Source: Chloroflexota bacterium
Lineage (GTDB): Bacteria; Chloroflexota; Dehalococcoidia; Lucifugimonadales; GCA-2719675
Length of the DNA stretch: 64,000 bases
Direction of reading: 5' to 3'
Assembly: GCA_002719675.1 (NCBI GenBank)
Contig: PBID01000019.1
Coordinates: 38,556 to 102,555, forward strand
The stretch's first letter is position 1. The number at the start of each line of letters is the position of its first letter. Under the pieces are notes generated by a model. The model did no database searches and was not told the origin of the DNA. It saw only the letters and a program-made list of their open reading frames with translations. The position numbers and the translations under genes are program-made. Positions 1-64,000 of this stretch are shown piece by piece.

Positions 1-416
1 GATGGCTTAGAGGATTGAAAAGTGATGGTAGGATTTTCCCTTATATCAATGATGATTTAGAGGAATTATTTAGAAAGGCTGATACTATAATTGTATCTGA
101 AGATGATATAAAAGGGTTAGATATTCCTGTTGATTGGTTAGATTTGTGTGACATTTTTATAATTACTAGAGCAACAAGAGGTGCTACTGTTTTTTTTCAA
201 AATGAAAAATATGATATTCCAGCCCTAAATGTTATTGAACATGATTCTATTGGTGCAGGAGATGTATTTTCTACTGCTTATACAATTCGATTTTTTGAAA
301 CAAAAGATCCAGTAATTTCTGCAAAGTTTGCAAATATTTCAGCAGCTTTATCAGTGCGTTCATCAAGACTTTCCTCAATTCCATCTAGAGCAGATGTGGA
401 AAAGTTTATTTTATGA
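1..416 (+). CDS. PfkB-family carbohydrate kinase, C-terminal part (5' end lies outside the window)
   Basis: Frame 3 is open from nt 3, with no stop before the tracked TTG at 15. Carries the C-terminal PfkB signature 'DSIGAGDVFSTAY'. Confidence 0.7.
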   Translation, partial: WLRGLKSDGRIFPYINDDLEELFRKADTIIVSEDDIKGLDIPVDWLDLCDIFIITRATRGATVFFQNEKYDIPALNVIEHDSIGAGDVFSTAYTIRFFETKDPVISAKFANISAALSVRSSRLSSIPSRADVEKFIL

Positions 417-432
417 GATTATATTGATTAAT

Positions 433-1575
433 ATGGGCAAAAAAAAATACAAAGTAGCAATCATTGGTTGTGGTTCAATGTCTTCTAATCATGTTTATGG
501 ATATTTAACTACTGACAAATTCAATATCGTTGCTATTTCAGATCCACATGTTAAAGCGATGTTAGAATTTGATTCTATTTTTGCGCATATGAAAAATTAT
601 TCTCCCAAGCATTTTACGGATCCATTAGAAATGCTTGATTATTCTGATTATGATGTTATTTCAATTGGTACTTGGCATAAGCTACACTCTAAATGGACTA
701 TTGAAGCTGCTAGACATTCCCCTCGGGTAATACTTTGTGAGAAACCTATGGCTGACAGTTTAAAAACTGCTAAAGAAATGATTAAATCTTGTGAGGAAAA
801 TAATGTGAGTTTAATTATTGGTCATCAAAGGAGATTTTTGCCATCTTTTATTGAAGCTAAAGATTTAATTTCAAATGGTGAAATTGGAAAAATTGAATTA
901 ATTAAATCTGATTCAGCGATGGGTTTGTTTAATTGGTCTACTCATCATTTTGATATGTTTAGATTTCTTTTGAATGATGTTGAATGTGATTGGGTAATGG
1001 GATCAATTGAAAGAAGTTCTAATCGTTTTGAAAGGGAAATTAAAATAGAAGATAAAGCAATTGGAACTTTTGGATTTCAAAATGGGACTGTAGCTATACT
1101 TTTAAGTGATCTGACTACTAATTTTTATCAGGGATGTATGATATATGGATCTGAAGGTGTTATTGATCTACGCACAGGATATTTAAGATTATTTAATGGT
1201 AAAACTTTGGGGAAATGGGAACTTAGAAGAATTGACGGGACATATGAATCACTACTAGATTCTGATTTTGAGATCAAAGAAGCGAGTGTGCGCCAAGTAA
1301 AAGAAATTTATGAATTACTATGTGGAAAAATTAAGATACACAGGAATCATTATATTAATGGATATAAGGCGCTTGAAATGGCTTCTGCAGTTTATGAATC
1401 TACTAGACTGCATGAAATGATTAAATTGCCTCTAAAAACATTAGATTATCCATTGGATTTGTTAGTGGATTCTGGACACGTTGTCCCAAAGACTAATGAA
1501 CCATACGATATCAGGAACTTTTTACTTAGAGATAAAAAGGGTGTCAGGGATTTTAAATTGAAGAGATTTGATTAA
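433..1575 (+). CDS. Gfo/Idh/MocA-family NAD(P)-dependent oxidoreductase
   Basis: Rossmann N-terminus 'KVAIIGCGSMSSNH' begins at the ATG at 433. 'CEKPMA' motif typical of the family. The tracked start at 328 overlaps the upstream gene and adds non-homologous residues. Confidence 0.8.
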   Translation: MGKKKYKVAIIGCGSMSSNHVYGYLTTDKFNIVAISDPHVKAMLEFDSIFAHMKNYSPKHFTDPLEMLDYSDYDVISIGTWHKLHSKWTIEAARHSPRVILCEKPMADSLKTAKEMIKSCEENNVSLIIGHQRRFLPSFIEAKDLISNGEIGKIELIKSDSAMGLFNWSTHHFDMFRFLLNDVECDWVMGSIERSSNRFEREIKIEDKAIGTFGFQNGTVAILLSDLTTNFYQGCMIYGSEGVIDLRTGYLRLFNGKTLGKWELRRIDGTYESLLDSDFEIKEASVRQVKEIYELLCGKIKIHRNHYINGYKALEMASAVYESTRLHEMIKLPLKTLDYPLDLLVDSGHVVPKTNEPYDIRNFLLRDKKGVRDFKLKRFD

Positions 1576-1586
1576 TGTGAAGTTAT

Positions 1587-2846
1587 TTATCTGATTTCTT
1601 CAAAACCAGTGTACGGAATTAATATTTCTGGAATTGCTATTGATCCATCTTTTTGTTGGTAATTTTCGATGATTGAAATTATTGTTCTTGGTAGTGCTAG
1701 ACCAGATCCATTTAATGTATGAACAAATTTAGGTTTAGTTTTAGGAGATTCTCGGAATTTGATATTTGACCTTCTAGCTTGAAAATCTCCGCAGTTTGAG
1801 CAAGAGCTTACTTCCAACCATTCATTTGATCCTGGTGACCACATTTCAATATCATAGGTTTCTGTTGCTGAGAAACCTAAATCACCGGAGCAAAGCTGTT
1901 TTAACCTATAAGGGATTTTTAACTGGACGCAAATTTCAGTAACTTGATTGATGAGTTTAATCAGTTCATTTTCAGATTTTTTAGGTTCTACAAATTTGTA
2001 GATTTCTATTTTTTCAAATTGGTGTACTCGTTTCATTCCTCTTTTGTCTTTACCTGCAGATGCTTTTTCTTTTCTATAGCAAGGCGTGTGTGCTACGTAA
2101 TTTATTGGAAGATTTTCAATGTTAAATACTTCATTTTGATGCATGCCAGTTATTGGTACTTCTGCAGTAGGTACAAGCCATAATTTTTCGTCTGAATCCA
2201 CATACATATTTTCACCAAATTTAGGTAATTGACCGCTTCCAAATACAGTTTTTTCATTTACTAAATTTGGTAAATATAATTCTTCGCAATCAAATTCTTT
2301 TTGATGAAAATCTGACATCCAATTTATTAAAGCTCTTTGTAATTTGGCTCCTTTTCCTTTTAGTATGAAAAATCTTGACCCAGATACTGATACACCTCTT
2401 TCAAAATCAATGATATTTAGCTCAGATCCCAGTTCCCAATGAGGCTTGGGGGCAAAGTCGAAATTTTTAATTTCACCTACGCTTTTAATTACTTCATTTT
2501 CATCTTCATTTTTACCATAAGGAACATTATTTGAAACTAAATTTGGAATAGTAGAAAGTAAGTAATTTAATTTTGTGCTAATTTTTTCGAGTTTCAAATC
2601 TAAATTTTTAATTTGATTCCCGGCTTCTCTCATTTCTTCGATTAGAGAAATTGGTTTTTTATCAGCTTGACCTAATTTTTTTGAGACAATATTTTTTTGA
2701 TTTTTTAGGTCGTCACTTTGTTGGATTAATTTTCTTTTTTGATTGTCTAGATTAATAATTTGTTCTAAATCTATTTTATCTTGACGCTGATCAAGTGAGT
2801 TTAAAATAATTTCTGGATTTTCTCTGAGTATATTTATGTCTATCAT
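1587..2846 (-). CDS. serS: Serine--tRNA ligase
   Basis: 419 aa. N-terminal coiled-coil arm followed by a class II core: 'LVPTAEVPITG', 'YRKEKASAGKDKRGMKRVHQFEKIE', 'GSGLALPRTIISIIENYQ'. Confidence 0.97.
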   Translation of the reverse strand: MIDINILRENPEIILNSLDQRQDKIDLEQIINLDNQKRKLIQQSDDLKNQKNIVSKKLGQADKKPISLIEEMREAGNQIKNLDLKLEKISTKLNYLLSTIPNLVSNNVPYGKNEDENEVIKSVGEIKNFDFAPKPHWELGSELNIIDFERGVSVSGSRFFILKGKGAKLQRALINWMSDFHQKEFDCEELYLPNLVNEKTVFGSGQLPKFGENMYVDSDEKLWLVPTAEVPITGMHQNEVFNIENLPINYVAHTPCYRKEKASAGKDKRGMKRVHQFEKIEIYKFVEPKKSENELIKLINQVTEICVQLKIPYRLKQLCSGDLGFSATETYDIEMWSPGSNEWLEVSSCSNCGDFQARRSNIKFRESPKTKPKFVHTLNGSGLALPRTIISIIENYQQKDGSIAIPEILIPYTGFEEIR

Positions 2847-2908
2847 TTTAGATATTAATTGTATAAATGTCTTTTTAGCACATTATAACAATTTAATAAT
2901 TGTTATAA

Positions 2909-2945
2909 AAAGAACCCCTCAGGTTATAAACCCTCGGGGTTCTTT
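2909..2945 (-). terminator. Rho-independent-type hairpin downstream of the collagen-like gene
   Basis: Perfect 10-bp inverted repeat AAAGAACCCC (2909-2918) / GGGGTTCTTT (2936-2945) with a 17-nt loop. On the minus strand the stem ends in TTT and is followed by TTAT. It lies 47 nt 3' of the stop at 2992. Confidence 0.55.
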
Positions 2946-2991
2946 AAAATTCTTATTTAATACTGTCATAAATCTTTATGACAATAAGTGT

Positions 2992-3924
2992 TTATTTCTC
3001 TGCAGAAACAATTAATGCTGTTGATGCAACTCTGTTTGAAGTAGCACCCTTAGCTATTACGGAGTATGTTCCTGAGTCGATAGTGGTTGTAATAGAAGCG
3101 TTTGCAACTCCACCATCATCAGCAACTGCAGATCCAATTGATGAGGATGTTCCATCACCTGTAGCGTTAAGAACTATAAAGCTGACTAACTCTCCAGGGA
3201 CAAATCCAGTACCAATAAAATCGGCTGCTGAACCTTTACTTACTGTACCAACATGTACAGCAGCAGCTCCAGGAGCGCTAGCTTCGAAGCTGACAGCTGA
3301 TGTAGCATTGCTACCGTGAGAACCTTTAGCTCTCAATACGACAGCTGTAGTAGCTAGAAGTTTTGCGGATGTTCTTACAATGCTTGCTCTATCTTGAAGA
3401 TTACTAACAGTTAAACTGAAAGCACCTGCTGCGTCTGCAGTAGCAAACCCGATTACAGCTTCATTTGCGCCTGAACCTTGTTGGAGGTCAAACATAATTT
3501 CAACTGTTTCGCCAGTTTTGAACCCAGAACCAATTACTGTAGCGCCGCCATCTAGATAGATGACATTTCCGCCTTTAACAGCAACGGATGCTTCAGGTGA
3601 GACACCTGCGGATCCTGCTGGTCCTGCAGCACCTGTAGCACCTGTAGCACCAGTGGCACCAGTAGCACCTCTAGGACCTTGTGGTCCTTCTGGTCCTGCA
3701 GCACCAGGTTCACCAGGGGAACCTGGATTACCGGGATTACCAGGAAGACCTGGTTCACCGGCTGGACCTTGTGGTCCTTCAGGCCCAGGTAGACCCGGAT
3801 TACCGGGGAGACCTGATGCACCTGCGGGACCTGTTGGTCCTGTACAAGCGATTAAAAATAACATAGCTGACATGATAGAAAATACTGCCAGCGCACCTAA
3901 TCTATTAGGAAGATGTTTTACCAT
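2992..3924 (-). CDS. Collagen-like triple-helix-repeat lipoprotein with two C-terminal beta-sandwich-like repeats
   Basis: Signal peptide with canonical lipobox 'LFLIAC'. About 27 uninterrupted Gly-X-Y triplets follow ([24 protein letters not shown]...[22 protein letters not shown]). Two internally similar segments come next ('[14 protein letters not shown]...', '[14 protein letters not shown]...'). Confidence 0.85.
3598..3840 (-). repeat. Gly-X-Y (collagen-like) coding repeat region
   Basis: Codons 29-109 of the 2992..3924 ORF have Gly at every third position. Local G+C is far above the flanks, which generates spurious long ORFs in other frames. Confidence 0.85.
3625..3669. repeat. 5 x 9-bp tandem repeat (GGTGCYACW on the coding strand; encodes GATGATGATGATGAA)
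   Basis: Units read directly at 3625-3633, 3634-3642, 3643-3651, 3652-3660 and 3661-3669. Two adjacent units are identical (tgtagcacc). Confidence 0.85.
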
Positions 3925-4233
3925 GAGACTTCCTCTCTTATTAAAAATTAACTATTTCGTCCTACTAAATCAATCTCTTGTTTGATGTTTCAACAAGTTA
4001 AAACAAGAAACTAAAATTACACACATTGAATAATATTCAGACTGACTATAAATTGTCAAGCCCTACAGGTGTCATTTACTAGCTATTAACCAAAGTGAGC
4101 GATAATTTAGATAAGATACATTATATATCTTTTTCTTTGATTTGTCTTGCCTTCTTGAATCATACATAAAGAAACTGATATATTTGTAATGTAAACAGAT
4201 ATTAATTTTGTGTTTTACTGAAGAAATTTTCGA

Positions 4234-4305
4234 GCCCCTGTAGCTCAGAGGATAGAGCATCGGTTTCCTAAACCGTGTGCCCGGGTTCGAGTCCCGGCAG
4301 GGGTA
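4234..4305 (+). tRNA. tRNA-Arg (anticodon CCT)
   Basis: Hand-folded cloverleaf: acceptor GCCCCTG/CAGGGGT; D-arm GCTC-AGAGGATA-GAGC; anticodon arm TCGGT-TTCCTAA-ACCGT (U33, CCT, A37); T-arm CCGGG-TTCGAGT-CCCGG; discriminator A. CCA is not encoded. Confidence 0.9.
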
Positions 4306-4343
4306 CTTTTGAGAGATTTGATGATAGTTCTAATGGTGTTGAT

Positions 4344-5135
4344 ATGGATATAGCATTGGGTAAAGAAGCTGTAAATTTATTAAGTCAAGCACGACTTAAT
4401 AAAATCCCTTTGCCTAGATTGCCTGAAAAATTAAGACCTAAAAACGAATCAGAAGCGTATTATATACAATCTTTATTTCATAAATATTTGGTTTCTTCGG
4501 GCTATGGGAATATATCGGGAAGAAAAATTGGATGCACTTCTGAAGTAATGCAGAATTATCTTGGAATTAAAACACCATGTGTGGGTGCTATTTATTCATC
4601 GGGAATTCAAAAAATCCATGGAAAGTTCTTGTTTGATGATTTTATACGTCCTGGTGTCGAATGTGAAATTGCAGTGATTTTGGGGACTGATTTGGGAGAT
4701 AATGGTTTTGAATATGATAGAAATTCTGTTGAACCTTTTGTTAGTTCTGTGATGTGTGCTATAGAAATTGTAGATGATCGCTGGATTGATTATAAATCAG
4801 TAGATACATATTCATTGATTTCTGACGATTTTTTCGGTTCAGGTTGTGTAGTTGGTGCATATAAAGATCCTGCGTCTATTAATTTAAAAGAAATTAATGG
4901 ACGTATTTTAGTTAGAGATAAATTGGCAGGAATGGGTGTTGGAAGAGATATTATGGGACATCCTTTTGAAGCTTTAGCTTGGTTGGCCAATTTTTTTTCC
5001 TATAGAAAAGACTATTTAAGAAAAGGAGAGATAATATCTTTAGGGAGTATTGTAGAAACAATTTGGGTAAATAAAGGGGATCAAGTAGAAGTTCGTATGG
5101 AAAACCTTGGGAATGTCAAAGTAGATTTTTTGTGA
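4344..5135 (+). CDS. 2-keto-4-pentenoate hydratase / FAH-family hydratase-decarboxylase
   Basis: MhpD/HpcG-like: 'GRKIGCTSEVMQNYLGI', 'VECEIAVILG', 'GEIISLGSI'. Start moved to the ATG at 4344 because the tracked start at 4275 lies inside the tRNA. Confidence 0.75.
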   Translation: MDIALGKEAVNLLSQARLNKIPLPRLPEKLRPKNESEAYYIQSLFHKYLVSSGYGNISGRKIGCTSEVMQNYLGIKTPCVGAIYSSGIQKIHGKFLFDDFIRPGVECEIAVILGTDLGDNGFEYDRNSVEPFVSSVMCAIEIVDDRWIDYKSVDTYSLISDDFFGSGCVVGAYKDPASINLKEINGRILVRDKLAGMGVGRDIMGHPFEALAWLANFFSYRKDYLRKGEIISLGSIVETIWVNKGDQVEVRMENLGNVKVDFL

Positions 5136-5163
5136 TAGTTGTATTTAATATGAAAGTGTTAGA

Positions 5164-5739
5164 TTGAAAATATTTAAGTTTCAAATCGTTAAGATTTCAG
5201 TAGTAGTATTTATTTTTTTGATCATTTCTTGTGTGTCATCTGTTGAAAATAAAAAGACACCTTTTTCATTGGATTTTTCAAGTTCTGAATATGAAAAAAT
5301 CGAAGATATAAAAGAATTAGAGATTAGTACAAAACAATTTTTCATTGATTCAATTAGAATTTTTGGATATAAAAACTCTATTAATCAAATACAAGCAATA
5401 GAAGAAAGTTTTATATTTACATGTTTACATGAATTTGATGTGTTCTGGGTTAATCATTGCGAAAAATCATTGATAGACGCGATGATTAAGAATTCAATGG
5501 AAATTAATCCAATTAGAACAGATTATAGTTTAACTAATAATAGAGATGCGCAAGACAGGGATGTATTTAGGTGGTGTTTAAGTACTAAAGATCAATATGA
5601 TTGTGTTCTTTTTGTTTATGCATGGTTTGACATGAGAGTTTCGTTGTGTATTGAAATTTTTTCTGCAAAAGAATGTAATTTAATGTACGATAAAGTTTTA
5701 GGTAAATACAATAAGGAAATAAATTATGTGACTCATTGA
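5164..5739 (+). CDS. Hypothetical Cys-rich lipoprotein
   Basis: TTG start. Hydrophobic leader with lipobox 'FLIISC'. Seven Cys in total. No family recognised. Confidence 0.5.
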   Translation: MKIFKFQIVKISVVVFIFLIISCVSSVENKKTPFSLDFSSSEYEKIEDIKELEISTKQFFIDSIRIFGYKNSINQIQAIEESFIFTCLHEFDVFWVNHCEKSLIDAMIKNSMEINPIRTDYSLTNNRDAQDRDVFRWCLSTKDQYDCVLFVYAWFDMRVSLCIEIFSAKECNLMYDKVLGKYNKEINYVTH

Positions 5740-5744
5740 TTATG

Positions 5745-6515
5745 TTATGTATTGATCACAATGCCAACTGGGCAATGGTCTGAACCTTTCACATCTGGAA
5801 GTATAAATGCATCTGAAACTAATTTTTGAGTTTTGTTATCTACAAAAAAATAATCAATCCGCCAACCTACATTTCGTTCTCTTGCACGAGTTGCATAATC
5901 CCACCAAGTATATTGGTCTGGTAATTTACAAAATTCTCTGAATATATCAATGAATCCCATGTTTAAAAATTTATCTACCCAATCCCTTTCGATTTTTAAG
6001 AAACCAGATGTGTTGGAGTTTTCCTTAGGTCTAGCCAAATCAATTTCTTTATGAGCAGTGTTTAAGTCACCACATATTACAATATTACGCCCAGTTTTTT
6101 TGAATTCCATCGCTTTGGACAAAAAAGCTTCGTAAAATCCAAGTTTATATTCGAGTCTAGTTTCAGAAGCTTTTCCGTTGGGGTAATAAATGTTAAATAA
6201 TACAAAATCTTTAAAATCAATCAATAAAGTTCTGCCTTCTGAATCGAATTTTTCTATACCTAATCCATGCTCAACTGATATAGGAGGGATTTTTGAATAT
6301 ACTCCCACGCCACTATATCCTTTTTTTTCCGCAGAAGAAAAAAAACTTTGATAAGGTAATAAATTTAATAATTCTTCTGGTAATTGTTCGGGCCAAGCTT
6401 TTGTTTCTTGTAGGCACATAATATCTGGATTTTCTTTTTTCAACCAGTCAATAAACCCTTTTTTGTGAATTGCTCTTATACCATTTACATTCCAGGAAAT
6501 AATTTTAAGTGACAT
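5745..6515 (-). CDS. xthA: Exodeoxyribonuclease III (AP endonuclease)
   Basis: '[10 protein letters not shown]', 'MCLQETKA', 'ICGDLNTAH', 'GSDHCPV': the full EEP/ExoIII motif set. Confidence 0.93.
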
Positions 6516-6699
6516 TGTAACTCCACTATTTAAGATGATTTTTTATATACTTCAACAATATTAATTTAACTTCATTTTTTCAACAAGTAATAGAGTATTT
6601 ATATCAATTGATATGATTAGATATTGTTAGGATAAATGAATGATTGTATGTGATAATTGGTATAGAATATCAATCAATATTGTTAATTAGGAGTTACAA

Positions 6700-7677
6700 A
6701 TGTCGAAACCAAGGGTATTTATTACTAGAAAAATTTTTCCTGAATGGATTGATGAAATTAGATTAGTTGCTGATGTTGAATTGTGGGAAGATGAATTGCC
6801 GCCTTCAAGAGATATTTTGTTAGAAAAAAGCAGAGGTATTGATGGAATATTATGTCTACTGACTGATAAAATTGATTCTGAATTTCTGGATATCGCTGGT
6901 AGTCAGTTAAAAGTTATCAGTCAAATCGCAGTGGGTTTTGACAATATAGATATTTCAGAGGCTACTAAAAGAGGAATACCTGTAGGAAATACTCCAGATG
7001 TTTTGACTGCCACCACTGCAGACGCAACGTGGTCTCTTTTAATGGCTGCAGCAAGACGCGTCACTGAAAGTGAACGTTTTATAAGGAGAGGCGATTGGAA
7101 AACATGGCATCCTTTACATTTTCTTGGACAAGATATTCATTCTGCAACGATTGGTATTATTGGAATGGGTAGAATTGGTTATGAAGTGGCAAAAAGAGCT
7201 CAAGGTTTTGGAATGAAAATATTATATTATGATACTAATCGGCGCAAAGATTTAGAAGAAAAAATTGACATAAAATTTGTTGATTTAGATACTGTATTAA
7301 CCGATTCAGATTATGTTAGTTTGCATACAGTTTTAAGCGACGAAACATTTCATTTGATTGGTGAAAATGAATTCAAAAAAATGAAAAAAACAAGTATTTT
7401 AGTGAATGCTGCTAGAGGTCCTGTTGTAGATTCTAAAGCTTTGTGCAATGCTTTAGAAAATGGAGATATTTGGGCGGCGGGCTTGGATGTTACAGATCCT
7501 GAACCTATTTCAAAAGATGACCCTTTATTAAAATTAGAAAATTGTGTGATAGTACCACATATAGCTAGTGCTACTGTTAAAACAAGATTTGAGATGTCTA
7601 GGATTTCTGCGCAGAATTTAATTAATGGAATTCAAGGGGAACCTCTAGTTACATGTGTGAATCCTGAAGTGTATTAA
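6700..7677 (+). CDS. D-isomer-specific 2-hydroxyacid dehydrogenase (glyoxylate/hydroxypyruvate reductase type)
   Basis: 'IGIIGMGRIGYEVAKRA' NAD-binding motif, 'LVNAARGPVVD', 'VPHIASAT' catalytic His region. Confidence 0.85.
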   Translation: MSKPRVFITRKIFPEWIDEIRLVADVELWEDELPPSRDILLEKSRGIDGILCLLTDKIDSEFLDIAGSQLKVISQIAVGFDNIDISEATKRGIPVGNTPDVLTATTADATWSLLMAAARRVTESERFIRRGDWKTWHPLHFLGQDIHSATIGIIGMGRIGYEVAKRAQGFGMKILYYDTNRRKDLEEKIDIKFVDLDTVLTDSDYVSLHTVLSDETFHLIGENEFKKMKKTSILVNAARGPVVDSKALCNALENGDIWAAGLDVTDPEPISKDDPLLKLENCVIVPHIASATVKTRFEMSRISAQNLINGIQGEPLVTCVNPEVY

Positions 7678-7701
7678 TCTTGGAATATGGAGAATTCGTA
7701 A

Positions 7702-8817
7702 ATGTATGATGTTTTTCAAGAAGCTGAAAAACAATTAAAGTTGAAAAACCCTTTTGTTATTTCAACGGTGATTAAAACAAAAGGTTCAACTCCCCAAAAA
7801 CCAGGAGCCAAATTGTTAGTTTCTAGTTCTGGTGATGGTACTGGTACTTTGGGTGGAGGTTGCGTAGAAGGAGATATATGGTTTGAATCAGAAGAATTAA
7901 TAAAAAATAATGGGAGTGCGTTTTATAGAGATTATATTTTGAATGAAGATTTGGCTGCTAATGACGGACTGGTTTGTGGAGGCACAATGTATTTTTTGTT
8001 AGACCTTTTGGATCAATCATCTATTAGTTCAAAATATATTTCAGAAATTAATAATGCTTATACTGGAGGCCCTGCTGTATTAGTGGCTACCTTAATTAAA
8101 CCTTCAATTGATAATAATTTACCGATTGGTTCAAAGTTGTTTATTCGTGAAGATGGTACTTCAGATGGAACTCTTGGAAGTTTAGAAGCTGACTCTTTAG
8201 CGGTAATTAAATCTGAAGGGCTAATGGATTTGGGGAATAATGAATTTGTTATAACGCAAGACGGCACAGAATTTTTTATGGAAGCTTATACAAGCCCACC
8301 CCAGGTAATTTTGGTAGGTGGCGGCCATGTTTCCAAGGCTATTTCTCCTTTAGTACACAATTTGGGTTTCAGAGTTACTGTTACTGATGATCGATCTGAA
8401 TTTGCAAATATAGAAAGATTTAGTGAAGCTGAAAATGTTTTGGTTGCAGATCCTAAAGAGGCATTCAAAAAGTTAAAAATTAATAAAAATTCTTATATCT
8501 TAATTGCAACAAGAGGACATAAATACGATAATTTAGCTTTGGAAATGGCAGTAAATACTTCAGCAAGATATGTTGGTTTATTAGGGAGTAAAAGAAAAGC
8601 GATATTAATTTTAAGAGAATTGGTTGATAAAGGAATACCTATTGAAAGAGTTAGAGAAGTTAGATCTCCTGCAGGATTGAATATTCACGCTAGAACTCCT
8701 GATGAAATAGCTATCAGTATAGTTTCTGAAATGTTACTATTTAGGTTAGGTGGTGATGGTTCTCCTATGAAATTAGATGAATCTTATTATCATCAATTAA
8801 CTAAAAATCAGGTTTAG
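7702..8817 (+). CDS. XdhC/CoxI-family molybdenum-hydroxylase maturation factor
   Basis: N-terminal XdhC_CoxI-like 'VIKTKGSTPQKPGAKLLV...GGGCVEG' and C-terminal Rossmann-like 'VILVGGGHVSKA...IATRGHKYD'. Confidence 0.85.
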   Translation: MYDVFQEAEKQLKLKNPFVISTVIKTKGSTPQKPGAKLLVSSSGDGTGTLGGGCVEGDIWFESEELIKNNGSAFYRDYILNEDLAANDGLVCGGTMYFLLDLLDQSSISSKYISEINNAYTGGPAVLVATLIKPSIDNNLPIGSKLFIREDGTSDGTLGSLEADSLAVIKSEGLMDLGNNEFVITQDGTEFFMEAYTSPPQVILVGGGHVSKAISPLVHNLGFRVTVTDDRSEFANIERFSEAENVLVADPKEAFKKLKINKNSYILIATRGHKYDNLALEMAVNTSARYVGLLGSKRKAILILRELVDKGIPIERVREVRSPAGLNIHARTPDEIAISIVSEMLLFRLGGDGSPMKLDESYYHQLTKNQV

Positions 8818-8867
8818 TAACAGTTTTTTGTGCTAAATATATCATCATATAGTTTGATTTAAGAATA

Positions 8868-9464
8868 ATGGCCAATTTTGTTTCAGCAATTCTGTTGTCA
8901 GCTGGTAAATCTACAAGAATGGGATCTCCCAAAGCTCTTTTAGATTGGCAAGGAATTCCTTTGATTCAATATCAAATACAGAATTTGATCGATGGTGGTG
9001 TTTCGCAAGTAATTGTAGTTCTTGGACATAATTCTAAAGAAATTTCAAAATTTATTTGCAGTAGTAAAGCAAAATTTTTAATTAATGACGAATATCAAGA
9101 AGGTAAAGTTACAAGTATTCTTAAAGGAGTTTCAGCAGTTTCAGGAATATCCTCGGATATAATGATTTTAAGTGTAGACCAACCTAGAGATCATAAAATT
9201 ATAAACCATTTAATTAGGAGTCATTCAGATTCAAAATCTTTGATATCTGTTCCTAGTAATGGGTTTAAATCCGGTCATCCAATAATTTTTTCATACAAAC
9301 TAAAATCAAAATTAATGGAAATTTCTGAATCTAAAAAAGGCTTGAAAGCATTAATGAATGAACATCGTAATAGTTTGAACTTTGTTAATTTTCAAAATGA
9401 GATGATATTTTTAGATATTAACACGTCTGAGGAATACTTATTTTCAAAGAAAAAATTCTCTTAA
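8868..9464 (+). CDS. MobA-like NTP transferase (probable molybdenum cofactor cytidylyltransferase, MocA type)
   Basis: 'AILLSAGKSTRMGSPKALL' nucleotidyl-transferase P-loop-like motif. Located directly after xdhC. Confidence 0.75.
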   Translation: MANFVSAILLSAGKSTRMGSPKALLDWQGIPLIQYQIQNLIDGGVSQVIVVLGHNSKEISKFICSSKAKFLINDEYQEGKVTSILKGVSAVSGISSDIMILSVDQPRDHKIINHLIRSHSDSKSLISVPSNGFKSGHPIIFSYKLKSKLMEISESKKGLKALMNEHRNSLNFVNFQNEMIFLDINTSEEYLFSKKKFS

Positions 9465-10261
9465 ATTTTTGAATATTTAGGTTTTGCGGTTTGAGTTCCA
9501 TCTGGGAGAGTGTTAATAGAGAAATCACCGAAAAGGAGTGGCGCTTCTTTTGATAGCATTTCTAGTATATTGATTGCTAATTTTCTTATTTCCCAATCAG
9601 CATATCCTGCACCTCTTTGTTCTATGAAATGCCTCCAGGCACGTACATTACCAGTAACGAATATTTTAGTTTCTGTAGCATTAGGTAATATGGATCTTGC
9701 AGCTTGTCTTACTGCTTTTCTTCTATCCCATTGAGTTTCAAATAATTCTTCAGGGAGGGATTTTTCTAATTCTACTACTAGATTGCTATAAGCTTCTGTG
9801 GAGTTTTCAATCGCTTCTCGAAGTATTTTCTCACTTTCAGGATTTTGGTTTTTTGCAACGGCAGGAGGAATTACAAATGGACTATCGGATTCATCAACGA
9901 ATCTTTGAGATCTTTGAGAATATGCAAATCCTGCTCTATGCCTGACTAGTTCGTGAGTTAAGCTTCTAGAAACTCCAGTGATTACAAATCCATAATTTAC
10001 ATGTTCGAAGACACTTCCATCGCCTTTTGATAATAGATTGTTGACAAAATCTTCAATGTCTTTTCTTCCTCTGCCAAAACTCATGTAGCATAATCTAGCA
10101 GAGACTTCAATTATAGATCCAGAATCATCTTTTCCTGCCCGAATACTATCTGGTACAGGAGGAAGTTCTTCGTCCTCAAGCAAAGAAGCAATTGATTCCC
10201 AATTTACGGAAGGTTTAGAAATTAGATATATTTTAGGGTCATTTAGATATTTTTTTTTCAC
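9461..10261 (-). CDS. thyX: Flavin-dependent thymidylate synthase
   Basis: ThyX motif 'RHRAGFAYSQRSQR'. GTG start followed by an A9 run. The 3' end overlaps the convergent mocA-like gene by 4 nt. Confidence 0.92.
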   Translation of the reverse strand: MKKKYLNDPKIYLISKPSVNWESIASLLEDEELPPVPDSIRAGKDDSGSIIEVSARLCYMSFGRGRKDIEDFVNNLLSKGDGSVFEHVNYGFVITGVSRSLTHELVRHRAGFAYSQRSQRFVDESDSPFVIPPAVAKNQNPESEKILREAIENSTEAYSNLVVELEKSLPEELFETQWDRRKAVRQAARSILPNATETKIFVTGNVRAWRHFIEQRGAGYADWEIRKLAINILEMLSKEAPLLFGDFSINTLPDGTQTAKPKYSKI

Positions 10262-10293
10262 TTTTTTGCCTGAGACTTTTTTGAAGTTTGTAT

Positions 10294-11484
10294 TTAAATG
10301 TTTATAAAAGTAGGGTTTTCTAATATGTTTTTGAAAGTTTCCAAAAATTTTGCACCTTCAGCTCCATTAGCAACCCTATGGTCTCCAGATAGGGTAGTTG
10401 TCATGATATCTGCTATTACTATTTCATTTGAAGAAACTATTGGTTTTTTTGATACTGCTCCAGTAGCTAGCATACAAGTTTGGGGAGGTAAAATTATTGC
10501 TCCGAAACTTGAAATGTTATACATGCCAAGGTTGCTAATACTAAATGTTCCATCAGTATATTCTTTGGAACTTAAAGTGCCACTGTTTGATCTGTCGATT
10601 AAGTCTTTACTAGAAATTGCAATCTCTTCTAGAGATTTTTTTTCACATCCTAGTATAGCTGGAACGATTAATCCATCGGTTGTTGAAATAGCTATTCCAA
10701 TATTTATTTCGTTATGAATTTTAGGCGAGTCATTGACATAAGTAGAATTGAATTCAGGAAATTTTTTTAAAGATTCAACAGTCGCTGCAATAATTAAATC
10801 ATTGACTGAAACTTTTATTGATTTTGTTTCCAGTTTTTGATTAAGTTTACTTCTTAAATTCATTGCAACTGTCATGTCAATTTCATTTGTTAAGTAGAAA
10901 TGAGGTATTTCTCTTTTACTTTTAGTTGTTACTCTTGCAATTTGTTGTCTAACTTTATTTTGCTTTGAGTCTTGAGGGATAGATTCAGATGACACATGAG
11001 ATTTTTGGTCATTTTCTGAAGAGATTAAAAGGGTAACATCATCTCTAGTAATTCTACCTCCGGGTCCAGATCCAGAAATCGAGCTTAAATCTATGTTATT
11101 TTCATTAGCTAGTCTTCGGGCAGCAGGAGATATTTTTTTATTATTGGACTCAATTTTTTCTCGAGCATCAGGTTTTGGCAAAGAAATTTCTTCTGTTGAG
11201 TCAGTTTTTTCTGTTTCAGCTGATGTATCGGAATTGTTGATTGAATTTTCTTGAATCTCTTCTCCCTGAGAACCAATGACAATTACTGGGTCGCCTACAG
11301 GAACTATCGATCCTTCATCTACAATGATTTTTTTTACTATGCCTGCAGTAGTGGATTCAAATTCAATCACTGCTTTATCCGTTTCTATTTCAGCGATTGC
11401 TTCTCCTAGTTGAACTTCATCCCCAACTCCTTTTAGCCATCTAACTAAAGTTCCCTCTTGCATATCGTAACCCATTTGGGGCAT
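10294..11484 (-). CDS. 2-oxoacid dehydrogenase E2 (dihydrolipoamide acyltransferase)
   Basis: Lipoyl domain 'IETDKAV', E3/E1-binding 'PAARRLANENNIDL', catalytic 'SGDHRVANGAEGAKF'. A GGAGG plus in-frame CTG at 11502 may be the true start (see findings). Confidence 0.9.
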   Translation of the reverse strand: MPQMGYDMQEGTLVRWLKGVGDEVQLGEAIAEIETDKAVIEFESTTAGIVKKIIVDEGSIVPVGDPVIVIGSQGEEIQENSINNSDTSAETEKTDSTEEISLPKPDAREKIESNNKKISPAARRLANENNIDLSSISGSGPGGRITRDDVTLLISSENDQKSHVSSESIPQDSKQNKVRQQIARVTTKSKREIPHFYLTNEIDMTVAMNLRSKLNQKLETKSIKVSVNDLIIAATVESLKKFPEFNSTYVNDSPKIHNEINIGIAISTTDGLIVPAILGCEKKSLEEIAISSKDLIDRSNSGTLSSKEYTDGTFSISNLGMYNISSFGAIILPPQTCMLATGAVSKKPIVSSNEIVIADIMTTTLSGDHRVANGAEGAKFLETFKNILENPTFINI

Positions 11485-11513
11485 ATTTAGTGTAGTTGCC
11501 AGAATGCACCTCC

Positions 11514-12494
11514 CTATATAGAAAAATTTTGTTTAATTGCTGCGACTATTTTTTCTTCACTTGGTATTGTACCAAGTTCAAGTTTTCGATTGTATGGAGC
11601 TGGCACATCTTCAGATGCAATTCTAATAATTGGTCCATCTAGATAATCGAAAGCTTCTAATTGAATTGATTCACTAATGTTTGCTCCAAAACCTCCGGTT
11701 TTCCATGTTTCTTCTACGACTACGGCACGTCCTGTCTTTTTAACAGATTTAATTATTGTTTCAAAATCTAGAGGCCGCAAAGTTCTTAGGTCTATTACTT
11801 CACATTCTACATTAAAATCTTTTGATATTATTTCACTGGCCGCCATACAAGTTCTAACCATTCCTGAATAAGATATAATTGTGATAGAATCTCCACTACG
11901 TTTTATGTTTGCTTTTCCAAAAGGAATTTCAAAAAACTCATCTGGGACTTCTTCTTTTACACCATACAACAATGCATGTTCTGCAAAAACTACAGGATCT
12001 TTCTGTTTCATTGAAGTTCTAAATAATCCAAGAGCATCTTTAGGAGTTGAAGGACAAACAACTTTTAATCCTGGCACAGCTGCTAACCAACCTTCAAAAC
12101 TTTGAGAATGAGTAGCTCCCAACTGTGCTCCACCACCTGTTACAGTTCTTAGTACAAGTGGTACTTCTATTTGTCCATTGGACATATATCTGAGTTTTGC
12201 AGCATGGTTAATTAATTGATCGAATGCAAGAAGCAAAAAATTAATTGTCATAATTTCAACTATAGGCCTGAGTCCTGCAGCTGCAGCTCCAATACCTGTA
12301 CCCAAAATTACAGATTCTGAAATAGGGGTGTCAATAATTCTTTTTGGTCCAAATTTTTTTAATAACCCTGCAGTAACTGCATATGCTCCATTATAATCGC
12401 CAATATCTTCTCCCATTAAGAATACTTTTGTGTCCGATTCTAATGCTTCTATTAATCCTGTTTTAATGGATTCTCTTAATGTCAAATTACTCAT
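11514..12494 (-). CDS. 2-oxoacid dehydrogenase E1 beta subunit
   Basis: Transketolase-like pyrimidine-binding domain: 'FLMGEDIGDYNGAYAVT', 'IDTPISE', 'TIISYSGMV'. Confidence 0.93.
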   Translation of the reverse strand: MSNLTLRESIKTGLIEALESDTKVFLMGEDIGDYNGAYAVTAGLLKKFGPKRIIDTPISESVILGTGIGAAAAGLRPIVEIMTINFLLLAFDQLINHAAKLRYMSNGQIEVPLVLRTVTGGGAQLGATHSQSFEGWLAAVPGLKVVCPSTPKDALGLFRTSMKQKDPVVFAEHALLYGVKEEVPDEFFEIPFGKANIKRSGDSITIISYSGMVRTCMAASEIISKDFNVECEVIDLRTLRPLDFETIIKSVKKTGRAVVVEETWKTGGFGANISESIQLEAFDYLDGPIIRIASEDVPAPYNRKLELGTIPSEEKIVAAIKQNFSI

Positions 12495-13449
12495 TTTGAT
12501 ACACGTTTTCTAGTAATGATTCAATTTTCGGATCTGGACTGTTTTTGGCAAATTCGATGCAATCAAATATTTCAGAATCTACACTTTCTTTAATTTTAAG
12601 TATTTTTTGCTGATCAATTATTTTTTGATTGGATAGAAATTTTTCTAGTTTAATTATCGGGTCATTTTTTTGCCATTCTACAACTTCTTGAGATTTTCTA
12701 TATGAACTTGGATCTGCCATAGAATGTCCTCTGAATCTATAACACATCGCTTCTAGGAATACGGGGCCTTCCCCAGATCTAATTTTTTCAATTGATTGCT
12801 GTGTTGCTTTTTGTACCTCTAAAACATCCATTCCATCTATTTGCATAGAAGGAATTTTGTAAGAATCTGCAATTTTATAAATATCTTTTCCAGAAGATCT
12901 GGTTTTATTAACATGAGTTCCCATACCGTATAAGTTATTTTCTAGACAAAATAAAATTGGTAACTTCCATAGTGAAGCTAAATTCATAGATTCGTGAAAT
13001 TCCCCCTCGTTTACAGCTCCATCGCCCAAGAAGCATAATACAATAGAATTTTCTTCTTGGTATTTTGATGCAAACCCTAACCCACATGCTATAGGTAGCT
13101 GACCGCCAACTATTGCGTGTCCTCCCATAAATCTTTTTGAAACATCAAATATATGCATCGATCCACCTTTGCCAGCACTTGTTCCATCAGACTTCCCCAT
13201 TAGTTCACTCATAATGTTTTTTGGGTTTATTCCTCTTGCTAAAGCGTGGCCATGATCTCTGTAGTGAGTGATGATGTAATCTTTTTCAGATAGACAAGAA
13301 ATTGATCCTACAGCTATAGCTTCTTCACCTATGTATAAGTGACAGAATCCACGAATGTCACCCTCCATGTACAACCTTCCAGTTTCTTCTTCAAATCGAC
13401 GGAGAAGGAGCATGTCTTGATATAGTTTGATTGTTTTTGATTGGTCCAT
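12487..13449 (-). CDS. 2-oxoacid dehydrogenase E1 alpha subunit (TPP-dependent)
   Basis: TPP motif 'GDGAVNEGEFHESMNLASLWKLP', 'YRFRGHSMADP'. Overlaps the E1 beta start by 8 nt. Confidence 0.93.
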   Translation of the reverse strand: MDQSKTIKLYQDMLLLRRFEEETGRLYMEGDIRGFCHLYIGEEAIAVGSISCLSEKDYIITHYRDHGHALARGINPKNIMSELMGKSDGTSAGKGGSMHIFDVSKRFMGGHAIVGGQLPIACGLGFASKYQEENSIVLCFLGDGAVNEGEFHESMNLASLWKLPILFCLENNLYGMGTHVNKTRSSGKDIYKIADSYKIPSMQIDGMDVLEVQKATQQSIEKIRSGEGPVFLEAMCYRFRGHSMADPSSYRKSQEVVEWQKNDPIIKLEKFLSNQKIIDQQKILKIKESVDSEIFDCIEFAKNSPDPKIESLLENVYQNE

Positions 13450-13488
13450 ATTATAATTTTTGTAGATTATACAAGATATTTGGAAAAA

Positions 13489-14895
13489 TTACATGTGAAT
13501 TGCTTCATTATTAATGGCTAAACAGGCTTCTACAATTGATTCTGAAATTGTAGGATGTGGATGAACTGTCATAGCCAATTCTTCTTCAGTGCTCTCTAAC
13601 ATAGTTGCAATACCTAATTCACCAAGTAATTCGGTAACTTCCGGGCCAACCATATGGGCCCCTAGGATAATTCCACTTTCAGATTCAGATACGATTTTGA
13701 TCATACCTTCATTATGTCCTAATGCCATTGCTTTTCCGCTAGCAGATAAAGGAAATTTTCCGACTTTAACGGTAGACCCTTGATCTATTGCTTGTTGTTC
13801 TGTCATACCAAAACTTGCAACTTGAGGGTTTGAATATATGGCTCGAGGCATATATTCATATTTTATTGGTTCAGGAGATTGACCTGCAATGTGCTCTATA
13901 GCATGAATTCCTTGAGCTGATGCAACATGTGCTAGTAGTGTTTTCCCTGTAACGTCTCCAATTGCATAAACTCCTTTCAAATTAGTCATCATATTTTCAT
14001 CGATCGCTATGAAATTGTTATTGATTGAAATTCCAACTTCTTCAAGTCCAATATTTTTCACATTTCCTTCCATACCTACGGCAACTAAGACTATATCTGT
14101 TTCTATTTCAGAAATTTTGCCATTAGAATTAAGTTCTAGTATTGCACCTGAATTAGTTTTAGTGACTTTTTCAACTTTTGTTTGAGTTTTAATTTGTATT
14201 CCTTGCTTAATTAAAGAACGAGATAATTGTTTACTAATTTCAGCATCCTCTAGAGGAAGAATTTGATTTTGTAATTCAACTAAAGTTACATTAGTACCGA
14301 AAGCATTCCACATATAAGAAAATTCTACTCCGGTTGCTCCCGCTCCTATTATCACGGCTTTATTTGGAGACTTTTCTATTCCTAATGCATTTTTGCTGTT
14401 TAGTATGATTTTTTCATCTATTGGAAGATTTGGAATGTCTTTAAATTTTGCACCTGTAGCTATTAAAATGTTTTTAGAACTAATTTTTTGCTTGGTTTCA
14501 AGAATTTCTACTTGATTTTGACTTGTAATTCGACAGTTTCCAGGTATTAATTCAACATTGTTTTTTTTAAGAAGAAAACCTATTCCATCAGTTAGTTTTT
14601 TAACAATTTTCCTACTTCGATTAACAGCTTGCCCAAAATCAGATTTTAAATCTGAGACATATATTCCATGTTCGTTTGATTCTTTAATTAGATTTAATAT
14701 TTCAGCACTTCTAAGTAAAGATTTACTAGGTATACATCCCCAATTTAAACAAACACCTCCTAATTCATTTTTTTCTATTAGAGCAGTTTTTAAACCTAAT
14801 TGGGCAGATCTTATAGCGGCAACATACCCTCCAGGTCCGCTACCAATAATTAATACATCAAATTCAAATTGTGACAATGTAAACGCCTCCTGCAA
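13489..14895 (-). CDS. lpdA: Dihydrolipoyl dehydrogenase (E3)
   Basis: FAD motif 'IIGSGPGGYVAA', redox disulfide 'GGVCLNWGCIPSK', C-terminal 'HPHPTISE'. First gene of the operon. Confidence 0.93.
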   Translation of the reverse strand: MQEAFTLSQFEFDVLIIGSGPGGYVAAIRSAQLGLKTALIEKNELGGVCLNWGCIPSKSLLRSAEILNLIKESNEHGIYVSDLKSDFGQAVNRSRKIVKKLTDGIGFLLKKNNVELIPGNCRITSQNQVEILETKQKISSKNILIATGAKFKDIPNLPIDEKIILNSKNALGIEKSPNKAVIIGAGATGVEFSYMWNAFGTNVTLVELQNQILPLEDAEISKQLSRSLIKQGIQIKTQTKVEKVTKTNSGAILELNSNGKISEIETDIVLVAVGMEGNVKNIGLEEVGISINNNFIAIDENMMTNLKGVYAIGDVTGKTLLAHVASAQGIHAIEHIAGQSPEPIKYEYMPRAIYSNPQVASFGMTEQQAIDQGSTVKVGKFPLSASGKAMALGHNEGMIKIVSESESGIILGAHMVGPEVTELLGELGIATMLESTEEELAMTVHPHPTISESIVEACLAINNEAIHM

Positions 14896-15031
14896 AGTAG
14901 GGTTAATTTAGATAAGGATTATATCTGAATGTTATAATTTTTTCTTGTTATTTTTTCCTTTAAAATTAATATTAGTAATGATTTTTAATATAATAAGTTT
15001 TTTAAAGAATATTCAAACTTTTTACCTTTAC

Positions 15032-15060
15032 TTGAATAAAAGGTTTTTCATTGATATCAT
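15032..15060 (+). promoter_or_regulatory. Candidate sigma70-type promoter (TTGAAT-17 nt-TATCAT)
   Basis: -35 at 15032-15037 and -10 at 15055-15060 with a 17-nt spacer. The predicted TSS (~15067) coincides with the first base of the downstream helix. Promoter-like hexamers are common in AT-rich DNA. Confidence 0.35.
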
Positions 15061-15066
15061 TTTACT

Positions 15067-15151
15067 AGGCAGCCAATCTTCTTATAAGAACGGTGAGCAT
15101 GTAAAAAGTTTAGAATAGGTTGCCTTCCTTTTTCAAGGAGGGCTTTTTTTT
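15067..15151 (+). promoter_or_regulatory. Candidate transcription attenuator/riboswitch-like leader (or ~85-nt sRNA) upstream of the pantothenate operon
   Basis: Helix AGGCAGCC (15067-15074) pairs with GGTTGCCT (15118-15125): 8 bp including one G-U. Its 3' strand shares 4 nt with the 5' arm of the terminator hairpin, so the two structures are mutually exclusive. Confidence 0.4.
15122..15151 (+). terminator. Intrinsic terminator inside a 5' leader
   Basis: 9-bp stem GCCTTCCTT / AAGGAGGGC (one U-G), loop TTTC, then T8 (15144-15151). No plus-strand gene lies upstream. The next start codon is at 15209. Confidence 0.7.
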
Positions 15152-15208
15152 ATCTAAATTAATTTGTTATGCTCTGTCCTCAAAAATATTTAAATTGGAT
15201 ATTTTGCT

Positions 15209-16114
15209 ATGTTTGATCCGAATAATAAAAATCAAATTAGAATAGGTTTTATTGGAGCTGGTATTGTAGGGATTTCTTTGGCTTTAGCTTTGAGGAAATC
15301 AGATTATAATGTTCGATCTATCTTTAGTAGAAGAAAAAAATCATCAGAAACATTTGCCAGATTAATTTCTGGATGTCATGTTGTTGAGTCTTATGATGAA
15401 GTTTCCGCAAAATCCGATATCGTTTTTATTACAACTTCTGACGATTCAATTCAAGCTGTGGCTTCAAAGACTAATTGGCGAAGTAAACAATTAGTTGTTC
15501 ATTGTTCAGGAGCTTCAACTTTGGATGTTTTAGAGGAAGCAAGAATTCAGGGAGCATATGTAGGATCTTTGCATCCTTTACAGGCTTTTGCTTCTTTTGA
15601 GGATGGGGTATTAAGTATACCAGGAACAACCTTTGCAATCGAAGGAAAAGAATTTGCAAGAAGTTTTTTAGAGTCCTTAGCATTAGATATTGGTGGAGAA
15701 GTAATTTATCTAAATTCAGAAGATAAAGTTTTATATCATTTAACAGGAGTGATGATGGGAGGAATGTTATCTACTTTGGCTGCTTCAGTCTCGGATCTGT
15801 GGAGATTATTTGGATATGACAGAGAAAAAGGAGTCAATGCATTAAGTAAAATGATTCATCAAGTTGGGATAAATTTAAGACAGTTAGGTATTCCAGATGC
15901 TGTAGCTGGCCCATATTCGAGGGGGGATATAGGGACAATTGAAAAACATTTGTCAGGACTTCTTGATAAGGCGCCAGAACTATTACCTGTCTATTGTGAA
16001 ATGGCTTTAATTGGCTTGCCTTATGCTTTTGAAAAAGGAAATTTATCTGAAGAAAAACTTCAAGAAATTAGAGGTCTGGTTCTGTCTTTCAAAAATAAAG
16101 GAGAATTTAAGTGA
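15209..16114 (+). CDS. Rossmann-fold NAD(P) oxidoreductase, DUF2520/PanG-like (putative ketopantoate reductase)
   Basis: 'IGFIGAGIVGISLALAL' dinucleotide fold, 'HCSGA', 'GSLHPLQAF'. Overlaps the panB start by 4 nt (GTGA). The function is inferred from operon context. Confidence 0.6.
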   Translation: MFDPNNKNQIRIGFIGAGIVGISLALALRKSDYNVRSIFSRRKKSSETFARLISGCHVVESYDEVSAKSDIVFITTSDDSIQAVASKTNWRSKQLVVHCSGASTLDVLEEARIQGAYVGSLHPLQAFASFEDGVLSIPGTTFAIEGKEFARSFLESLALDIGGEVIYLNSEDKVLYHLTGVMMGGMLSTLAASVSDLWRLFGYDREKGVNALSKMIHQVGINLRQLGIPDAVAGPYSRGDIGTIEKHLSGLLDKAPELLPVYCEMALIGLPYAFEKGNLSEEKLQEIRGLVLSFKNKGEFK

Positions 16115-16905
16115 GATTAAATATAAATAATATTTCTGAAATGTATAAGAATGGAGAAAAAATTTCAGCTATTACAGCCTATGATTTCACTTTCGCAAGC
16201 CTTGCTGATTCGGTTGGTTTTCCAATTATATTAGTTGGAGACAGTTTAGGTCAGGTTGCTCTCGGATATGATTCTACTGTTCCAGTTACAATGTCAGATA
16301 TGTTAATACACGTTAAATCGGTAGTTAGAGGTGCAAAAAGATCCCTCATTATTGCAGACATGCCATTTATGAGTTACCAGTCAGATATTTCTGATGCTAT
16401 TTCCAATGCAGGTAGATTAATTAAAGAAGGAGGGGCGCAATCAGTTAAATTAGAAGGTGGAGAAAAAATTGCAAATACTGTCGCTAAGATTGTTGATTGC
16501 GGTATACCTGTAATGGGGCATATAGGACTTACTCCACAATCAGTAAATCAGTTAGGTGGATATAAAGTACAAGGGAAATCTGAAAAAGAAAAAGAAAAAC
16601 TTATTGCAGATGCTAAAGCTATAGAAAGTGCGGGTGCTTATTCTATAGTTTTAGAATTAATAAAGTCAGATTTAGCAGAGGAAATTACTAAAGAAATATC
16701 AATTCCAACTATTGGTATAGGTTCTGGTCCAAATTGTTCTGGGCAAATTCAAGTAATTCATGATGTGTTAGGTTTGAGTTTAGGTGAATCATACAAACAT
16801 TCTAGACAATATTTGGATTTGAGAAAATCTGTTCCTGAAGCTTTGAAGCAATATTTAAAAGACTCAAACTCAGGAGATTTTCCATCTTCTAAAGAAAGCT
16901 TTTAA
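16111..16905 (+). CDS. panB: 3-methyl-2-oxobutanoate hydroxymethyltransferase
   Basis: 'ITAYDFTFA', 'ILVGDSLG', 'VKLEGG', 'GHIGLTPQS'. Confidence 0.95.
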   Translation: MRLNINNISEMYKNGEKISAITAYDFTFASLADSVGFPIILVGDSLGQVALGYDSTVPVTMSDMLIHVKSVVRGAKRSLIIADMPFMSYQSDISDAISNAGRLIKEGGAQSVKLEGGEKIANTVAKIVDCGIPVMGHIGLTPQSVNQLGGYKVQGKSEKEKEKLIADAKAIESAGAYSIVLELIKSDLAEEITKEISIPTIGIGSGPNCSGQIQVIHDVLGLSLGESYKHSRQYLDLRKSVPEALKQYLKDSNSGDFPSSKESF

Positions 16906-16922
16906 TTATTGATTGAAATATT

Positions 16923-17792
16923 ATGAAAATTATTAGGTCGATTTCAGAGGCAAATCAATTTCGCAATTCAATAAATGTTGTTGGTTTAGTTCCTACTATG
17001 GGGGCTATACATGAAGGGCATCTTTCATTAGTAAGAAAGGCCAAGCAAGATTGTGATATTGTGATAGTTACTATTTTTACGAATCCTATACAATTTTCAA
17101 ATCGGGATGATTTTTCTTCTTATCCAAAGACTATAGATCAAGATTTAGATTTTTTGAGGCAAGAAGGTGTAGATTTGGTATTTTGTCCATCAGAGGCTGA
17201 CATATATCCTGATGGATTTACAACTTCAGTGGAGGTTGAAAAATTTTCAGATTTATTTGAAGGGGAATCAAGACCTGGACATTTTAAAGGTGTCACAACT
17301 ATAGTTACAAAATTGTTAAACTTGTTTTTGCCAAATAAAGTTTATTTTGGTCAGAAAGATTTTCAACAAACTTTTTTGATCCAAAAGCTTAATGCAGATT
17401 TAAATATTAATTCTGAAATTATTGTTTTGCCAACTATACGTGAATCTGATGGATTGCCAGTAAGTAGTAGAAATGTTTTACTTAGTAAGGATGAGAGAAT
17501 TTCAGCCTCTGTTTTGTATAGGGTTTTAAAAAATATCAAAAATTTAGATACATTTGATTCTAAGAAAATTTATCAAGAAATTGAAAATGAAATTATTAAG
17601 GAAAATTTAGTTGAATTAGATTACGTAAAAATTGTAAATCCAGATACTTTTTCAGAACTTTTAGAAGTTGGAGAAAATGCAATTATATTAATTGCTATAA
17701 ATATTGGTTCAATCAGATTGATAGATAATGTTTTTATAAAAAGAATTTCTAGTGGAATTGAGATAGATTATAGATTTGAAAGATATTGCTGA
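16923..17792 (+). CDS. panC: Pantoate--beta-alanine ligase
   Basis: 'VPTMGAIHEGHLSLV' (HIGH-like), 'FGQKDFQQ', 'REDGLP'-like 'RESDGLPVSSRN'. Confidence 0.95.
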   Translation: MKIIRSISEANQFRNSINVVGLVPTMGAIHEGHLSLVRKAKQDCDIVIVTIFTNPIQFSNRDDFSSYPKTIDQDLDFLRQEGVDLVFCPSEADIYPDGFTTSVEVEKFSDLFEGESRPGHFKGVTTIVTKLLNLFLPNKVYFGQKDFQQTFLIQKLNADLNINSEIIVLPTIRESDGLPVSSRNVLLSKDERISASVLYRVLKNIKNLDTFDSKKIYQEIENEIIKENLVELDYVKIVNPDTFSELLEVGENAIILIAINIGSIRLIDNVFIKRISSGIEIDYRFERYC

Positions 17793-18661
17793 ACAAAATC
17801 CATGCCAACTAATTCAGTATAGGCGTTTTGTAATTCATTTGTGATTTTCCCAGGAATTTCTCCGGAACCTATGGTATTTCCGTTGGATGTTGATATTGGC
17901 ACAATACAGAAACTAGTTGAAGTGATAAATGCTTCATTTGCTGTGTAAAGATCAAAAAGATCTATATCATCTTCTGAAAAATTTATTGATAATTTTTTTG
18001 CTAATTCTATAGTTACTTCTCTACTGATTCCTTCCAATATCCTTTGTTTTTTAGGTGTAATCAGTGTTCCTTTTTTAACTATGAATATATTCGCTCCGGG
18101 GCCTTCTGACAGATTGCCGTTAGTATCAAGAAGTATTGGTAAAGCGTCTGGATTAGTTGATTTTGCTTCGAATTCAGCTTGAATTAAATTAATGTTGTTA
18201 TGTATTTTTGCTCTGGGACTAATCGATTCAGGGGGTGTTCTTCGTATTGAAGGCGTGATTATTGGAATTCCATATTTGTAATATTTTGCTCTTTCTTTGA
18301 ATGGTAATGGGTAACACTCGATGATTGAAGTGAGTTTAACTCCATCTCCTCTGCTAACTCTTTGAGAAACCCAAAAATCGTCATTTGATTTAAGTAAATG
18401 CAAGTTTTGTTCTAACACTTGCATTGTTAAATTTTCCCATTCATTTTTTGTAATATTAGGCTCCATTCGCATATATTTTAAAGAATTTAAAAATCGATCT
18501 AAATGTTCACTTAGTCGAAATATTTTGCCGCCGAAAGTCCTTGTAGTATCGTAAACAGCATCTCCAAGCATGAAGCCTCTATCTCTAAATGAGATTTTTG
18601 CTTGACTTTCTGGAATGATTCTACCGTTGAAATAAACCACTCGTTCTTGATTATTTGACAT
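17768..18661 (-). CDS. Class IV (branched-chain / D-amino-acid) aminotransferase
   Basis: '[29 protein letters not shown]', 'EGPGANIF', 'ILEGISR'. Start set at the ATG at 18661. The tracked 18739 start would read through the upstream gene. The 3' end overlaps convergent panC by 25 nt. Confidence 0.85.
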
Positions 18662-20138
18662 CTTTTTCTTCCACAATTTCAATTTTTCTGATTTTTTTAT
18701 CATTATTTGTATTACTTTGATTAGATGAAAGTTTTTCAATTATATTCATGCCAGAAATAACTTTACCAAATACGGTATGGCAGGAACTGTTGGGTTTCTT
18801 ACAATCTTTTTTGGATCCATCAGGATTGTATCCATCTAGGTGAGGTGTAGCTCTATATGTGATAAAGAATTGAGAGCCATTTGTACCTTTAGAATTTTTT
18901 CTCAATCCAGAATTTGCCATTGAAACTATTCCAGGTGAATTATGTTTAAGGCTAGGATGAAATTCATTATCAAATTCGTAACCGGTATCTCCTTTTCCAG
19001 TTCCTGTAGGATCGCCAGTTTGAGCAACAAATCCAGGGATAATTCTGTGGAAAATTATGTTGTCATAATAACCATCTCTTGCTAAGAAAACAAAATTATT
19101 TACTGTTAAGGGGGTTTTTTTCGCATATAACTCAATGGATACTTGATCACCATTTTCCATGTGAATTATTGCCGAATATTTATTTTCTGGATTGATAGAC
19201 ATTTTTGGATATGAATCAAATTGTTTTCCAAGATGAGTTAAATCTGGCAGAGTGATTTGAGTTTCTATTCCAAAATTTGAAAAATAAGCAGAAAGTTCAA
19301 ATTTTGCATAACTGTTTTCTAACCCTTTTAGAAAAGGTAATGGAATCAAATCAAGTTTGACTTTTCCTGCCAGTGTGATTTTATTGAATTGATTGTTTTT
19401 TGAATCTACTAAAATTTCAGTCTTAATATTTGACAAAGATTCTGATTGAAGTGAACTGAAAGATCCAGTCAATTGATATTCTGAAGAATTTAACAGATTG
19501 ACATTTGGATCTAAAGAAAATTCTTCAGAATCAGAGTTAAAAATATTTAGAAATTGGGATATGTTCCCTGTGAATAAATTATCGTCTCTCAAAGGGTAAA
19601 ATTTGTTGTCGCTTGGATCAGATATATATGATTTTCCATTTTTAGTAATTATTTGATGTGTAAAAGTAAATAATCCAAGCGGAACAAATATCTCAGATTG
19701 ACTACCACCATTTTGTTTGAATATTCCTGAGATTTCCATGGGGATAAGAATTTCAGAATTTTGGAAATTAGTTTTTAGTTTAATTTCCATTTTGTATTTT
19801 GCTGATTCAGCTTTGTTTAAGTGAAGTATTGCGTTATTTACTATCTGGTTTGGGTCATTTTGTACTTTTACGGGAGCCGGAACAGGAAGAGGAATAGCTG
19901 TAGGGTTAGGAGTAGGAGCAGGAGTAGCTGTAGGTGTTGATACAGGCCTTGCCTTTGGTAAAGGTTTATTAGTTATAGGCTTGTCATCAGTTATTTTTGA
20001 TGTAGTATTTTTTATAGAAACTTTTTCTGATTGTGTTGATGATTTATTGGTTTTGTCAGAGTTAAAACACCCAATACAAAGAATTATCAGGATAATTGTT
20101 ATTAAGAAAATTTTCTTTTTTTGCGTTAATCTAAACAT
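18651..20138 (-). CDS. Lipoprotein peptidyl-prolyl cis-trans isomerase (cyclophilin) with a ~300-aa N-terminal domain of unknown function
   Basis: C-terminal cyclophilin '[19 protein letters not shown]...GIVSMANSG...GSQFFIT'. N-terminus '[24 protein letters not shown]' (start ATG at 20138), then a TP-rich linker '[23 protein letters not shown]'. Confidence 0.85.
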
Positions 20139-20240
20139 ATGACAAAATTTATATCCTTGAATCAATTGGCTATATCCGTCGTTACTATTATACTTAAACC
20201 TGTTGAATGAATAAATTTATTTTTTTGGAAGAGTGAAATT

Positions 20241-21227
20241 ATGATTCTAATTTATACCGATGGATCATGTTTAAGTAATCCTGGTCCAGGAGGATGGGCT
20301 GCTATTATTTTAGATGGTGAATCAAAAATGATACTGAAGGGAGGAGAAAAAAATACTACTAACAATCGAATGGAAATGATGGCTGTCATTTCAGGTTTAG
20401 AATCTGTTGCTAACAACGATGATGTAACAATTTATTCTGATAGTAAATATGTAATTGATTCAATCACTCTTGGTTGGAAAAGAAAAGCAAATTTGGATCT
20501 TTGGGAACTTTTAGACCAGCAACTAATCGGTAAAAATGTAGAATGGGAATGGGTCAAAGGGCATTCAGGAGATAAGTATAATGATGAAGCTGATCATATC
20601 GCTTTTTTAGAAGCTAACGCCTCAAAATTAACAAAAGGGTCATATAAAATTGATCCTAGAGTAGAGTATTTGATGAATAAACCTGATATTGAAATAGATG
20701 ATTCCGATAGGAATTCAATTGATACGCGTGATATATCTGTAGAAGGTAAGATGAGTCATTTGGATGATCAAGGTAAAGCTACTATGGTAAACGTTGGTTC
20801 TAAAGAAAAAACTATTCGAAAAGCTGAAGCGAAATGTAATGTAATTCTTGGTGACGAGATTCTTGGATTAATCAAAGATAATCAAATTAAAAAAGGTGAT
20901 GTTTTTTCAGTAGCTAATATTGCTGGAATAATGGCAGCTAAGAAGGCTTCAAGTCTAATTCCTCTTTGTCATACGATTTTGATTGACAAAGTTGAGATAA
21001 ATTTTGATATTGATGAAAATAATAACCAAGTAGAGATAACATCTATAGTTGAAACAAGTGAAAGAACCGGTGTTGAGATTGAAGCATTGGTTGCTGCTAG
21101 TGTGGCAGGCGTAACGATTTATGATATGTGTAAGAGTGTGGATAAGAAAATTCGTATAGACAATTTACGTTTGGTTAAAAAAACCGGTGGCAAAAGTGGT
21201 GATTTTGATATTGAAAAGACAGGTTGA
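20241..21227 (+). CDS. rnhA/moaC: Fusion protein: RNase HI (N-terminal) + cyclic pyranopterin monophosphate synthase MoaC (C-terminal)
   Basis: Residues 1-125: 'IYTDGSC', 'NNRMEMMA', 'IYSDSKYV', 'VKGHSG', 'NDEADHIA'. Residues ~171-325: 'HLDDQGKATMVNVG', 'KGDVFSVANIAGIMAAKK', 'LIPLCH', 'GVEIEALVAASVAGVTIYDMCK'. One uninterrupted ORF. Confidence 0.85.
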   Translation: MILIYTDGSCLSNPGPGGWAAIILDGESKMILKGGEKNTTNNRMEMMAVISGLESVANNDDVTIYSDSKYVIDSITLGWKRKANLDLWELLDQQLIGKNVEWEWVKGHSGDKYNDEADHIAFLEANASKLTKGSYKIDPRVEYLMNKPDIEIDDSDRNSIDTRDISVEGKMSHLDDQGKATMVNVGSKEKTIRKAEAKCNVILGDEILGLIKDNQIKKGDVFSVANIAGIMAAKKASSLIPLCHTILIDKVEINFDIDENNNQVEITSIVETSERTGVEIEALVAASVAGVTIYDMCKSVDKKIRIDNLRLVKKTGGKSGDFDIEKTG

Positions 21228-21802
21228 TTATCAGTAAACATAATATCAATAAAATAATACTTGGATTAGGAAATCCTGGATTAAATTATGTAGGAAGTCG
21301 CCATAATTTAGGTTTTGAGTTGATTGATCTTATTGCTGATAAATATTCGGTTGATTTGAATTCTAAAGATAAAATCATGGTGTATGGCTCTGGGAATATC
21401 AAATCGAATAAAATTCTTCTTGTGAAGCCTAAAACTTATGTGAATAATTCTGGATTTGCTGTAAAACGTATTTTAGAGTTATATTCTTTGAAAATGACGG
21501 AATTAATTGTAGTATATGATGATATGGATTTGACTCCTGGTAAGATCAGGTTTAGGTCACAAGGTAGTGCTGGTGGACATAACGGAATTAAGTCAATTAT
21601 TGATTCTTGTAATTCAGCTATATTTGATCGTTTAAGACTTGGTATTGGTAGACCAGATTATGGAAATGAAGTTGATTATGTTTTAGGAAAGCCTGAATTA
21701 GAAGATGTATCTGAAATTAATTCTGCGTTAGAAAATTCTATCAGTGCATTGGAGTTTTATTTGGATAATGGAATTTTAGCAACAATGGATAAATATAATT
21801 AG
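21224..21802 (+). CDS. pth: Peptidyl-tRNA hydrolase
   Basis: 'LGLGNPGLNYVGSRHNLGF', 'VKPKTYVNNSG', 'GGHNGIKS'. TTG start overlaps the upstream stop by 4 nt. Confidence 0.93.
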   Translation: MIISKHNINKIILGLGNPGLNYVGSRHNLGFELIDLIADKYSVDLNSKDKIMVYGSGNIKSNKILLVKPKTYVNNSGFAVKRILELYSLKMTELIVVYDDMDLTPGKIRFRSQGSAGGHNGIKSIIDSCNSAIFDRLRLGIGRPDYGNEVDYVLGKPELEDVSEINSALENSISALEFYLDNGILATMDKYN

Positions 21803-21818
21803 CATTTGAGGTTAAGTA

Positions 21819-22103
21819 ATGGGTTTAAGTTTAGATCAAGTCAAAAAAATAGCTAAGTTATCTAGGATTAAAATGACTGATGAACAGTTAAAAAACATGC
21901 GTATTGAATTAGAGAATATTTTCAATCATATTGATGTTATTCAGAAAGCTGATACTGAGAAGATTGAACCTACAGGTCATTCTGTTAATTTGGATTCAGT
22001 TTTCAGGAATGATGTAGTAGAAAAATCAGCTCCTGTTAAGGAAGCGTTGAAGAATGCCCCCAAACAAGAAGATGATTTTTTTACAGTTAGAAAAATTATT
22101 TGA
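21819..22103 (+). CDS. gatC: Glu/Asp-tRNA amidotransferase subunit C
   Basis: 94 aa: 'VKKIAKLSRIKMTDEQL', 'IEPTGH'. Immediately upstream of gatA. Confidence 0.9.
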   Translation: MGLSLDQVKKIAKLSRIKMTDEQLKNMRIELENIFNHIDVIQKADTEKIEPTGHSVNLDSVFRNDVVEKSAPVKEALKNAPKQEDDFFTVRKII

Positions 22104-22120
22104 TTATTTAGGTTTTAAAA

Positions 22121-23590
22121 TTGTCTCAAGATGAATTAAAAAATTTAACTATTCATGAAGCCAGAAAAATGTTGGATTCAAGAAAGATATCTTCAAAAGA
22201 GTTAACAAATATTTTTCTTGAAAGAATACAAAAGGTTGATCAATCAACTAATGCTTACATAACTGTCACAACGGAATTTGCTTTGCAACAAGCTGATATT
22301 GCTGATGAAAAAATCAGAATTGGAGAACAGAAACCGTTGACTGGAATTCCAATGCAGCTGAAGGATAATATGTCAACTGCTGGAATAAAAACAACTTGTG
22401 CGTCAAAGATGTTGGAAAATTACATTCCATCGTATAATTGTACAGTTGCTGATAGATTATTTTCTGAAGGTGCAATTTTATTAGGAAAAGGAAATCTCGA
22501 TGAGTTTGCAATGGGTTCTTCAACAGAAAACTCATATTATGCTTCCACTGCTAATCCTTGGGATTTAAAAAGAGTTCCTGGAGGTTCTAGCGGAGGTCCT
22601 GCAGCTGCAGTTTCAGCAGATGAATGTCTGTTTTCACTAGGGTCTGATACTGGTGGTTCAATTAGACAACCTGCAGCTTTCTGTGGAGTTGTAGGAATGA
22701 AGCCAACTTATGGAGTTGTGAGCAGATTTGGACTAATTGCATTTGCTAGTTCTTTAGATCAAATAGGTCCAATTACTAAAAATGTCCAAGATTCTGCGAT
22801 TGTTTTGAACGCGATTTCTGGATATGATCCTAAGGACTCCACATCTATAAAAAATGTTTCTCAAGATTATATTTCGAACTTGAAGTCAAATATTTCTGGT
22901 ATGAAATTAGGCGTTCCTAAGGAGTATTTTCCAGATGGAATGGAGGAAGGTGTAAAAAAATCTGTCTTTCAAGCGATTGAACAGTTTAAAAAATTAGGAG
23001 TAGAGATCAAAGAAGTTTCTTTGCCTCATACAGATTATGCACTTGCAGTTTATTATATTATTGCTCCTTCTGAGGCTGCAGCTAATTTAGCGAGATACGA
23101 TGGTGTCAAATATGGATTTTCTTCTAAAGGAGATTTGGAAGATATTTTTGATGATATTGAAACAACTAGACAAGGTGGATTTGGTGATGAAGTGAAACGT
23201 AGGATTATGATTGGAACCTATGCTTTGTCAGCTGGATATTATGATGCATATTACTTAAAAGCCCAAAAAATCAGAACAATAATTCGTGAAGAATTTAACG
23301 AAGTTTTTAAAAATGTTGATGCTTTAATTACTCCAACTTCTCCTACTGTTGCTTTTAAATTGGGTGAAGTAATTGATCCTTTACAGATGTATTTAAATGA
23401 TGTTTTTACTCAACCTGCAAATATTGCAGGCCTTCCTAGTATTTCGATTCCATGTGGAATTTCTGAAGGATTACCTGTGGGAGTTCAATTAATGTCTTCT
23501 CCAATGAATGATGGTGTTGTATTAAATTTGGCAAATGCTTTCGAACAATCAACTGATTGGCATGATTTAAAACCTGAAATATTTATTTAA
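22121..23590 (+). CDS. gatA: Glu/Asp-tRNA amidotransferase subunit A
   Basis: Amidase signature '[13 protein letters not shown]', '[25 protein letters not shown]'. TTG start. Confidence 0.95.
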
Positions 23591-23602
23591 GGGAGTTTAA
23601 AA

Positions 23603-24439
23603 ATGGGGACAGATTTTTTGCTTAAGGAATATAAAAATAATGAGTCTCAACTAAAATCTTTCAACAATCTAGGATATGCTTTTTTCAAGAATGTTTTAAG
23701 TAAGCAGGAGATTTTGGAATTAAGAAATGCAATGGATAAATTAACCCCGATTAAAGAAAGTTTTGATAGAGACGGGATTCATCCTGAAGGTAATTTTTTT
23801 GAAAAACACATAAAGTGTGTTTTTAACAGGGATTCTATTTTTTTGTCTTATGTTGATCGTAAAGAGATAATAGATTTTGTTGCTTCTGCTGTAGGCCATA
23901 AAGTACATGCTGGATCTAGAAATTTAGAATATGAAAATTTTCATATAATAGGTATGACAGCTTGGGTTACTGGACCAGGACGTACTGATCAGCAACTTCA
24001 TTGTGATTGGTTACCCTTTCCTTTGCCAGAAGATGTTATCAAAGACTCTCGGGTTAAGGTGCCTTTATTAGTTACTACGGTACATTATTATTTAGATGAT
24101 TTGTTTGAAGATTTAGGACCAACAAAATTTGTTCCAGGATCACACTTGTCTGGCCGATTGCCAAATGGCGATACATCTTGGAATGGACAAGAGGAACAAA
24201 GTATTTTGTGTGATGCAGGAGATGTTCTTGTTTTCAGAAGTGATGTTTGGCACCGTGGAACTGCGAATAAAAGCAATCAAAATCGATATTTATTACAGGT
24301 TCATTATGCTAATCGTATGATAGCACAAAAGTTTCCTCCTTACTTGAATCAATTTCAATTTAATCAAGTAATCCTTGATCAAGCAACGCCTCGTCAAAGA
24401 AGGATTTTGGGAGATCACCCTAACGCAGCTTATGACTAA
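23603..24439 (+). CDS. Phytanoyl-CoA dioxygenase (PhyH)-family Fe(II)/2-oxoglutarate oxygenase
   Basis: 'QQLHCDW' and 'GDVLVFRSDVWHRGTAN' (His-x-Asp...His facial triad pattern, C-terminal Arg). Confidence 0.75.
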   Translation: MGTDFLLKEYKNNESQLKSFNNLGYAFFKNVLSKQEILELRNAMDKLTPIKESFDRDGIHPEGNFFEKHIKCVFNRDSIFLSYVDRKEIIDFVASAVGHKVHAGSRNLEYENFHIIGMTAWVTGPGRTDQQLHCDWLPFPLPEDVIKDSRVKVPLLVTTVHYYLDDLFEDLGPTKFVPGSHLSGRLPNGDTSWNGQEEQSILCDAGDVLVFRSDVWHRGTANKSNQNRYLLQVHYANRMIAQKFPPYLNQFQFNQVILDQATPRQRRILGDHPNAAYD

Positions 24440-24562
24440 ATTATCTTTATCATTGTCTCGGGATAAGTTGTTCTTTTACCATTGCGCTGTTGAACTTATT
24501 GCTGTTAGAATTTCGATTAATATTGATATGTGAAAATTTTATCGGAATGTTTTGGAGCAAAA

Positions 24563-25636
24563 ATGGTTAACAAAAATAAAATCTCAGTAGGATATATAAC
24601 TACACCTCATCCTCATGGTTCTATGCATATTAAAACTTTAGATGTGATTGATGAAGTTGATCAAATATATCTTTGTGGATTAGAAAATGAAGATTTGGAA
24701 TCTATGGCTAGTTTGTCTAGTAAAGTTGTTTCTAAGACAACTGATTTATCGGAAATTCTTTCTAATAAAGATATTGATGCTTTGTTGGTATGTGTTAGGC
24801 CAGATATTTGTCCAGGAGTTTTGGATGCTGCTTTGGATGCTGGTAAAGGGGCGTTATTTGAAAAGCCTGGTGCTTTAACGTCTAAGGATTTAAAACCAAT
24901 TGCAAAGAAAGCTAACGAACTTGGGATCACTATGGGTACAATGTTTCAGAATAGATTTGGCCCTTCGATGCAAGATATCAAAAGGATCGTAGATGGTGGT
25001 GCTTTAGGTAATTTGATGACGGTGGAAGCTAGAATGGTTACTTCTCAAGTTAGATATAGAGATCCAGAAATGTGGATTTTTAAAAAGGATATGGCTGGAA
25101 CTGGAATTCTTGGATGGTTAGGTTGCCATTACATTGATTTACTATGCCATTTAATTGATTCGAAAATTAAAACAGTTACGGCTATTGTTGGTAATCGAAA
25201 TCCTGAAAAAATTGAAGTAGAAGATACGGCTGGCTTAGTAGTGAAATTTGAGAATGGTGTTCTAGGAACAATTAATTGTGGATATCATTTACCTTCAAGT
25301 AGCGCAGGGTATTCATCTGCAGCTTATGACACTTTTATAGGTATTAGGGGCGCAGATGGATATGTGAGACTCGAGCCATCTGAAGGAGAAGGATACTCCT
25401 TGATGAGCATATCTCCTGATTGGGAAAGTGGTGGATTGCGTCAAATTGATTTTAATAATATGCCTCATTCTGAAGCATATGGCGATGTTGGAGGTAGAAA
25501 TTTTGTTTCTGATTTTCTTATTGCTGCAATTGAAAAACGTCCAGCAAAAGTAACGATTGATGATGCAGTACACGTCTTAGAAGTTATTGATGCTGCGATT
25601 GAATCCTCTAGCACAGGTAGAACTATTGATTTGTAA
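24563..25636 (+). CDS. Gfo/Idh/MocA-family oxidoreductase (paralogue of 56983..58056)
   Basis: 'FEKPGA' motif. GGAG at 24554-24557 precedes the ATG at 24563. Collinear similarity to the 56983..58056 product, e.g. 'AVHVLEVIDAAIESSSTGRT' against 'AVHVLEVIDAAVESSRTGRT'. Confidence 0.8.
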   Translation: MVNKNKISVGYITTPHPHGSMHIKTLDVIDEVDQIYLCGLENEDLESMASLSSKVVSKTTDLSEILSNKDIDALLVCVRPDICPGVLDAALDAGKGALFEKPGALTSKDLKPIAKKANELGITMGTMFQNRFGPSMQDIKRIVDGGALGNLMTVEARMVTSQVRYRDPEMWIFKKDMAGTGILGWLGCHYIDLLCHLIDSKIKTVTAIVGNRNPEKIEVEDTAGLVVKFENGVLGTINCGYHLPSSSAGYSSAAYDTFIGIRGADGYVRLEPSEGEGYSLMSISPDWESGGLRQIDFNNMPHSEAYGDVGGRNFVSDFLIAAIEKRPAKVTIDDAVHVLEVIDAAIESSSTGRTIDL

Positions 25637-25659
25637 AGATTTTTATAGGAGTAAAAGTT

Positions 25660-26688
25660 ATGCCTAAAGGTAAAAGATTAGTTTCCGTTTATCAAGGACC
25701 TGATGTTAATAGAACTATTGAAATAGAAGATTTTGAAACTTCAGAGATAGGTGATAGTCAGGTTTTAGTTAAAGTTTCTAAAAGTCAAGTCAGTGCAGGT
25801 AGTGAAAAAGGCTATGTAACAGGAATGCATAGTTTGCCTGTTACAGATGCAGATATGAGAAGATTACCAGGATACACTACAGTCGGGCATGTACTTGAAG
25901 CAGGAAAATCTATGTCTGCTTTTAAACCAGGTGATCGTGTTTTAACTTATGGTAATCATGCTTCACATTGGGTAACAGAACCTGATTTAAATCCAAGTGA
26001 CCCTATAAAAATTCAACATATTGATTTTGATATTACAGATGAACAAGCTGCGATGGCTCGTCTGGGTGATGTTGCTTTACATTGTATTAGACGAGGTGAA
26101 TTACAGATAGATGAAAAAGTAGCAGTTTTTGGAGTTGGTGTAGTTGGTCAATTATTAGTATCTTTTGCAAAAATTTCCGGAGCTTATCCTGTGATTGCAG
26201 TAGATATGGATGACGATAGATTAGAATTAGCACGTCAAAGTGGTGCTACACATACAGTTAATGCAGGAAAAGAGAATGCTGCTGCTGCTATTCAGGAAAT
26301 CACTAATGGTGGAGCTCAATGTGTATTTCATTCTAATCGAAACCCTAACGTTTTAGCAGACTGTATGGAAGCTGCTGCGATGAGAGGAAAAGTTTGTCTT
26401 GTTGGTAGCCCTCCCGGAAAAGCAGAAATTGGACTTCAGGTAGATTTACTTAGAAGAGAATTAGATATCAGAGGATCTTATGGAACGATTGATTATGCAC
26501 ATAGAAATTACGCCTGGACTCAACGAAGAGACAGAGTAGCAATATGGCGTATGATCGAATCTGGAGATTTAAAAGTAGATCATCTTATTAGTCATGTTGC
26601 AAAACCAGAAATGGCAAATGATTTATATCAAAAAATTGGAGAAGGAACCAGCGGGTGGATGGGAATATTTTTTGATTGGACAGAATAA
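25660..26688 (+). CDS. Medium-chain (zinc-type) alcohol dehydrogenase-family oxidoreductase
   Basis: GroES-like N-domain 'FKPGDRVL' and Rossmann 'VAVFGVGVVGQLLVSFAK'. Confidence 0.8.
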   Translation: MPKGKRLVSVYQGPDVNRTIEIEDFETSEIGDSQVLVKVSKSQVSAGSEKGYVTGMHSLPVTDADMRRLPGYTTVGHVLEAGKSMSAFKPGDRVLTYGNHASHWVTEPDLNPSDPIKIQHIDFDITDEQAAMARLGDVALHCIRRGELQIDEKVAVFGVGVVGQLLVSFAKISGAYPVIAVDMDDDRLELARQSGATHTVNAGKENAAAAIQEITNGGAQCVFHSNRNPNVLADCMEAAAMRGKVCLVGSPPGKAEIGLQVDLLRRELDIRGSYGTIDYAHRNYAWTQRRDRVAIWRMIESGDLKVDHLISHVAKPEMANDLYQKIGEGTSGWMGIFFDWTE

Positions 26689-27165
26689 TTAATTATTTAA
26701 CTCCACGGCATTACCCCAAATCCATCCGATTTCGCCAGTTTCATTTATTTTGATTTTCATTAGGCCGACGTGATAATTTCTAGGTCCTCCATTTTCCATT
26801 TCTATATATGAATAAAAGCAACTTGCATCTTCAATAAAAGTTACTTGAGTACCTACAGCTATTGGTGTTCCGTCAGTTTCTTTAATGAAGCAGTGTTCTA
26901 CTTTACCTTTGCCTTGCCGGACTAATCTCCTGTATTCAAAATCTGGCCATAATCTTAGAGGTAGTTCTACTCTTGGTCCTTTTCCACCTCCATCTCCATA
27001 TTGTTCAACTTCTAACGAAGGAGGAACAACGGAGCCTGGTTTTGCTGCACCTGAACTACTATCTGATGATGAACAGCTAATAACAAATAAACCTATTAAT
27101 AAAGCAAGTATTTGAAAAAGAGTCCATATTTGAACTGTTCTAATTATCTTAACTTTCAGGTTCAT
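26689..27165 (-). CDS. Small Cys-anchored secreted protein, family member A (unknown function)
   Basis: Leader with lipobox 'FVISC|SSS', an S/G-rich linker, then 'VELPLRLWPDFEY', 'HCF', 'ASCFY', 'KIKINETGEIGWIWGNAV'. Paralogous to 29700..30188, 48894..49406 and 61256..61786. Lies 36 nt downstream of the MFS gene. Confidence 0.8.
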   Translation of the reverse strand: MNLKVKIIRTVQIWTLFQILALLIGLFVISCSSSDSSSGAAKPGSVVPPSLEVEQYGDGGGKGPRVELPLRLWPDFEYRRLVRQGKGKVEHCFIKETDGTPIAVGTQVTFIEDASCFYSYIEMENGGPRNYHVGLMKIKINETGEIGWIWGNAVELNN

Positions 27166-27201
27166 AGTATTACCTTCTATTAATCATATTAATATCAAAT
27201 G

Positions 27202-28416
27202 TCATTTTTCATTAGGATTTGTAAATGATACAGGTAACAATGTTAAGAAAGCAATTAAAGAGACAATGCTTGCGAACCAAAATGCTGATTGAATATTTGA
27301 GATTTGAACAAAAAATCCTGCTAAAATTGGGGCTATTAACGTAAATGGTTGACTGAATAATCCCATGATACCCATTGAACTAGATTGGATATTTTTATCA
27401 GCTATATCCATGATTGCAGAAGTTGCGATATTTGAAACTGCGTAAAAGAATAAACCTATTGATGAAATTACTATGCCAAGTTGAATTGAGTTGTTAGAAA
27501 TTATTAACCCTAAGTACAATAATGATAATAACCCGTAACTGGGAGCTAGAACCATTTTTCTACCATATTTATCTGAAGCTACACCCATAATTGGTTGTGA
27601 AATCATTCCTAGAACATATAGTAAAGTTAGGTAAATACCTAGAACAAATGAGGAATATCCTAAGGTTTCGCTGATGTAAATTGGAAGAAATGTTTGTATC
27701 ACAAGTCTTCCCATCAATATGAAAGAATAAGAGGCCATAATACTGATTGTTTGAATACTAGAAGCTAGTTTTTTAATATCTGATAAATAATTTTTGAATT
27801 CTTTTTTTTCATTTTGCCATCGATAAGCTTTAATTACACTAAAAGAAATTATTAATCCAGCAACGATTGATGCGGGGAAATGTAGCATCATGATATTTTG
27901 CCAAGAGAATTGAAGGAACAATGCACCTACAATTATTGGTCCTAAAGAATCCCCTATACTTGCTCCTACACCATGGATTGATAAAGCGGTGCCACGATTA
28001 TTGGGATATGTTATTGAAAGAGCTCCAATTCCTGCAGGATGCCATAAGGCTGTACCAAATCCTATTACAGCAGAGGCTAAAATTGCTATAGAATATGAGT
28101 TTGTAACACCCATTAAAAAATATCCACTTCCAAAAGACATTATGGCGCTGAATAAAATTAAGGATGTATAGCGCCTGTATGAGTCAGCTATAAAACCTGA
28201 AGGTAAGTTTAAGCCAGTCATTGAAGATTGCCTAATTGATGATAAAACTCCAATTTGAACGTCTGAAAGAGATAAACTCGATTTTACAAATGGCAAAATT
28301 AATGAAAACAAACCTTGATACCAATGAACAATTGTGTGCCCAAAAGTCAGAGTGATTAACAGCATTTTTTTTGATAAAAATGAGTTATCTATTTCTTTTA
28401 TTTTATCTGAATGCAT
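27202..28416 (-). CDS. MFS transporter
   Basis: 404 aa, about 12 hydrophobic segments. MFS loop motifs 'GFIADSYRRY' and 'ASDKYGRK'. Confidence 0.85.
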   Translation of the reverse strand: MHSDKIKEIDNSFLSKKMLLITLTFGHTIVHWYQGLFSLILPFVKSSLSLSDVQIGVLSSIRQSSMTGLNLPSGFIADSYRRYTSLILFSAIMSFGSGYFLMGVTNSYSIAILASAVIGFGTALWHPAGIGALSITYPNNRGTALSIHGVGASIGDSLGPIIVGALFLQFSWQNIMMLHFPASIVAGLIISFSVIKAYRWQNEKKEFKNYLSDIKKLASSIQTISIMASYSFILMGRLVIQTFLPIYISETLGYSSFVLGIYLTLLYVLGMISQPIMGVASDKYGRKMVLAPSYGLLSLLYLGLIISNNSIQLGIVISSIGLFFYAVSNIATSAIMDIADKNIQSSSMGIMGLFSQPFTLIAPILAGFFVQISNIQSAFWFASIVSLIAFLTLLPVSFTNPNEK

Positions 28417-28431
28417 GTGATGTTGTGTTTT

Positions 28432-28638
28432 TTAAGGAATCTTTTTTTTCAATTGTTCTAAAATTTCATACCATTTTAGAGGTCTTTTATTGCTTTCTCT
28501 AGAAACATGCCAACCGTCATGTCTTTGACACCAATATGAAACTAGGGTTTCTTTGACCAATGGATCTTTGTTAAATTGATCTATAAAAGTTTCCACCATT
28601 TTTTTTGATTTAAATCTTTTTTTTTCTTGGCAACCCAT
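28432..28638 (-). CDS. Hypothetical small basic protein (68 aa)
   Basis: ORF 15 nt upstream of the MFS gene. Lys/Arg-rich with a 'YWCQRHDGWHVS' segment. No confident family and no visible RBS. Confidence 0.4.
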   Translation of the reverse strand: MGCQEKKRFKSKKMVETFIDQFNKDPLVKETLVSYWCQRHDGWHVSRESNKRPLKWYEILEQLKKKIP

Positions 28639-28773
28639 AATTAATTAATATAACACCTTTAGTTTATATAAATATACTTCTTTAAAGTAGATGTGCAGAC
28701 ATAATATATATTTGATGAATAATCTTTAGTAAAATTTGATGGGAAATTTCATTAGTTTTTATGAGTTCAAAAT

Positions 28774-29670
28774 TTGAGTAATTATGCAATCATTTTAGTT
28801 TTATTTTCTGCCTTTGCACATTCTTCTTGGAATTTTTTAGTTAAACGATCTGATAATCCAAGTTTTTCAGTGATTGGTTTAAGCTTTTTTTCTCTTGCAA
28901 TTAATATAGGTATTTCTTTTTTATTTGGTGTAGTTGAAAGTATAGATTCAAGAGCATGGCCCTATATGATTTCTACTGTTGTAATTCATGCGATATATTT
29001 TGTTTTATTAGGCAAAGCTTATAGATATAGTGATCTTTCTTCAGTATATCCGATTGCAAGAGGCATTGGGTTGGCGGGGGTACCAATTTTAGCTAGCATT
29101 TTTACAGGTGATATTGTTTCAATTCAAGGTATATTTGGGATATTACTTATTTTAATAGGAGTTATGTTGGTTGGTGTTTTTGATAAAGGTAGTTTAGGTA
29201 GTTTGAAACAGCTTTTTTCATTTTTGGATATGTTTCAAAAAAATATTTCAAGAGGATTAATGTTTTCTTTAGGTACTGGCTTAGTTATATCGACATATTC
29301 AATAATTGATAGTGTTGCAGTTTCTTTAATGAATCCATTGTTGTATATGAATTTTGTTTTTGGAGGGGGGATTTTTGGTGTAATTTTTTTAATTTGGAGA
29401 AAAGAATATAACTTATCTAGCATTAAAACAGAAATGTATTCTAGTTGGAAATTATTCCTCATTGGTGGAATTTGTAGTTGTTTTGCATATATTTTAGTTT
29501 TGCAAGCATATACACTTAGCCAAGTAAGCTATGTGGCGCCTTTTAGAGAAATTGGTGTAGCTTTCGGAGTTTTGTTAGGCTATATTGCTTTAAGAGAAAA
29601 AATTAGTTATATCAAGGTTCTTGGTGTTGGAAGCATATTGGTCGGGGCTGTTATTATTTCGCTGTCTTAA
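28774..29670 (+). CDS. EamA/DMT-superfamily transporter
   Basis: 298 aa, about 10 hydrophobic segments in two similar halves, 'YPIARG' and 'APFREIGVAFGVLLGYIALRE' EamA-like ends. TTG start. Confidence 0.8.
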   Translation: MSNYAIILVLFSAFAHSSWNFLVKRSDNPSFSVIGLSFFSLAINIGISFLFGVVESIDSRAWPYMISTVVIHAIYFVLLGKAYRYSDLSSVYPIARGIGLAGVPILASIFTGDIVSIQGIFGILLILIGVMLVGVFDKGSLGSLKQLFSFLDMFQKNISRGLMFSLGTGLVISTYSIIDSVAVSLMNPLLYMNFVFGGGIFGVIFLIWRKEYNLSSIKTEMYSSWKLFLIGGICSCFAYILVLQAYTLSQVSYVAPFREIGVAFGVLLGYIALREKISYIKVLGVGSILVGAVIISLS

Positions 29671-29699
29671 TTTATAGAATATAGAAAGGATTAATTATC

Positions 29700-30188
29700 A
29701 TGAAGTTTTTGATGTTTTTCGTTTTGTCGTTATGTATTGGATTAAATTTTGCATGTTCTTCAAATGATTCTTCTGAAAGCAATCTGCCTGCTATTACTAA
29801 AAAACCTATTGTAATAGTTAACCCAACCAGTCGTTTGGCGAATCAAGATAGAGGAGGATCGTCTAGAAATAAAGCTTTAGATCGTGAAGTTGAGTTGCCT
29901 ATGAAACTTTGGCAATCATTTGAATACCAAATGATTAAATTTAGAGGAGTAGGAGGAGGAGGAGGGACTCAACAAGATGAATTTTGCGTTGTTCAAGGGG
30001 AGCCTAGTGAGTTGAAAATTGGAATTTCAGTTACTGTGTTGGAAGAAGCTAGGTGTATTTTTTCACAATTTCAGGAAGATGGAGACGGATCACCTAAAAG
30101 GTATTCTGTAAGTTTAACTAAAATCAGGATTAATGATACAGGAGAAGAAGGATGGACGTGGAGCAAGGCAATTAAGCTCAATGAGTAA
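29700..30188 (+). CDS. Small Cys-anchored secreted protein, family member B (unknown function)
   Basis: Leader ending 'LNFAC|SSN', then 'VELPMKLWQSFEY', 'FCV', 'ARCIF', 'KIRINDTGEEGWTWSKAI'. Lies 29 nt after the EamA gene and 27 nt before ggt. Confidence 0.8.
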   Translation: MKFLMFFVLSLCIGLNFACSSNDSSESNLPAITKKPIVIVNPTSRLANQDRGGSSRNKALDREVELPMKLWQSFEYQMIKFRGVGGGGGTQQDEFCVVQGEPSELKIGISVTVLEEARCIFSQFQEDGDGSPKRYSVSLTKIRINDTGEEGWTWSKAIKLNE

Positions 30189-30215
30189 CTTTGAATTTTA
30201 GTTTGAGGAAATTTT

Positions 30216-31877
30216 ATGTCCCAATTGAGACAACAAGATAAAGCTTCTAAGAACGGAATGGTAGTCACTCATCATAAAGAGGCTACTGATGTTGGTGCCG
30301 ATGTTTTAATATCTGGAGGAAATGCAATTGATGCGGCAATTGCTTCATGTTTAGCTGTAGGAGTTGTTCAGCCTGCATCTTCTGGTATTGGTGGAGGTGG
30401 ATATCTAGTTTATGAAATGTCTGAAAAAGGTGGAGTTATAGGATTTCCTATGCGTGGTTCTGGTTCTGCCAATACAGATTCATATAAATTGGTTGATGAA
30501 AAAGGTGGTGTAGGAGGTTTTCAATGGCATGGTGTACAAAATAACGATAATCTTGAAGGCTATAAATCGATTGCTATTCCAGGAGCTATTTCTGGTCTGT
30601 TTTTATCGCATCAGATGTTTGGAACAATCCCCATGAAAGAATTAATGGCTCCGGCTATTAAACTTGCTAGGGATGGATTTTATCCAGAATGGTACGATTT
30701 ATATGCTATAGGTTTGTATTCTGGAAAATTCACAAGATATAGCGAGTTAGCTAAAACATTTCTTCCAGATGGAGAAATGCCTAAGAGTGGAATTTTGTTT
30801 AAGCAGCCAGACCTTGCTGATACTTTAGAACATATAAGCAGGAATGGTGTAGATGAATTTTATAAAGGAGATATTGCTAAGTCTATAATCAATGAAATTC
30901 AACAAGATGGAGGATTTTTAAATTCCAAAGATATGTCTTCTTACCAATCATTTAATTGGGATAAAGGCTTAGAAATTAAATATTCTGATAATGTGGTTCG
31001 AGTCCCTCCGTTTGCTAGTGGAGGTTTAACTACCGCAATGACGTTGAAATTTTATGAGGCTATTAGAAAAACAAAATCTTTTTCTGGGAAATTAAATTCT
31101 TACATATCAGCAGCAAAAATGGCTTATTTGGATAGATTTGAATATGTTGGAGATCCTGATTTTGTTGATGTTCCTTGGGACGGGATGATTTCAGACAAAT
31201 ATATCTTTGAACGTGCAAGAGATGCTAGTGTCAATTATGAAGATTCTAAATCTGGAAATCCTTGGGAATATGATGTAAAACAAAAAGGTGAATCTATCCT
31301 GGGGAGTTATCCTTCTTTTGATTTAGGAACTACACATTTATGTGTTTATGATAAATTTAGTAATGCGGTATCTCTGACAAATACTCTTATGGGAGGATTT
31401 GGTTCTGGAATAATTCCTAAAAGTACGGGTGTAATTATGAATAATGGAATGATGTGGTTTGATCCCTTACCTGGAAGAGTTAATTCTGTGATGCCCGGTA
31501 AATTTCCATTGAATAATATGAGCCCTGGTTTAGTTTTGGATAAAAAAGGTGTTAAATTAGCATTAGGAGCAGCAGGTGGAAGGAAGATAACTAATTGTGT
31601 TAGTCAGTTAATTATTAAAATGCTAGACTCTGATATTAGCGCTCAGGAAGCTGTTGATTCACCTAGGGTAGATTGTAGTAATCCTAAAACATTACTTGAC
31701 TCTAGATATGATGAATCATTGGTAAAGGAATTGAGTTTAATTGGCAACGAGTTTGATTTTTCAGATGGAGTATTTGCACATAATTTTTCAACTCCAGCAG
31801 CTATAAAAAGAATGCCTGATGGAAATTTAACTGGTGGAGTTCACTCGTTTGGGAGAGGCTTTGTTAGAGGAGTTTAG
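30216..31877 (+). CDS. ggt: Gamma-glutamyltranspeptidase-family Ntn hydrolase (no signal peptide visible)
   Basis: 'GMVVTHHKEATDVGADVLISGGNAIDAAIA', autoprocessing nucleophile region 'GTTHLCVYD', 'GAAGGRKI'. Confidence 0.9.
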   Translation: MSQLRQQDKASKNGMVVTHHKEATDVGADVLISGGNAIDAAIASCLAVGVVQPASSGIGGGGYLVYEMSEKGGVIGFPMRGSGSANTDSYKLVDEKGGVGGFQWHGVQNNDNLEGYKSIAIPGAISGLFLSHQMFGTIPMKELMAPAIKLARDGFYPEWYDLYAIGLYSGKFTRYSELAKTFLPDGEMPKSGILFKQPDLADTLEHISRNGVDEFYKGDIAKSIINEIQQDGGFLNSKDMSSYQSFNWDKGLEIKYSDNVVRVPPFASGGLTTAMTLKFYEAIRKTKSFSGKLNSYISAAKMAYLDRFEYVGDPDFVDVPWDGMISDKYIFERARDASVNYEDSKSGNPWEYDVKQKGESILGSYPSFDLGTTHLCVYDKFSNAVSLTNTLMGGFGSGIIPKSTGVIMNNGMMWFDPLPGRVNSVMPGKFPLNNMSPGLVLDKKGVKLALGAAGGRKITNCVSQLIIKMLDSDISAQEAVDSPRVDCSNPKTLLDSRYDESLVKELSLIGNEFDFSDGVFAHNFSTPAAIKRMPDGNLTGGVHSFGRGFVRGV

Positions 31878-31885
31878 TTTTTTTG

Positions 31886-32818
31886 CTAATAGTACTCTTC
31901 AATGGCTTTTGGTAAATAGACGTTTGGAGTTTTACGTTTTTGTGACAAAGATATTTGTTTTGAACGTTCTCTTGATTTATTTTTTTTATTTTCAGTTGCT
32001 TCTTCATAACAATTTGGACAAGATACATCTTTTTCAAATTTAATAGATTCTTGATCAGCTTTTGATATTGGCTCGTTGCATCCATGGCATAGGTCATATG
32101 TACCTTTTTCTAGTTTTGAGTTTACTGTCACGCGGTTATCAAATACAAAGCATTCTCCATCCCAGAGTGATTCAGTTTCTGGTGTATCTTCAATATATTT
32201 TAATATTCCTCCTTCTAATTGAAAAATATTGTTAAATCCAATTTCTTTCATGTAATAAGACGCTTTTTCGCAGCGAATACCACCAGTACAGTACATAGCA
32301 ATTTTTTTGTTTTTATGTTCACTTAGTTTTTCAGTAATGAATTTTTTAAAATCAACAAATGATTCTGTGTTAGGTGTGATTGCGTTTTTAAAGGTGCCTA
32401 TTTTGGTTTCGTATTCGTTTCTAACATCTATAGTAATTATATCTGTATCATTAATCATCTCATTCCATTGTTTTGCATTTACATATTCAGCTTTTTGTTT
32501 TTCGGGATTGATGGGGGTATTTAAGAATGTGACTATTTCTTTTTTGATCTTAATTTTATTCCTGTAAAATGGCATTTTGGAAGTTTTTGAATACTTAATA
32601 TTTAAGTTTTCAAATTGAAGTTTTTCAAGATAATTGACGAATTTATCAATTGAATTTGGCAAGGCTGCTATTGTTCCGTTGATTCCTTCTTTAGCTATTA
32701 TAATTGAGCCTAGTATTTCATTTTTTTTACAGAAAGATTTTAATAATTTAGAAAATTGGGTCAAGTTATTTAATGATTTGAATTGATAAAATGTTGCGAT
32801 TTTGAAATGAAGGTCCAA
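31886..32818 (-). CDS. trhO: Rhodanese-domain protein of the UPF0176/TrhO family (tRNA U34 hydroxylase type)
   Basis: 'IIIAKEGINGT', rhodanese active-site loop 'MYCTGGIRCEKA', C-terminal Cys cluster 'CHGC...CPNC'. Confidence 0.85.
   Translation of the reverse strand: MDLHFKIATFYQFKSLNNLTQFSKLLKSFCKKNEILGSIIIAKEGINGTIAALPNSIDKFVNYLEKLQFENLNIKYSKTSKMPFYRNKIKIKKEIVTFLNTPINPEKQKAEYVNAKQWNEMINDTDIITIDVRNEYETKIGTFKNAITPNTESFVDFKKFITEKLSEHKNKKIAMYCTGGIRCEKASYYMKEIGFNNIFQLEGGILKYIEDTPETESLWDGECFVFDNRVTVNSKLEKGTYDLCHGCNEPISKADQESIKFEKDVSCPNCYEEATENKKNKSRERSKQISLSQKRKTPNVYLPKAIEEYY
32301..32335. repeat. 35-nt direct repeat, copy 1 (inside trhO)
   Basis: atttttttgtttttatgttcacttagtttttcagt matches 33461-33495 at 33 of 35 positions. 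Encodes TEKLSEHKNKKI on the minus strand. Confidence 0.9.
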
Positions 32819-32850
32819 TTGGATTCCTTAGGATTAATTTTGGTGATATT

Positions 32851-33822
32851 TTACAAAGTTTTTATTAATCTCAAACCAATTGATGGTTGTTGGTCTGTAG
32901 ATAACCTAGCGCTTCTAGAGTCTGTTCTTATTGATCCGGGGAAATATCTGAAATATCCACCTTTTACAACTCTTGAAGATGTTTTTTTAATTTCAGAGTT
33001 TAACAATTCTTTTTGATTCAGTTTATCATTAAAGTTTTCCGTACTATATAAATCTTGGCACCATTCAAATATATTTCCAAGCATATCGAAAACTCCCCAA
33101 GGATTAGGAGGCTTTAATCCTAATTCGGTTGGAGTTTGATTTTCAAAAGAAGAATTGCTATCGATATACCAAGCATATTTTGGAATTTCATTGCGATTGT
33201 TACCAAACGACCAAGTTGATTTTGTATCTGCTTTACAAGTATATTCCCATTCAGCTTCTGTTGGTAGCCTGAATTGATGTTTTTCAGAATAAGAGTTTAA
33301 TGTTTTAACAAATTTTTGGCAATCGTTCCATGAAATATTTACCATTGGTGTTTTTAATTTTGGATGATTTTGGTTCAATTTGGTCTTTAATGTTTTTGGC
33401 CCCATGATGTGACTCCATTGGGCTTGAGTGACTGGAAACTTTCCTATGTTTAAACTTCTAATTTTTTTGTTTTTGTGTTCACTTAATTTTTCAGTGTTTA
33501 TTTTTACCCAATTAGATTTTTCATATTGCCAATTAATATCTTCAATTATGATAGGTTGAATAGATTTATCTGCAGGAATCATTTGATGAATTTCATGGGA
33601 TAAATTTTCAAGAACTATGTTATAAATCGTTTTGTGTAATTCCTGTCCTTTTTCCCAGTTATTAAATGCTTTGATTAGACCTACTTCACCTGGATTAGCT
33701 AGGAATTTACAAATATTTTTGCATTTAGGACATAAAAATTTAATTTCCATGTATCCTTTGCCGGGGTTGTTTGCTCCTTGGCTAAGCATTCTTAAATCAC
33801 ATTTATTACATATGAATTGCAT
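32851..33822 (-). CDS. Zn-ribbon + FGE-sulfatase (SUMF1/DUF323, C-type-lectin-like) domain protein
   Basis: N-terminal 'CNKC...CPKC'. C-terminal 'FRLPTEAEWEYTCKA', 'NPWGVFDMLGNIFEWCQD', 'VVKGGYF', 'IGLRL'. No signal peptide. Confidence 0.8.
   Translation of the reverse strand: MQFICNKCDLRMLSQGANNPGKGYMEIKFLCPKCKNICKFLANPGEVGLIKAFNNWEKGQELHKTIYNIVLENLSHEIHQMIPADKSIQPIIIEDINWQYEKSNWVKINTEKLSEHKNKKIRSLNIGKFPVTQAQWSHIMGPKTLKTKLNQNHPKLKTPMVNISWNDCQKFVKTLNSYSEKHQFRLPTEAEWEYTCKADTKSTWSFGNNRNEIPKYAWYIDSNSSFENQTPTELGLKPPNPWGVFDMLGNIFEWCQDLYSTENFNDKLNQKELLNSEIKKTSSRVVKGGYFRYFPGSIRTDSRSARLSTDQQPSIGLRLIKTL
33461..33495. repeat. 35-nt direct repeat, copy 2 (inside the FGE-domain gene)
   Basis: atttttttgtttttgtgttcacttaatttttcagt. 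Encodes the same 12-aa peptide TEKLSEHKNKKI. Both nucleotide differences from copy 1 are synonymous. Confidence 0.9.
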
Positions 33823-33838
33823 ATTTTTCTCCAGAAAT

Positions 33839-36250
33839 TTAAATTCCTACAGGGTCAACATCTACAACCCAGTCTTTTTTTAATTTTATGTTTTGAATCA
33901 ACACATGAGGGTGTTTTCCTCTAATATGAATTTGGAATTTATATGAATCTTTATCTTTTGCAGGAAAGGTTGGTGTTGGTCCACGGACTTCAATATTTTG
34001 TAAATTTAGAATATTTCGGATGTTTAGTAACTCTGAAAATATTTTTTTAGATTCATATGAGCAAGATTGTTCATTTTTGTTGGAGTAAATTAATCGTATT
34101 ATATTTGAATAAGGTGGTAGGTTTTGAGTTTTTCGAAACAGAATTTCTTTCTTAAAAAATCCCAAATAATTTTGAGATGAACCATTTGTAATAGGGTAAA
34201 AATTAGGCTTGTAAGTTTGAATAATGATTTTAGATTTGGAAGCTATTTTAGATAAATTATAAATTCTTTGAAAAATCTTTTCTGTTGATCTGAAATTTGA
34301 TGAGTGCATGCCTGTTTCTCCAATTATCATGCCGATTAAACTCACATTTGGGAAAGTTAAGCCTTTAGGTACCATGTCTGTTCCTATCAAGAATTGTGCG
34401 TTTCCGTTTTGAAATGAATCTAAAGTTTTGATTTTTGCATCTGGAGTTGGAGTGGAGTCTTTATCTAGTCGTAAAATTTTTGTTTCAGGAAATTTTGATT
34501 GAATCATTTCGCAAAGTTTTTTTGTTCCTAATCCTCTATATAATAAGTTTTGATTTGAGCAATTGGGGCAGTTTTTAAGAGGGTTTTGTTGTTCTCCACA
34601 ATTATGGCATAACAACATTTTAATATCATTGTGAAAATTTATTGGGATGTTACATTTATTGCAAATTGGAATAAATTTACATGTTTCACAAAATACATGA
34701 GGGTGAGATCCTCTCTGATTTAGGAACAACATTCCTTGTGTCTTGTTATCAACGCACGAAGTAATATCCGAAAGTAATTCTTTGCTGATGGGGGAACGAT
34801 TTCCGCTTTTAAGTTCATCGTTTAGATTGATCACATGGAATCTGTTTTTTCTGTGTTTTATATCAATTGAATCTTCTTCTAATAATTCATATTTTTTGAA
34901 ATTACTTTTTAAAAATGATTCAACTCTAGGTGTGGAACTTGATAATATCAGAGTGAAATTATTTAGTTCTGATAGTTTTTCTGCAACTTTTCTAGTGTCA
35001 AATTTAGGGTTGGAATCTATGTTTTTGTACGAATCTTCATGTTCTTCATCTAGTATTATCAACCCGATTTTAGGTGCTGGAAGAAATATACTATTTTGAG
35101 TTCCAATTATTATTGGATAATAACCTTGTCGAATTTCCCACCATAGAGAATTTTTTTTTGATGCAGACATATTACTATTGAATAATATTGTTTCTTTTGA
35201 AAAGTATTGATTTATTTGTTTGAATAATTCATTTGCGACACTTATTTCCGGGGCCAATATTTTTACTGCTTTTTGCTGATTAAGACAATTTCGTATTGCT
35301 TCTATATAAATTTGAATTTTTCTATTTGTTGATCCGTTTTTGTAGAGAAATATTTTTTTGTTTTTTTGGTTTGCTTCAATTGAATTTGAGATTATTTGAG
35401 ATATTTTTTTTTCAGTTTCATTGAGTTCTTGGATGTCTTCATTATGCTGTTTAACGAGGATTTTTCTTGAAGGAGTAGCAGAATATTTAATTAAGATATT
35501 TTTTTTGATTAAACTATTTATAGGCGAACTACCAAAATGTGTTCTCAACGATGAATTTGTTTTTGATCCTGGGGAATTCAACATGAATTCAATTAGTTTT
35601 TTTTGCTTGTGGGAATTTTTTGTCAAATATTTAGATTGTTCTTTGAATTCAAAATTTTTTGATAATTTTATCAGTTCAATTTTTCCCCCATTATTTGGTA
35701 ACGAGAATTTTTCTTTTAAAAAAATCAGATCCTTTTCTATTAAGTCTTTTAAAATATTTCGAGCAATCTTTCCATGTTTATTTTCAATTTTTTCTTGAGT
35801 TAAACCTGGTGTTTTGATTATTTCCATATATATATATTTTTCTAAATCTGAATCAATGTTAGGGGGAGATGATTTTGGTGCAAAATATAATTTTTGAAGT
35901 TTCGTATTTTGATTTGATGGGAACAAAAGAGAGGACGCTTTAAAAATAGATGAATGGTAATAATCACTTATCCATTTTGATAATTGCAATTGATTTTGAG
36001 TGAGTCTTGGGAAACCATCTATTACTTGAATAATGTTTTTAATTTCAGGAATGTTTGGTTTAGTAGTTTTTATTTCAAATATTATTCCAAATAGAATTCT
36101 GTTTTTAAATTCAACTTTGACTAAATCGCCTTTTCGAGCTATTACTTTGCGAGGGATTGAATAAGTGAAAAGTTGATTGGTAGGCGTGAAGCAATCGACC
36201 GCTACTTCAGCATAGCTAAAATGATTATGCTTTGTCATGAACCTCCTCAT
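33839..36250 (-). CDS. priA: Primosomal protein N' (replication restart helicase)
   Basis: Helicase motifs 'LILDEEHEDSYK' (DEEH box) and Zn-binding Cys cluster 'CETCKFIPICNKC...CHNCG...CPNCS'. Alternative ATG at 36238. Confidence 0.93.
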   Translation of the reverse strand: MRRFMTKHNHFSYAEVAVDCFTPTNQLFTYSIPRKVIARKGDLVKVEFKNRILFGIIFEIKTTKPNIPEIKNIIQVIDGFPRLTQNQLQLSKWISDYYHSSIFKASSLLFPSNQNTKLQKLYFAPKSSPPNIDSDLEKYIYMEIIKTPGLTQEKIENKHGKIARNILKDLIEKDLIFLKEKFSLPNNGGKIELIKLSKNFEFKEQSKYLTKNSHKQKKLIEFMLNSPGSKTNSSLRTHFGSSPINSLIKKNILIKYSATPSRKILVKQHNEDIQELNETEKKISQIISNSIEANQKNKKIFLYKNGSTNRKIQIYIEAIRNCLNQQKAVKILAPEISVANELFKQINQYFSKETILFNSNMSASKKNSLWWEIRQGYYPIIIGTQNSIFLPAPKIGLIILDEEHEDSYKNIDSNPKFDTRKVAEKLSELNNFTLILSSSTPRVESFLKSNFKKYELLEEDSIDIKHRKNRFHVINLNDELKSGNRSPISKELLSDITSCVDNKTQGMLFLNQRGSHPHVFCETCKFIPICNKCNIPINFHNDIKMLLCHNCGEQQNPLKNCPNCSNQNLLYRGLGTKKLCEMIQSKFPETKILRLDKDSTPTPDAKIKTLDSFQNGNAQFLIGTDMVPKGLTFPNVSLIGMIIGETGMHSSNFRSTEKIFQRIYNLSKIASKSKIIIQTYKPNFYPITNGSSQNYLGFFKKEILFRKTQNLPPYSNIIRLIYSNKNEQSCSYESKKIFSELLNIRNILNLQNIEVRGPTPTFPAKDKDSYKFQIHIRGKHPHVLIQNIKLKKDWVVDVDPVGI

Positions 36251-36333
36251 CTAACAATTGCTAATGATTCGTCAATCCTAGCACAATCATTGGATTAATT
36301 TTGTAAATTTTTATATATATATTTGCAAAATTA

Positions 36334-36375
36334 ATAATGGAAATGGGCTGCATTAATGCAACTCATTTCCATTAT
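36334..36375 (-). terminator. Long hairpin downstream of ftsZ (probable terminator separating ftsZ from priA)
   Basis: 20-nt arms 36334-36353 / 36356-36375 pair with one mismatch and one G-U. On the minus strand the hairpin is followed by TAATTTTG. Lies 26 nt 3' of the ftsZ stop. Confidence 0.55.
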
Positions 36376-36400
36376 AAGGAATAAGAGCTAAATTTAAAGC

Positions 36401-37519
36401 TTATTTTGTGGAAGAAGTTTGGTTGCGATACCGAGAAATTCTTCGTAGAAATGGTGGCAAATCAATGTCACTTAATTTCAATTGTTTTTCTTGGTCACTT
36501 TCTTCATCAGCAGTTTCAAGTAATTCTTGTAAATCGTTGTCATAATCATCACTTATAGGGTTCCCTGCAGCTGTAAAACCTGTGGCAATGACTGTTAATT
36601 TAATTTCATTTTCCATTCTTGGATCAGTTGTCATTCCAAAGATGATGTTACAATTAGGATCAACTACCTCTTGAAGAACTTCTGCTGCTTCATGAAGTTC
36701 TGAAAGTTTCAAATCGCTGCCTCCGGTAATATTAAAAAGTACACCAGTAGCTCCATCAATTGATACTTCTAGCAAAGGGTTTGATATAGCTTGATGTGCA
36801 GCATCTCTTGATCTGTTTTCTCCGACTCCATAACCAATTGACATCCATGCAGGCCCGGCATCTTTCATTATAGATTGTACATCAGCAAAATCTAAGTTAA
36901 TTTCTCCAGGAACAGTAATTAATTCTGCTATAGATTGAACTCCAAGACGAAGTACATCATCAGCCATTTTAAATGCGTTAGAGGTTGTCATTTCTTCTTT
37001 ACAAACTACTTGTAATCTATCATTAGGGATAATTAGAAGTGTATCAACATGTTTTGCTAATTTTTGAATTCCTTCTTCAGCATTTTTCATTCTTCTGGTA
37101 CCTTCGAATGAGAATGGAGTTGTAACTACTCCCACAGTTAATGCTCCGGTATTCTTTACTACTTCTGCAATTACAGGTGCTGCTCCAGTACCAGTGCCGC
37201 CACCCATTCCTGCAGCAACGAAAACCATATCACATTCACTGAAAGTTTCTGCAAGTTCTTCTTTACTTTCTTCAGCAGCTTTCATGCCAATTTCAGGATT
37301 GCCACCAACACCCTTACCTTGAGTAAGTATATCTCCTATACTGGTTCTCATTTGAACATCAGAAGTTATAAGTGCTTGAGTATCTGTATTGACTACATGA
37401 TATTCAATTCCAGGGATTCTTTCTTTGTACATCCTTGAAACTGCGTTAGATCCTCCACCGCCTACACCGACCACTTTTATTTTTGCTTGTTTATTTGGCT
37501 CCGGGTTGTTTATCACCAT
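36401..37519 (-). CDS. ftsZ: Cell division GTPase FtsZ
   Basis: 'VVGVGGGGSNAV', tubulin signature 'GGTGTGAAPVIAE', acidic linker and C-terminal 'DIDLPPFLRR' peptide. Confidence 0.97.
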   Translation of the reverse strand: MVINNPEPNKQAKIKVVGVGGGGSNAVSRMYKERIPGIEYHVVNTDTQALITSDVQMRTSIGDILTQGKGVGGNPEIGMKAAEESKEELAETFSECDMVFVAAGMGGGTGTGAAPVIAEVVKNTGALTVGVVTTPFSFEGTRRMKNAEEGIQKLAKHVDTLLIIPNDRLQVVCKEEMTTSNAFKMADDVLRLGVQSIAELITVPGEINLDFADVQSIMKDAGPAWMSIGYGVGENRSRDAAHQAISNPLLEVSIDGATGVLFNITGGSDLKLSELHEAAEVLQEVVDPNCNIIFGMTTDPRMENEIKLTVIATGFTAAGNPISDDYDNDLQELLETADEESDQEKQLKLSDIDLPPFLRRISRYRNQTSSTK

Positions 37520-37555
37520 TATCTCTTACTCCCTTTTAATAATTAGTTTAAATTT

Positions 37556-38785
37556 TTAAGACAATAATTTACTAAAAATGTTTTTTGAAAATTGTAAATT
37601 TTCTGATTGGTTTAAATTAAATGAATTTGATGCTGTATTTTCGCTTGCTAAACGTAGAGTCCCTATCAAGGTAGAATATATTTGATTATTCAAGATATCT
37701 TGAAATTTGGTACTTTCTATATAAGGTTTTGCGATTCTTACTGGTGCACAGAAATGTTTGGATATAAGGTTGGATAATCCTGGAAGATTTGAGCCACCAC
37801 CTGTTAGTACAAATTGAATATCGTCCTTTTCTTCACATATATTTTCTAATGAAATTCGTAATAATTGGCATAATTCTGTAGCTCTTTCTCTGGTTAATAA
37901 AGCTATATCTTTGATATCAATTTGTATTGTTTCTCCAGTTTCTTCACTGATTGAATCTACGGTGTCAGAGTTGGATGCATCCCATTGGGCAGATCCGTAT
38001 TTTAATTTCAATTCTTCAGCATTTTTGAGTGAAATACCTGTTACGAAAGCTATATCTTTGCTGAAATTTATTCCTCCGATTGGAATAATTTTCAGATAAT
38101 TTAAATCTCCAGAATTAAAAACACCTATGTCTGTAACTCCTGCTCCTATATCAATAACTACTGTTTGGCCAAGTTTTTCTGATTCAATCAAAGTCGATTC
38201 TCCACTAGAAGAAATGTTACTTGCGAAATGGAGTGTGTTAATTCCTGTATCTTTAATAGATCCTTCTAGTTTGTCGATTAGATTGATTTCTCCGGTTACG
38301 ACCCTATAAACGAATTCCATGTTACTTCGGTGCATTCCAGTCGGATCTTTAATTTCAAAAGAATTGTCGAGCCTATACTTTGTATTTAAATGTTCAAAGA
38401 CAGCTCTTTTTTGGTCTAATATTTTATGCTTTTGTTCTATGTTTTTTTCGTATAAGTCGAGGTCTTCAGAAGTGATAATTTTATTTTCGAGTTTATTGCC
38501 ATGTGAATTAGACATCGATTTTATTTCTAGGTGAGAGCCTGAAATATTTGAGTAAGCATTTGTTATAGGAATCCCTGTCATTTTCTCTACATCAGATTTC
38601 ACTTTAGCAACAGCCAATGTGATCGATTCTTGATCTGATATATTACCTTTGCTTAGACCGTTAGAATCAGTGCTGCTAAATCCTATGATTTTTGTGTGAT
38701 TTTCAGAGATTTGTTCAGCACTTAAGATGCATACTTTAGATGTTCCAACGTCAATTGCGTTGATTATGTTGTTGTATTTTTGCAT
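37556..38785 (-). CDS. ftsA: Cell division protein FtsA (actin-like ATPase)
   Basis: 'AIDVGTSKVCIL', 'VIDIGAGVTDIGVF', 'VLTGGGSNLPGL'. Confidence 0.9.
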   Translation of the reverse strand: MQKYNNIINAIDVGTSKVCILSAEQISENHTKIIGFSSTDSNGLSKGNISDQESITLAVAKVKSDVEKMTGIPITNAYSNISGSHLEIKSMSNSHGNKLENKIITSEDLDLYEKNIEQKHKILDQKRAVFEHLNTKYRLDNSFEIKDPTGMHRSNMEFVYRVVTGEINLIDKLEGSIKDTGINTLHFASNISSSGESTLIESEKLGQTVVIDIGAGVTDIGVFNSGDLNYLKIIPIGGINFSKDIAFVTGISLKNAEELKLKYGSAQWDASNSDTVDSISEETGETIQIDIKDIALLTRERATELCQLLRISLENICEEKDDIQFVLTGGGSNLPGLSNLISKHFCAPVRIAKPYIESTKFQDILNNQIYSTLIGTLRLASENTASNSFNLNQSENLQFSKNIFSKLLS

Positions 38786-38809
38786 CTTGATTACTCCAGT
38801 AATTTTATT

Positions 38810-39748
38810 TCAAAGTTTTTCAGCTAAGCGTAATTTGGCGCTTCTACTTCTTGGGTTTTCTTTTATTTCACTTTCAGTTGGTTTTATAATTTTATTTGAA
38901 ATGACTTTCATAGATGCCTTGTGTTCACAAATACATTCAGGTATTTGATCGGGACAAACACATTGTTTTGAAGCATTTCTAAGGATATTTTTAACTATTC
39001 TGTCTTCTAGAGAATGGTAGCTAATCACAGCAAGTCTTCCAGATTTTTCAAGTACATCCATCGCTTGGTTTAAGCCTTCTTGGATGTTTTGAAATTCTTT
39101 ATTCACCTCTATCCTGATTGCTTGGAATGACTTGGTTGCTGGATGAATCCCCTTTCTATTATTTTGTTTTCCGATTGCTTTAATGATTATTTTAGAGAGT
39201 GTATACGTATCTTTGATTGGTCTATTTTGGACTATAGATTTGGCTATTTTATTTGCTCTTGGTTCCTCCCCGAACTTCAAGATAATCTCTCTTAGATTAG
39301 ATTCTGGATAATTATTAACAATTTTTTCAGCATCTATGATTTGGTTTGTATTAAATCTCATATCTAATTTTTCAGTTTTTGAAAAACTGAATCCTCTATC
39401 TGGTTTTTCAATTTGAAAAGAGGATAATCCTAGATCAAATAAAACTCCGTTCACTTTCTCATAGCCCATTTTGCCAATAATTGTTTTTAAATTAGCGAAA
39501 TTGCCATGTGATAAACAAACCTTATCCTTATAATTTTCAAGCCTTTCTTTTGTGGTTTTAAGTATAAATTTGTCAAGATCGATTCCTAAAACTTGTTTTG
39601 GAGAATTTTTTGATTGTAATAAATGTAAAGCATGTCCGCCTTCTCCAATTGTACAGTCCAAATAAATGCCGTTTTTAACAATCTCCAGACCTAAACCAAT
39701 CTCATTTTTCATCACTGGAACATGTTCTACTTTGATAGCTCCAGCCAA
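38810..39748 (-). CDS. rsmH: 16S rRNA (cytosine1402-N4)-methyltransferase
   Basis: 'HVPVM', 'YLDCTIGEGGHA', 'GVLFDLGLSSFQ', 'VISYHSLEDRIVK'. TTG start. Confidence 0.93.
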   Translation of the reverse strand: MAGAIKVEHVPVMKNEIGLGLEIVKNGIYLDCTIGEGGHALHLLQSKNSPKQVLGIDLDKFILKTTKERLENYKDKVCLSHGNFANLKTIIGKMGYEKVNGVLFDLGLSSFQIEKPDRGFSFSKTEKLDMRFNTNQIIDAEKIVNNYPESNLREIILKFGEEPRANKIAKSIVQNRPIKDTYTLSKIIIKAIGKQNNRKGIHPATKSFQAIRIEVNKEFQNIQEGLNQAMDVLEKSGRLAVISYHSLEDRIVKNILRNASKQCVCPDQIPECICEHKASMKVISNKIIKPTESEIKENPRSRSAKLRLAEKL

Positions 39749-39947
39749 ATCACTCTCTCTTGATCAATATTTATTGCTATTTTGTTACTTTTTGCCACGA
39801 AACACAGTCATACTAAACGTGATACACTGTGTTGGATGTATGAAGTTTGACAGATATTTTGTATTCAGCGCAAGGTAATTTTATATCTAGTTTTTGACTT
39901 TTTTAAAAAACTGTTTAAAAACTTTTTAAGTTTATAGGTGATTTTTA

Positions 39948-40430
39948 GTGGTTTCAGTTGCAATATTGACAATAAGTGATTCAAGATATTCTGGTTCCAA
40001 TCAAGATGTTAGTGGAGATATGGTGAGTAAAAATATCAAAACTCATGGGTTTCAAGAAGTCTACAGAGGTATAGTTCCCGATAATCAAGAAGAAATACGA
40101 AGTAAATTGATTCAATTATCGGATGATGAAAAAATTAATGTTATTTTAACTACTGGTGGAACAGGATTAGGCCCAAGAGATTGTACTCCTGAAGCTACAA
40201 AAAAAATCTTAGATTTGGAAGTTCCCGGGATTTCTGAAGCTATGAGAATTGAAACTAGAAAAAATGCAGATACTTCAATACTTAGTAGAGGAATTTCTGG
40301 TTTGAGAGGGAATTGTTTGATTGTGAATTTACCAGGGAGTCCAAAAGCTGTTTCCGAATGTTTGAATTCAGTAATTTCTGTTATTGGACATGCAGTGGAA
40401 ATGTTAAGCGGCCGTACAGAACATCAATAA
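39948..40430 (+). CDS. mogA: MogA/MoaB-family molybdopterin adenylyltransferase
   Basis: 'VAILTISDS', 'ILTTGGTGLGPRDCTPEA', 'PGSPKAV'. GTG start preceded by AGGTGA. Confidence 0.85.
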   Translation: MVSVAILTISDSRYSGSNQDVSGDMVSKNIKTHGFQEVYRGIVPDNQEEIRSKLIQLSDDEKINVILTTGGTGLGPRDCTPEATKKILDLEVPGISEAMRIETRKNADTSILSRGISGLRGNCLIVNLPGSPKAVSECLNSVISVIGHAVEMLSGRTEHQ

Positions 40431-40443
40431 TATTTTCTAAAAA

Positions 40444-41211
40444 ATGATATTTCATATTTTAACAATTTTTCCAGAAATATTTTCTAGTTTTGTTGAAACT
40501 GGAATTTTAAAAAAAGCAATTGAAAAAAACAAAATTGCAATACACAGGCATGATATCAGAGATTTTTCAGATGATAAAAATAAGAATATAGATGATTATT
40601 CATTTGGTGGAGGCTCTGGGATGATAATGAAACCTGATCCAATTTTTAAAGGTGTTGAGTCAATCAAAAATAATTTTTCTGGAATTGGTTCTAATGATAT
40701 GCCGGTGATTCTACTTAGTCCACAAGGTAAGAAGTTGGATCAAAAATTGGTAGAGGAGTTATCTCAAAAAAAATCTCTTATTCTAATTTGTGGACGTTAT
40801 GGAGGTATAGATCATAGAGTTAACAAATATCTTGCAACTGAAGAAATTAGCGTGGGAGATTTTATTCTGTCTGGAGGTGAAGTTGCAGCAATGTCAATTA
40901 TAGAGTCTGTTTCGAGATTGATCGATGGAGTAGTTGGTTCGAAAGAGTCGGTAGAAAAAGATTCTTTTACTAGTGGACTATTGCAGCATCCTCAATATAC
41001 TAGGCCATCTAAATTTCGTGAATGGGAAGTACCTGGTAAGTTACTTTCAGGAAATCATAAGGAAATATTGAAATGGCAACGCCGTGAGTCAATATTGAAA
41101 ACTTTTTTAGAGAGGCCAGATTTGATTAAAGATATTAACTTAACTCCAGATGATCAAAAAATAATAGATTCTATTAAATCTAAGAGAGATAAACCTAATA
41201 ACTCCCAATAA
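40444..41211 (+). CDS. trmD: tRNA (guanine37-N1)-methyltransferase
   Basis: 'FHILTIFPEIF', 'DDYSFGGGSGMIMKPDP', 'LICGRYGGIDHR', 'SVGDFILSGGE'. Confidence 0.95.
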   Translation: MIFHILTIFPEIFSSFVETGILKKAIEKNKIAIHRHDIRDFSDDKNKNIDDYSFGGGSGMIMKPDPIFKGVESIKNNFSGIGSNDMPVILLSPQGKKLDQKLVEELSQKKSLILICGRYGGIDHRVNKYLATEEISVGDFILSGGEVAAMSIIESVSRLIDGVVGSKESVEKDSFTSGLLQHPQYTRPSKFREWEVPGKLLSGNHKEILKWQRRESILKTFLERPDLIKDINLTPDDQKIIDSIKSKRDKPNNSQ

Positions 41212-41341
41212 CTCTATTTAAAACAGTTATACTTCTTGCGTGATTCGCTGATTCAGTTCATAATTATAGATACTTATTTAATTCATGAATAAGATCATCA
41301 AGTTTATCCATTATGTTATTGTGTTTTTTGGGAGATTTAAT

Positions 41342-41680
41342 TTGGATGCTCATGGTTTATTAGTTTTAGAAAATAATTCCAATATCCAGGATTTTAGTTC
41401 TGGCGACACTGTTCGTGTCAATATAACAATTAAAGAAGGCGAACGTGAAAGAGAGCAGGCCTTTCAAGGTGTTGTAATTCGCAAACGAGGTAATGGACAT
41501 GGATCTTCCTTTACTTTACGTAGAGTTTCAAACGATGTTGGTGTTGAACGTACATTTTTAACCTATTCTCCTCTAATCAAATCTCTTGAAGTAGTTAAAA
41601 AAGGTAAAGTTCGCAGAGCCAGATTGGGCTATTTGAGAGGTCTATCTGGTAAGAAAGCAAGAATTAAAGAAGGTTCATAG
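41342..41680 (+). CDS. rplS: 50S ribosomal protein L19
   Basis: '[29 protein letters not shown]', '[11 protein letters not shown]', 'KARIKE'. Start placed at the TTG at 41342, 7 nt after GGGAG. The tracked ATG at 41285 adds 19 hydrophobic non-L19 residues. Confidence 0.88.
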
Positions 41681-41802
41681 TTTTCTTTTTGTCAAACTGA
41701 ATTCCCTAATATTTTAGTATTGGTACAAAAGTTCATTTTGTTTTATTTTTTTACTTTTGTAAATTTCAAAATAAATATAATAAAAACTCCACTTGAAATC
41801 TG

Positions 41803-41831
41803 TTGACGCACACAATATATAGTGGTATTGT
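41803..41831 (+). promoter_or_regulatory. Candidate promoter of nrdR-nrdJ (TTGACG-17 nt-TATTGT)
   Basis: -35 at 41803-41808 and -10 at 41826-41831. The spacer is almost entirely the NrdR-box-like palindrome. Confidence 0.45.
41810..41825. promoter_or_regulatory. NrdR box (operator)
   Basis: ACACAATATATAGTGG matches the published 16-bp NrdR-box palindrome acaCwAtATaTwGtgt at 15 of 16 positions. Sits between -35 and -10, upstream of nrdR itself. Confidence 0.65.
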
Positions 41832-41882
41832 CATATTGCTATACGAACTGTTGTATGTGTCTTTCTTAATTTAAACCTTTGG

Positions 41883-42452
41883 ATGTTCAAGTTGATTTGT
41901 CCTTATTGTAGGCATGAAGATATTAGAGTTGTTGATTCTAGAGATTCAGGAGATGAGATTCGTAGACGTCGAGAGTGTTCAGTTTGTTTGAGAAGATTTA
42001 CTACTTATGAACGAGTGCAAACAAGAATTTTTCAAGTAGTTAAGAAAGACCAACGTAGAGAAGAGTTAAATACGCAGAAATTATTGGGAAGTTTATTTAA
42101 TGCTTGTGCTAAACGTCCATTACCTGTAAAGGCAGTTGAAAAAATTAGCAAAGAAATAGAAACAGAAATAATGAATTCTGGAAGATCTGAAATTTCTTCG
42201 AAAATTATCGGAGATATGGTTATGGATCATTTACGTAAATTGGATAGAGTAGCTTATATTAGATACGCTAGTGTTTATAGAAGTTTTCAGGATATTGAAA
42301 CATTTAAAAATGAAATAGATGCTTTATTGGATCCACAGCCTGTTGATCCAGAAATGGAAAATCAGCTTTCATTTTTACCAGATACTTCATTAGGTAAGAA
42401 GGGTAATAGACGTCGTGGAAGACCGAGGAAGGAATCTATCCCGGCTTCTTGA
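41883..42452 (+). CDS. nrdR: Transcriptional repressor NrdR with a C-terminal AT-hook-like extension
   Basis: Zn ribbon 'CPYCRH...CSVCLRRFTTYE', ATP-cone, then an extra tail ending 'KKGNRRRGRPRKESIPAS'. Confidence 0.93.
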   Translation: MFKLICPYCRHEDIRVVDSRDSGDEIRRRRECSVCLRRFTTYERVQTRIFQVVKKDQRREELNTQKLLGSLFNACAKRPLPVKAVEKISKEIETEIMNSGRSEISSKIIGDMVMDHLRKLDRVAYIRYASVYRSFQDIETFKNEIDALLDPQPVDPEMENQLSFLPDTSLGKKGNRRRGRPRKESIPAS

Positions 42453-42549
42453 AAAATGTTAATAATTTAAATGTAAAATGGGCTGTTTAATTTATTAGAA
42501 TTAGGTTTTAATAAGCCCGTTAATATAGATGAAGAGTAAGGAGATAGCA

Positions 42550-44901
42550 ATGTACACAAAAGACCATCTGAATTCCGCCAAAATGGATTTGACAGAAAAT
42601 TCCAGGATAGTCTTGGAAAAACGATATTTAAGAAAGAATTCTGATGGAGAGATTATTGAAACTCCTGAAAAGATGTTTGAAAGGGTAGCTAGTGCAATTG
42701 CTGAGCCAGAAAATTTGTATGGTGACACGGGGGATTTTAGTTATTGGCAAGGTCGTTTTTATGAAATAATGCACACCTTAGAGTTTGTTCCAAATTCTCC
42801 AACAATTATGAATGCAGGAACTGGCGCAGGTACCCTATCTGCATGTTTCGTAATGGGATTAGATGATAGCATGGAAGATATTATGACTACCGCAAAGGAA
42901 ACTGCCATGGTTCAAAAGTATGGTGGTGGCACAGGTTTTGCGTTGTCAAAAATTAGACCTAAAGGTAATCCTATATCTACTACTCATGGGCAAGCTTGTG
43001 GACCTGTTTCTGTTTTGCGACATTTATCTTCAGTATCAACGTTGGTTACTCAGGGTGGTAAGAGAGATGGAGCTAACATGGCAGTCATGGATGTGCATCA
43101 TCCTGATATTTTAGAATTTATTGAGTGTAAACAAGAAGAAGGTCAAATACATAATTTCAATATTTCTGTTGGAGTTTCTGATGAATTTATGAATGCCGTA
43201 AAGAACGGGACTTCTTATGAGTTACGTGATCCTGAATCAGGTGAAGTTGTTGATAAAATTGAGGCAAGCTTAGTTTTTGACAAAGTAATTGAAGGTGCTT
43301 GGCGTAATGGAGAGCCAGGTGTAATATTTTTAGATAAAGTAAATGCTGATAATCCTACTTTGAATATAGGTAAAATGACAGCGACAAATCCATGTGGAGA
43401 GCAACCTTTATTACCATATGAATCTTGTAATCTAGGTTCTATAAATTTAACGAAGTTTGTAATAGAAGATAGCGATGTTAAATCTTTAGACTGGGATAGA
43501 CTTAAGGAAGTTGTTCATGTTTCAACCAGATTTCTAGATAATGTTATTGATGCAAATGTATATTCTGTTGATAAGATTGAAAATATGACAAAATCTACTC
43601 GCAAAATTGGTTTAGGAGTTATGGGTTTTGCTGATATGTTGGTTCAATTAAATGTTCCTTATGATTCCGAAGAAGGATTATCTTTGGGTAGAAAGTTAAT
43701 GAAATTTATTCGTAGTGAATCTGATGAGATGTCTAAAACTTTAGCATCTGAGAGAGGCGTTTTCCCTGCTTTCGAAGGAAGTAAATATGATTCTACTGAC
43801 GGTTTTGAAGTAAGAAACGCATGTCGTTTAACTGTTGCTCCCACAGGTACCATATCAATGATAGCAGGATGTTCTAGCGGTATAGAACCTCTGTTTGCAC
43901 TATGCTACCACAAGCATAATATATTGGGTGGTGAAAGTTTATTATATGTTGATAAAGGGTTTGAGAAAGTTGCAAAAGAGGGAGGTTTTTATAGTCAAGA
44001 ATTATTAAATTATTTAGCAGATGGCGGGTCATTACAAGAAAGAGATGATGTTCCAGATTGGGCTAAAAGGTTATTTGTTACTTCTTCAGATATTTCTCCT
44101 GAAATGCATGTTCGAATGCAAGCAGTATTCCAGGAAAGTGTAGACTCAGCCATTTCTAAAACAATTAATTTCCCAAATTCTGCTTCAGATGATGATGTAC
44201 GTAGTGCATATCTTTTAGCTTGGGAGTTAAGTTGTAAAGGTATAACAGTTTACAGGGCCGGTAGTCGTGACGCTGAAGTTTTGACTGCAGGAAAAGAAAA
44301 AGATTCATCAGAAGAAAATAATGTTGAAAGTACTGATAATACTAATTTGAAATCAGAGATGCTCACAGAAAGACAAAGGCCTAAAGTACTTTCAGGTGTT
44401 ACTGAGCGAGTTAGAACTGCTCATGGGAATCTATTTGTCACTATTAATTATAATGAGGAAGGCAAGCCTTTCGAAGTTTTTGCCTCTTTAGGTAAAGCAG
44501 GAAGTACTGAGTCTGCGCAACTTGAAGCTATAACCAGATTAACTACTATGTCTTTGAGAGCGGGAGTTGAACCTAGTCAGATTATACAGCATTTGCAAGG
44601 GATTACAGATGAACCAATTTGGGATAAAGGTTCTTTAGTGAGATCAACTCCGGATGCAGTAGCACAAGTTTTAAGTCGTCATTTATTAAAAAACAATTCA
44701 ATAGATGTTAATACTTCATCTGATGTTGAACAGCTTGGATTGTTCGTCGGAGATAGCACAGAAGAAGTAATTAAAGAATCTGAATCTAGTGAAGAAGTTT
44801 TAGTTAAAAAACTTGCTTGTCCGGATTGTTCTATTGGTGTTTTAGTCCACCAGGAGGGGTGTTTGCGTTGTGCAGATTGTGGATATAATAAATGCGAATA
44901 A
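42550..44901 (+). CDS. nrdJ: Class II (adenosylcobalamin-dependent) ribonucleoside-triphosphate/diphosphate reductase
   Basis: 'LEKRYL', 'SACFV', 'NPCGEQPLLPYESCNLGSINL', 'TVAPTGTIS', C-terminal Cys cluster 'CPDC...CLRCADCGYNKC'. AAGGAG sits 6 nt before the ATG at 42550; the tracked 42529 start has no RBS. Confidence 0.93.
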   Translation: MYTKDHLNSAKMDLTENSRIVLEKRYLRKNSDGEIIETPEKMFERVASAIAEPENLYGDTGDFSYWQGRFYEIMHTLEFVPNSPTIMNAGTGAGTLSACFVMGLDDSMEDIMTTAKETAMVQKYGGGTGFALSKIRPKGNPISTTHGQACGPVSVLRHLSSVSTLVTQGGKRDGANMAVMDVHHPDILEFIECKQEEGQIHNFNISVGVSDEFMNAVKNGTSYELRDPESGEVVDKIEASLVFDKVIEGAWRNGEPGVIFLDKVNADNPTLNIGKMTATNPCGEQPLLPYESCNLGSINLTKFVIEDSDVKSLDWDRLKEVVHVSTRFLDNVIDANVYSVDKIENMTKSTRKIGLGVMGFADMLVQLNVPYDSEEGLSLGRKLMKFIRSESDEMSKTLASERGVFPAFEGSKYDSTDGFEVRNACRLTVAPTGTISMIAGCSSGIEPLFALCYHKHNILGGESLLYVDKGFEKVAKEGGFYSQELLNYLADGGSLQERDDVPDWAKRLFVTSSDISPEMHVRMQAVFQESVDSAISKTINFPNSASDDDVRSAYLLAWELSCKGITVYRAGSRDAEVLTAGKEKDSSEENNVESTDNTNLKSEMLTERQRPKVLSGVTERVRTAHGNLFVTINYNEEGKPFEVFASLGKAGSTESAQLEAITRLTTMSLRAGVEPSQIIQHLQGITDEPIWDKGSLVRSTPDAVAQVLSRHLLKNNSIDVNTSSDVEQLGLFVGDSTEEVIKESESSEEVLVKKLACPDCSIGVLVHQEGCLRCADCGYNKCE

Positions 44902-44967
44902 AAAAGAATGTGTGATTAGAAGAAATTCTAAAAATAGTTTTGTTGTTCGGATTGTATTGGTATACAT

Positions 44968-45993
44968 ATGAACTTAGAGGGCAATATTGATAATAACCAT
45001 TTGATTGCTGTAACAATGGGTGATCCAGCAGGAATTGGACCAGAAGTTTGTATAAAAGCTATGTCAGAAGTTCAAGTCCCTGAGAATTGTACGCTACTCT
45101 TATTTGGAAATATTCTTTCTGCTCAAAACGCTATGGATTCGTATCCTCAAGGAAATAAAAAAATATTTCCTGTAAAAAATATTAGAGATATTTCATTTGA
45201 TTCTGGTTTGATCAATGTTTTTGAAGTAGATGATCTTAAAAAAGATGATTTTAAAATAGGCGAAGTTTCTCCTGAAGCAGGACAAGCTTCTGTTGAATAT
45301 GTTTTGAAAGCTGGACAATTTGCTATTGATGGTGAAGTTTCAGCTATCGTAACTGCTCCGATTAATAAAGAGTCTTGTAGATTAGCTGGTTTTGAAGATA
45401 TAGGACACATGGAAATTTTTCAGTCTCAATCTAACTCAAAAGAAGTGGCAACAATGTTGATTGCTGAAAATTTAAGAGTAGTTCACTTAACAACTCACAA
45501 GTCTCTAAAGAATGCCTGTGGATATGTAACTAAAGAAAATGTTTTAAATAAAATCATTTTGACAAATACTCATTTTCAGAAATGGGGCTTTAAGGAACCT
45601 AAAATTGGAGTTTGTGCTTTAAATCCACATGCTGGAGATGGGGGTTTAATAGGAGATGAGGAAGAAAAACATATTTTGCCTGCAGTTAATGCAGCGCAAG
45701 AAATGGGAATTTCTGCTTTTGGTCCTGTTCCAGCTGATAGCATATTTTATAGGGCAATTCAATCAGAATTTGATGTTGTTCTTGCAATGTATCATGATCA
45801 AGGTCACATACCTATTAAAGTGTATAATTGGGAAAAAAGTATTAGTGTGAATTTAGGTTTGCCATTTATCAGGACTTCAGTAGACCATGGAACTGCGTTT
45901 GATATTGCTGGGAAAGGTGTAGCACAGCATACAAGCATGTTGGAGGCTATAAAAACTGCGATTAATTTAATCGTCAAATCTAAGATATATTAA
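44968..45993 (+). CDS. pdxA: 4-hydroxythreonine-4-phosphate dehydrogenase
   Basis: 'MGDPAGIGPEV', 'ALNPHAGDGG', 'AMYHDQGHIP', 'TSVDHGTAFDIAGKG'. Confidence 0.9.
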   Translation: MNLEGNIDNNHLIAVTMGDPAGIGPEVCIKAMSEVQVPENCTLLLFGNILSAQNAMDSYPQGNKKIFPVKNIRDISFDSGLINVFEVDDLKKDDFKIGEVSPEAGQASVEYVLKAGQFAIDGEVSAIVTAPINKESCRLAGFEDIGHMEIFQSQSNSKEVATMLIAENLRVVHLTTHKSLKNACGYVTKENVLNKIILTNTHFQKWGFKEPKIGVCALNPHAGDGGLIGDEEEKHILPAVNAAQEMGISAFGPVPADSIFYRAIQSEFDVVLAMYHDQGHIPIKVYNWEKSISVNLGLPFIRTSVDHGTAFDIAGKGVAQHTSMLEAIKTAINLIVKSKIY

Positions 45994-46019
45994 TTGATTA
46001 TTTATTTCAGGAGATTCTA

Positions 46020-46826
46020 ATGAAGATTGGATTTATTGGAGGAGGAGTAATGGCTGAAGCTATTATGAAAGGTATATTAGATGTTTCTCTGGTCAAACCT
46101 GAGAATTTATTTGTAAGTGATTTGGATAGTCAAAGGTTAGAGTACCTGAATAAAACGTTAAATGTTTTTGGTGTTGAATCTAATATAGAGGTTGTAAATA
46201 AAAGCGATATTGTTATTCTAGCGATCAAACCACAAAATATTAAAGAAGTAATGATAGAGTTAAAAGGAAATTCTATTCTTGATAAAACTTTTTTGTCTAT
46301 TGTTGCAGGTGTAAAAACTGAAATTCTTCAAGAAGGCTTAGGAGTTGATTCAATTATTAGAGTGATGCCTAATACTCCAGCTCAAATAAAAAAAGGAATG
46401 ACTGTTTGGACGAGTTCCAAAAGCGTACCTTCTGTAACTTTATCTTTTAGCAAAAAAATTCTTGGTGTTTTGGGAGAAGAGTTGTACGTAGAGGATGAAG
46501 ATTTGATAGATATGTCTACTGCATTAAGTGGTAGTGGACCAGCATATATGTTTTTGTTTATGGATGCTTTAATAAACGCTGGAATTAATATTGGAATGTC
46601 CAAAGAAATGTCAGTTAAATTAGTTAGACAAACACTTTTAGGGAGTATCGAGTTAGCAATAGGGAGTGAATTTGAACCTACAAAGCTTAAAGAAATGGTG
46701 ACATCTCCGGGTGGCACTACTGAAGCTGCACTTGCTAAACTTGAAGAAGGTGGTTTTTCTGATCTTGTATCAGAAGCGGTTTGTTCAGCATTTGAAAGAG
46801 CAAAATTTCTTGGAGGGAAAAAATGA
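46020..46826 (+). CDS. proC: Pyrroline-5-carboxylate reductase
   Basis: 'IGFIGGGVMAEAI', 'RVMPNTPA', 'VTSPGGTTEAAL'. Confidence 0.92.
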   Translation: MKIGFIGGGVMAEAIMKGILDVSLVKPENLFVSDLDSQRLEYLNKTLNVFGVESNIEVVNKSDIVILAIKPQNIKEVMIELKGNSILDKTFLSIVAGVKTEILQEGLGVDSIIRVMPNTPAQIKKGMTVWTSSKSVPSVTLSFSKKILGVLGEELYVEDEDLIDMSTALSGSGPAYMFLFMDALINAGINIGMSKEMSVKLVRQTLLGSIELAIGSEFEPTKLKEMVTSPGGTTEAALAKLEEGGFSDLVSEAVCSAFERAKFLGGKK

Positions 46827-47092
46827 TTAAATTATTTTTTGATATATTAGAAGCAGTTGTGGTTTTACTAGAGTTATCTATTTTTGCCACAGTTTTAATG
46901 TCTTGGATTTCTCCTGAAGGTAAGGGTTCAATTAATGAAATTTTGCATCAAATTACTGATCCGATTTTAGGACCTATTAGAAAAATAGTTCCTCCTTTGG
47001 GGATGTTTGATTTTACTCCAATGATTGCTATTTTTGTTTTGCAATTTCCCGTGATGTATATAATTAGGTTTTTAGAAGTTACTTTAAGTTAA
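46823..47092 (+). CDS. yggT: YggT-family integral membrane protein
   Basis: 89 aa, two hydrophobic segments, 'ITDPILGPIRKIVPPLGMFDFTPMIA'. The proC-yggT linkage is common. Confidence 0.8.
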   Translation: MIKLFFDILEAVVVLLELSIFATVLMSWISPEGKGSINEILHQITDPILGPIRKIVPPLGMFDFTPMIAIFVLQFPVMYIIRFLEVTLS

Positions 47093-47106
47093 AGGGAAAA
47101 ATTAAT

Positions 47107-47859
47107 ATGGAATTGAAAGGGAAAGTTGCAATTGTTACTGGAGGTAATGGAGGATTAGGAAGGAGAATTTCTTTTGCTTTGGCAAAAAATGGAGTGGATG
47201 TTGCAATTATATTCAAAGAAAGCGAACAAGAAGCCAAAAGTGTTTCTGATGAAGTACGATCATTTGGCGTAAATTCTTTTCCTTTCCAGTGTGATATCTC
47301 CAAGTCTGAAGATGTTAAATCAATGTTAAAAGCTGTTGAAAATAAATTTCACAGATTAGATATTTTGATTAATAATGCTGCGTATAATAAATGGATTCCA
47401 TTTAGTAATTTAGAAGATATGACTGAAGATGAATGGAACAAAATGCTTCAGATTAATTTAACAGGACATTTAATGTGTATGAAATATTCTTCGCCATATA
47501 TGAAAAAACAAGGTGCAGGAAGGATTGTTAATATTTCTTCTGTGGCAGGTGTAGCTCCTACTGGATCTTCTATTGGATACGCAGTTGCTAAATCTGGACT
47601 GAACCATTTGACAAAATGTATGGCGGTAGCAGTTGCTCCTGATATATTAGTTAATTGCGTCGCTCCTGGGTTTTTAGAAGGAACTAGAGCAACTAGTAAT
47701 TTAGCTCCATCTTATCGTGAAATGGCAAAAAACAAATCATTGTTGAAGAAAGCAGCAGACAAAGATGATGTTGCAGATCAAGTTTTGACATTTTGTAAGA
47801 CTGATACAACTACGGGCCAAGTTTTGATACTTGATTCAGGCAGACTTTTGAGTTATTGA
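47107..47859 (+). CDS. Short-chain dehydrogenase/reductase (FabG-like)
   Basis: 'VAIVTGGNGGLG', 'NNAA', catalytic 'YAVAKSG'. Confidence 0.85.
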   Translation: MELKGKVAIVTGGNGGLGRRISFALAKNGVDVAIIFKESEQEAKSVSDEVRSFGVNSFPFQCDISKSEDVKSMLKAVENKFHRLDILINNAAYNKWIPFSNLEDMTEDEWNKMLQINLTGHLMCMKYSSPYMKKQGAGRIVNISSVAGVAPTGSSIGYAVAKSGLNHLTKCMAVAVAPDILVNCVAPGFLEGTRATSNLAPSYREMAKNKSLLKKAADKDDVADQVLTFCKTDTTTGQVLILDSGRLLSY

Positions 47860-47932
47860 TATAGTTATTATTTGAATTAAAAGGTATGATAATTATAGAT
47901 TTTCAAACTTTATTTAGAGGTGATTAATTTAG

Positions 47933-48877
47933 GTGAATATTAAAGATAATTATTATGATGTAGTTATAGCTGGACAAGGTGCAGCAGCCTTTGCGGCTGG
48001 TTTGTACGCAGCTAGATATCAAATCAAAAGTTTGATAATTGGTGAAACTTTTGGAGGAGAGACAGCAACAGGTGGTTTGATAGAAAATTATCCTGGATAT
48101 CCTGAAATTGATGGATTTGATTTAATGCTGAAATTTAAAGAACAAGTTGAAAAATACGATGTTCCTATAATTGATGACAAAGTAGATAGTGTTAAAAAAC
48201 AAGAAAATTTATTTCAAGTCAAAACATTTGGTGGAGAAATGTTTTCTGCAGGTACTGTGATTTTGGCTGTTGGTCGAAACCGCAGAACTCTTAATTTAAA
48301 AAATGAAGAAGAATGGGTTGGTAGAGGCGTATCATACTGTTCAACTTGTGATGCTCCTATGCATAAAAATAATGTTGTTGCAATAGTTGGAGGAGGGAAT
48401 GCCGCTGTGGAAGGGGCTCTTTTATTGAGTAGATATGCTTCTACAGTTTATTTGATATATCGTAAGGAAGAATTTACTAGGCCTGAGCCTATTAGTTTGC
48501 AACAATTAAATCAAAGTAAGAATATCAAGCAAGTAATGTCTACAAATGTGACACAATTGAATGGAGTAGATGGCTTAGACTCGATTTCTATAGATAAAGA
48601 ATATAATGGTGTTTCTGAAATTGATGTAGATGGAATCTTTATTGAAATTGGAGCTGACCCTAGGGTGGAAATTCCGAATCAATTAAAATTAGAATTAAAT
48701 GAAAAAAATGAAGTAATTGTTGATTCTGAAATGAGAACTAATGTAGAAGGTATTTTTGCGGCAGGAGATTTATGTAATTCTTCTGGTGATTTAAAGCAAA
48801 CAATTACAGCTGCTTCACAAGGTGCAATTGCAGCAACATCCACGTATCATTACATTATGAATTCAAAATTAGATTAA
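47933..48877 (+). CDS. trxB: Thioredoxin-disulfide reductase
   Basis: 'VVIAGQGAAAFAAGLYAAR', redox-active 'CSTCDA', 'VGGGNAAVEGA', 'FAAGD'. GTG start after GAGGTGA. Confidence 0.9.
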   Translation: MNIKDNYYDVVIAGQGAAAFAAGLYAARYQIKSLIIGETFGGETATGGLIENYPGYPEIDGFDLMLKFKEQVEKYDVPIIDDKVDSVKKQENLFQVKTFGGEMFSAGTVILAVGRNRRTLNLKNEEEWVGRGVSYCSTCDAPMHKNNVVAIVGGGNAAVEGALLLSRYASTVYLIYRKEEFTRPEPISLQQLNQSKNIKQVMSTNVTQLNGVDGLDSISIDKEYNGVSEIDVDGIFIEIGADPRVEIPNQLKLELNEKNEVIVDSEMRTNVEGIFAAGDLCNSSGDLKQTITAASQGAIAATSTYHYIMNSKLD

Positions 48878-48893
48878 CAGGAGAGAGTAAAAA

Positions 48894-49406
48894 ATGAGAA
48901 ATTTGAAAAACTATTTCTTTTATGGAGCAATTATTGTTTCATTAACTATACTTATGGCTGCTTGCTCATCAGGGGGCGGTGGTGAAGAAGGAACAATTAC
49001 CTTGATACAGCCTGTTATAGAAAGTGCTCCAGTTTCTGCTCGAAATGTAGGTGAAAAGAAATCTGATGAGAGTTTGAAACGAAAAATCGAATTACCACTT
49101 ATAATGTGGGATGCTTGGGAAGCTAAGAGATATGGTGTTGCCGGAGGAATTGACAGTGCTGGATATTTCAAACCTTCTGTTAAAGCAGATTTTTGTGCAG
49201 TCAGAGGTGATGGAACCCCTTTGGAAGTAGGAACTAAGGTTCAAGTATTAGAACATGCAGCTTGCCTATATTCCATACAATTTATAGAAGGTCAAAAAGC
49301 TCCTCAGTATATGATAGGAATGAGTAAAATTAGAGTTGTAGAGACTGGTCAGGAAGGCTGGGTATTTTCACCCGCTGTAAATAAGTTTAACGAACCAACA
49401 GAATAA
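48894..49406 (+). CDS. Small Cys-anchored secreted protein, family member C (unknown function)
   Basis: Leader 'ILMAAC|SSGGGG', then 'IELPLIMWDAWEA', 'FCAV', 'AACLY', 'KIRVVETGQEGWVFSPAV'. Lies 16 nt after trxB. Confidence 0.8.
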   Translation: MRNLKNYFFYGAIIVSLTILMAACSSGGGGEEGTITLIQPVIESAPVSARNVGEKKSDESLKRKIELPLIMWDAWEAKRYGVAGGIDSAGYFKPSVKADFCAVRGDGTPLEVGTKVQVLEHAACLYSIQFIEGQKAPQYMIGMSKIRVVETGQEGWVFSPAVNKFNEPTE

Positions 49407-49416
49407 TAACTTACTA

Positions 49417-50514
49417 TTATTGAGTACATCCTCTACCAGGGATATCTATAACTTGTTCAACTTGATTATTTCTAATTCCGACGTATTGATCCCATCTGTT
49501 CACAAGCATATCTTGGTACCAAGGGATTAATACGAAGTTATCTCCTACTTGTACGTTAGCATTAGAAATATCTAATTCACAATTTTCTGGATGCATTCCA
49601 ACTACTTTAATATTTTCAGGTGTTTCAACTTCTGGCAATTGCTTTTCTGGCCAAGAAAAAGATTTTGTACCGATATCACCAATAGCAATCTGATCGTTTT
49701 TAATAGATGTAATTGTACCTAATACTTTATTGGCTATTTTGAAATCATCCATGTAAGAGTATCTTGTGCCCATTAAAGCGTACGTTCCGCCTTCCACTTC
49801 TGTGACACCTTCTACTTGTATTGCTGAATCTATTGTAAAGGTTTCACCACTAGATACCATTTCCACATGAATACCTTCAGCTTCTATAGCACGTTTAGAT
49901 TCAACACAAATTTCCATATATTCTATACCTTCAGCTATTCTATTTTCATGTGTTGAAAACTCTGCTAAATGCTGATGGCTCATAACACCCATAAATTTTA
50001 ATCCAGGTAAGCTTGTAATCAATTTTGCTAAATATACTGATTCTTCAGACGATCTTACTCCCCCTCTTTCCATAGAAGTATCAACCTCTATCAAAATCCC
50101 CACTGTGACACCTAATTCAGAAGCAATCTTTGAAATTAATCTTGTGTTTTCTTCACCATATACACATACTTTTACATCTCCATGTAGCTGCAAAGCACAT
50201 AATCGTCTTATTTTATCTTCTGTAACAATTTGATTCGGAATCAATACATCTGTGATTCCACCTTCTACCATTACTTCAGCTTCTGATAATTTAGCTGTAC
50301 ATACACCATTTAGAGTACCCCCAGCATTGATTTGCATCATAGCTAATCTTGGGCTTTTAGTGTTTTTTGTATGCTGTCTCATTTTACAAACAGTATCTTT
50401 GTAAGTTTTATCAATAACCTTGAAATTTGATTCCATGGCATCCATGTCAATAAATAAACAAGGTGTTTCAATATCACTGATTAATGTTCCGGGGCTGGGT
50501 CTATAATTATCCAT
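49417..50514 (-). CDS. PLP-dependent enzyme with alanine-racemase-like N-domain (D-threonine aldolase / D-serine dehydratase DSD1 type)
   Basis: 'TPCLFIDMDAMESN', PLP-Lys region 'RQHTKNTKSP', C-terminal beta-domain. Confidence 0.7.
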   Translation of the reverse strand: MDNYRPSPGTLISDIETPCLFIDMDAMESNFKVIDKTYKDTVCKMRQHTKNTKSPRLAMMQINAGGTLNGVCTAKLSEAEVMVEGGITDVLIPNQIVTEDKIRRLCALQLHGDVKVCVYGEENTRLISKIASELGVTVGILIEVDTSMERGGVRSSEESVYLAKLITSLPGLKFMGVMSHQHLAEFSTHENRIAEGIEYMEICVESKRAIEAEGIHVEMVSSGETFTIDSAIQVEGVTEVEGGTYALMGTRYSYMDDFKIANKVLGTITSIKNDQIAIGDIGTKSFSWPEKQLPEVETPENIKVVGMHPENCELDISNANVQVGDNFVLIPWYQDMLVNRWDQYVGIRNNQVEQVIDIPGRGCTQ

Positions 50515-50658
50515 ATTATTCCTCTTATTAAAACTCTCATGATATTATATGACGACCAATCCACCAATATGCAAAAAAATGGACTTAATGAAATAAAAAA
50601 CGAAGAATTTCGAAAAAAATACCTGATAAGTGGTTGTGAGTATGAAGGATGTATATAA

Positions 50659-51723
50659 ATGAATCAAATAAAAAAAATTAATATCCATGATTATTCTCTA
50701 AGTGCAAAATCTATATTGCCAAAACCTTTATGGGACTATATTCAAGGTGGAGCCAGTGACGAAATAACTATTGAAATGAACACAAATGATTTCAAAAAAA
50801 TCAAAGTAATCCCTCGTAGAATGATCGATATTAAAAACCGTAATACTACCACTTCGATTTTCGGGCAGAAAATTAAATTCCCAGTTTTAATTGCTCCTGT
50901 TGGCGGACAAAGGCAATTCCATGAAGATGGTGTAATGGGTAGCACTAAAGCAGCTGAAACAGCAGGCATAATCAATGTAGTTCCAACCAATAGCGGATAT
51001 TCTCTAGAAGAAGTTGCGAAAAACACAACTGAAAAACATTGGTTTCAAATTTATCATTACGATAAAGAAGTCACAAAAGATTTGATTTTAAGGGCAGAAA
51101 ATTCAGGATACAGTGCAATATGTTTGACCGTCGATGGAGTAAGAACTGATAGAAGGGAAAGAGATAAAAGAAATAATTTGAAATTAGAAGATTCTAAATG
51201 GGGAGCCAACTTAATTAACTATCCTGGATTGATACAAAATATATCTTTGAAAGGGCAGGATTCCATGGATACCATTACCTACGACACCATTACATGGATA
51301 CGTGAACTAACAAATTTACCACTAATTATCAAAGGTATTATTTCACCTGATGACGCCAAAAACCTTGAAGAAATTGGTGTCAACGGCATCGTTGTTTCCA
51401 ACCATGGCGGTAGAGTGACAGATTCAATGCAATCTTCGATTTCAGCTTTACCAAAAATTAAAAATGTAGTTAATAAAGAATTTGAGCTTTATTTAGATTC
51501 AGGTATTAGAAGAGGCATAGATGTAATTAAAGCAATATCATTAGGAGCTAAAGCAGTATTAATTGGTAGGCCAATGCTATGGGGTTTAGCGACAAATGGT
51601 CAAAGAGGAGTTGAAGATATTTTAAAAATAATTCATGAAGAAATAGACTTAGCAATGGCTGGATGTGGAAAAACTCAAATTTCTCAAATTAATTCTACAA
51701 TGGTGGAATATAATTTCGACTAA
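50659..51723 (+). CDS. FMN-dependent alpha-hydroxy acid oxidase/dehydrogenase (glycolate oxidase / L-lactate dehydrogenase family)
   Basis: 'WFQIY', 'LTVD', 'IIKGI', 'VVSNHGGR', 'DSGIRRGIDVIKAISLGA'. Confidence 0.88.
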   Translation: MNQIKKINIHDYSLSAKSILPKPLWDYIQGGASDEITIEMNTNDFKKIKVIPRRMIDIKNRNTTTSIFGQKIKFPVLIAPVGGQRQFHEDGVMGSTKAAETAGIINVVPTNSGYSLEEVAKNTTEKHWFQIYHYDKEVTKDLILRAENSGYSAICLTVDGVRTDRRERDKRNNLKLEDSKWGANLINYPGLIQNISLKGQDSMDTITYDTITWIRELTNLPLIIKGIISPDDAKNLEEIGVNGIVVSNHGGRVTDSMQSSISALPKIKNVVNKEFELYLDSGIRRGIDVIKAISLGAKAVLIGRPMLWGLATNGQRGVEDILKIIHEEIDLAMAGCGKTQISQINSTMVEYNFD

Positions 51724-51742
51724 ATATATAACTTATTAAATC

Positions 51743-52171
51743 CTAAAATATTTTTCTATAAAGTTCCCCAACCCAAATAACAATTAAAATAAGTAAGATC
51801 TGTGCAAATCCACGAAAAATATGTTCAGTATTGGATAATAGTTTTCCTCCAATTGGAATATCATAAATCCACATATATAAATTGGCCCAATATACTAAAA
51901 CAAGAAAACAAATAAACAATATACTTGCGACAGTTCTAGAATATCTAGGTATTAATATTAAACCAAGAAAAATTTCAAAAAAACCACTTAAATATACCCA
52001 GAATTTTGGATTGCCAAGTATTTTAGGAACTATAGGCTCAAACCAACTTGGGTCTAAAAAATGCATTATTCCTATATAAATAAACCAACCTGAATAGATT
52101 AAAACAACACAATTTCTAATAAAATTTTTTGAAATATTAAATAAAAAATTTTGAAATAATTCGATTACCAA
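51743..52171 (-). CDS. DoxX-like small integral membrane protein
   Basis: 142 aa, four hydrophobic segments, 'GIMHFLDPSWFEPIVPKILGNPKFWVYLSGFFEIFLG'. Overlaps the upstream gene's end by 7 nt. Confidence 0.5.
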   Translation of the reverse strand: MVIELFQNFLFNISKNFIRNCVVLIYSGWFIYIGIMHFLDPSWFEPIVPKILGNPKFWVYLSGFFEIFLGLILIPRYSRTVASILFICFLVLVYWANLYMWIYDIPIGGKLLSNTEHIFRGFAQILLILIVIWVGELYRKIF

Positions 52172-53319
52172 TTTGTATGAGATCCATCTTTTCTTTTCAA
52201 ATGAGGTGTTTCTGAAAACTTAAACGGGTTAGTTAATGAAGCTTCATCTACATCAACACCTAATCCAGGCTGATTAAGCACTGTTACTTTTCCAGGAACA
52301 ATTTCTGGCTGGACAGGAAATATTTCTTTCGAATAAAACCCCGTAGTCTCCCCAGAAGATTCTCGAATTTCTAGCCATGAAAAATTTGGTGTAGCCATTG
52401 CCAGGTGTGAAGTTGCAGCAACACATATAGGACCAAGAGGGTTATGTGGCATTAAATCAATATAATGAGCTTCTGCCCATCCTGCAACCTTCATAGCTTC
52501 AGTGAATCCACCTACATTACAAATATCAAGTCTTGCATAGTTTGTTAAACCTTTTTCAATATATGGCAAAAATTGCCATTTTGAAGAAAATTCTTCACCT
52601 ATAGCAAATGGAATGTTCGTTAATTTTCTCAAAGATTCATACGCTTCAGGTGTTTCATCACGAATAGGTTCTTCTAGGAAATCTAAAGTGTGAGAAGGCA
52701 TCATCTGGCAAAAAGAAGCTGCTTCCGCTACAGATAATCTATGATGATAATCAATACCAATTACAGGTTTATTGCCAACTGCTTCTCTTACCTTAATTAA
52801 GCCTTCTGCAGTCTCTGAAATAGATTCCCTAGGTTCATAAATTCCTTCGTTAAATTCTTTTTCATAAGCTCTGTGAATTCGAAAACAATTGAACCCTTCC
52901 AAAATCATTTTTTTTGCAGAATCTATCATTTCTTCTGAAGAATTTCCATTACCTGTCGCAAAAGTAGGAACCCAATTACGATGTTTCCCTCCAAGTAAAT
53001 CATAAACTGGAACCCCCAATTTTTTACCTACAATATCATATAGAGCAATATCTATTGATGAAATTGCTGCAGTTAATGTTCGGCCTCCCTCAAAATACTG
53101 GCTTCTATACATTTCTTGCCATAGAGCCCCTCTCTTAAGTGGATCTCTTCCAATTAACCACTCTTTGTAATGATCTATAATTCCTTTAACGCCAAGTTCT
53201 CTGGTTGATAAACCTGATTCACCCCAACCATAAATTCCTTCGTTAGTCTCCACTTTAACCAACATCTGATTTCTGGTTCCAATCCAAACCGGAAAAGCTT
53301 TAATATCAGTGATATGCAT
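52165..53319 (-). CDS. Enolase-superfamily (mandelate racemase/muconate lactonizing enzyme) acid-sugar dehydratase-like protein
   Basis: 'ITDIKAFPVW...MLVKVETNEGIYGWGE' capping domain; barrel segments 'IGIDYHHR', 'LEEP', 'IGEE', 'MPHNPLGP'. Confidence 0.85.
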   Translation of the reverse strand: MHITDIKAFPVWIGTRNQMLVKVETNEGIYGWGESGLSTRELGVKGIIDHYKEWLIGRDPLKRGALWQEMYRSQYFEGGRTLTAAISSIDIALYDIVGKKLGVPVYDLLGGKHRNWVPTFATGNGNSSEEMIDSAKKMILEGFNCFRIHRAYEKEFNEGIYEPRESISETAEGLIKVREAVGNKPVIGIDYHHRLSVAEAASFCQMMPSHTLDFLEEPIRDETPEAYESLRKLTNIPFAIGEEFSSKWQFLPYIEKGLTNYARLDICNVGGFTEAMKVAGWAEAHYIDLMPHNPLGPICVAATSHLAMATPNFSWLEIRESSGETTGFYSKEIFPVQPEIVPGKVTVLNQPGLGVDVDEASLTNPFKFSETPHLKRKDGSHTNW

Positions 53320-53351
53320 TTTTCCCTCCTAATAATTCATGTTTAGGCAAA

Positions 53352-54758
53352 TCATAAAATTGATGGCTGTAGCATATGCCATTTAGTAGCATTTTCATAT
53401 GCTTGTGCTACTCTCAAAACTAAAGGATCATTAAATTCTGATGCTGCAATTTGCATTCCAACAGGCATGCCCTTAGAAGTAAAACCACATGGCACTGTCA
53501 AAGACGGTGCCCCCGTAATATTGAAAAATTTTACCAAGCTAGATAAAGTGGGGATTTGAGTTTTGCCATCTTTATTTTCTGAAGCATCTTTAATAGTTGG
53601 AGCTGCAATACGTTCAGTAGGACCAATTAAAATATCAAAACTATCCCACATTGAAGCACAATCTTCTTTAAAACTTATAAATTCTTGATTAGCTTTTACA
53701 TAATCAATTCCACGGATTAAAAGTCCATCTTCTATTGCGTTTCGAGCTTGACTACTAATTTTATCACCTTGGCTTTTATAAACCTCTTCATGAACAGTAG
53801 CATATTCGGTAAGCATAATAATATTTGAAAATTTAGTAGGTTTTAAAAGAGATATAGAAACATCTTCTACACAGGCACCCAAGTCTTTTAATATGATCAC
53901 AGCTTTTTGAAATATTTCCCCTATTTCAGGTTCGATAGTTGCTGATAAAGCTTCTTCTAAAATTCCGATACGAATTCCTTTGATTTCTTTATCTAGGTCA
54001 ACTGAAAAATCTTTAACAGGCAAAGTACTAGTTGAGCTATCTCTTGAATCGTGACCTGCTATAGCATTAAGCATTAAAGCAGCATCTCGAACCGTTCTGG
54101 TCATTGGACCTACAGTATCCAACGTCCAACTAACTGGTAAAACACCATATCTACTCACTAATCCAAACGTTGGCTTAAAGCCAACAATACCACAAAACGT
54201 AGCTGGAACCCTAATGGATCCACCTGTATCACTACCCATTGAGCCCATACAAAGTCTTCCCGCCACAGCAGCAGCTGAACCTCCGCTAGACCCACCAGTA
54301 ATACAATCAAGATTCCATGGATTTCTGGCGGGACCATCATGAGGGTTAACGCTTGTGGCTCCCATGGCGAATTCATCCATCTGAAGCTTGCCTATAATTA
54401 TGGCACCTGCCTGCCTTAATCTTTCAGTAACAGCGGAGTCAGTTGTTGGAATAAAATCCCTCATCACAACCGATCCAGATGCAGTACGAACTCCTTTGGT
54501 ATTGAACAAATCTTTTAGTGCTATTGGAACACCCTGTAATGGTCCGATATGGTTACCTTTTTGTATCTGATCTTCAATAAAGCGTGCAGACTTTTGAGCC
54601 TGTTCAGCCATTACGGTAATAAAAGCATTTAACTTCCCATTAACATTTTCAATACGTCTTAGATGAGCTTCCAAAAGTTCAGTGGGTGATAAATCCTTTT
54701 TACGAATCAGTTCAGATACTTGAGAAATCGACATCGAGCAAAGTTCTGAGTTATTCAA
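53352..54758 (-). CDS. Amidase-signature family amidase
   Basis: 'GGSSGGSAAAVA', '[25 protein letters not shown]'. This is a second AS-family member besides gatA. Confidence 0.88.
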   Translation of the reverse strand: MNNSELCSMSISQVSELIRKKDLSPTELLEAHLRRIENVNGKLNAFITVMAEQAQKSARFIEDQIQKGNHIGPLQGVPIALKDLFNTKGVRTASGSVVMRDFIPTTDSAVTERLRQAGAIIIGKLQMDEFAMGATSVNPHDGPARNPWNLDCITGGSSGGSAAAVAGRLCMGSMGSDTGGSIRVPATFCGIVGFKPTFGLVSRYGVLPVSWTLDTVGPMTRTVRDAALMLNAIAGHDSRDSSTSTLPVKDFSVDLDKEIKGIRIGILEEALSATIEPEIGEIFQKAVIILKDLGACVEDVSISLLKPTKFSNIIMLTEYATVHEEVYKSQGDKISSQARNAIEDGLLIRGIDYVKANQEFISFKEDCASMWDSFDILIGPTERIAAPTIKDASENKDGKTQIPTLSSLVKFFNITGAPSLTVPCGFTSKGMPVGMQIAASEFNDPLVLRVAQAYENATKWHMLQPSIL

Positions 54759-55228
54759 CTTGAATCACGAATCAGGGAACTATATTTGTAAATGTCACCG
54801 TAAGGATGAATTCCATAAATCAATCCAGGATCAGGAACAATAGGTATTTTTGTTTCAGGAGAAAACCCTCCTACAGCATCTCTAAAATCTGCACCAAGTG
54901 ACTTGATCTCTTCTTTAAAATCAGACCTTACTTTACCTAATATAACTATTTGTTTGATCTCAAATATATCTAGTAATTTTGGATTCACAGAAATTTCTAA
55001 TAATTTTTCAGCAATCTCATCAAAAATATCACCATCTTCAAACGTTTCAATTATTGTTGCTTTTTGTTGATCTTCATTTAGAAAAAATTCAAATCTGTTT
55101 ACTTTAGAAACTATAAAAGTTCCTGATTCTTCTTTTATGAATTCTTTTATAATTTGCACATCTTCTTTATAAGTCATTTCTATGATAATTGTTACAATTG
55201 AGTTCTCTGCATTTAATTTATTTGACAT
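54755..55228 (-). CDS. Hypothetical protein (possibly ABM/ferredoxin-like fold), translationally coupled to the amidase
   Basis: 157-aa ORF whose stop overlaps the amidase start by 4 nt. 'RFEFFLNEDQQKATIIETFEDGDIFDE' resembles ABM-domain strands. Weak call. Confidence 0.4.
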   Translation of the reverse strand: MSNKLNAENSIVTIIIEMTYKEDVQIIKEFIKEESGTFIVSKVNRFEFFLNEDQQKATIIETFEDGDIFDEIAEKLLEISVNPKLLDIFEIKQIVILGKVRSDFKEEIKSLGADFRDAVGGFSPETKIPIVPDPGLIYGIHPYGDIYKYSSLIRDSS

Positions 55229-55480
55229 CTAATACTCCTCAATTATTATTCTTATAATACGTTCATTTCTAATTAACTTACCTCCCCAAAACTCTTATTG
55301 ATAATAACATTTCCTTCTCGGTGGATAAATGTAAGATTTTTGTTTAATCTGTAATTAAATTCAAATAATCAAATAAGACCTACTATTCTAGAGTTTGACA
55401 ACACAGTTACTATTTTGGCAATCTAGTTTTCATTAGAATTTCAAAAATTTATCATCCAGAGAAAATTGTGGGAAATTTAT

Positions 55481-56242
55481 ATGATTAACACTCCAGTAAT
55501 TGATTTTCATGCTCATGGTGGATCCTGGGGTAGATTTGGCGTCGTAGACGATCCTAATTTATATATAAGATTAATGGATTCAGCCGGGATAGATAAAGCA
55601 TGTATCAACTCTATCTTTTTTGGTGATGCACGTTGGGCAAATAATTTGGTTTATGATAGATTCGTTACAAAATTTCCCGATAGATTTATAGGAGTTGCTT
55701 TCGTCACTCCTCACTATCCCGAAGAAACAATCAAAGAACTTGATAGATCTTTTAATAAATTAAACTTTAAATTTTTAAAACTTTACCCTCTTTACTACAG
55801 ACAACCTAGTGACTCTGATGGTTTTAAACCAATTTTTGAATGGGCAAATCAAAAAAAAATACCAATAATGTGTCACGGTAAAGACGATATCGATGCCCCA
55901 GGAACAACACTAATTAAAAAATATGAAAAATTTTCTAAAGATTATCCGAAAATAAAGTGGGTTCTAGCGCATGGTGCATGTATGGCTGACATTAATTCAG
56001 TTACTGTCGCAAAAGAACTACCAAATATCTGGCTAGAAACATGTGGATCTCCAACACCATTGAATGGAATTTCTTTTGCTGTAAATCACGGACTTGTTGA
56101 CCAAATACTATTTGGGTCAGACATGCCATTATTTGACTATAGACATCAAATTGCAAAGATTACAACAATGGATGCTTCTGAAGAAGATAAAAAGAAAATC
56201 CTCGGCTTAAATGCAATCAAACTTCTAAACCTCGATATTTAA
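55481..56242 (+). CDS. Amidohydrolase-2 (ACMSD-like) metal-dependent hydrolase/decarboxylase
   Basis: 'VIDFHAHGG' at the N-terminus (start ATG at 55481), 'MCHG', 'WVLAHG', 'ILFGSDMPLFD'. Confidence 0.8.
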   Translation: MINTPVIDFHAHGGSWGRFGVVDDPNLYIRLMDSAGIDKACINSIFFGDARWANNLVYDRFVTKFPDRFIGVAFVTPHYPEETIKELDRSFNKLNFKFLKLYPLYYRQPSDSDGFKPIFEWANQKKIPIMCHGKDDIDAPGTTLIKKYEKFSKDYPKIKWVLAHGACMADINSVTVAKELPNIWLETCGSPTPLNGISFAVNHGLVDQILFGSDMPLFDYRHQIAKITTMDASEEDKKKILGLNAIKLLNLDI

Positions 56243-56341
56243 TTAAATTCTTTTACATTCAATAAAAAAATTTAGCTATCTATTCATAAAAACTAAATTT
56301 ATATGCTATAATTTCGTGCAATAAAACCAAATTTAAATAAT

Positions 56342-56971
56342 ATGGAGAATTTTATGAATTCTAAAGTTATTGGAGCTATGTTAATACTCGGCTCACTATT
56401 GACAGTTATACCATGGTTCATTGGTGGCGATACATCTGGTATGACACCTTCGGAACAAATTACTGCAATCTTAGCAGAATCAGGTGCAGTGGAAGCTAGA
56501 TCAATTCTTAATGTATTTGGTGGAATATTTATGTTTGCAGGACTTTATTACCTAGCACGAACATTAAAAAGTGAAAATAGCCTAAGTAACCACTTTGCTG
56601 AAATTGGTGGATTATTGCTTTTGGTAACTCTACCTATATGGGTAGTTCTAATGGGTACAGACATCTCGGCTATAGACGCGGCTAAAGACCATGGAAATGA
56701 GGTTGGTGCAACAATAATAGCATCTTCTATAGGATTGCAAACGATTGGAATATTGCTAGTAGTTGGACTTTTCTCACTTGGGATATCACTAACTTTACTA
56801 AGAAAGTATAAGGGAATTATTGGCATACTATTTATTATTGCATCAGTGGCAGCTTTTATAGATATGGTAGTTGCACCAGATAGTGACGCCATTGGAACCA
56901 TAGGTTGGATGGGAATGTTCCTTATGACCCTTGTAACAGGTATTCTAACTACTCTTCAAAAAGAAAACTAA
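56342..56971 (+). CDS. Hypothetical integral membrane protein
   Basis: About 6 hydrophobic segments; no family recognised. An alternative ATG at 56354 has a better-placed GGAG (56344-56347). Confidence 0.55.
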   Translation: MENFMNSKVIGAMLILGSLLTVIPWFIGGDTSGMTPSEQITAILAESGAVEARSILNVFGGIFMFAGLYYLARTLKSENSLSNHFAEIGGLLLLVTLPIWVVLMGTDISAIDAAKDHGNEVGATIIASSIGLQTIGILLVVGLFSLGISLTLLRKYKGIIGILFIIASVAAFIDMVVAPDSDAIGTIGWMGMFLMTLVTGILTTLQKEN

Positions 56972-56982
56972 TTCTAAATAAA

Positions 56983-58056
56983 TTAGGAAATTTTCACAGT
57001 CCTGCCGGTTCTAGAGGATTCAACAGCCGCATCTATAACTTCTAGAACATGGACTGCGTCTTGGATAGATGTGGGAGAAGACCCATCTCCTCGAGAAGCG
57101 TTGAGATGGCATCTTACAAAATCAGCTCCCGCTAACCCTCCGTATGCAGACGATCCAGGCAAATTATATGACTTAGACTGATAACCAGCCGGTTCCTTAC
57201 CTGGCATATCACTGAACATACCGAAAGAATCACCATGCGAAGAATCTATACGTGCATACCCCCGAGTACCTCGGATGGCCACTAACGCATCATTTGAACC
57301 TCCCATCTCCTCAGGCATAGGCCCAGCCAAATGGTAACCTGAATGGATAGTACCCATAGCACCACCGCTGAATCGCACTACCAATAAAGCTGTATCTTCA
57401 ACTTCTATTTGTTCAGGATTTTGAGTACCAAGCATAGCTGCTACCTCTACGATCCTATCATCTAGTAGATATGAAACGATATCAATATGGTGACAAGCCA
57501 ACCAAGCTAATATTCCTGTGCCGGCTGTATCTTTTTTGAACATCCATCCGTCTGGATTTCGGAAACGAACCTGGGAAGTAGCTAAGCGAGTTTCAGTAGT
57601 CATGATGTTACCAAAGTCTCCATTTATCCTAGCTTGTTTTACTTCCCGTACTTCGGGACGCCATCTATTCTGGAACATAACTCCCGTAGTAAGCTGCTTA
57701 ATTTCTGCAGCTTCCGCTACTTTACGTAGATCATTAGCATTCATTGCCCCTGGTTTCTCGAACATGAAATGTTTACCCGCATCAACACATTTTTGCAATA
57801 TATCGGAACTTATATCATTCCGAGCACACACCAATACAAAGTCAATTTCATCTCGAGATAGGAATTCCTCTAAATCACGTGTGCCAGAAACTACTTTTGA
57901 AGATAAAGCTGCTATTTCTTCTAATTCTCCTCCCTCAACAGCGCATAGATGGATATCATCAATTTCGTCAAGTTCATTAAAAGTCCTTAGGTGGCCCTTA
58001 ATATGTCCATGTTGTGCTGAAAATATAGCCCCGACAGTGAATTTTTTTTCGCCCAA
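56983..58056 (-). CDS. Gfo/Idh/MocA-family oxidoreductase, G+C-rich paralogue of 24563..25636
   Basis: 'FEKPGA', 'FKKDTAGTGILAWLACHHID', 'AVHVLEVIDAAVESSRTGRT', collinear with the other copy. Composition differs markedly from the flanks. Confidence 0.8.
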   Translation of the reverse strand: MGEKKFTVGAIFSAQHGHIKGHLRTFNELDEIDDIHLCAVEGGELEEIAALSSKVVSGTRDLEEFLSRDEIDFVLVCARNDISSDILQKCVDAGKHFMFEKPGAMNANDLRKVAEAAEIKQLTTGVMFQNRWRPEVREVKQARINGDFGNIMTTETRLATSQVRFRNPDGWMFKKDTAGTGILAWLACHHIDIVSYLLDDRIVEVAAMLGTQNPEQIEVEDTALLVVRFSGGAMGTIHSGYHLAGPMPEEMGGSNDALVAIRGTRGYARIDSSHGDSFGMFSDMPGKEPAGYQSKSYNLPGSSAYGGLAGADFVRCHLNASRGDGSSPTSIQDAVHVLEVIDAAVESSRTGRTVKIS

Positions 58057-58308
58057 TTTATCTCCTCCACTTTAAATAATACAACTACTTTGCGTAAATG
58101 CTACTCATTATTTCAAAATTTATCTAGTCTGAAATATCACCATCTGTTTCCAAAAGGTAAAAATTCATGGGATTAAATACTTCAGCTGAAACTAAAAAAG
58201 CTATGATGAATGACTGAGGAGTCAAAAGATAAAGAATTCATTCAATTAAACACCTCTATTAGTGAATCGGCGCTTATCTTTAGGTGAAACACCTAAATTT
58301 TAAATCGT

Positions 58309-59790
58309 TTAATCTGAAAATCTTAATGAATATATATCTGCATCATTCATTACGAAGCGTACCTTAACAGGCTTGCCGGATATCTTAGATAAATCTGTAG
58401 AACCTTTCCAAGACACATACCCAGATATCTCATCTCCTATCAATCCGTCACAGTCATCTATACCGTATCCTTCTAGAGGAGCACCAGATTCATCCAACAT
58501 CTCTACCCTTATCCTCCCTGCTGCACTTGTAGAATAATTTAACTCTAACTTGTTCCCTGTGAAATCTAATGTCTTAGTAAGCATTTGACCTTCATCATAT
58601 CCTGCATTCAATGATGAAAATCCATCTAGTCTCAATGTCATCCTCTCTAAATATGCAGACGGTTGAGCATAATGTCTCTGAATAAATATAGACATCTCTG
58701 TCGAACTTGTCTGAATTACACCAGAGGCAGGATAATTGTTGCGTGTAGTCCAGTTCTCATCGCCTATTCCAGGCTTTAAAAAGCTTTCTCTGAATGTAAA
58801 GTCATACCGTGTACTACCTGCACGCGTAGTCATAAATGCACCATCTGATGTATCTCCATAATACTTATATTTTTCAAAACCTTCCATATTGTCAAAAGCA
58901 TCTTGAGGAATATCATATTTCTTCATTCTTTTAAAAAAGATTCGGCCAGGTAATGATATATATATATGATTTGCTCGAAAATATGGAGTCGTCTGGTTCG
59001 TGTAAAGCTGAGCAGATGGTGTCATAGATCCAGTGTCACTGTACTCCATTGGAGTAAATTCTGACCAATTAAAAAAATCTGATGATGTAGCTCGTGCAGT
59101 AGATCTAAATCTTGGTATACCTCTCTCATCAGGTTTATCAAAAATTTCTTTAGCTACATCTTCCCAATTTTTTTCAAGTTTCCCATCGCCTCCAACAATA
59201 CATCTTGCGTAAATTACATATTTTGATTCAATCTCAGACCAAAAAATTATATTTTGTGCATCCCAATGATTGGGCAAACTACCTAAAATAATAGGGGCAT
59301 CTTGAATTTGACTCCAATTGGTTGAATCTGAAGTAGCGTATCCATAAAGATTCGAAGAATTTGTAGAATCATCCCAAAGGCCTCGCATATTTCCCTTAAT
59401 TCGTTGTGACTTGGATGCATTAGGATTAGTGTCCAAAAAAGCTCCAAAACCAGAACCTAATTCTATAAGTGGCATGATAATATTGTTTTGAACTGAACCT
59501 TGATAATCTATCAAACCAAGATTAGGCCTATTCCAATTTATCCCGTCTTCACTTTCTGCATAACAAAGTAAAGTTGAATGCCCTCTATAGTACATTCTAT
59601 AAACATCTCCATCTTGAAAAATATTTGTATAAAATGAACCAGAGCCGGTTTCGTCTGTTTCCCATGGTTGGTCATATTTGATAGCCTCACCTGCAGAAAC
59701 CGGATTATGTAACTTTAATGATGTTCGATTCATATTATCTATAAAATAGTGATCTACAAATAATTCTCGTTTGTCATCAAAATTAATCAT
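58309..59790 (-). CDS. Hypothetical protein, beta-propeller glycoside-hydrolase-like N-domain + beta-sandwich C-domain (GH32/GH43-like architecture)
   Basis: 493 aa, no signal peptide. 'LFVDHYFID...LKLHNP...PWE...YRMYY' and C-terminal 'LRLDGFSS...LELNYSTSAAGRIRVEMLDE...VKVRFVMNDADIYSLRF' resemble such proteins from memory only. Confidence 0.4.
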   Translation of the reverse strand: MINFDDKRELFVDHYFIDNMNRTSLKLHNPVSAGEAIKYDQPWETDETGSGSFYTNIFQDGDVYRMYYRGHSTLLCYAESEDGINWNRPNLGLIDYQGSVQNNIIMPLIELGSGFGAFLDTNPNASKSQRIKGNMRGLWDDSTNSSNLYGYATSDSTNWSQIQDAPIILGSLPNHWDAQNIIFWSEIESKYVIYARCIVGGDGKLEKNWEDVAKEIFDKPDERGIPRFRSTARATSSDFFNWSEFTPMEYSDTGSMTPSAQLYTNQTTPYFRANHIYISLPGRIFFKRMKKYDIPQDAFDNMEGFEKYKYYGDTSDGAFMTTRAGSTRYDFTFRESFLKPGIGDENWTTRNNYPASGVIQTSSTEMSIFIQRHYAQPSAYLERMTLRLDGFSSLNAGYDEGQMLTKTLDFTGNKLELNYSTSAAGRIRVEMLDESGAPLEGYGIDDCDGLIGDEISGYVSWKGSTDLSKISGKPVKVRFVMNDADIYSLRFSD

Positions 59791-59832
59791 TCAAATTCTC
59801 CTGTATTTTTAATAGATTTTACCAATTATATT

Positions 59833-61083
59833 TTATTTAAATGCAGTAACTACTTTTCTATTCGCATCAATAATTTGGCCTATATATTCTTCGCTAAAAC
59901 TTGGTTGCATTGGAATTGTTATTCCTCCAGACATTAATCTTTCACCATAAGTATTTTTAACCTTTGTGTAATCTATTGGAATCTCTCGATTATAATCTAA
60001 AGGAAACTTGGAATTCCCATACAAATTTGGCTCAGTAAGGAATGGATGTTTGTATAAAGGTCCAAGCTCCGGGATACCTAAAGGATAAGGTCCATAGGAA
60101 GGAATTATTCCTTCAGCTTCTAGTGCCTCGGCATATTCATATGCTGTGCATTTAAGTGAGTCAGTGTCTATAGTTAATTTTAAATTCCAATAAGTATGTT
60201 TCACCCCAGGCCGAACTTTTTGAGGTGTAATTTCTTTTATATCAGATAATCCATCAATTATAGTTTTTGCAGATCTAATTTTATTGTTTACATATTCGTC
60301 TACTTTTTTAAGTTGTACTCTACCCAAAGCACCCATAATATCTGTAATTTTATAGTTTGGAGCCAAGAAATAATTGGCATATGGTTTCCCTGTAGCAGGC
60401 CCATTTTTTCTAGGCAATGCAGCGTCATGAAATAATATGGCTCTCTCCCAAAGTGCAGTGTTATTAGTAAGAACCATTCCTCCTCCACCTAAACTTAAAT
60501 GTTTTCCACCAAAACTAAACCCAGAAATATCAGCCAAAGTTCCAGCAATTATGCCATTGTCTTCAGAAAAATGAGATTGACAACAATCTTCAATCAAATA
60601 TATCCCATACTTATCAGCTATTTTTCTAAGTTCTCTTACATTTGCAATATTTCCATGTAGGTTAACTACCAAAATAGCTTTTGTCCTTGATGTTATTTTT
60701 GTCTCTACATCAACTGGATCAAGACACATTGTGTCATCAATATCTGCGAAAACTGGCACACAATTTTGAAGTAAAAGACCTATTATGCTCCCACCAGATG
60801 TCCAAGCTGTTGTAATAATTTCATCGCCCGGATCTGGGTTTAATGCAGCTACACATGTGTGTATAGCCGAGGTTCCTGAGTTTACAGCTATACCATATTT
60901 GACTCCATATCTATCAGCATATTCTCGCTGAAATGCATCTATCTGTTCACCTTTTCCTATCTTTCCAGATCTTATTACACGTGAAACAGCGTAAATATCA
61001 TCTTCATCAAAATCATGTGTCGACCAATTTTGTGGATCAGATACAATAGGAACACCACCATTAATTGCAAGTTTATTAATCAA
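59833..61083 (-). CDS. DegT/DnrJ/EryC1/StrS-family PLP-dependent (sugar) aminotransferase
   Basis: 'FQREYADRYGVKYGIAVNSGTSAIH', 'LIEDCCQSH', 'SFSFGGKHLSLGGGG' (PLP-Lys region). Confidence 0.85.
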   Translation of the reverse strand: MINKLAINGGVPIVSDPQNWSTHDFDEDDIYAVSRVIRSGKIGKGEQIDAFQREYADRYGVKYGIAVNSGTSAIHTCVAALNPDPGDEIITTAWTSGGSIIGLLLQNCVPVFADIDDTMCLDPVDVETKITSRTKAILVVNLHGNIANVRELRKIADKYGIYLIEDCCQSHFSEDNGIIAGTLADISGFSFGGKHLSLGGGGMVLTNNTALWERAILFHDAALPRKNGPATGKPYANYFLAPNYKITDIMGALGRVQLKKVDEYVNNKIRSAKTIIDGLSDIKEITPQKVRPGVKHTYWNLKLTIDTDSLKCTAYEYAEALEAEGIIPSYGPYPLGIPELGPLYKHPFLTEPNLYGNSKFPLDYNREIPIDYTKVKNTYGERLMSGGITIPMQPSFSEEYIGQIIDANRKVVTAFK

Positions 61084-61255
61084 TCGCTATTACTCCCATA
61101 TTAACTAATTTAGGTTCAATAAAATTAGCCTGGTTGATATTAACATCTTTAGATTAAACAACCAGAAATAATTACCATCAATCCACTACTATAAAAAACC
61201 CTCAAAGGATTATGCAATTTACATAATCTTTTGTTGTTTGGTAAATAAAAATACT

Positions 61256-61786
61256 TCATTCCCGTTTCACAGCCCCTGCCCATGTCCAGCCTTCCAAACC
61301 TTTATCTTTTCCATCAAGAACTCTAACTTTAACTATAGAAGTAGGAAGTTTCAAGAGCGCAGTGCCTGGCCTCAGTAACATTGTCTTTTGACAATCATTT
61401 GAAGCAGCACCAATTATTTCCACTTTTGCTCCAATTTCAAAAGGAATACCAGGTTCTAGTTTAAATTCATTTAAGCTACAAAACTGTACCTTGCCTGCAC
61501 TTCTAGAATAATTCGACAGCGTTTCTTCCATTTCAGGCCATATACTAAGTGGTACTTTTCTTTCAATACATTTGTTTGAAATAATTCTTCTTACAAAACA
61601 ATCATCCAACTCTTGCCTAGATACACTGGAAAAATACGTCTCATCGGTTTGAACCAAAACTTTAGTACTTTGCAAGATACCAGACAAAGACGCTTGTTCT
61701 TGTGATGTTTCGGCAGTTTCTGATGAACTACAACTAATTGAAAATAACATCAACAAGAAAAAAAGAACTAATAATTTTACTTTCAT
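61256..61786 (-). CDS. Small Cys-anchored secreted protein, divergent family member D (unknown function)
   Basis: Leader 'LFSISC|SSS', then 'KVPLSIWPEME', 'FCS', 'NDCQ', 'VKVRVLDGKDKGLEGWTWAGAV'. Same order of motifs as members A-C. Confidence 0.7.
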   Translation of the reverse strand: MKVKLLVLFFLLMLFSISCSSSETAETSQEQASLSGILQSTKVLVQTDETYFSSVSRQELDDCFVRRIISNKCIERKVPLSIWPEMEETLSNYSRSAGKVQFCSLNEFKLEPGIPFEIGAKVEIIGAASNDCQKTMLLRPGTALLKLPTSIVKVRVLDGKDKGLEGWTWAGAVKRE

Positions 61787-61902
61787 GATTTTTTCTCCAA
61801 GACATTGTTTGAGTTTTTTATTAGATCTGCATAGTAAAACACATCTATTTCAATATCAACATCTTAAGTTTATTTTTATTATTAATTCACGTGATTCAGA
61901 AT

Positions 61903-62853
61903 CTATTTGAACTTTGGAACACCGGCAGTTTCCATAATCTGTTCTAATTCTTGTATTAAATGATTTGGCGGTCTAATCCCAGGAGGTCTTGGTGGGCCTA
62001 CTTTAAGGCCTGCTATTTCCATAGGAGTCTTTACTAATGGCCCTTCTCCAGCAGTCAATACACCTACTTTTTCAATCCATCTACGCCAACCAACTTTAAA
62101 TGAATCCAGATGATCTTTTACAGAAGAATAATCCTCCTTCTCAAGCAATTCCCATGTACGTAATGGATATTCAGGCCAGCATGTCCCAAGATGCCCGACA
62201 AACCCCTGTGCTCCTAAAGAATGACTCAAAGAAACTTGGTCTGTATTATCATAAATAACAAGTTCTTTGTGAAAAGATTCTATAATATCTCGAAAAGAAT
62301 CATTATCTGGTGCTGCCCATTTTAATGCTCTTACAATTTCAATTTGGGACAATTGATTTAATAGATCACTATTAATATGAAAACCCAACCACCAAGTGTT
62401 ATAAACCATTATTGAAATATCAATCTGATCCGATAACTGTTTAAATAATCTTAAAACATCCTGATCTGTGGCCGGATAATAATATAAAGGAGAAACTTGA
62501 ACCGCCTGTAATCCAACTTTAGAAGCATGCTTTGCAAGTTCAATAACTATTCTAGGATCTGTATGTTGAACACTGGTTAGTACAGGAACCCTATTATTTG
62601 CAGCTTCCACGGCAGTGGTCATTATAGTTTTACGTTCTTCTATATTGAGCAATGGATGTTCTCCTGCTGCCCCACCTACTAAAAGTGCTCCGTTTCCAGT
62701 CTTCACACCATGTTCAATTGTAAAATTCACATTATAAGAAAATGCCTCTAAATCTAGATCAAAATCTTCTGTGAATGGAGTGGCCATAGGAATCAGAGGG
62801 CCTCTCAGCCAATCTTTAATATTATTTGGATCCAACATATTCTCCTTTTCCAA
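61903..62853 (-). CDS. DapA/NanA-family (dihydrodipicolinate synthase-like) class I aldolase
   Basis: 'PMATPFTEDFDLD', 'LLVGGAAGEHPLL', 'VYNTW', TIM-barrel length. TTG start at 62853, or ATG at 62838 after AAGGAG. Confidence 0.75.
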   Translation of the reverse strand: MEKENMLDPNNIKDWLRGPLIPMATPFTEDFDLDLEAFSYNVNFTIEHGVKTGNGALLVGGAAGEHPLLNIEERKTIMTTAVEAANNRVPVLTSVQHTDPRIVIELAKHASKVGLQAVQVSPLYYYPATDQDVLRLFKQLSDQIDISIMVYNTWWLGFHINSDLLNQLSQIEIVRALKWAAPDNDSFRDIIESFHKELVIYDNTDQVSLSHSLGAQGFVGHLGTCWPEYPLRTWELLEKEDYSSVKDHLDSFKVGWRRWIEKVGVLTAGEGPLVKTPMEIAGLKVGPPRPPGIRPPNHLIQELEQIMETAGVPKFK

Positions 62854-62906
62854 TCCATCACATAAATTTAAATAACAACTACAAATTCATTAATTAAATT
62901 GTACAT

Positions 62907-63311
62907 CTAAGTATTTTTACATCTTCTGATAATTTCAGAGGTAGAAATCGCTGAAGTATAAGGAAGAAGATGAAAAATACCCATTTCGATTGGAACCTTA
63001 TAACAATCTTGGAGTAAATCTTCAGAAAAATCGTCACCGTGAACCACCAAGTTTATTTTGTGTTTATTAATCCATCCTAGATCTATAGACAAAGGCGCAT
63101 TAGGTATCACTTCATCTACATATCTACAAGAAGATATTGTAGCTATTCTCTCTTCCATGGTCATTATAGGTAAACGTTTGTAATCTTCAACAGTTTTGTC
63201 AGAATGAACCCCAACAATCAGATGATCTCCAAGTTCACTAGCTTTCTTTAATAAATTTACATGCCCAAAGTGAAACAAGTCACCTACCATATCAACATAT
63301 ATTCTCATCAA
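62907..63311 (-). CDS. Small HxGH cytidylyltransferase (TagD / phospho-alcohol cytidylyltransferase type)
   Basis: 'VGDLFHFGHVNLLKKA' (HxGH), 'VGVHSD', 'RYVDEVI', 134 aa. Confidence 0.85.
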   Translation of the reverse strand: MMRIYVDMVGDLFHFGHVNLLKKASELGDHLIVGVHSDKTVEDYKRLPIMTMEERIATISSCRYVDEVIPNAPLSIDLGWINKHKINLVVHGDDFSEDLLQDCYKVPIEMGIFHLLPYTSAISTSEIIRRCKNT

Positions 63312-63356
63312 AATTACCCTCCAAGTAAGTGTGAAATAATTTATTTCTAAAGTTTA

Positions 63357-64000
63357 TTAAATTTCCTCTTTCAAAACATATGATCTTCCTGATGTCTCGT
63401 GTTTGTTAGGTAAATAATAGTAATTTACCCCTGGTTTTAAAATTTCTATGTAAAGAATTTCTTTTTGTTTATCTTTTTCAATAATGACTGCGTACCAGGC
63501 CTGAGCTAATAAATCAAATTCGGCATAACCTTGGGAATCAGTTATACATTTTCTAAGCCCTACAATAGTTACATTAGCTGACTCAACAGGTCTATTGTCA
63601 TGTGTGAAAATTCGAATTTTGGTAATGTATTTATTTGGGAAAAAAAACTTGTGAATTCTAGTAAGTATACCAGATTGTTGGGGAATGACAGATTCCGGTA
63701 TCGAATTTACAATATCCTCTTCAAAATCCATTTTCTTTGGAATATACCATTCAGATCCATATTTAAGTGATAAGTATTTTTCAGGAGGATTTGGCACAAA
63801 GAAAGTAGTTCCAAGAAACGAGATTGATTTTAAATCATCATAAAGTTCAATGGGTATTTTGACCGCAGGGTATTGATAGATACTTCCGTCAAGTATCTTA
63901 TAACAAGTCCAATCTATCGGTATTCCTAGTTTTGAAAACTCAGCACCAATGTGGAACGAAGATTCGTTTACCTTAGCTTTGAAGCCAGCTCTCTTAAATT
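63357..64000 (-). CDS. LicD-like phosphotransferase C-terminal region fused to a carboxypeptidase-regulatory-like beta-sandwich (5' end outside the window)
   Basis: My hand translation shows the frame stays open from the tracked GVG-type start (GTG, 63797) to nt 64000: '...GIPIDWTCYKILDGSIYQYPAVKIPIELYDDLKSISFLGTTFFVPNPPEKYLSLKYGSEWYIP', LicD-like. The C-terminal 'ANVTIVGLRKCITDSQGYAEF' is CarboxypepD_reg-like. Confidence 0.5.
   Translation of the reverse strand, partial: FKRAGFKAKVNESSFHIGAEFSKLGIPIDWTCYKILDGSIYQYPAVKIPIELYDDLKSISFLGTTFFVPNPPEKYLSLKYGSEWYIPKKMDFEEDIVNSIPESVIPQQSGILTRIHKFFFPNKYITKIRIFTHDNRPVESANVTIVGLRKCITDSQGYAEFDLLAQAWYAVIIEKDKQKEILYIEILKPGVNYYYLPNKHETSGRSYVLKEEI

Follow-up and report, generated by a model that had tools for sequence, protein, structure and literature searches.

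Four members of an unnamed family of small proteins, exported and probably lipid-anchored, in a low-GC lineage of marine SAR202 Chloroflexota

Among the small lipoproteins of Proteobacteria, YgdI/YgdR and MliC/PliC are often encoded as several paralogues per genome, and MliC carries a conserved disulfide. SAR202 bacteria rank with the most abundant marine heterotrophs. Their part in the turnover of recalcitrant dissolved organic carbon has been deduced almost wholly from paralogue expansions of cytoplasmic enzymes; to our knowledge, their cell surface is essentially uncharacterised. The expanded enzymes are enolase-superfamily racemases in groups I and II and FMNOs in group III (Saw et al., 2020; PMC6946804). 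Cultured SAR202 strains, which belong to group Ia and have a GC content of 52% against 33% in the lineage treated here, are monoderm, lack peptidoglycan genes and possess an S-layer-like layer (PMC10444878). By analogy with these strains, the host of the present DNA probably lacks peptidoglycan as well.

The window, which is the whole stretch of 64,000 nucleotides analysed here (contig PBID01000019.1, positions 38,556 to 102,555), encodes four members of one family, called A to D.

26689..27165, minus strand: member A, 158 aa, intact ORF (MBK16355.1)
29700..30188, plus strand: member B, 162 aa, intact ORF (MBK16359.1)
48894..49406, plus strand: member C, 170 aa (MBK16377.1, CL770_06805, 'hypothetical protein'; 132 bits with the family HMM)
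61256..61786, minus strand: member D, 176 aa, intact ORF (MBK16389.1), of a deep '5-Cys' branch

The ORF of C lies where the first-pass annotation had placed it and contains every element described there, namely 'LTILMAAC' running directly into 'SSGGGGEE', 'IELPLIMWDAWEA', 'FCAV', 'AACLY' and 'KIRVVETGQEGWVFSPAV'; its exact sequence recurs on 24 or more contigs from marine metagenomes. By blastp, A, B and C score 64-90 bits among themselves and D scores 34-40 bits against the others, and a profile built from the four members recovers both subtypes from 5.8 billion proteins, with E-values down to 1e-38. The resemblance that had been noticed in the motifs is therefore statistically real, with pairwise scores of 34-90 bits and significant HMM and profile matches. 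A fifth member is absent from the window; when the four-member HMM was run against all six-frame ORFs, the next match had an E-value of 0.46. The family had also been described as one without a name, and this still holds: all public copies are 'hypothetical protein', Pfam and NCBIfam give no assignment even when matches up to E<=10 are admitted, and literature searches, including the SAR202 papers, returned no earlier description. What the four proteins and a permissive Pfam scan of 62 members do return is noise, either in the leader region or as sub-threshold matches to KOW and DUF4969. Two objections raised in advance against a new family, an insignificant alignment and an already described Pfam domain, were both examined and fail, because the homology is significant and no Pfam or NCBIfam family corresponds. 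A, B, C and D are thus significant homologues in one unnamed family of small exported proteins. Two further candidates from the search of representatives, P0122 (Big_7) and P0136 (Tudor-knot), are not homologues; their scores add up several matches to one short 'C..GAkVxI..C' motif.

Among 1.84 billion representatives, searched exhaustively with the HMM, only 69 clusters at 50% identity emerged, and the profile search of 5.8 billion proteins yielded 76 clusters at 90% identity. All contigs that carry the family are marine with 30-37% GC, and the only organism names attached to them are SAR202 cluster, Chloroflexi or Dehalococcoidia MAGs; the family is restricted to one low-GC lineage of marine SAR202. 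The family divides into two deep branches and, at 55% identity, into about 33 groups; the four members of the window fall into four different groups and, judged by sequence, appear to be old paralogues. Each genome holds at least seven deeply diverged paralogues. The local density that had been remarked upon in the window proved general to the family, since at least two members lie within a few kb of each other, some as tandem or overlapping pairs, in 10 of the 14 distinct genomic contexts. Both the SAR202 origin and the restriction to a single lineage are additions to the first-pass annotation.

The elements of member C are arranged in the following order on the plus strand.

48894..48965, plus strand: predicted signal peptide and lipobox, with R2 and K5 in the n-region, a hydrophobic core and L-M-A-A-C24
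48963-48965, plus strand: codon of the lipobox cysteine, Cys24
48966..49079, plus strand: Ser/Gly tether to linker (aa 25-62), comprising SSGGGGEE, a conserved beta-strand segment TITLIQPVIES and a variable charged linker
49080..49388, plus strand: core all-beta domain (aa 63-165), with ELPLxxW, K97, C101, G113-x2-V116, C124, K145, G152-x-EGW-x-W/F and A161
49194..49196, plus strand: codon TGT of Cys101, first of the pair, at least 90% conserved among 62 homologues and with a column identity of 0.98 among 114 unique cores
49263..49265, plus strand: codon TGC of Cys124, second of the pair, invariant in the 62 homologues and in 76 sequences

The domain-only AF2 model (mean pLDDT 83.3, pTM 0.70) predicts seven strands and a short C-terminal helix for the core, and the full-length model of C places additional strands at residues 34-36 and 41-44; its pLDDT is 83 over residues 31-40 and drops to less than 50 over residues 25-30 and 48-55. 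P68, W72, E76, K97, G113, V116, K145, G152, E154, G155, W156 and W158 are invariant. Two loops, 83-96 and 131-142, show conservation only inside a paralogue group; between groups they differ, including by insertions and deletions. Compared with an orthologue of 77% identity, C has an overall dN/dS of 0.12; its dN is 0.48 in the leader, where the signal peptide is the fastest-evolving segment, 0.19 in the linker and 0.058 in the core domain, a value as low as that of trxB, the gene upstream of C. The domain of C is under strong purifying selection.

We tentatively prefer to read the family as surface-tethered, disulfide-stapled small beta-barrel binding modules, and to put the spacing between trxB and C down to packing or co-transcription. 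A Sec-type leader would end in a lipobox, of which the near-invariant Cys (Cys24 in C) would be lipidated while signal peptidase II removes the leader, leaving the protein anchored to the cell's only membrane, the cytoplasmic one, and facing outwards. The short Ser/Gly tether and the variable linker would then present a compact all-beta domain. It would measure about 100-135 aa and be held in shape by a single disulfide, C101-C124 in the case of C, or by two disulfides in members of the D branch. The invariant residues would form a common scaffold on which two loops vary by paralogue group, so that the paralogues may act as surface-tethered binding or recognition modules, each tuned to its own ligand or partner and spread by local duplication. 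The 16 nt between trxB and C would result from tight packing or co-transcription in a streamlined genome and not from a redox partnership. Binding or recognition is proposed because a shared scaffold with group-specific loops sits on a tethered domain. We infer lipidation, disulfide bonds, surface location and binding function for the family, the binding role from its architecture and by analogy.

The same architecture could serve the envelope itself, the members being anchors or spacers that join the cytoplasmic membrane to an S-layer-like coat or that organise a pseudo-periplasm, which we regard as rather unlikely. A lipobox, a flexible tether and a rigid disulfide-locked domain would suit such a role; SAR202 bacteria have no peptidoglycan genes and an outer protein layer requires anchoring (PMC10444878), and a single partner shared by all members could dock on the invariant Trp/Glu/Lys/Gly-Trp surface. 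The gene neighbourhoods are consistent with it in that no metabolic partner is conserved: across about 15 distinct contexts, no partner gene is kept beyond synteny, and the neighbours comprise genes for MFS and EamA transporters, gamma-glutamyltransferase (GGT), TrxB, DHDPS-like, DegT, MR_MLE, sulfatase, CN-hydrolase, GNAT, DUF1365, GFO_IDH_MocA and NHL-repeat proteins. D, for example, has a DHDPS-family gene on one side and a DegT-family aminotransferase gene on the other. However, no S-layer gene was seen adjacent to any member, and a simple anchor would not need seven or more deeply diverged paralogues in each genome, with loops specific to their groups. RNA elements are likewise absent near the members; Rfam and tRNA scans gave only a tRNA-Arg at 4234-4306.

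A further reading, which we consider improbable, would make the members a hitherto unrecognised class of membrane-tethered modules for substrate capture or specificity, at the service of MFS and DMT/EamA transporters and of the expanded catabolic enzymes of SAR202. Its founding example would be a divergent arrangement conserved in two SAR202 genomes, in which A follows an MFS gene and B stands between EamA and GGT genes. A lies 36 nt downstream of the MFS transporter gene (27202-28416) in the same direction; B begins 29 nt after the EamA/DMT transporter gene (28774-29670) and ends 27 nt before the gamma-glutamyltransferase gene (30216-31877); and orthologues of A (72% identity) and B (80% identity) occupy the same positions in the SAR202 MAG OSU_TB36 (L003). 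The adjacency to transporters is not general, and it could be chance in an MFS-rich genome. If this reading is true, the family would be a miniature disulfide-stapled analogue of solute-binding proteins, suited to wall-less cells with an S-layer, and each paralogue, through its own loops, would recognise a different class of dissolved organic matter.

The leader was compared with a PROSITE PS51257-type rule (charged n-region, hydrophobic core, [LVI]-[ASTVI]-[GAS]-C, Cys at position 15-35). C (LMAAC24), A (FVISC31) and D (FSISC19) pass the rule, and B (LNFAC19) fails it through Asn at -3. Under the strict rule, 45 of 90 members pass, and 28 of the 90, belonging to the D branch, carry Asn at -1. 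Lipidation is thus not certain for every member, and the proteins might instead keep an uncleaved membrane anchor or use a type-I signal peptide, the conserved Cys having some other role. This is distinctly unlikely, since the Cys is at least 90% conserved (76 sequences) at the end of the hydrophobic core while the remaining leader drifts fast, a Ser/Thr/Gly-rich stretch always follows it directly, and the number of remaining Cys is even in 89 of 90 members, as expected if the first is used by lipidation. Asn at -1 also has a precedent in spirochaete lipoproteins. The sole PDB sequence matches, obtained with profiles A2 and A4, are weak likenesses to the leaders of two lipoproteins, YfmC and pullulanase. 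On the sequence evidence, members of the family are probably exported and lipid-anchored.

Tethered domains with variable loops could also be protective, as inhibitor or immunity lipoproteins of the MliC/PliC or protease-inhibitor kind directed against secreted hydrolases or toxins, with paralogues that track different threats. Size, beta-barrel character, disulfide, lipid tether and diversified paralogues all agree with such a role, which is nevertheless very unlikely: no Pfam match to MliC or any other inhibitor appears at E<=10 among 62 members, PADLOC gives no match, the family is not found on viral contigs, lysozyme is an improbable target in a cell without peptidoglycan, and strong purifying selection with stable synteny is not the mark of arms-race turnover. 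Known families and origins were screened more broadly as well. MliC/PliC and YgdI/YgdR (DUF903) were rejected as assignments for lack of any Pfam match at E<=10, both for the 62 members and for the four proteins of the window; anti-phage defence was rejected by PADLOC, phage origin by PHROGs, whose matches fall only in the leader region with E>0.1, and viral carriage by a scan of IMG/VR, which found no relative.

The gene upstream of C and the spacer between them hold the following elements.

47933..48877, plus strand: thioredoxin-reductase-like gene upstream of C (Pfam Pyr_redox_2, 6e-41; active-site motif CSTC)
48880..48883, plus strand: Shine-Dalgarno-like GGAG, read from the sequence, 10 nt 5′ of the ATG of C and within the trxB-C spacer

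Along its whole length, the product of the trxB-like gene fits the TIGR01292 model (thioredoxin-disulfide reductase) with an E-value of 1e-87 and 294 bits, which falls below the strict equivalog cut-off of 343 bits. From its stop codon, TAA at 48875-48877, to the ATG of C, the spacer measures 16 nt (48878-48893), exactly as the first-pass annotation had given it. No terminator-like site was found between trxB and C or in the gaps flanking B, and promoter and terminator predictions are uninformative because their counts are at or below shuffle expectation. The two genes are probably in one transcription unit. The suggestion that their adjacency may be coincidental has gained ground: it is confined to the C orthologue group (at least 77% identity, fully syntenic neighbourhoods), and trxB is adjacent neither to the nearest out-group relatives of C nor to any other paralogue. 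The link looks like gene packing and not biology.

The cysteine pair had been reported at equivalent positions in all four proteins, and indeed C101 and C124 align in A, B, C and D. D and its subfamily carry an extra pair, C63/C73, on the N-terminal side of the 'KVPLSIW' motif, an observation beyond the earlier account. In full-length members, the number of mature Cys is even in 89 of 90, either two or four, with one pair in the A/B/C type and two in the D type, the second pair being there or absent as a unit. Of the two alternatives offered at the outset, a redox/metal site and a structural disulfide, the second is favoured by the near-invariance of the pair together with these even numbers; the disulfide is predicted to join C101 and C124. 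A thiol redox or metal-handling role of C that depends on the TrxB system is extremely unlikely. It could appeal to the 16-nt spacing without a terminator, to the ribosome-binding site of C itself, to an adjacency kept in all C orthologues seen and to two near-invariant Cys. However, C bears an export signal whereas TrxB is cytoplasmic; the two Cys lie 22-29 residues apart; the family has no CxxC motif, and neither the four window proteins nor the 62 members have a thioredoxin-family Pfam match or thioredoxin-fold likeness; no His or Met able to complete a metal site is found among the conserved core columns; the second pair of the D branch follows the pattern of structural disulfides; and the adjacency is limited to one orthologue group in syntenic regions. 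A thioredoxin-fold or Dsb-type oxidoreductase was likewise rejected as an assignment, the family being all-beta and without CxxC or a thioredoxin-family match. In one context (L005), a Thioredoxin_8-like gene stands beside a D-type member, and it is uninformative because the called product has no Cys.

An SH3-like fold of the core domain is hinted at by the models. About 55 residues of the full-length AF2 model can be aligned with SH3 domains of the Src family (rmsd 2.3 Å) with a high match probability, although the domain-only model, the more confident one, does not reproduce these matches, and Foldseek with both models found nothing in PDB at E<=0.001 (best 0.26 for the full-length and 0.57 for the domain-only model) and nothing significant, at the same threshold, in BFVD. 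In the permissive Pfam scan, 19 of the 62 members gave sub-threshold KOW matches, and none of the 62 matched an SH3 family at E<=10. An hhalign comparison of profile A4 with a YgiM-derived SH3_3 alignment gave a negligible match probability with an E-value of 0.12, and it is weak because its low-diversity reference consists of close enterobacterial fragments; YgiM alone was not significant. A classical SH3b (SH3_3-type) cell-wall-binding domain on a lipoprotein is the least likely of all the explanations, since the echo of SH3b strands in 'lxvGtkVxVle' and 'KIRV..tG.eGWxw..av', the SH3 matches of the full-length model and the weak KOW matches are outweighed by the missing SH3_3 match in 62 members, the hhalign result, the failure of the domain-only model and the absence of peptidoglycan synthesis from SAR202 (PMC10444878).

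Conserved, exported and present in at least seven copies per genome in one streamlined low-GC lineage, the family would constitute a defined component of the SAR202 surface. Should the paralogues differ in the substrates or partners that they bind, the family would help to explain niche specialisation in this lineage; should they be envelope anchors, they would show something of how the coat is held on a monoderm without a wall. Being small, the proteins are expected to be easy to express, and therefore offer a practical entry for structural and ligand-binding work. The family also merits a database entry as a DUF, since many deposited copies are now orphan 'hypothetical proteins'.

Compared with described systems, the family shares with SH3-like small barrels (SH3_3/SH3b, KOW, Tudor-type) a small, all-beta domain, and its C-terminal 'G-x-x-G-W-x-W' strand-turn-strand and its 'G-x-k-V-x-V-l' strand resemble SH3b motifs. 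Its domain, however, exceeds theirs by about 40-70 residues, possesses N-terminal strands and a hairpin insertion and contains one or two disulfides; sequence and profile relationships are not significant and the structural match is insignificant by E-value, and, unlike SH3b-type wall binders, the family belongs to a host that probably has no peptidoglycan to bind. YgdI/YgdR (DUF903) and MliC/PliC of Proteobacteria likewise combine a lipobox leader with one small beta domain, a likeness of architecture only, as conserved motifs, phylum and envelope type differ, the family being found in monoderm Chloroflexota. With the enzyme expansions of SAR202 (PMC6946804), the family has in common that both are ancient, lineage-specific and multi-copy, and its members sometimes adjoin expanded catabolic genes, such as those for MR_MLE enolases in two contexts (L001, L018). 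Those expansions, however, concern cytoplasmic enzymes of known fold (PMC6946804), whereas the present family consists of small exported proteins that do not look like enzymes.

Four members of one protein family, designated A to D, lie in the window:

48894-49406, forward strand: C, ORF of 170 aa, deposited as MBK16377.1
26689-27165, reverse strand: A, intact ORF, deposited as MBK16355.1
29700-30188, forward strand: B, intact ORF, deposited as MBK16359.1
61256-61786, reverse strand: D, intact ORF, deposited as MBK16389.1
47933-48877, forward strand: trxB-like gene, ending 16 nt ahead of C's ATG

C has all the features ascribed to it in the first-pass annotation, namely a leader ending LTILMAAC followed by SSGGGG, a low-complexity stretch, and the motifs IELPLIMWDAWEA, FCAV, AACLY and KIRVVETGQEGWVFSPAV. 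The three relatives claimed there are borne out as well, their similarity being statistically sound by blastp (64-90 bits among A, B and C; 34-40 bits for D against these three), and the two cysteines said to occupy equivalent positions past the leader Cys align in all four proteins. No fifth member was found in the window with an HMM of the four run against all six-frame ORFs (next match, E 0.46).

Every member is a single-domain protein 140-190 aa long. A basic n-region and a hydrophobic core lead to a Cys that at least 90% of sequences retain; after it come a tether rich in Ser/Thr/Gly, a short beta-strand segment that is conserved, a charged linker that varies, and a core of about 100 aa. 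AlphaFold2 with the family alignment gave an all-beta model of full-length C (mean pLDDT 75.8), and a domain-only model (mean pLDDT 83.3, pTM 0.70) has seven strands and a short C-terminal helix. Invariant or near-invariant residues, in C numbering, are P68, W72, E76, K97, C101, G113, V116, C124, K145, G152, E154, G155, W156, W158 and A161. Two deep branches can be told apart: members of the A/B/C type have one Cys pair, and those of the D type have a further one (DDC-x9-C) immediately ahead of the KVPLSIW motif. The two Cys of this extra pair are gained or lost together. The number of Cys past the leader Cys is even in 89 of 90 full-length members. This parity, the extracytoplasmic destination, and the pair spacing of 22-29 residues without CxxC point to the conserved pairs being structural disulfides.

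Searching 5.8 billion proteins with a profile built from the four domains brought up 76 clusters at 90% identity; none has a Pfam domain, and the sole name among them is "hypothetical protein [SAR202 cluster bacterium]"; A to D themselves come from a 108-kb contig of a Chloroflexi MAG and are each deposited as "hypothetical protein". An exhaustive search by HMM through 1.84 billion cluster representatives yielded 69 proteins at E<=0.001; a short repeated motif makes two of these false positives. The window proteins can be found again on as many as about 150 contigs from marine metagenomes. When GTDB species representatives were scanned with a pattern, the only match was the SAR202 MAG OSU_TB36, which carries at least seven members across four loci, one of them syntenic with window 23.5-36 kb and holding the A and B orthologues. 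Given these names, the single match in the scan and a GC content of 30-37% on every family-bearing contig, the family is, as far as can be seen, restricted to one low-GC marine SAR202 lineage.

Between C and its 77%-identical orthologue, dN is 0.058 in the core domain, 0.19 in the linker and 0.48 in the leader (0.067 for the neighbouring trxB), and dN/dS is 0.12 overall with dS saturated; C is a constrained, functional protein. Because A to D fall in four separate groups among about 33 (55% identity), and OSU_TB36 has orthologues of A and B at the matching positions, the window paralogues are old. Their local density, called striking in the first-pass annotation, proves to be a general family property: members are paired or in tandem in 10 of 14 distinct contexts (L001, L002, L003 with the window's A/B pair, L005, L009, L014, L015, L018, L025 and L031), which suggests growth by local duplication. 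The densest cluster seen, on one metagenome contig (L009), has five members within 11.5 kb (3634-15166; 16.5 kb in the tally of contexts), interleaved with genes for a sulfatase, MFS transporter, GNAT, S-methyltransferase and CN-hydrolase, and with a DAO-FAO_M-GCV_T gene (dimethylglycine/sarcosine-dehydrogenase-like) between members. Some pairs are directly adjacent, raising the possibility that adjoining members act as heteromeric pairs:

L031, 66-1012: tandem pair, 1-nt overlap
L015, 257-1121: tandem pair (gaps of 6-37 nt, range for L001 and L015)
L001, 2573-3574: tandem pair (same range)
L025, 225-1174: convergent pair, about 11 nt between stops

Within a group, loops 83-96 and 131-142 are conserved; between groups they differ, indels included. 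The members are most probably small beta-barrel lipoproteins: exported mini-barrels, lipid-tethered on the outer face of a single membrane, each stapled by disulfides and bearing paralogue-specific loops on a conserved scaffold, and they may serve as surface binding or recognition modules. We hold the descriptive part of this proposal with high confidence and the binding function only tentatively. The host lineage is ecologically important and poorly characterised, and the family is one of the many orphan families of exported proteins known from metagenomes.

SAR202 strains in culture are monoderm cells with an S-layer-like coat and no genes for peptidoglycan synthesis (PMC10444878), these envelope data being from 52% GC group Ia strains of a lineage different from the family's. 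By analogy with them, peptidoglycan binding is unlikely for the family; envelope or S-layer anchoring is an unlikely role. Lipidation is likely. A PS51257-type rule is satisfied by C, A and D, B carrying Asn at -3, and family-wide the strict rule holds in 45 of 90 members. Asn stands at -1 in 28 of the 90, in the D branch (e.g. P0013, P0028 and P0047; consensus LF-x-I-N-C-[ST]-S), which the classical [GAS] rule does not allow, although the Cys is retained; signal-peptidase-II specificity may be relaxed in this SAR202 lineage. The leader Cys is fixed in a leader that evolves fast, and the sole sequence resemblance in the PDB is to leaders of known lipoproteins, so that unlipidated members seem improbable. 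Inhibitor or immunity lipoproteins are a still fainter prospect; no member was found on viral contigs, and no PADLOC or PHROGs model matches the family.

The trxB-like product matches TIGR01292 (thioredoxin-disulfide reductase) over its full length (E 1e-87, 294 bits; equivalog cut-off, 343 bits) with a CSTC redox motif, the canonical one being CATC; it could be TrxB in divergent form or a flavoprotein disulfide reductase related to TrxB. Its adjacency to C, raised earlier as a possible coincidence, indeed seems so: it is found in every C orthologue seen, all in syntenic regions, and is absent from C's nearest out-group relatives (about 40% identity). C has a GGAG 10 nt before its ATG. Tight gene packing in a streamlined genome best accounts for the adjacency, and the two genes may be co-transcribed. 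A redox or metal role linked to TrxB is accordingly very hard to favour. In L005, a gene flagged as weak Thioredoxin_8 (13230-13790) lies 51 nt upstream of a D-type member; the called sequence lacks Cys, several tiny ORFs precede it, and truncation or a frameshift in a TlpA-like gene is possible.

C's stop is 10 nt from that of a convergent Ala_racemase_N/3-hydroxy-D-aspartate-aldolase-like gene (49417-50514, reverse), with no terminator-like structure on either strand at the junction (49404-49417); none was detected between members and upstream genes in the window either. A lies 36 nt past an MFS transporter gene, and B 29 nt past an EamA/DMT gene and 27 nt ahead of a GGT gene, the diverging MFS-A and EamA-B-GGT units sharing a 357-nt region. 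This mirror layout (26689-30188), with a small ORF ahead of the MFS gene, is kept in OSU_TB36. That 68-aa ORF (MGCQEKKRFKSKKMVETFIDQFNKDPLVKETLVSYWCQRHDGWHVSRESNKRPLKWYEILEQLKKKIP; 28432-28638, reverse), inside the 357-nt region and in the same direction as the MFS gene, is about 78% conserved there (L003 4637-4846) and may be a small unannotated gene. D is flanked by DHDPS-family and DegT-family genes; neighbours elsewhere include MR_MLE enolases, sulfatase, CN-hydrolase, GNAT, DUF1365, GFO_IDH_MocA, an NHL-repeat protein and other members. No partner gene recurs beyond shared synteny among the contexts inspected. A role as capture modules that serve secondary transporters and DOM catabolism is improbable.

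Three other features were recorded in the window:

2992-3924, reverse strand: 310-aa ORF, leader LFLIAC (lipobox) followed by TG
5164-5739, forward strand: 191-aa ORF, lipobox-like leader LIISC followed by VSS, six further Cys
4234-4306, forward strand: tRNA-Arg(CCT), the sole RNA gene found (Rfam, ARAGORN)

The first, with a collagen-like G-X-Y tract of ~80 residues after its leader and a C-terminal region of about 200 aa rich in Ala/Ser/Gly/Thr/Val, is a putative collagen-like surface lipoprotein, unusual for a streamlined genome of 33% GC. The second has no relationship to the family (HMM E 2.3) and may be another exported Cys-rich protein.

The family is real, and unnamed in the databases and literature searched; no Pfam or NCBIfam model matches it. 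Foldseek found no match in the PDB at E<=0.001: in the full-length model some 55 residues superposed on SH3 domains of the Src family (rmsd 2.3 A, probability 0.8-0.9, E about 0.6), whereas the more confident domain-only model brought up nothing but small barrels of low probability, Cren7, SH3 and CarD-N among them. An SH3-like small barrel would fit the sub-threshold KOW matches in 19 of 62 members and the resemblance of some motifs to SH3b strands; hhalign of the family with the SH3_3 alignment, which is of low diversity, was negative (probability 0.5%). Classical SH3b wall binding is the least credible of the alternatives. Since the Foldseek matches are non-significant, the KOW matches sub-threshold and hhalign negative, the modelled fold is described as a small beta-barrel, possibly SH3-like, rather than filed under SH3b.
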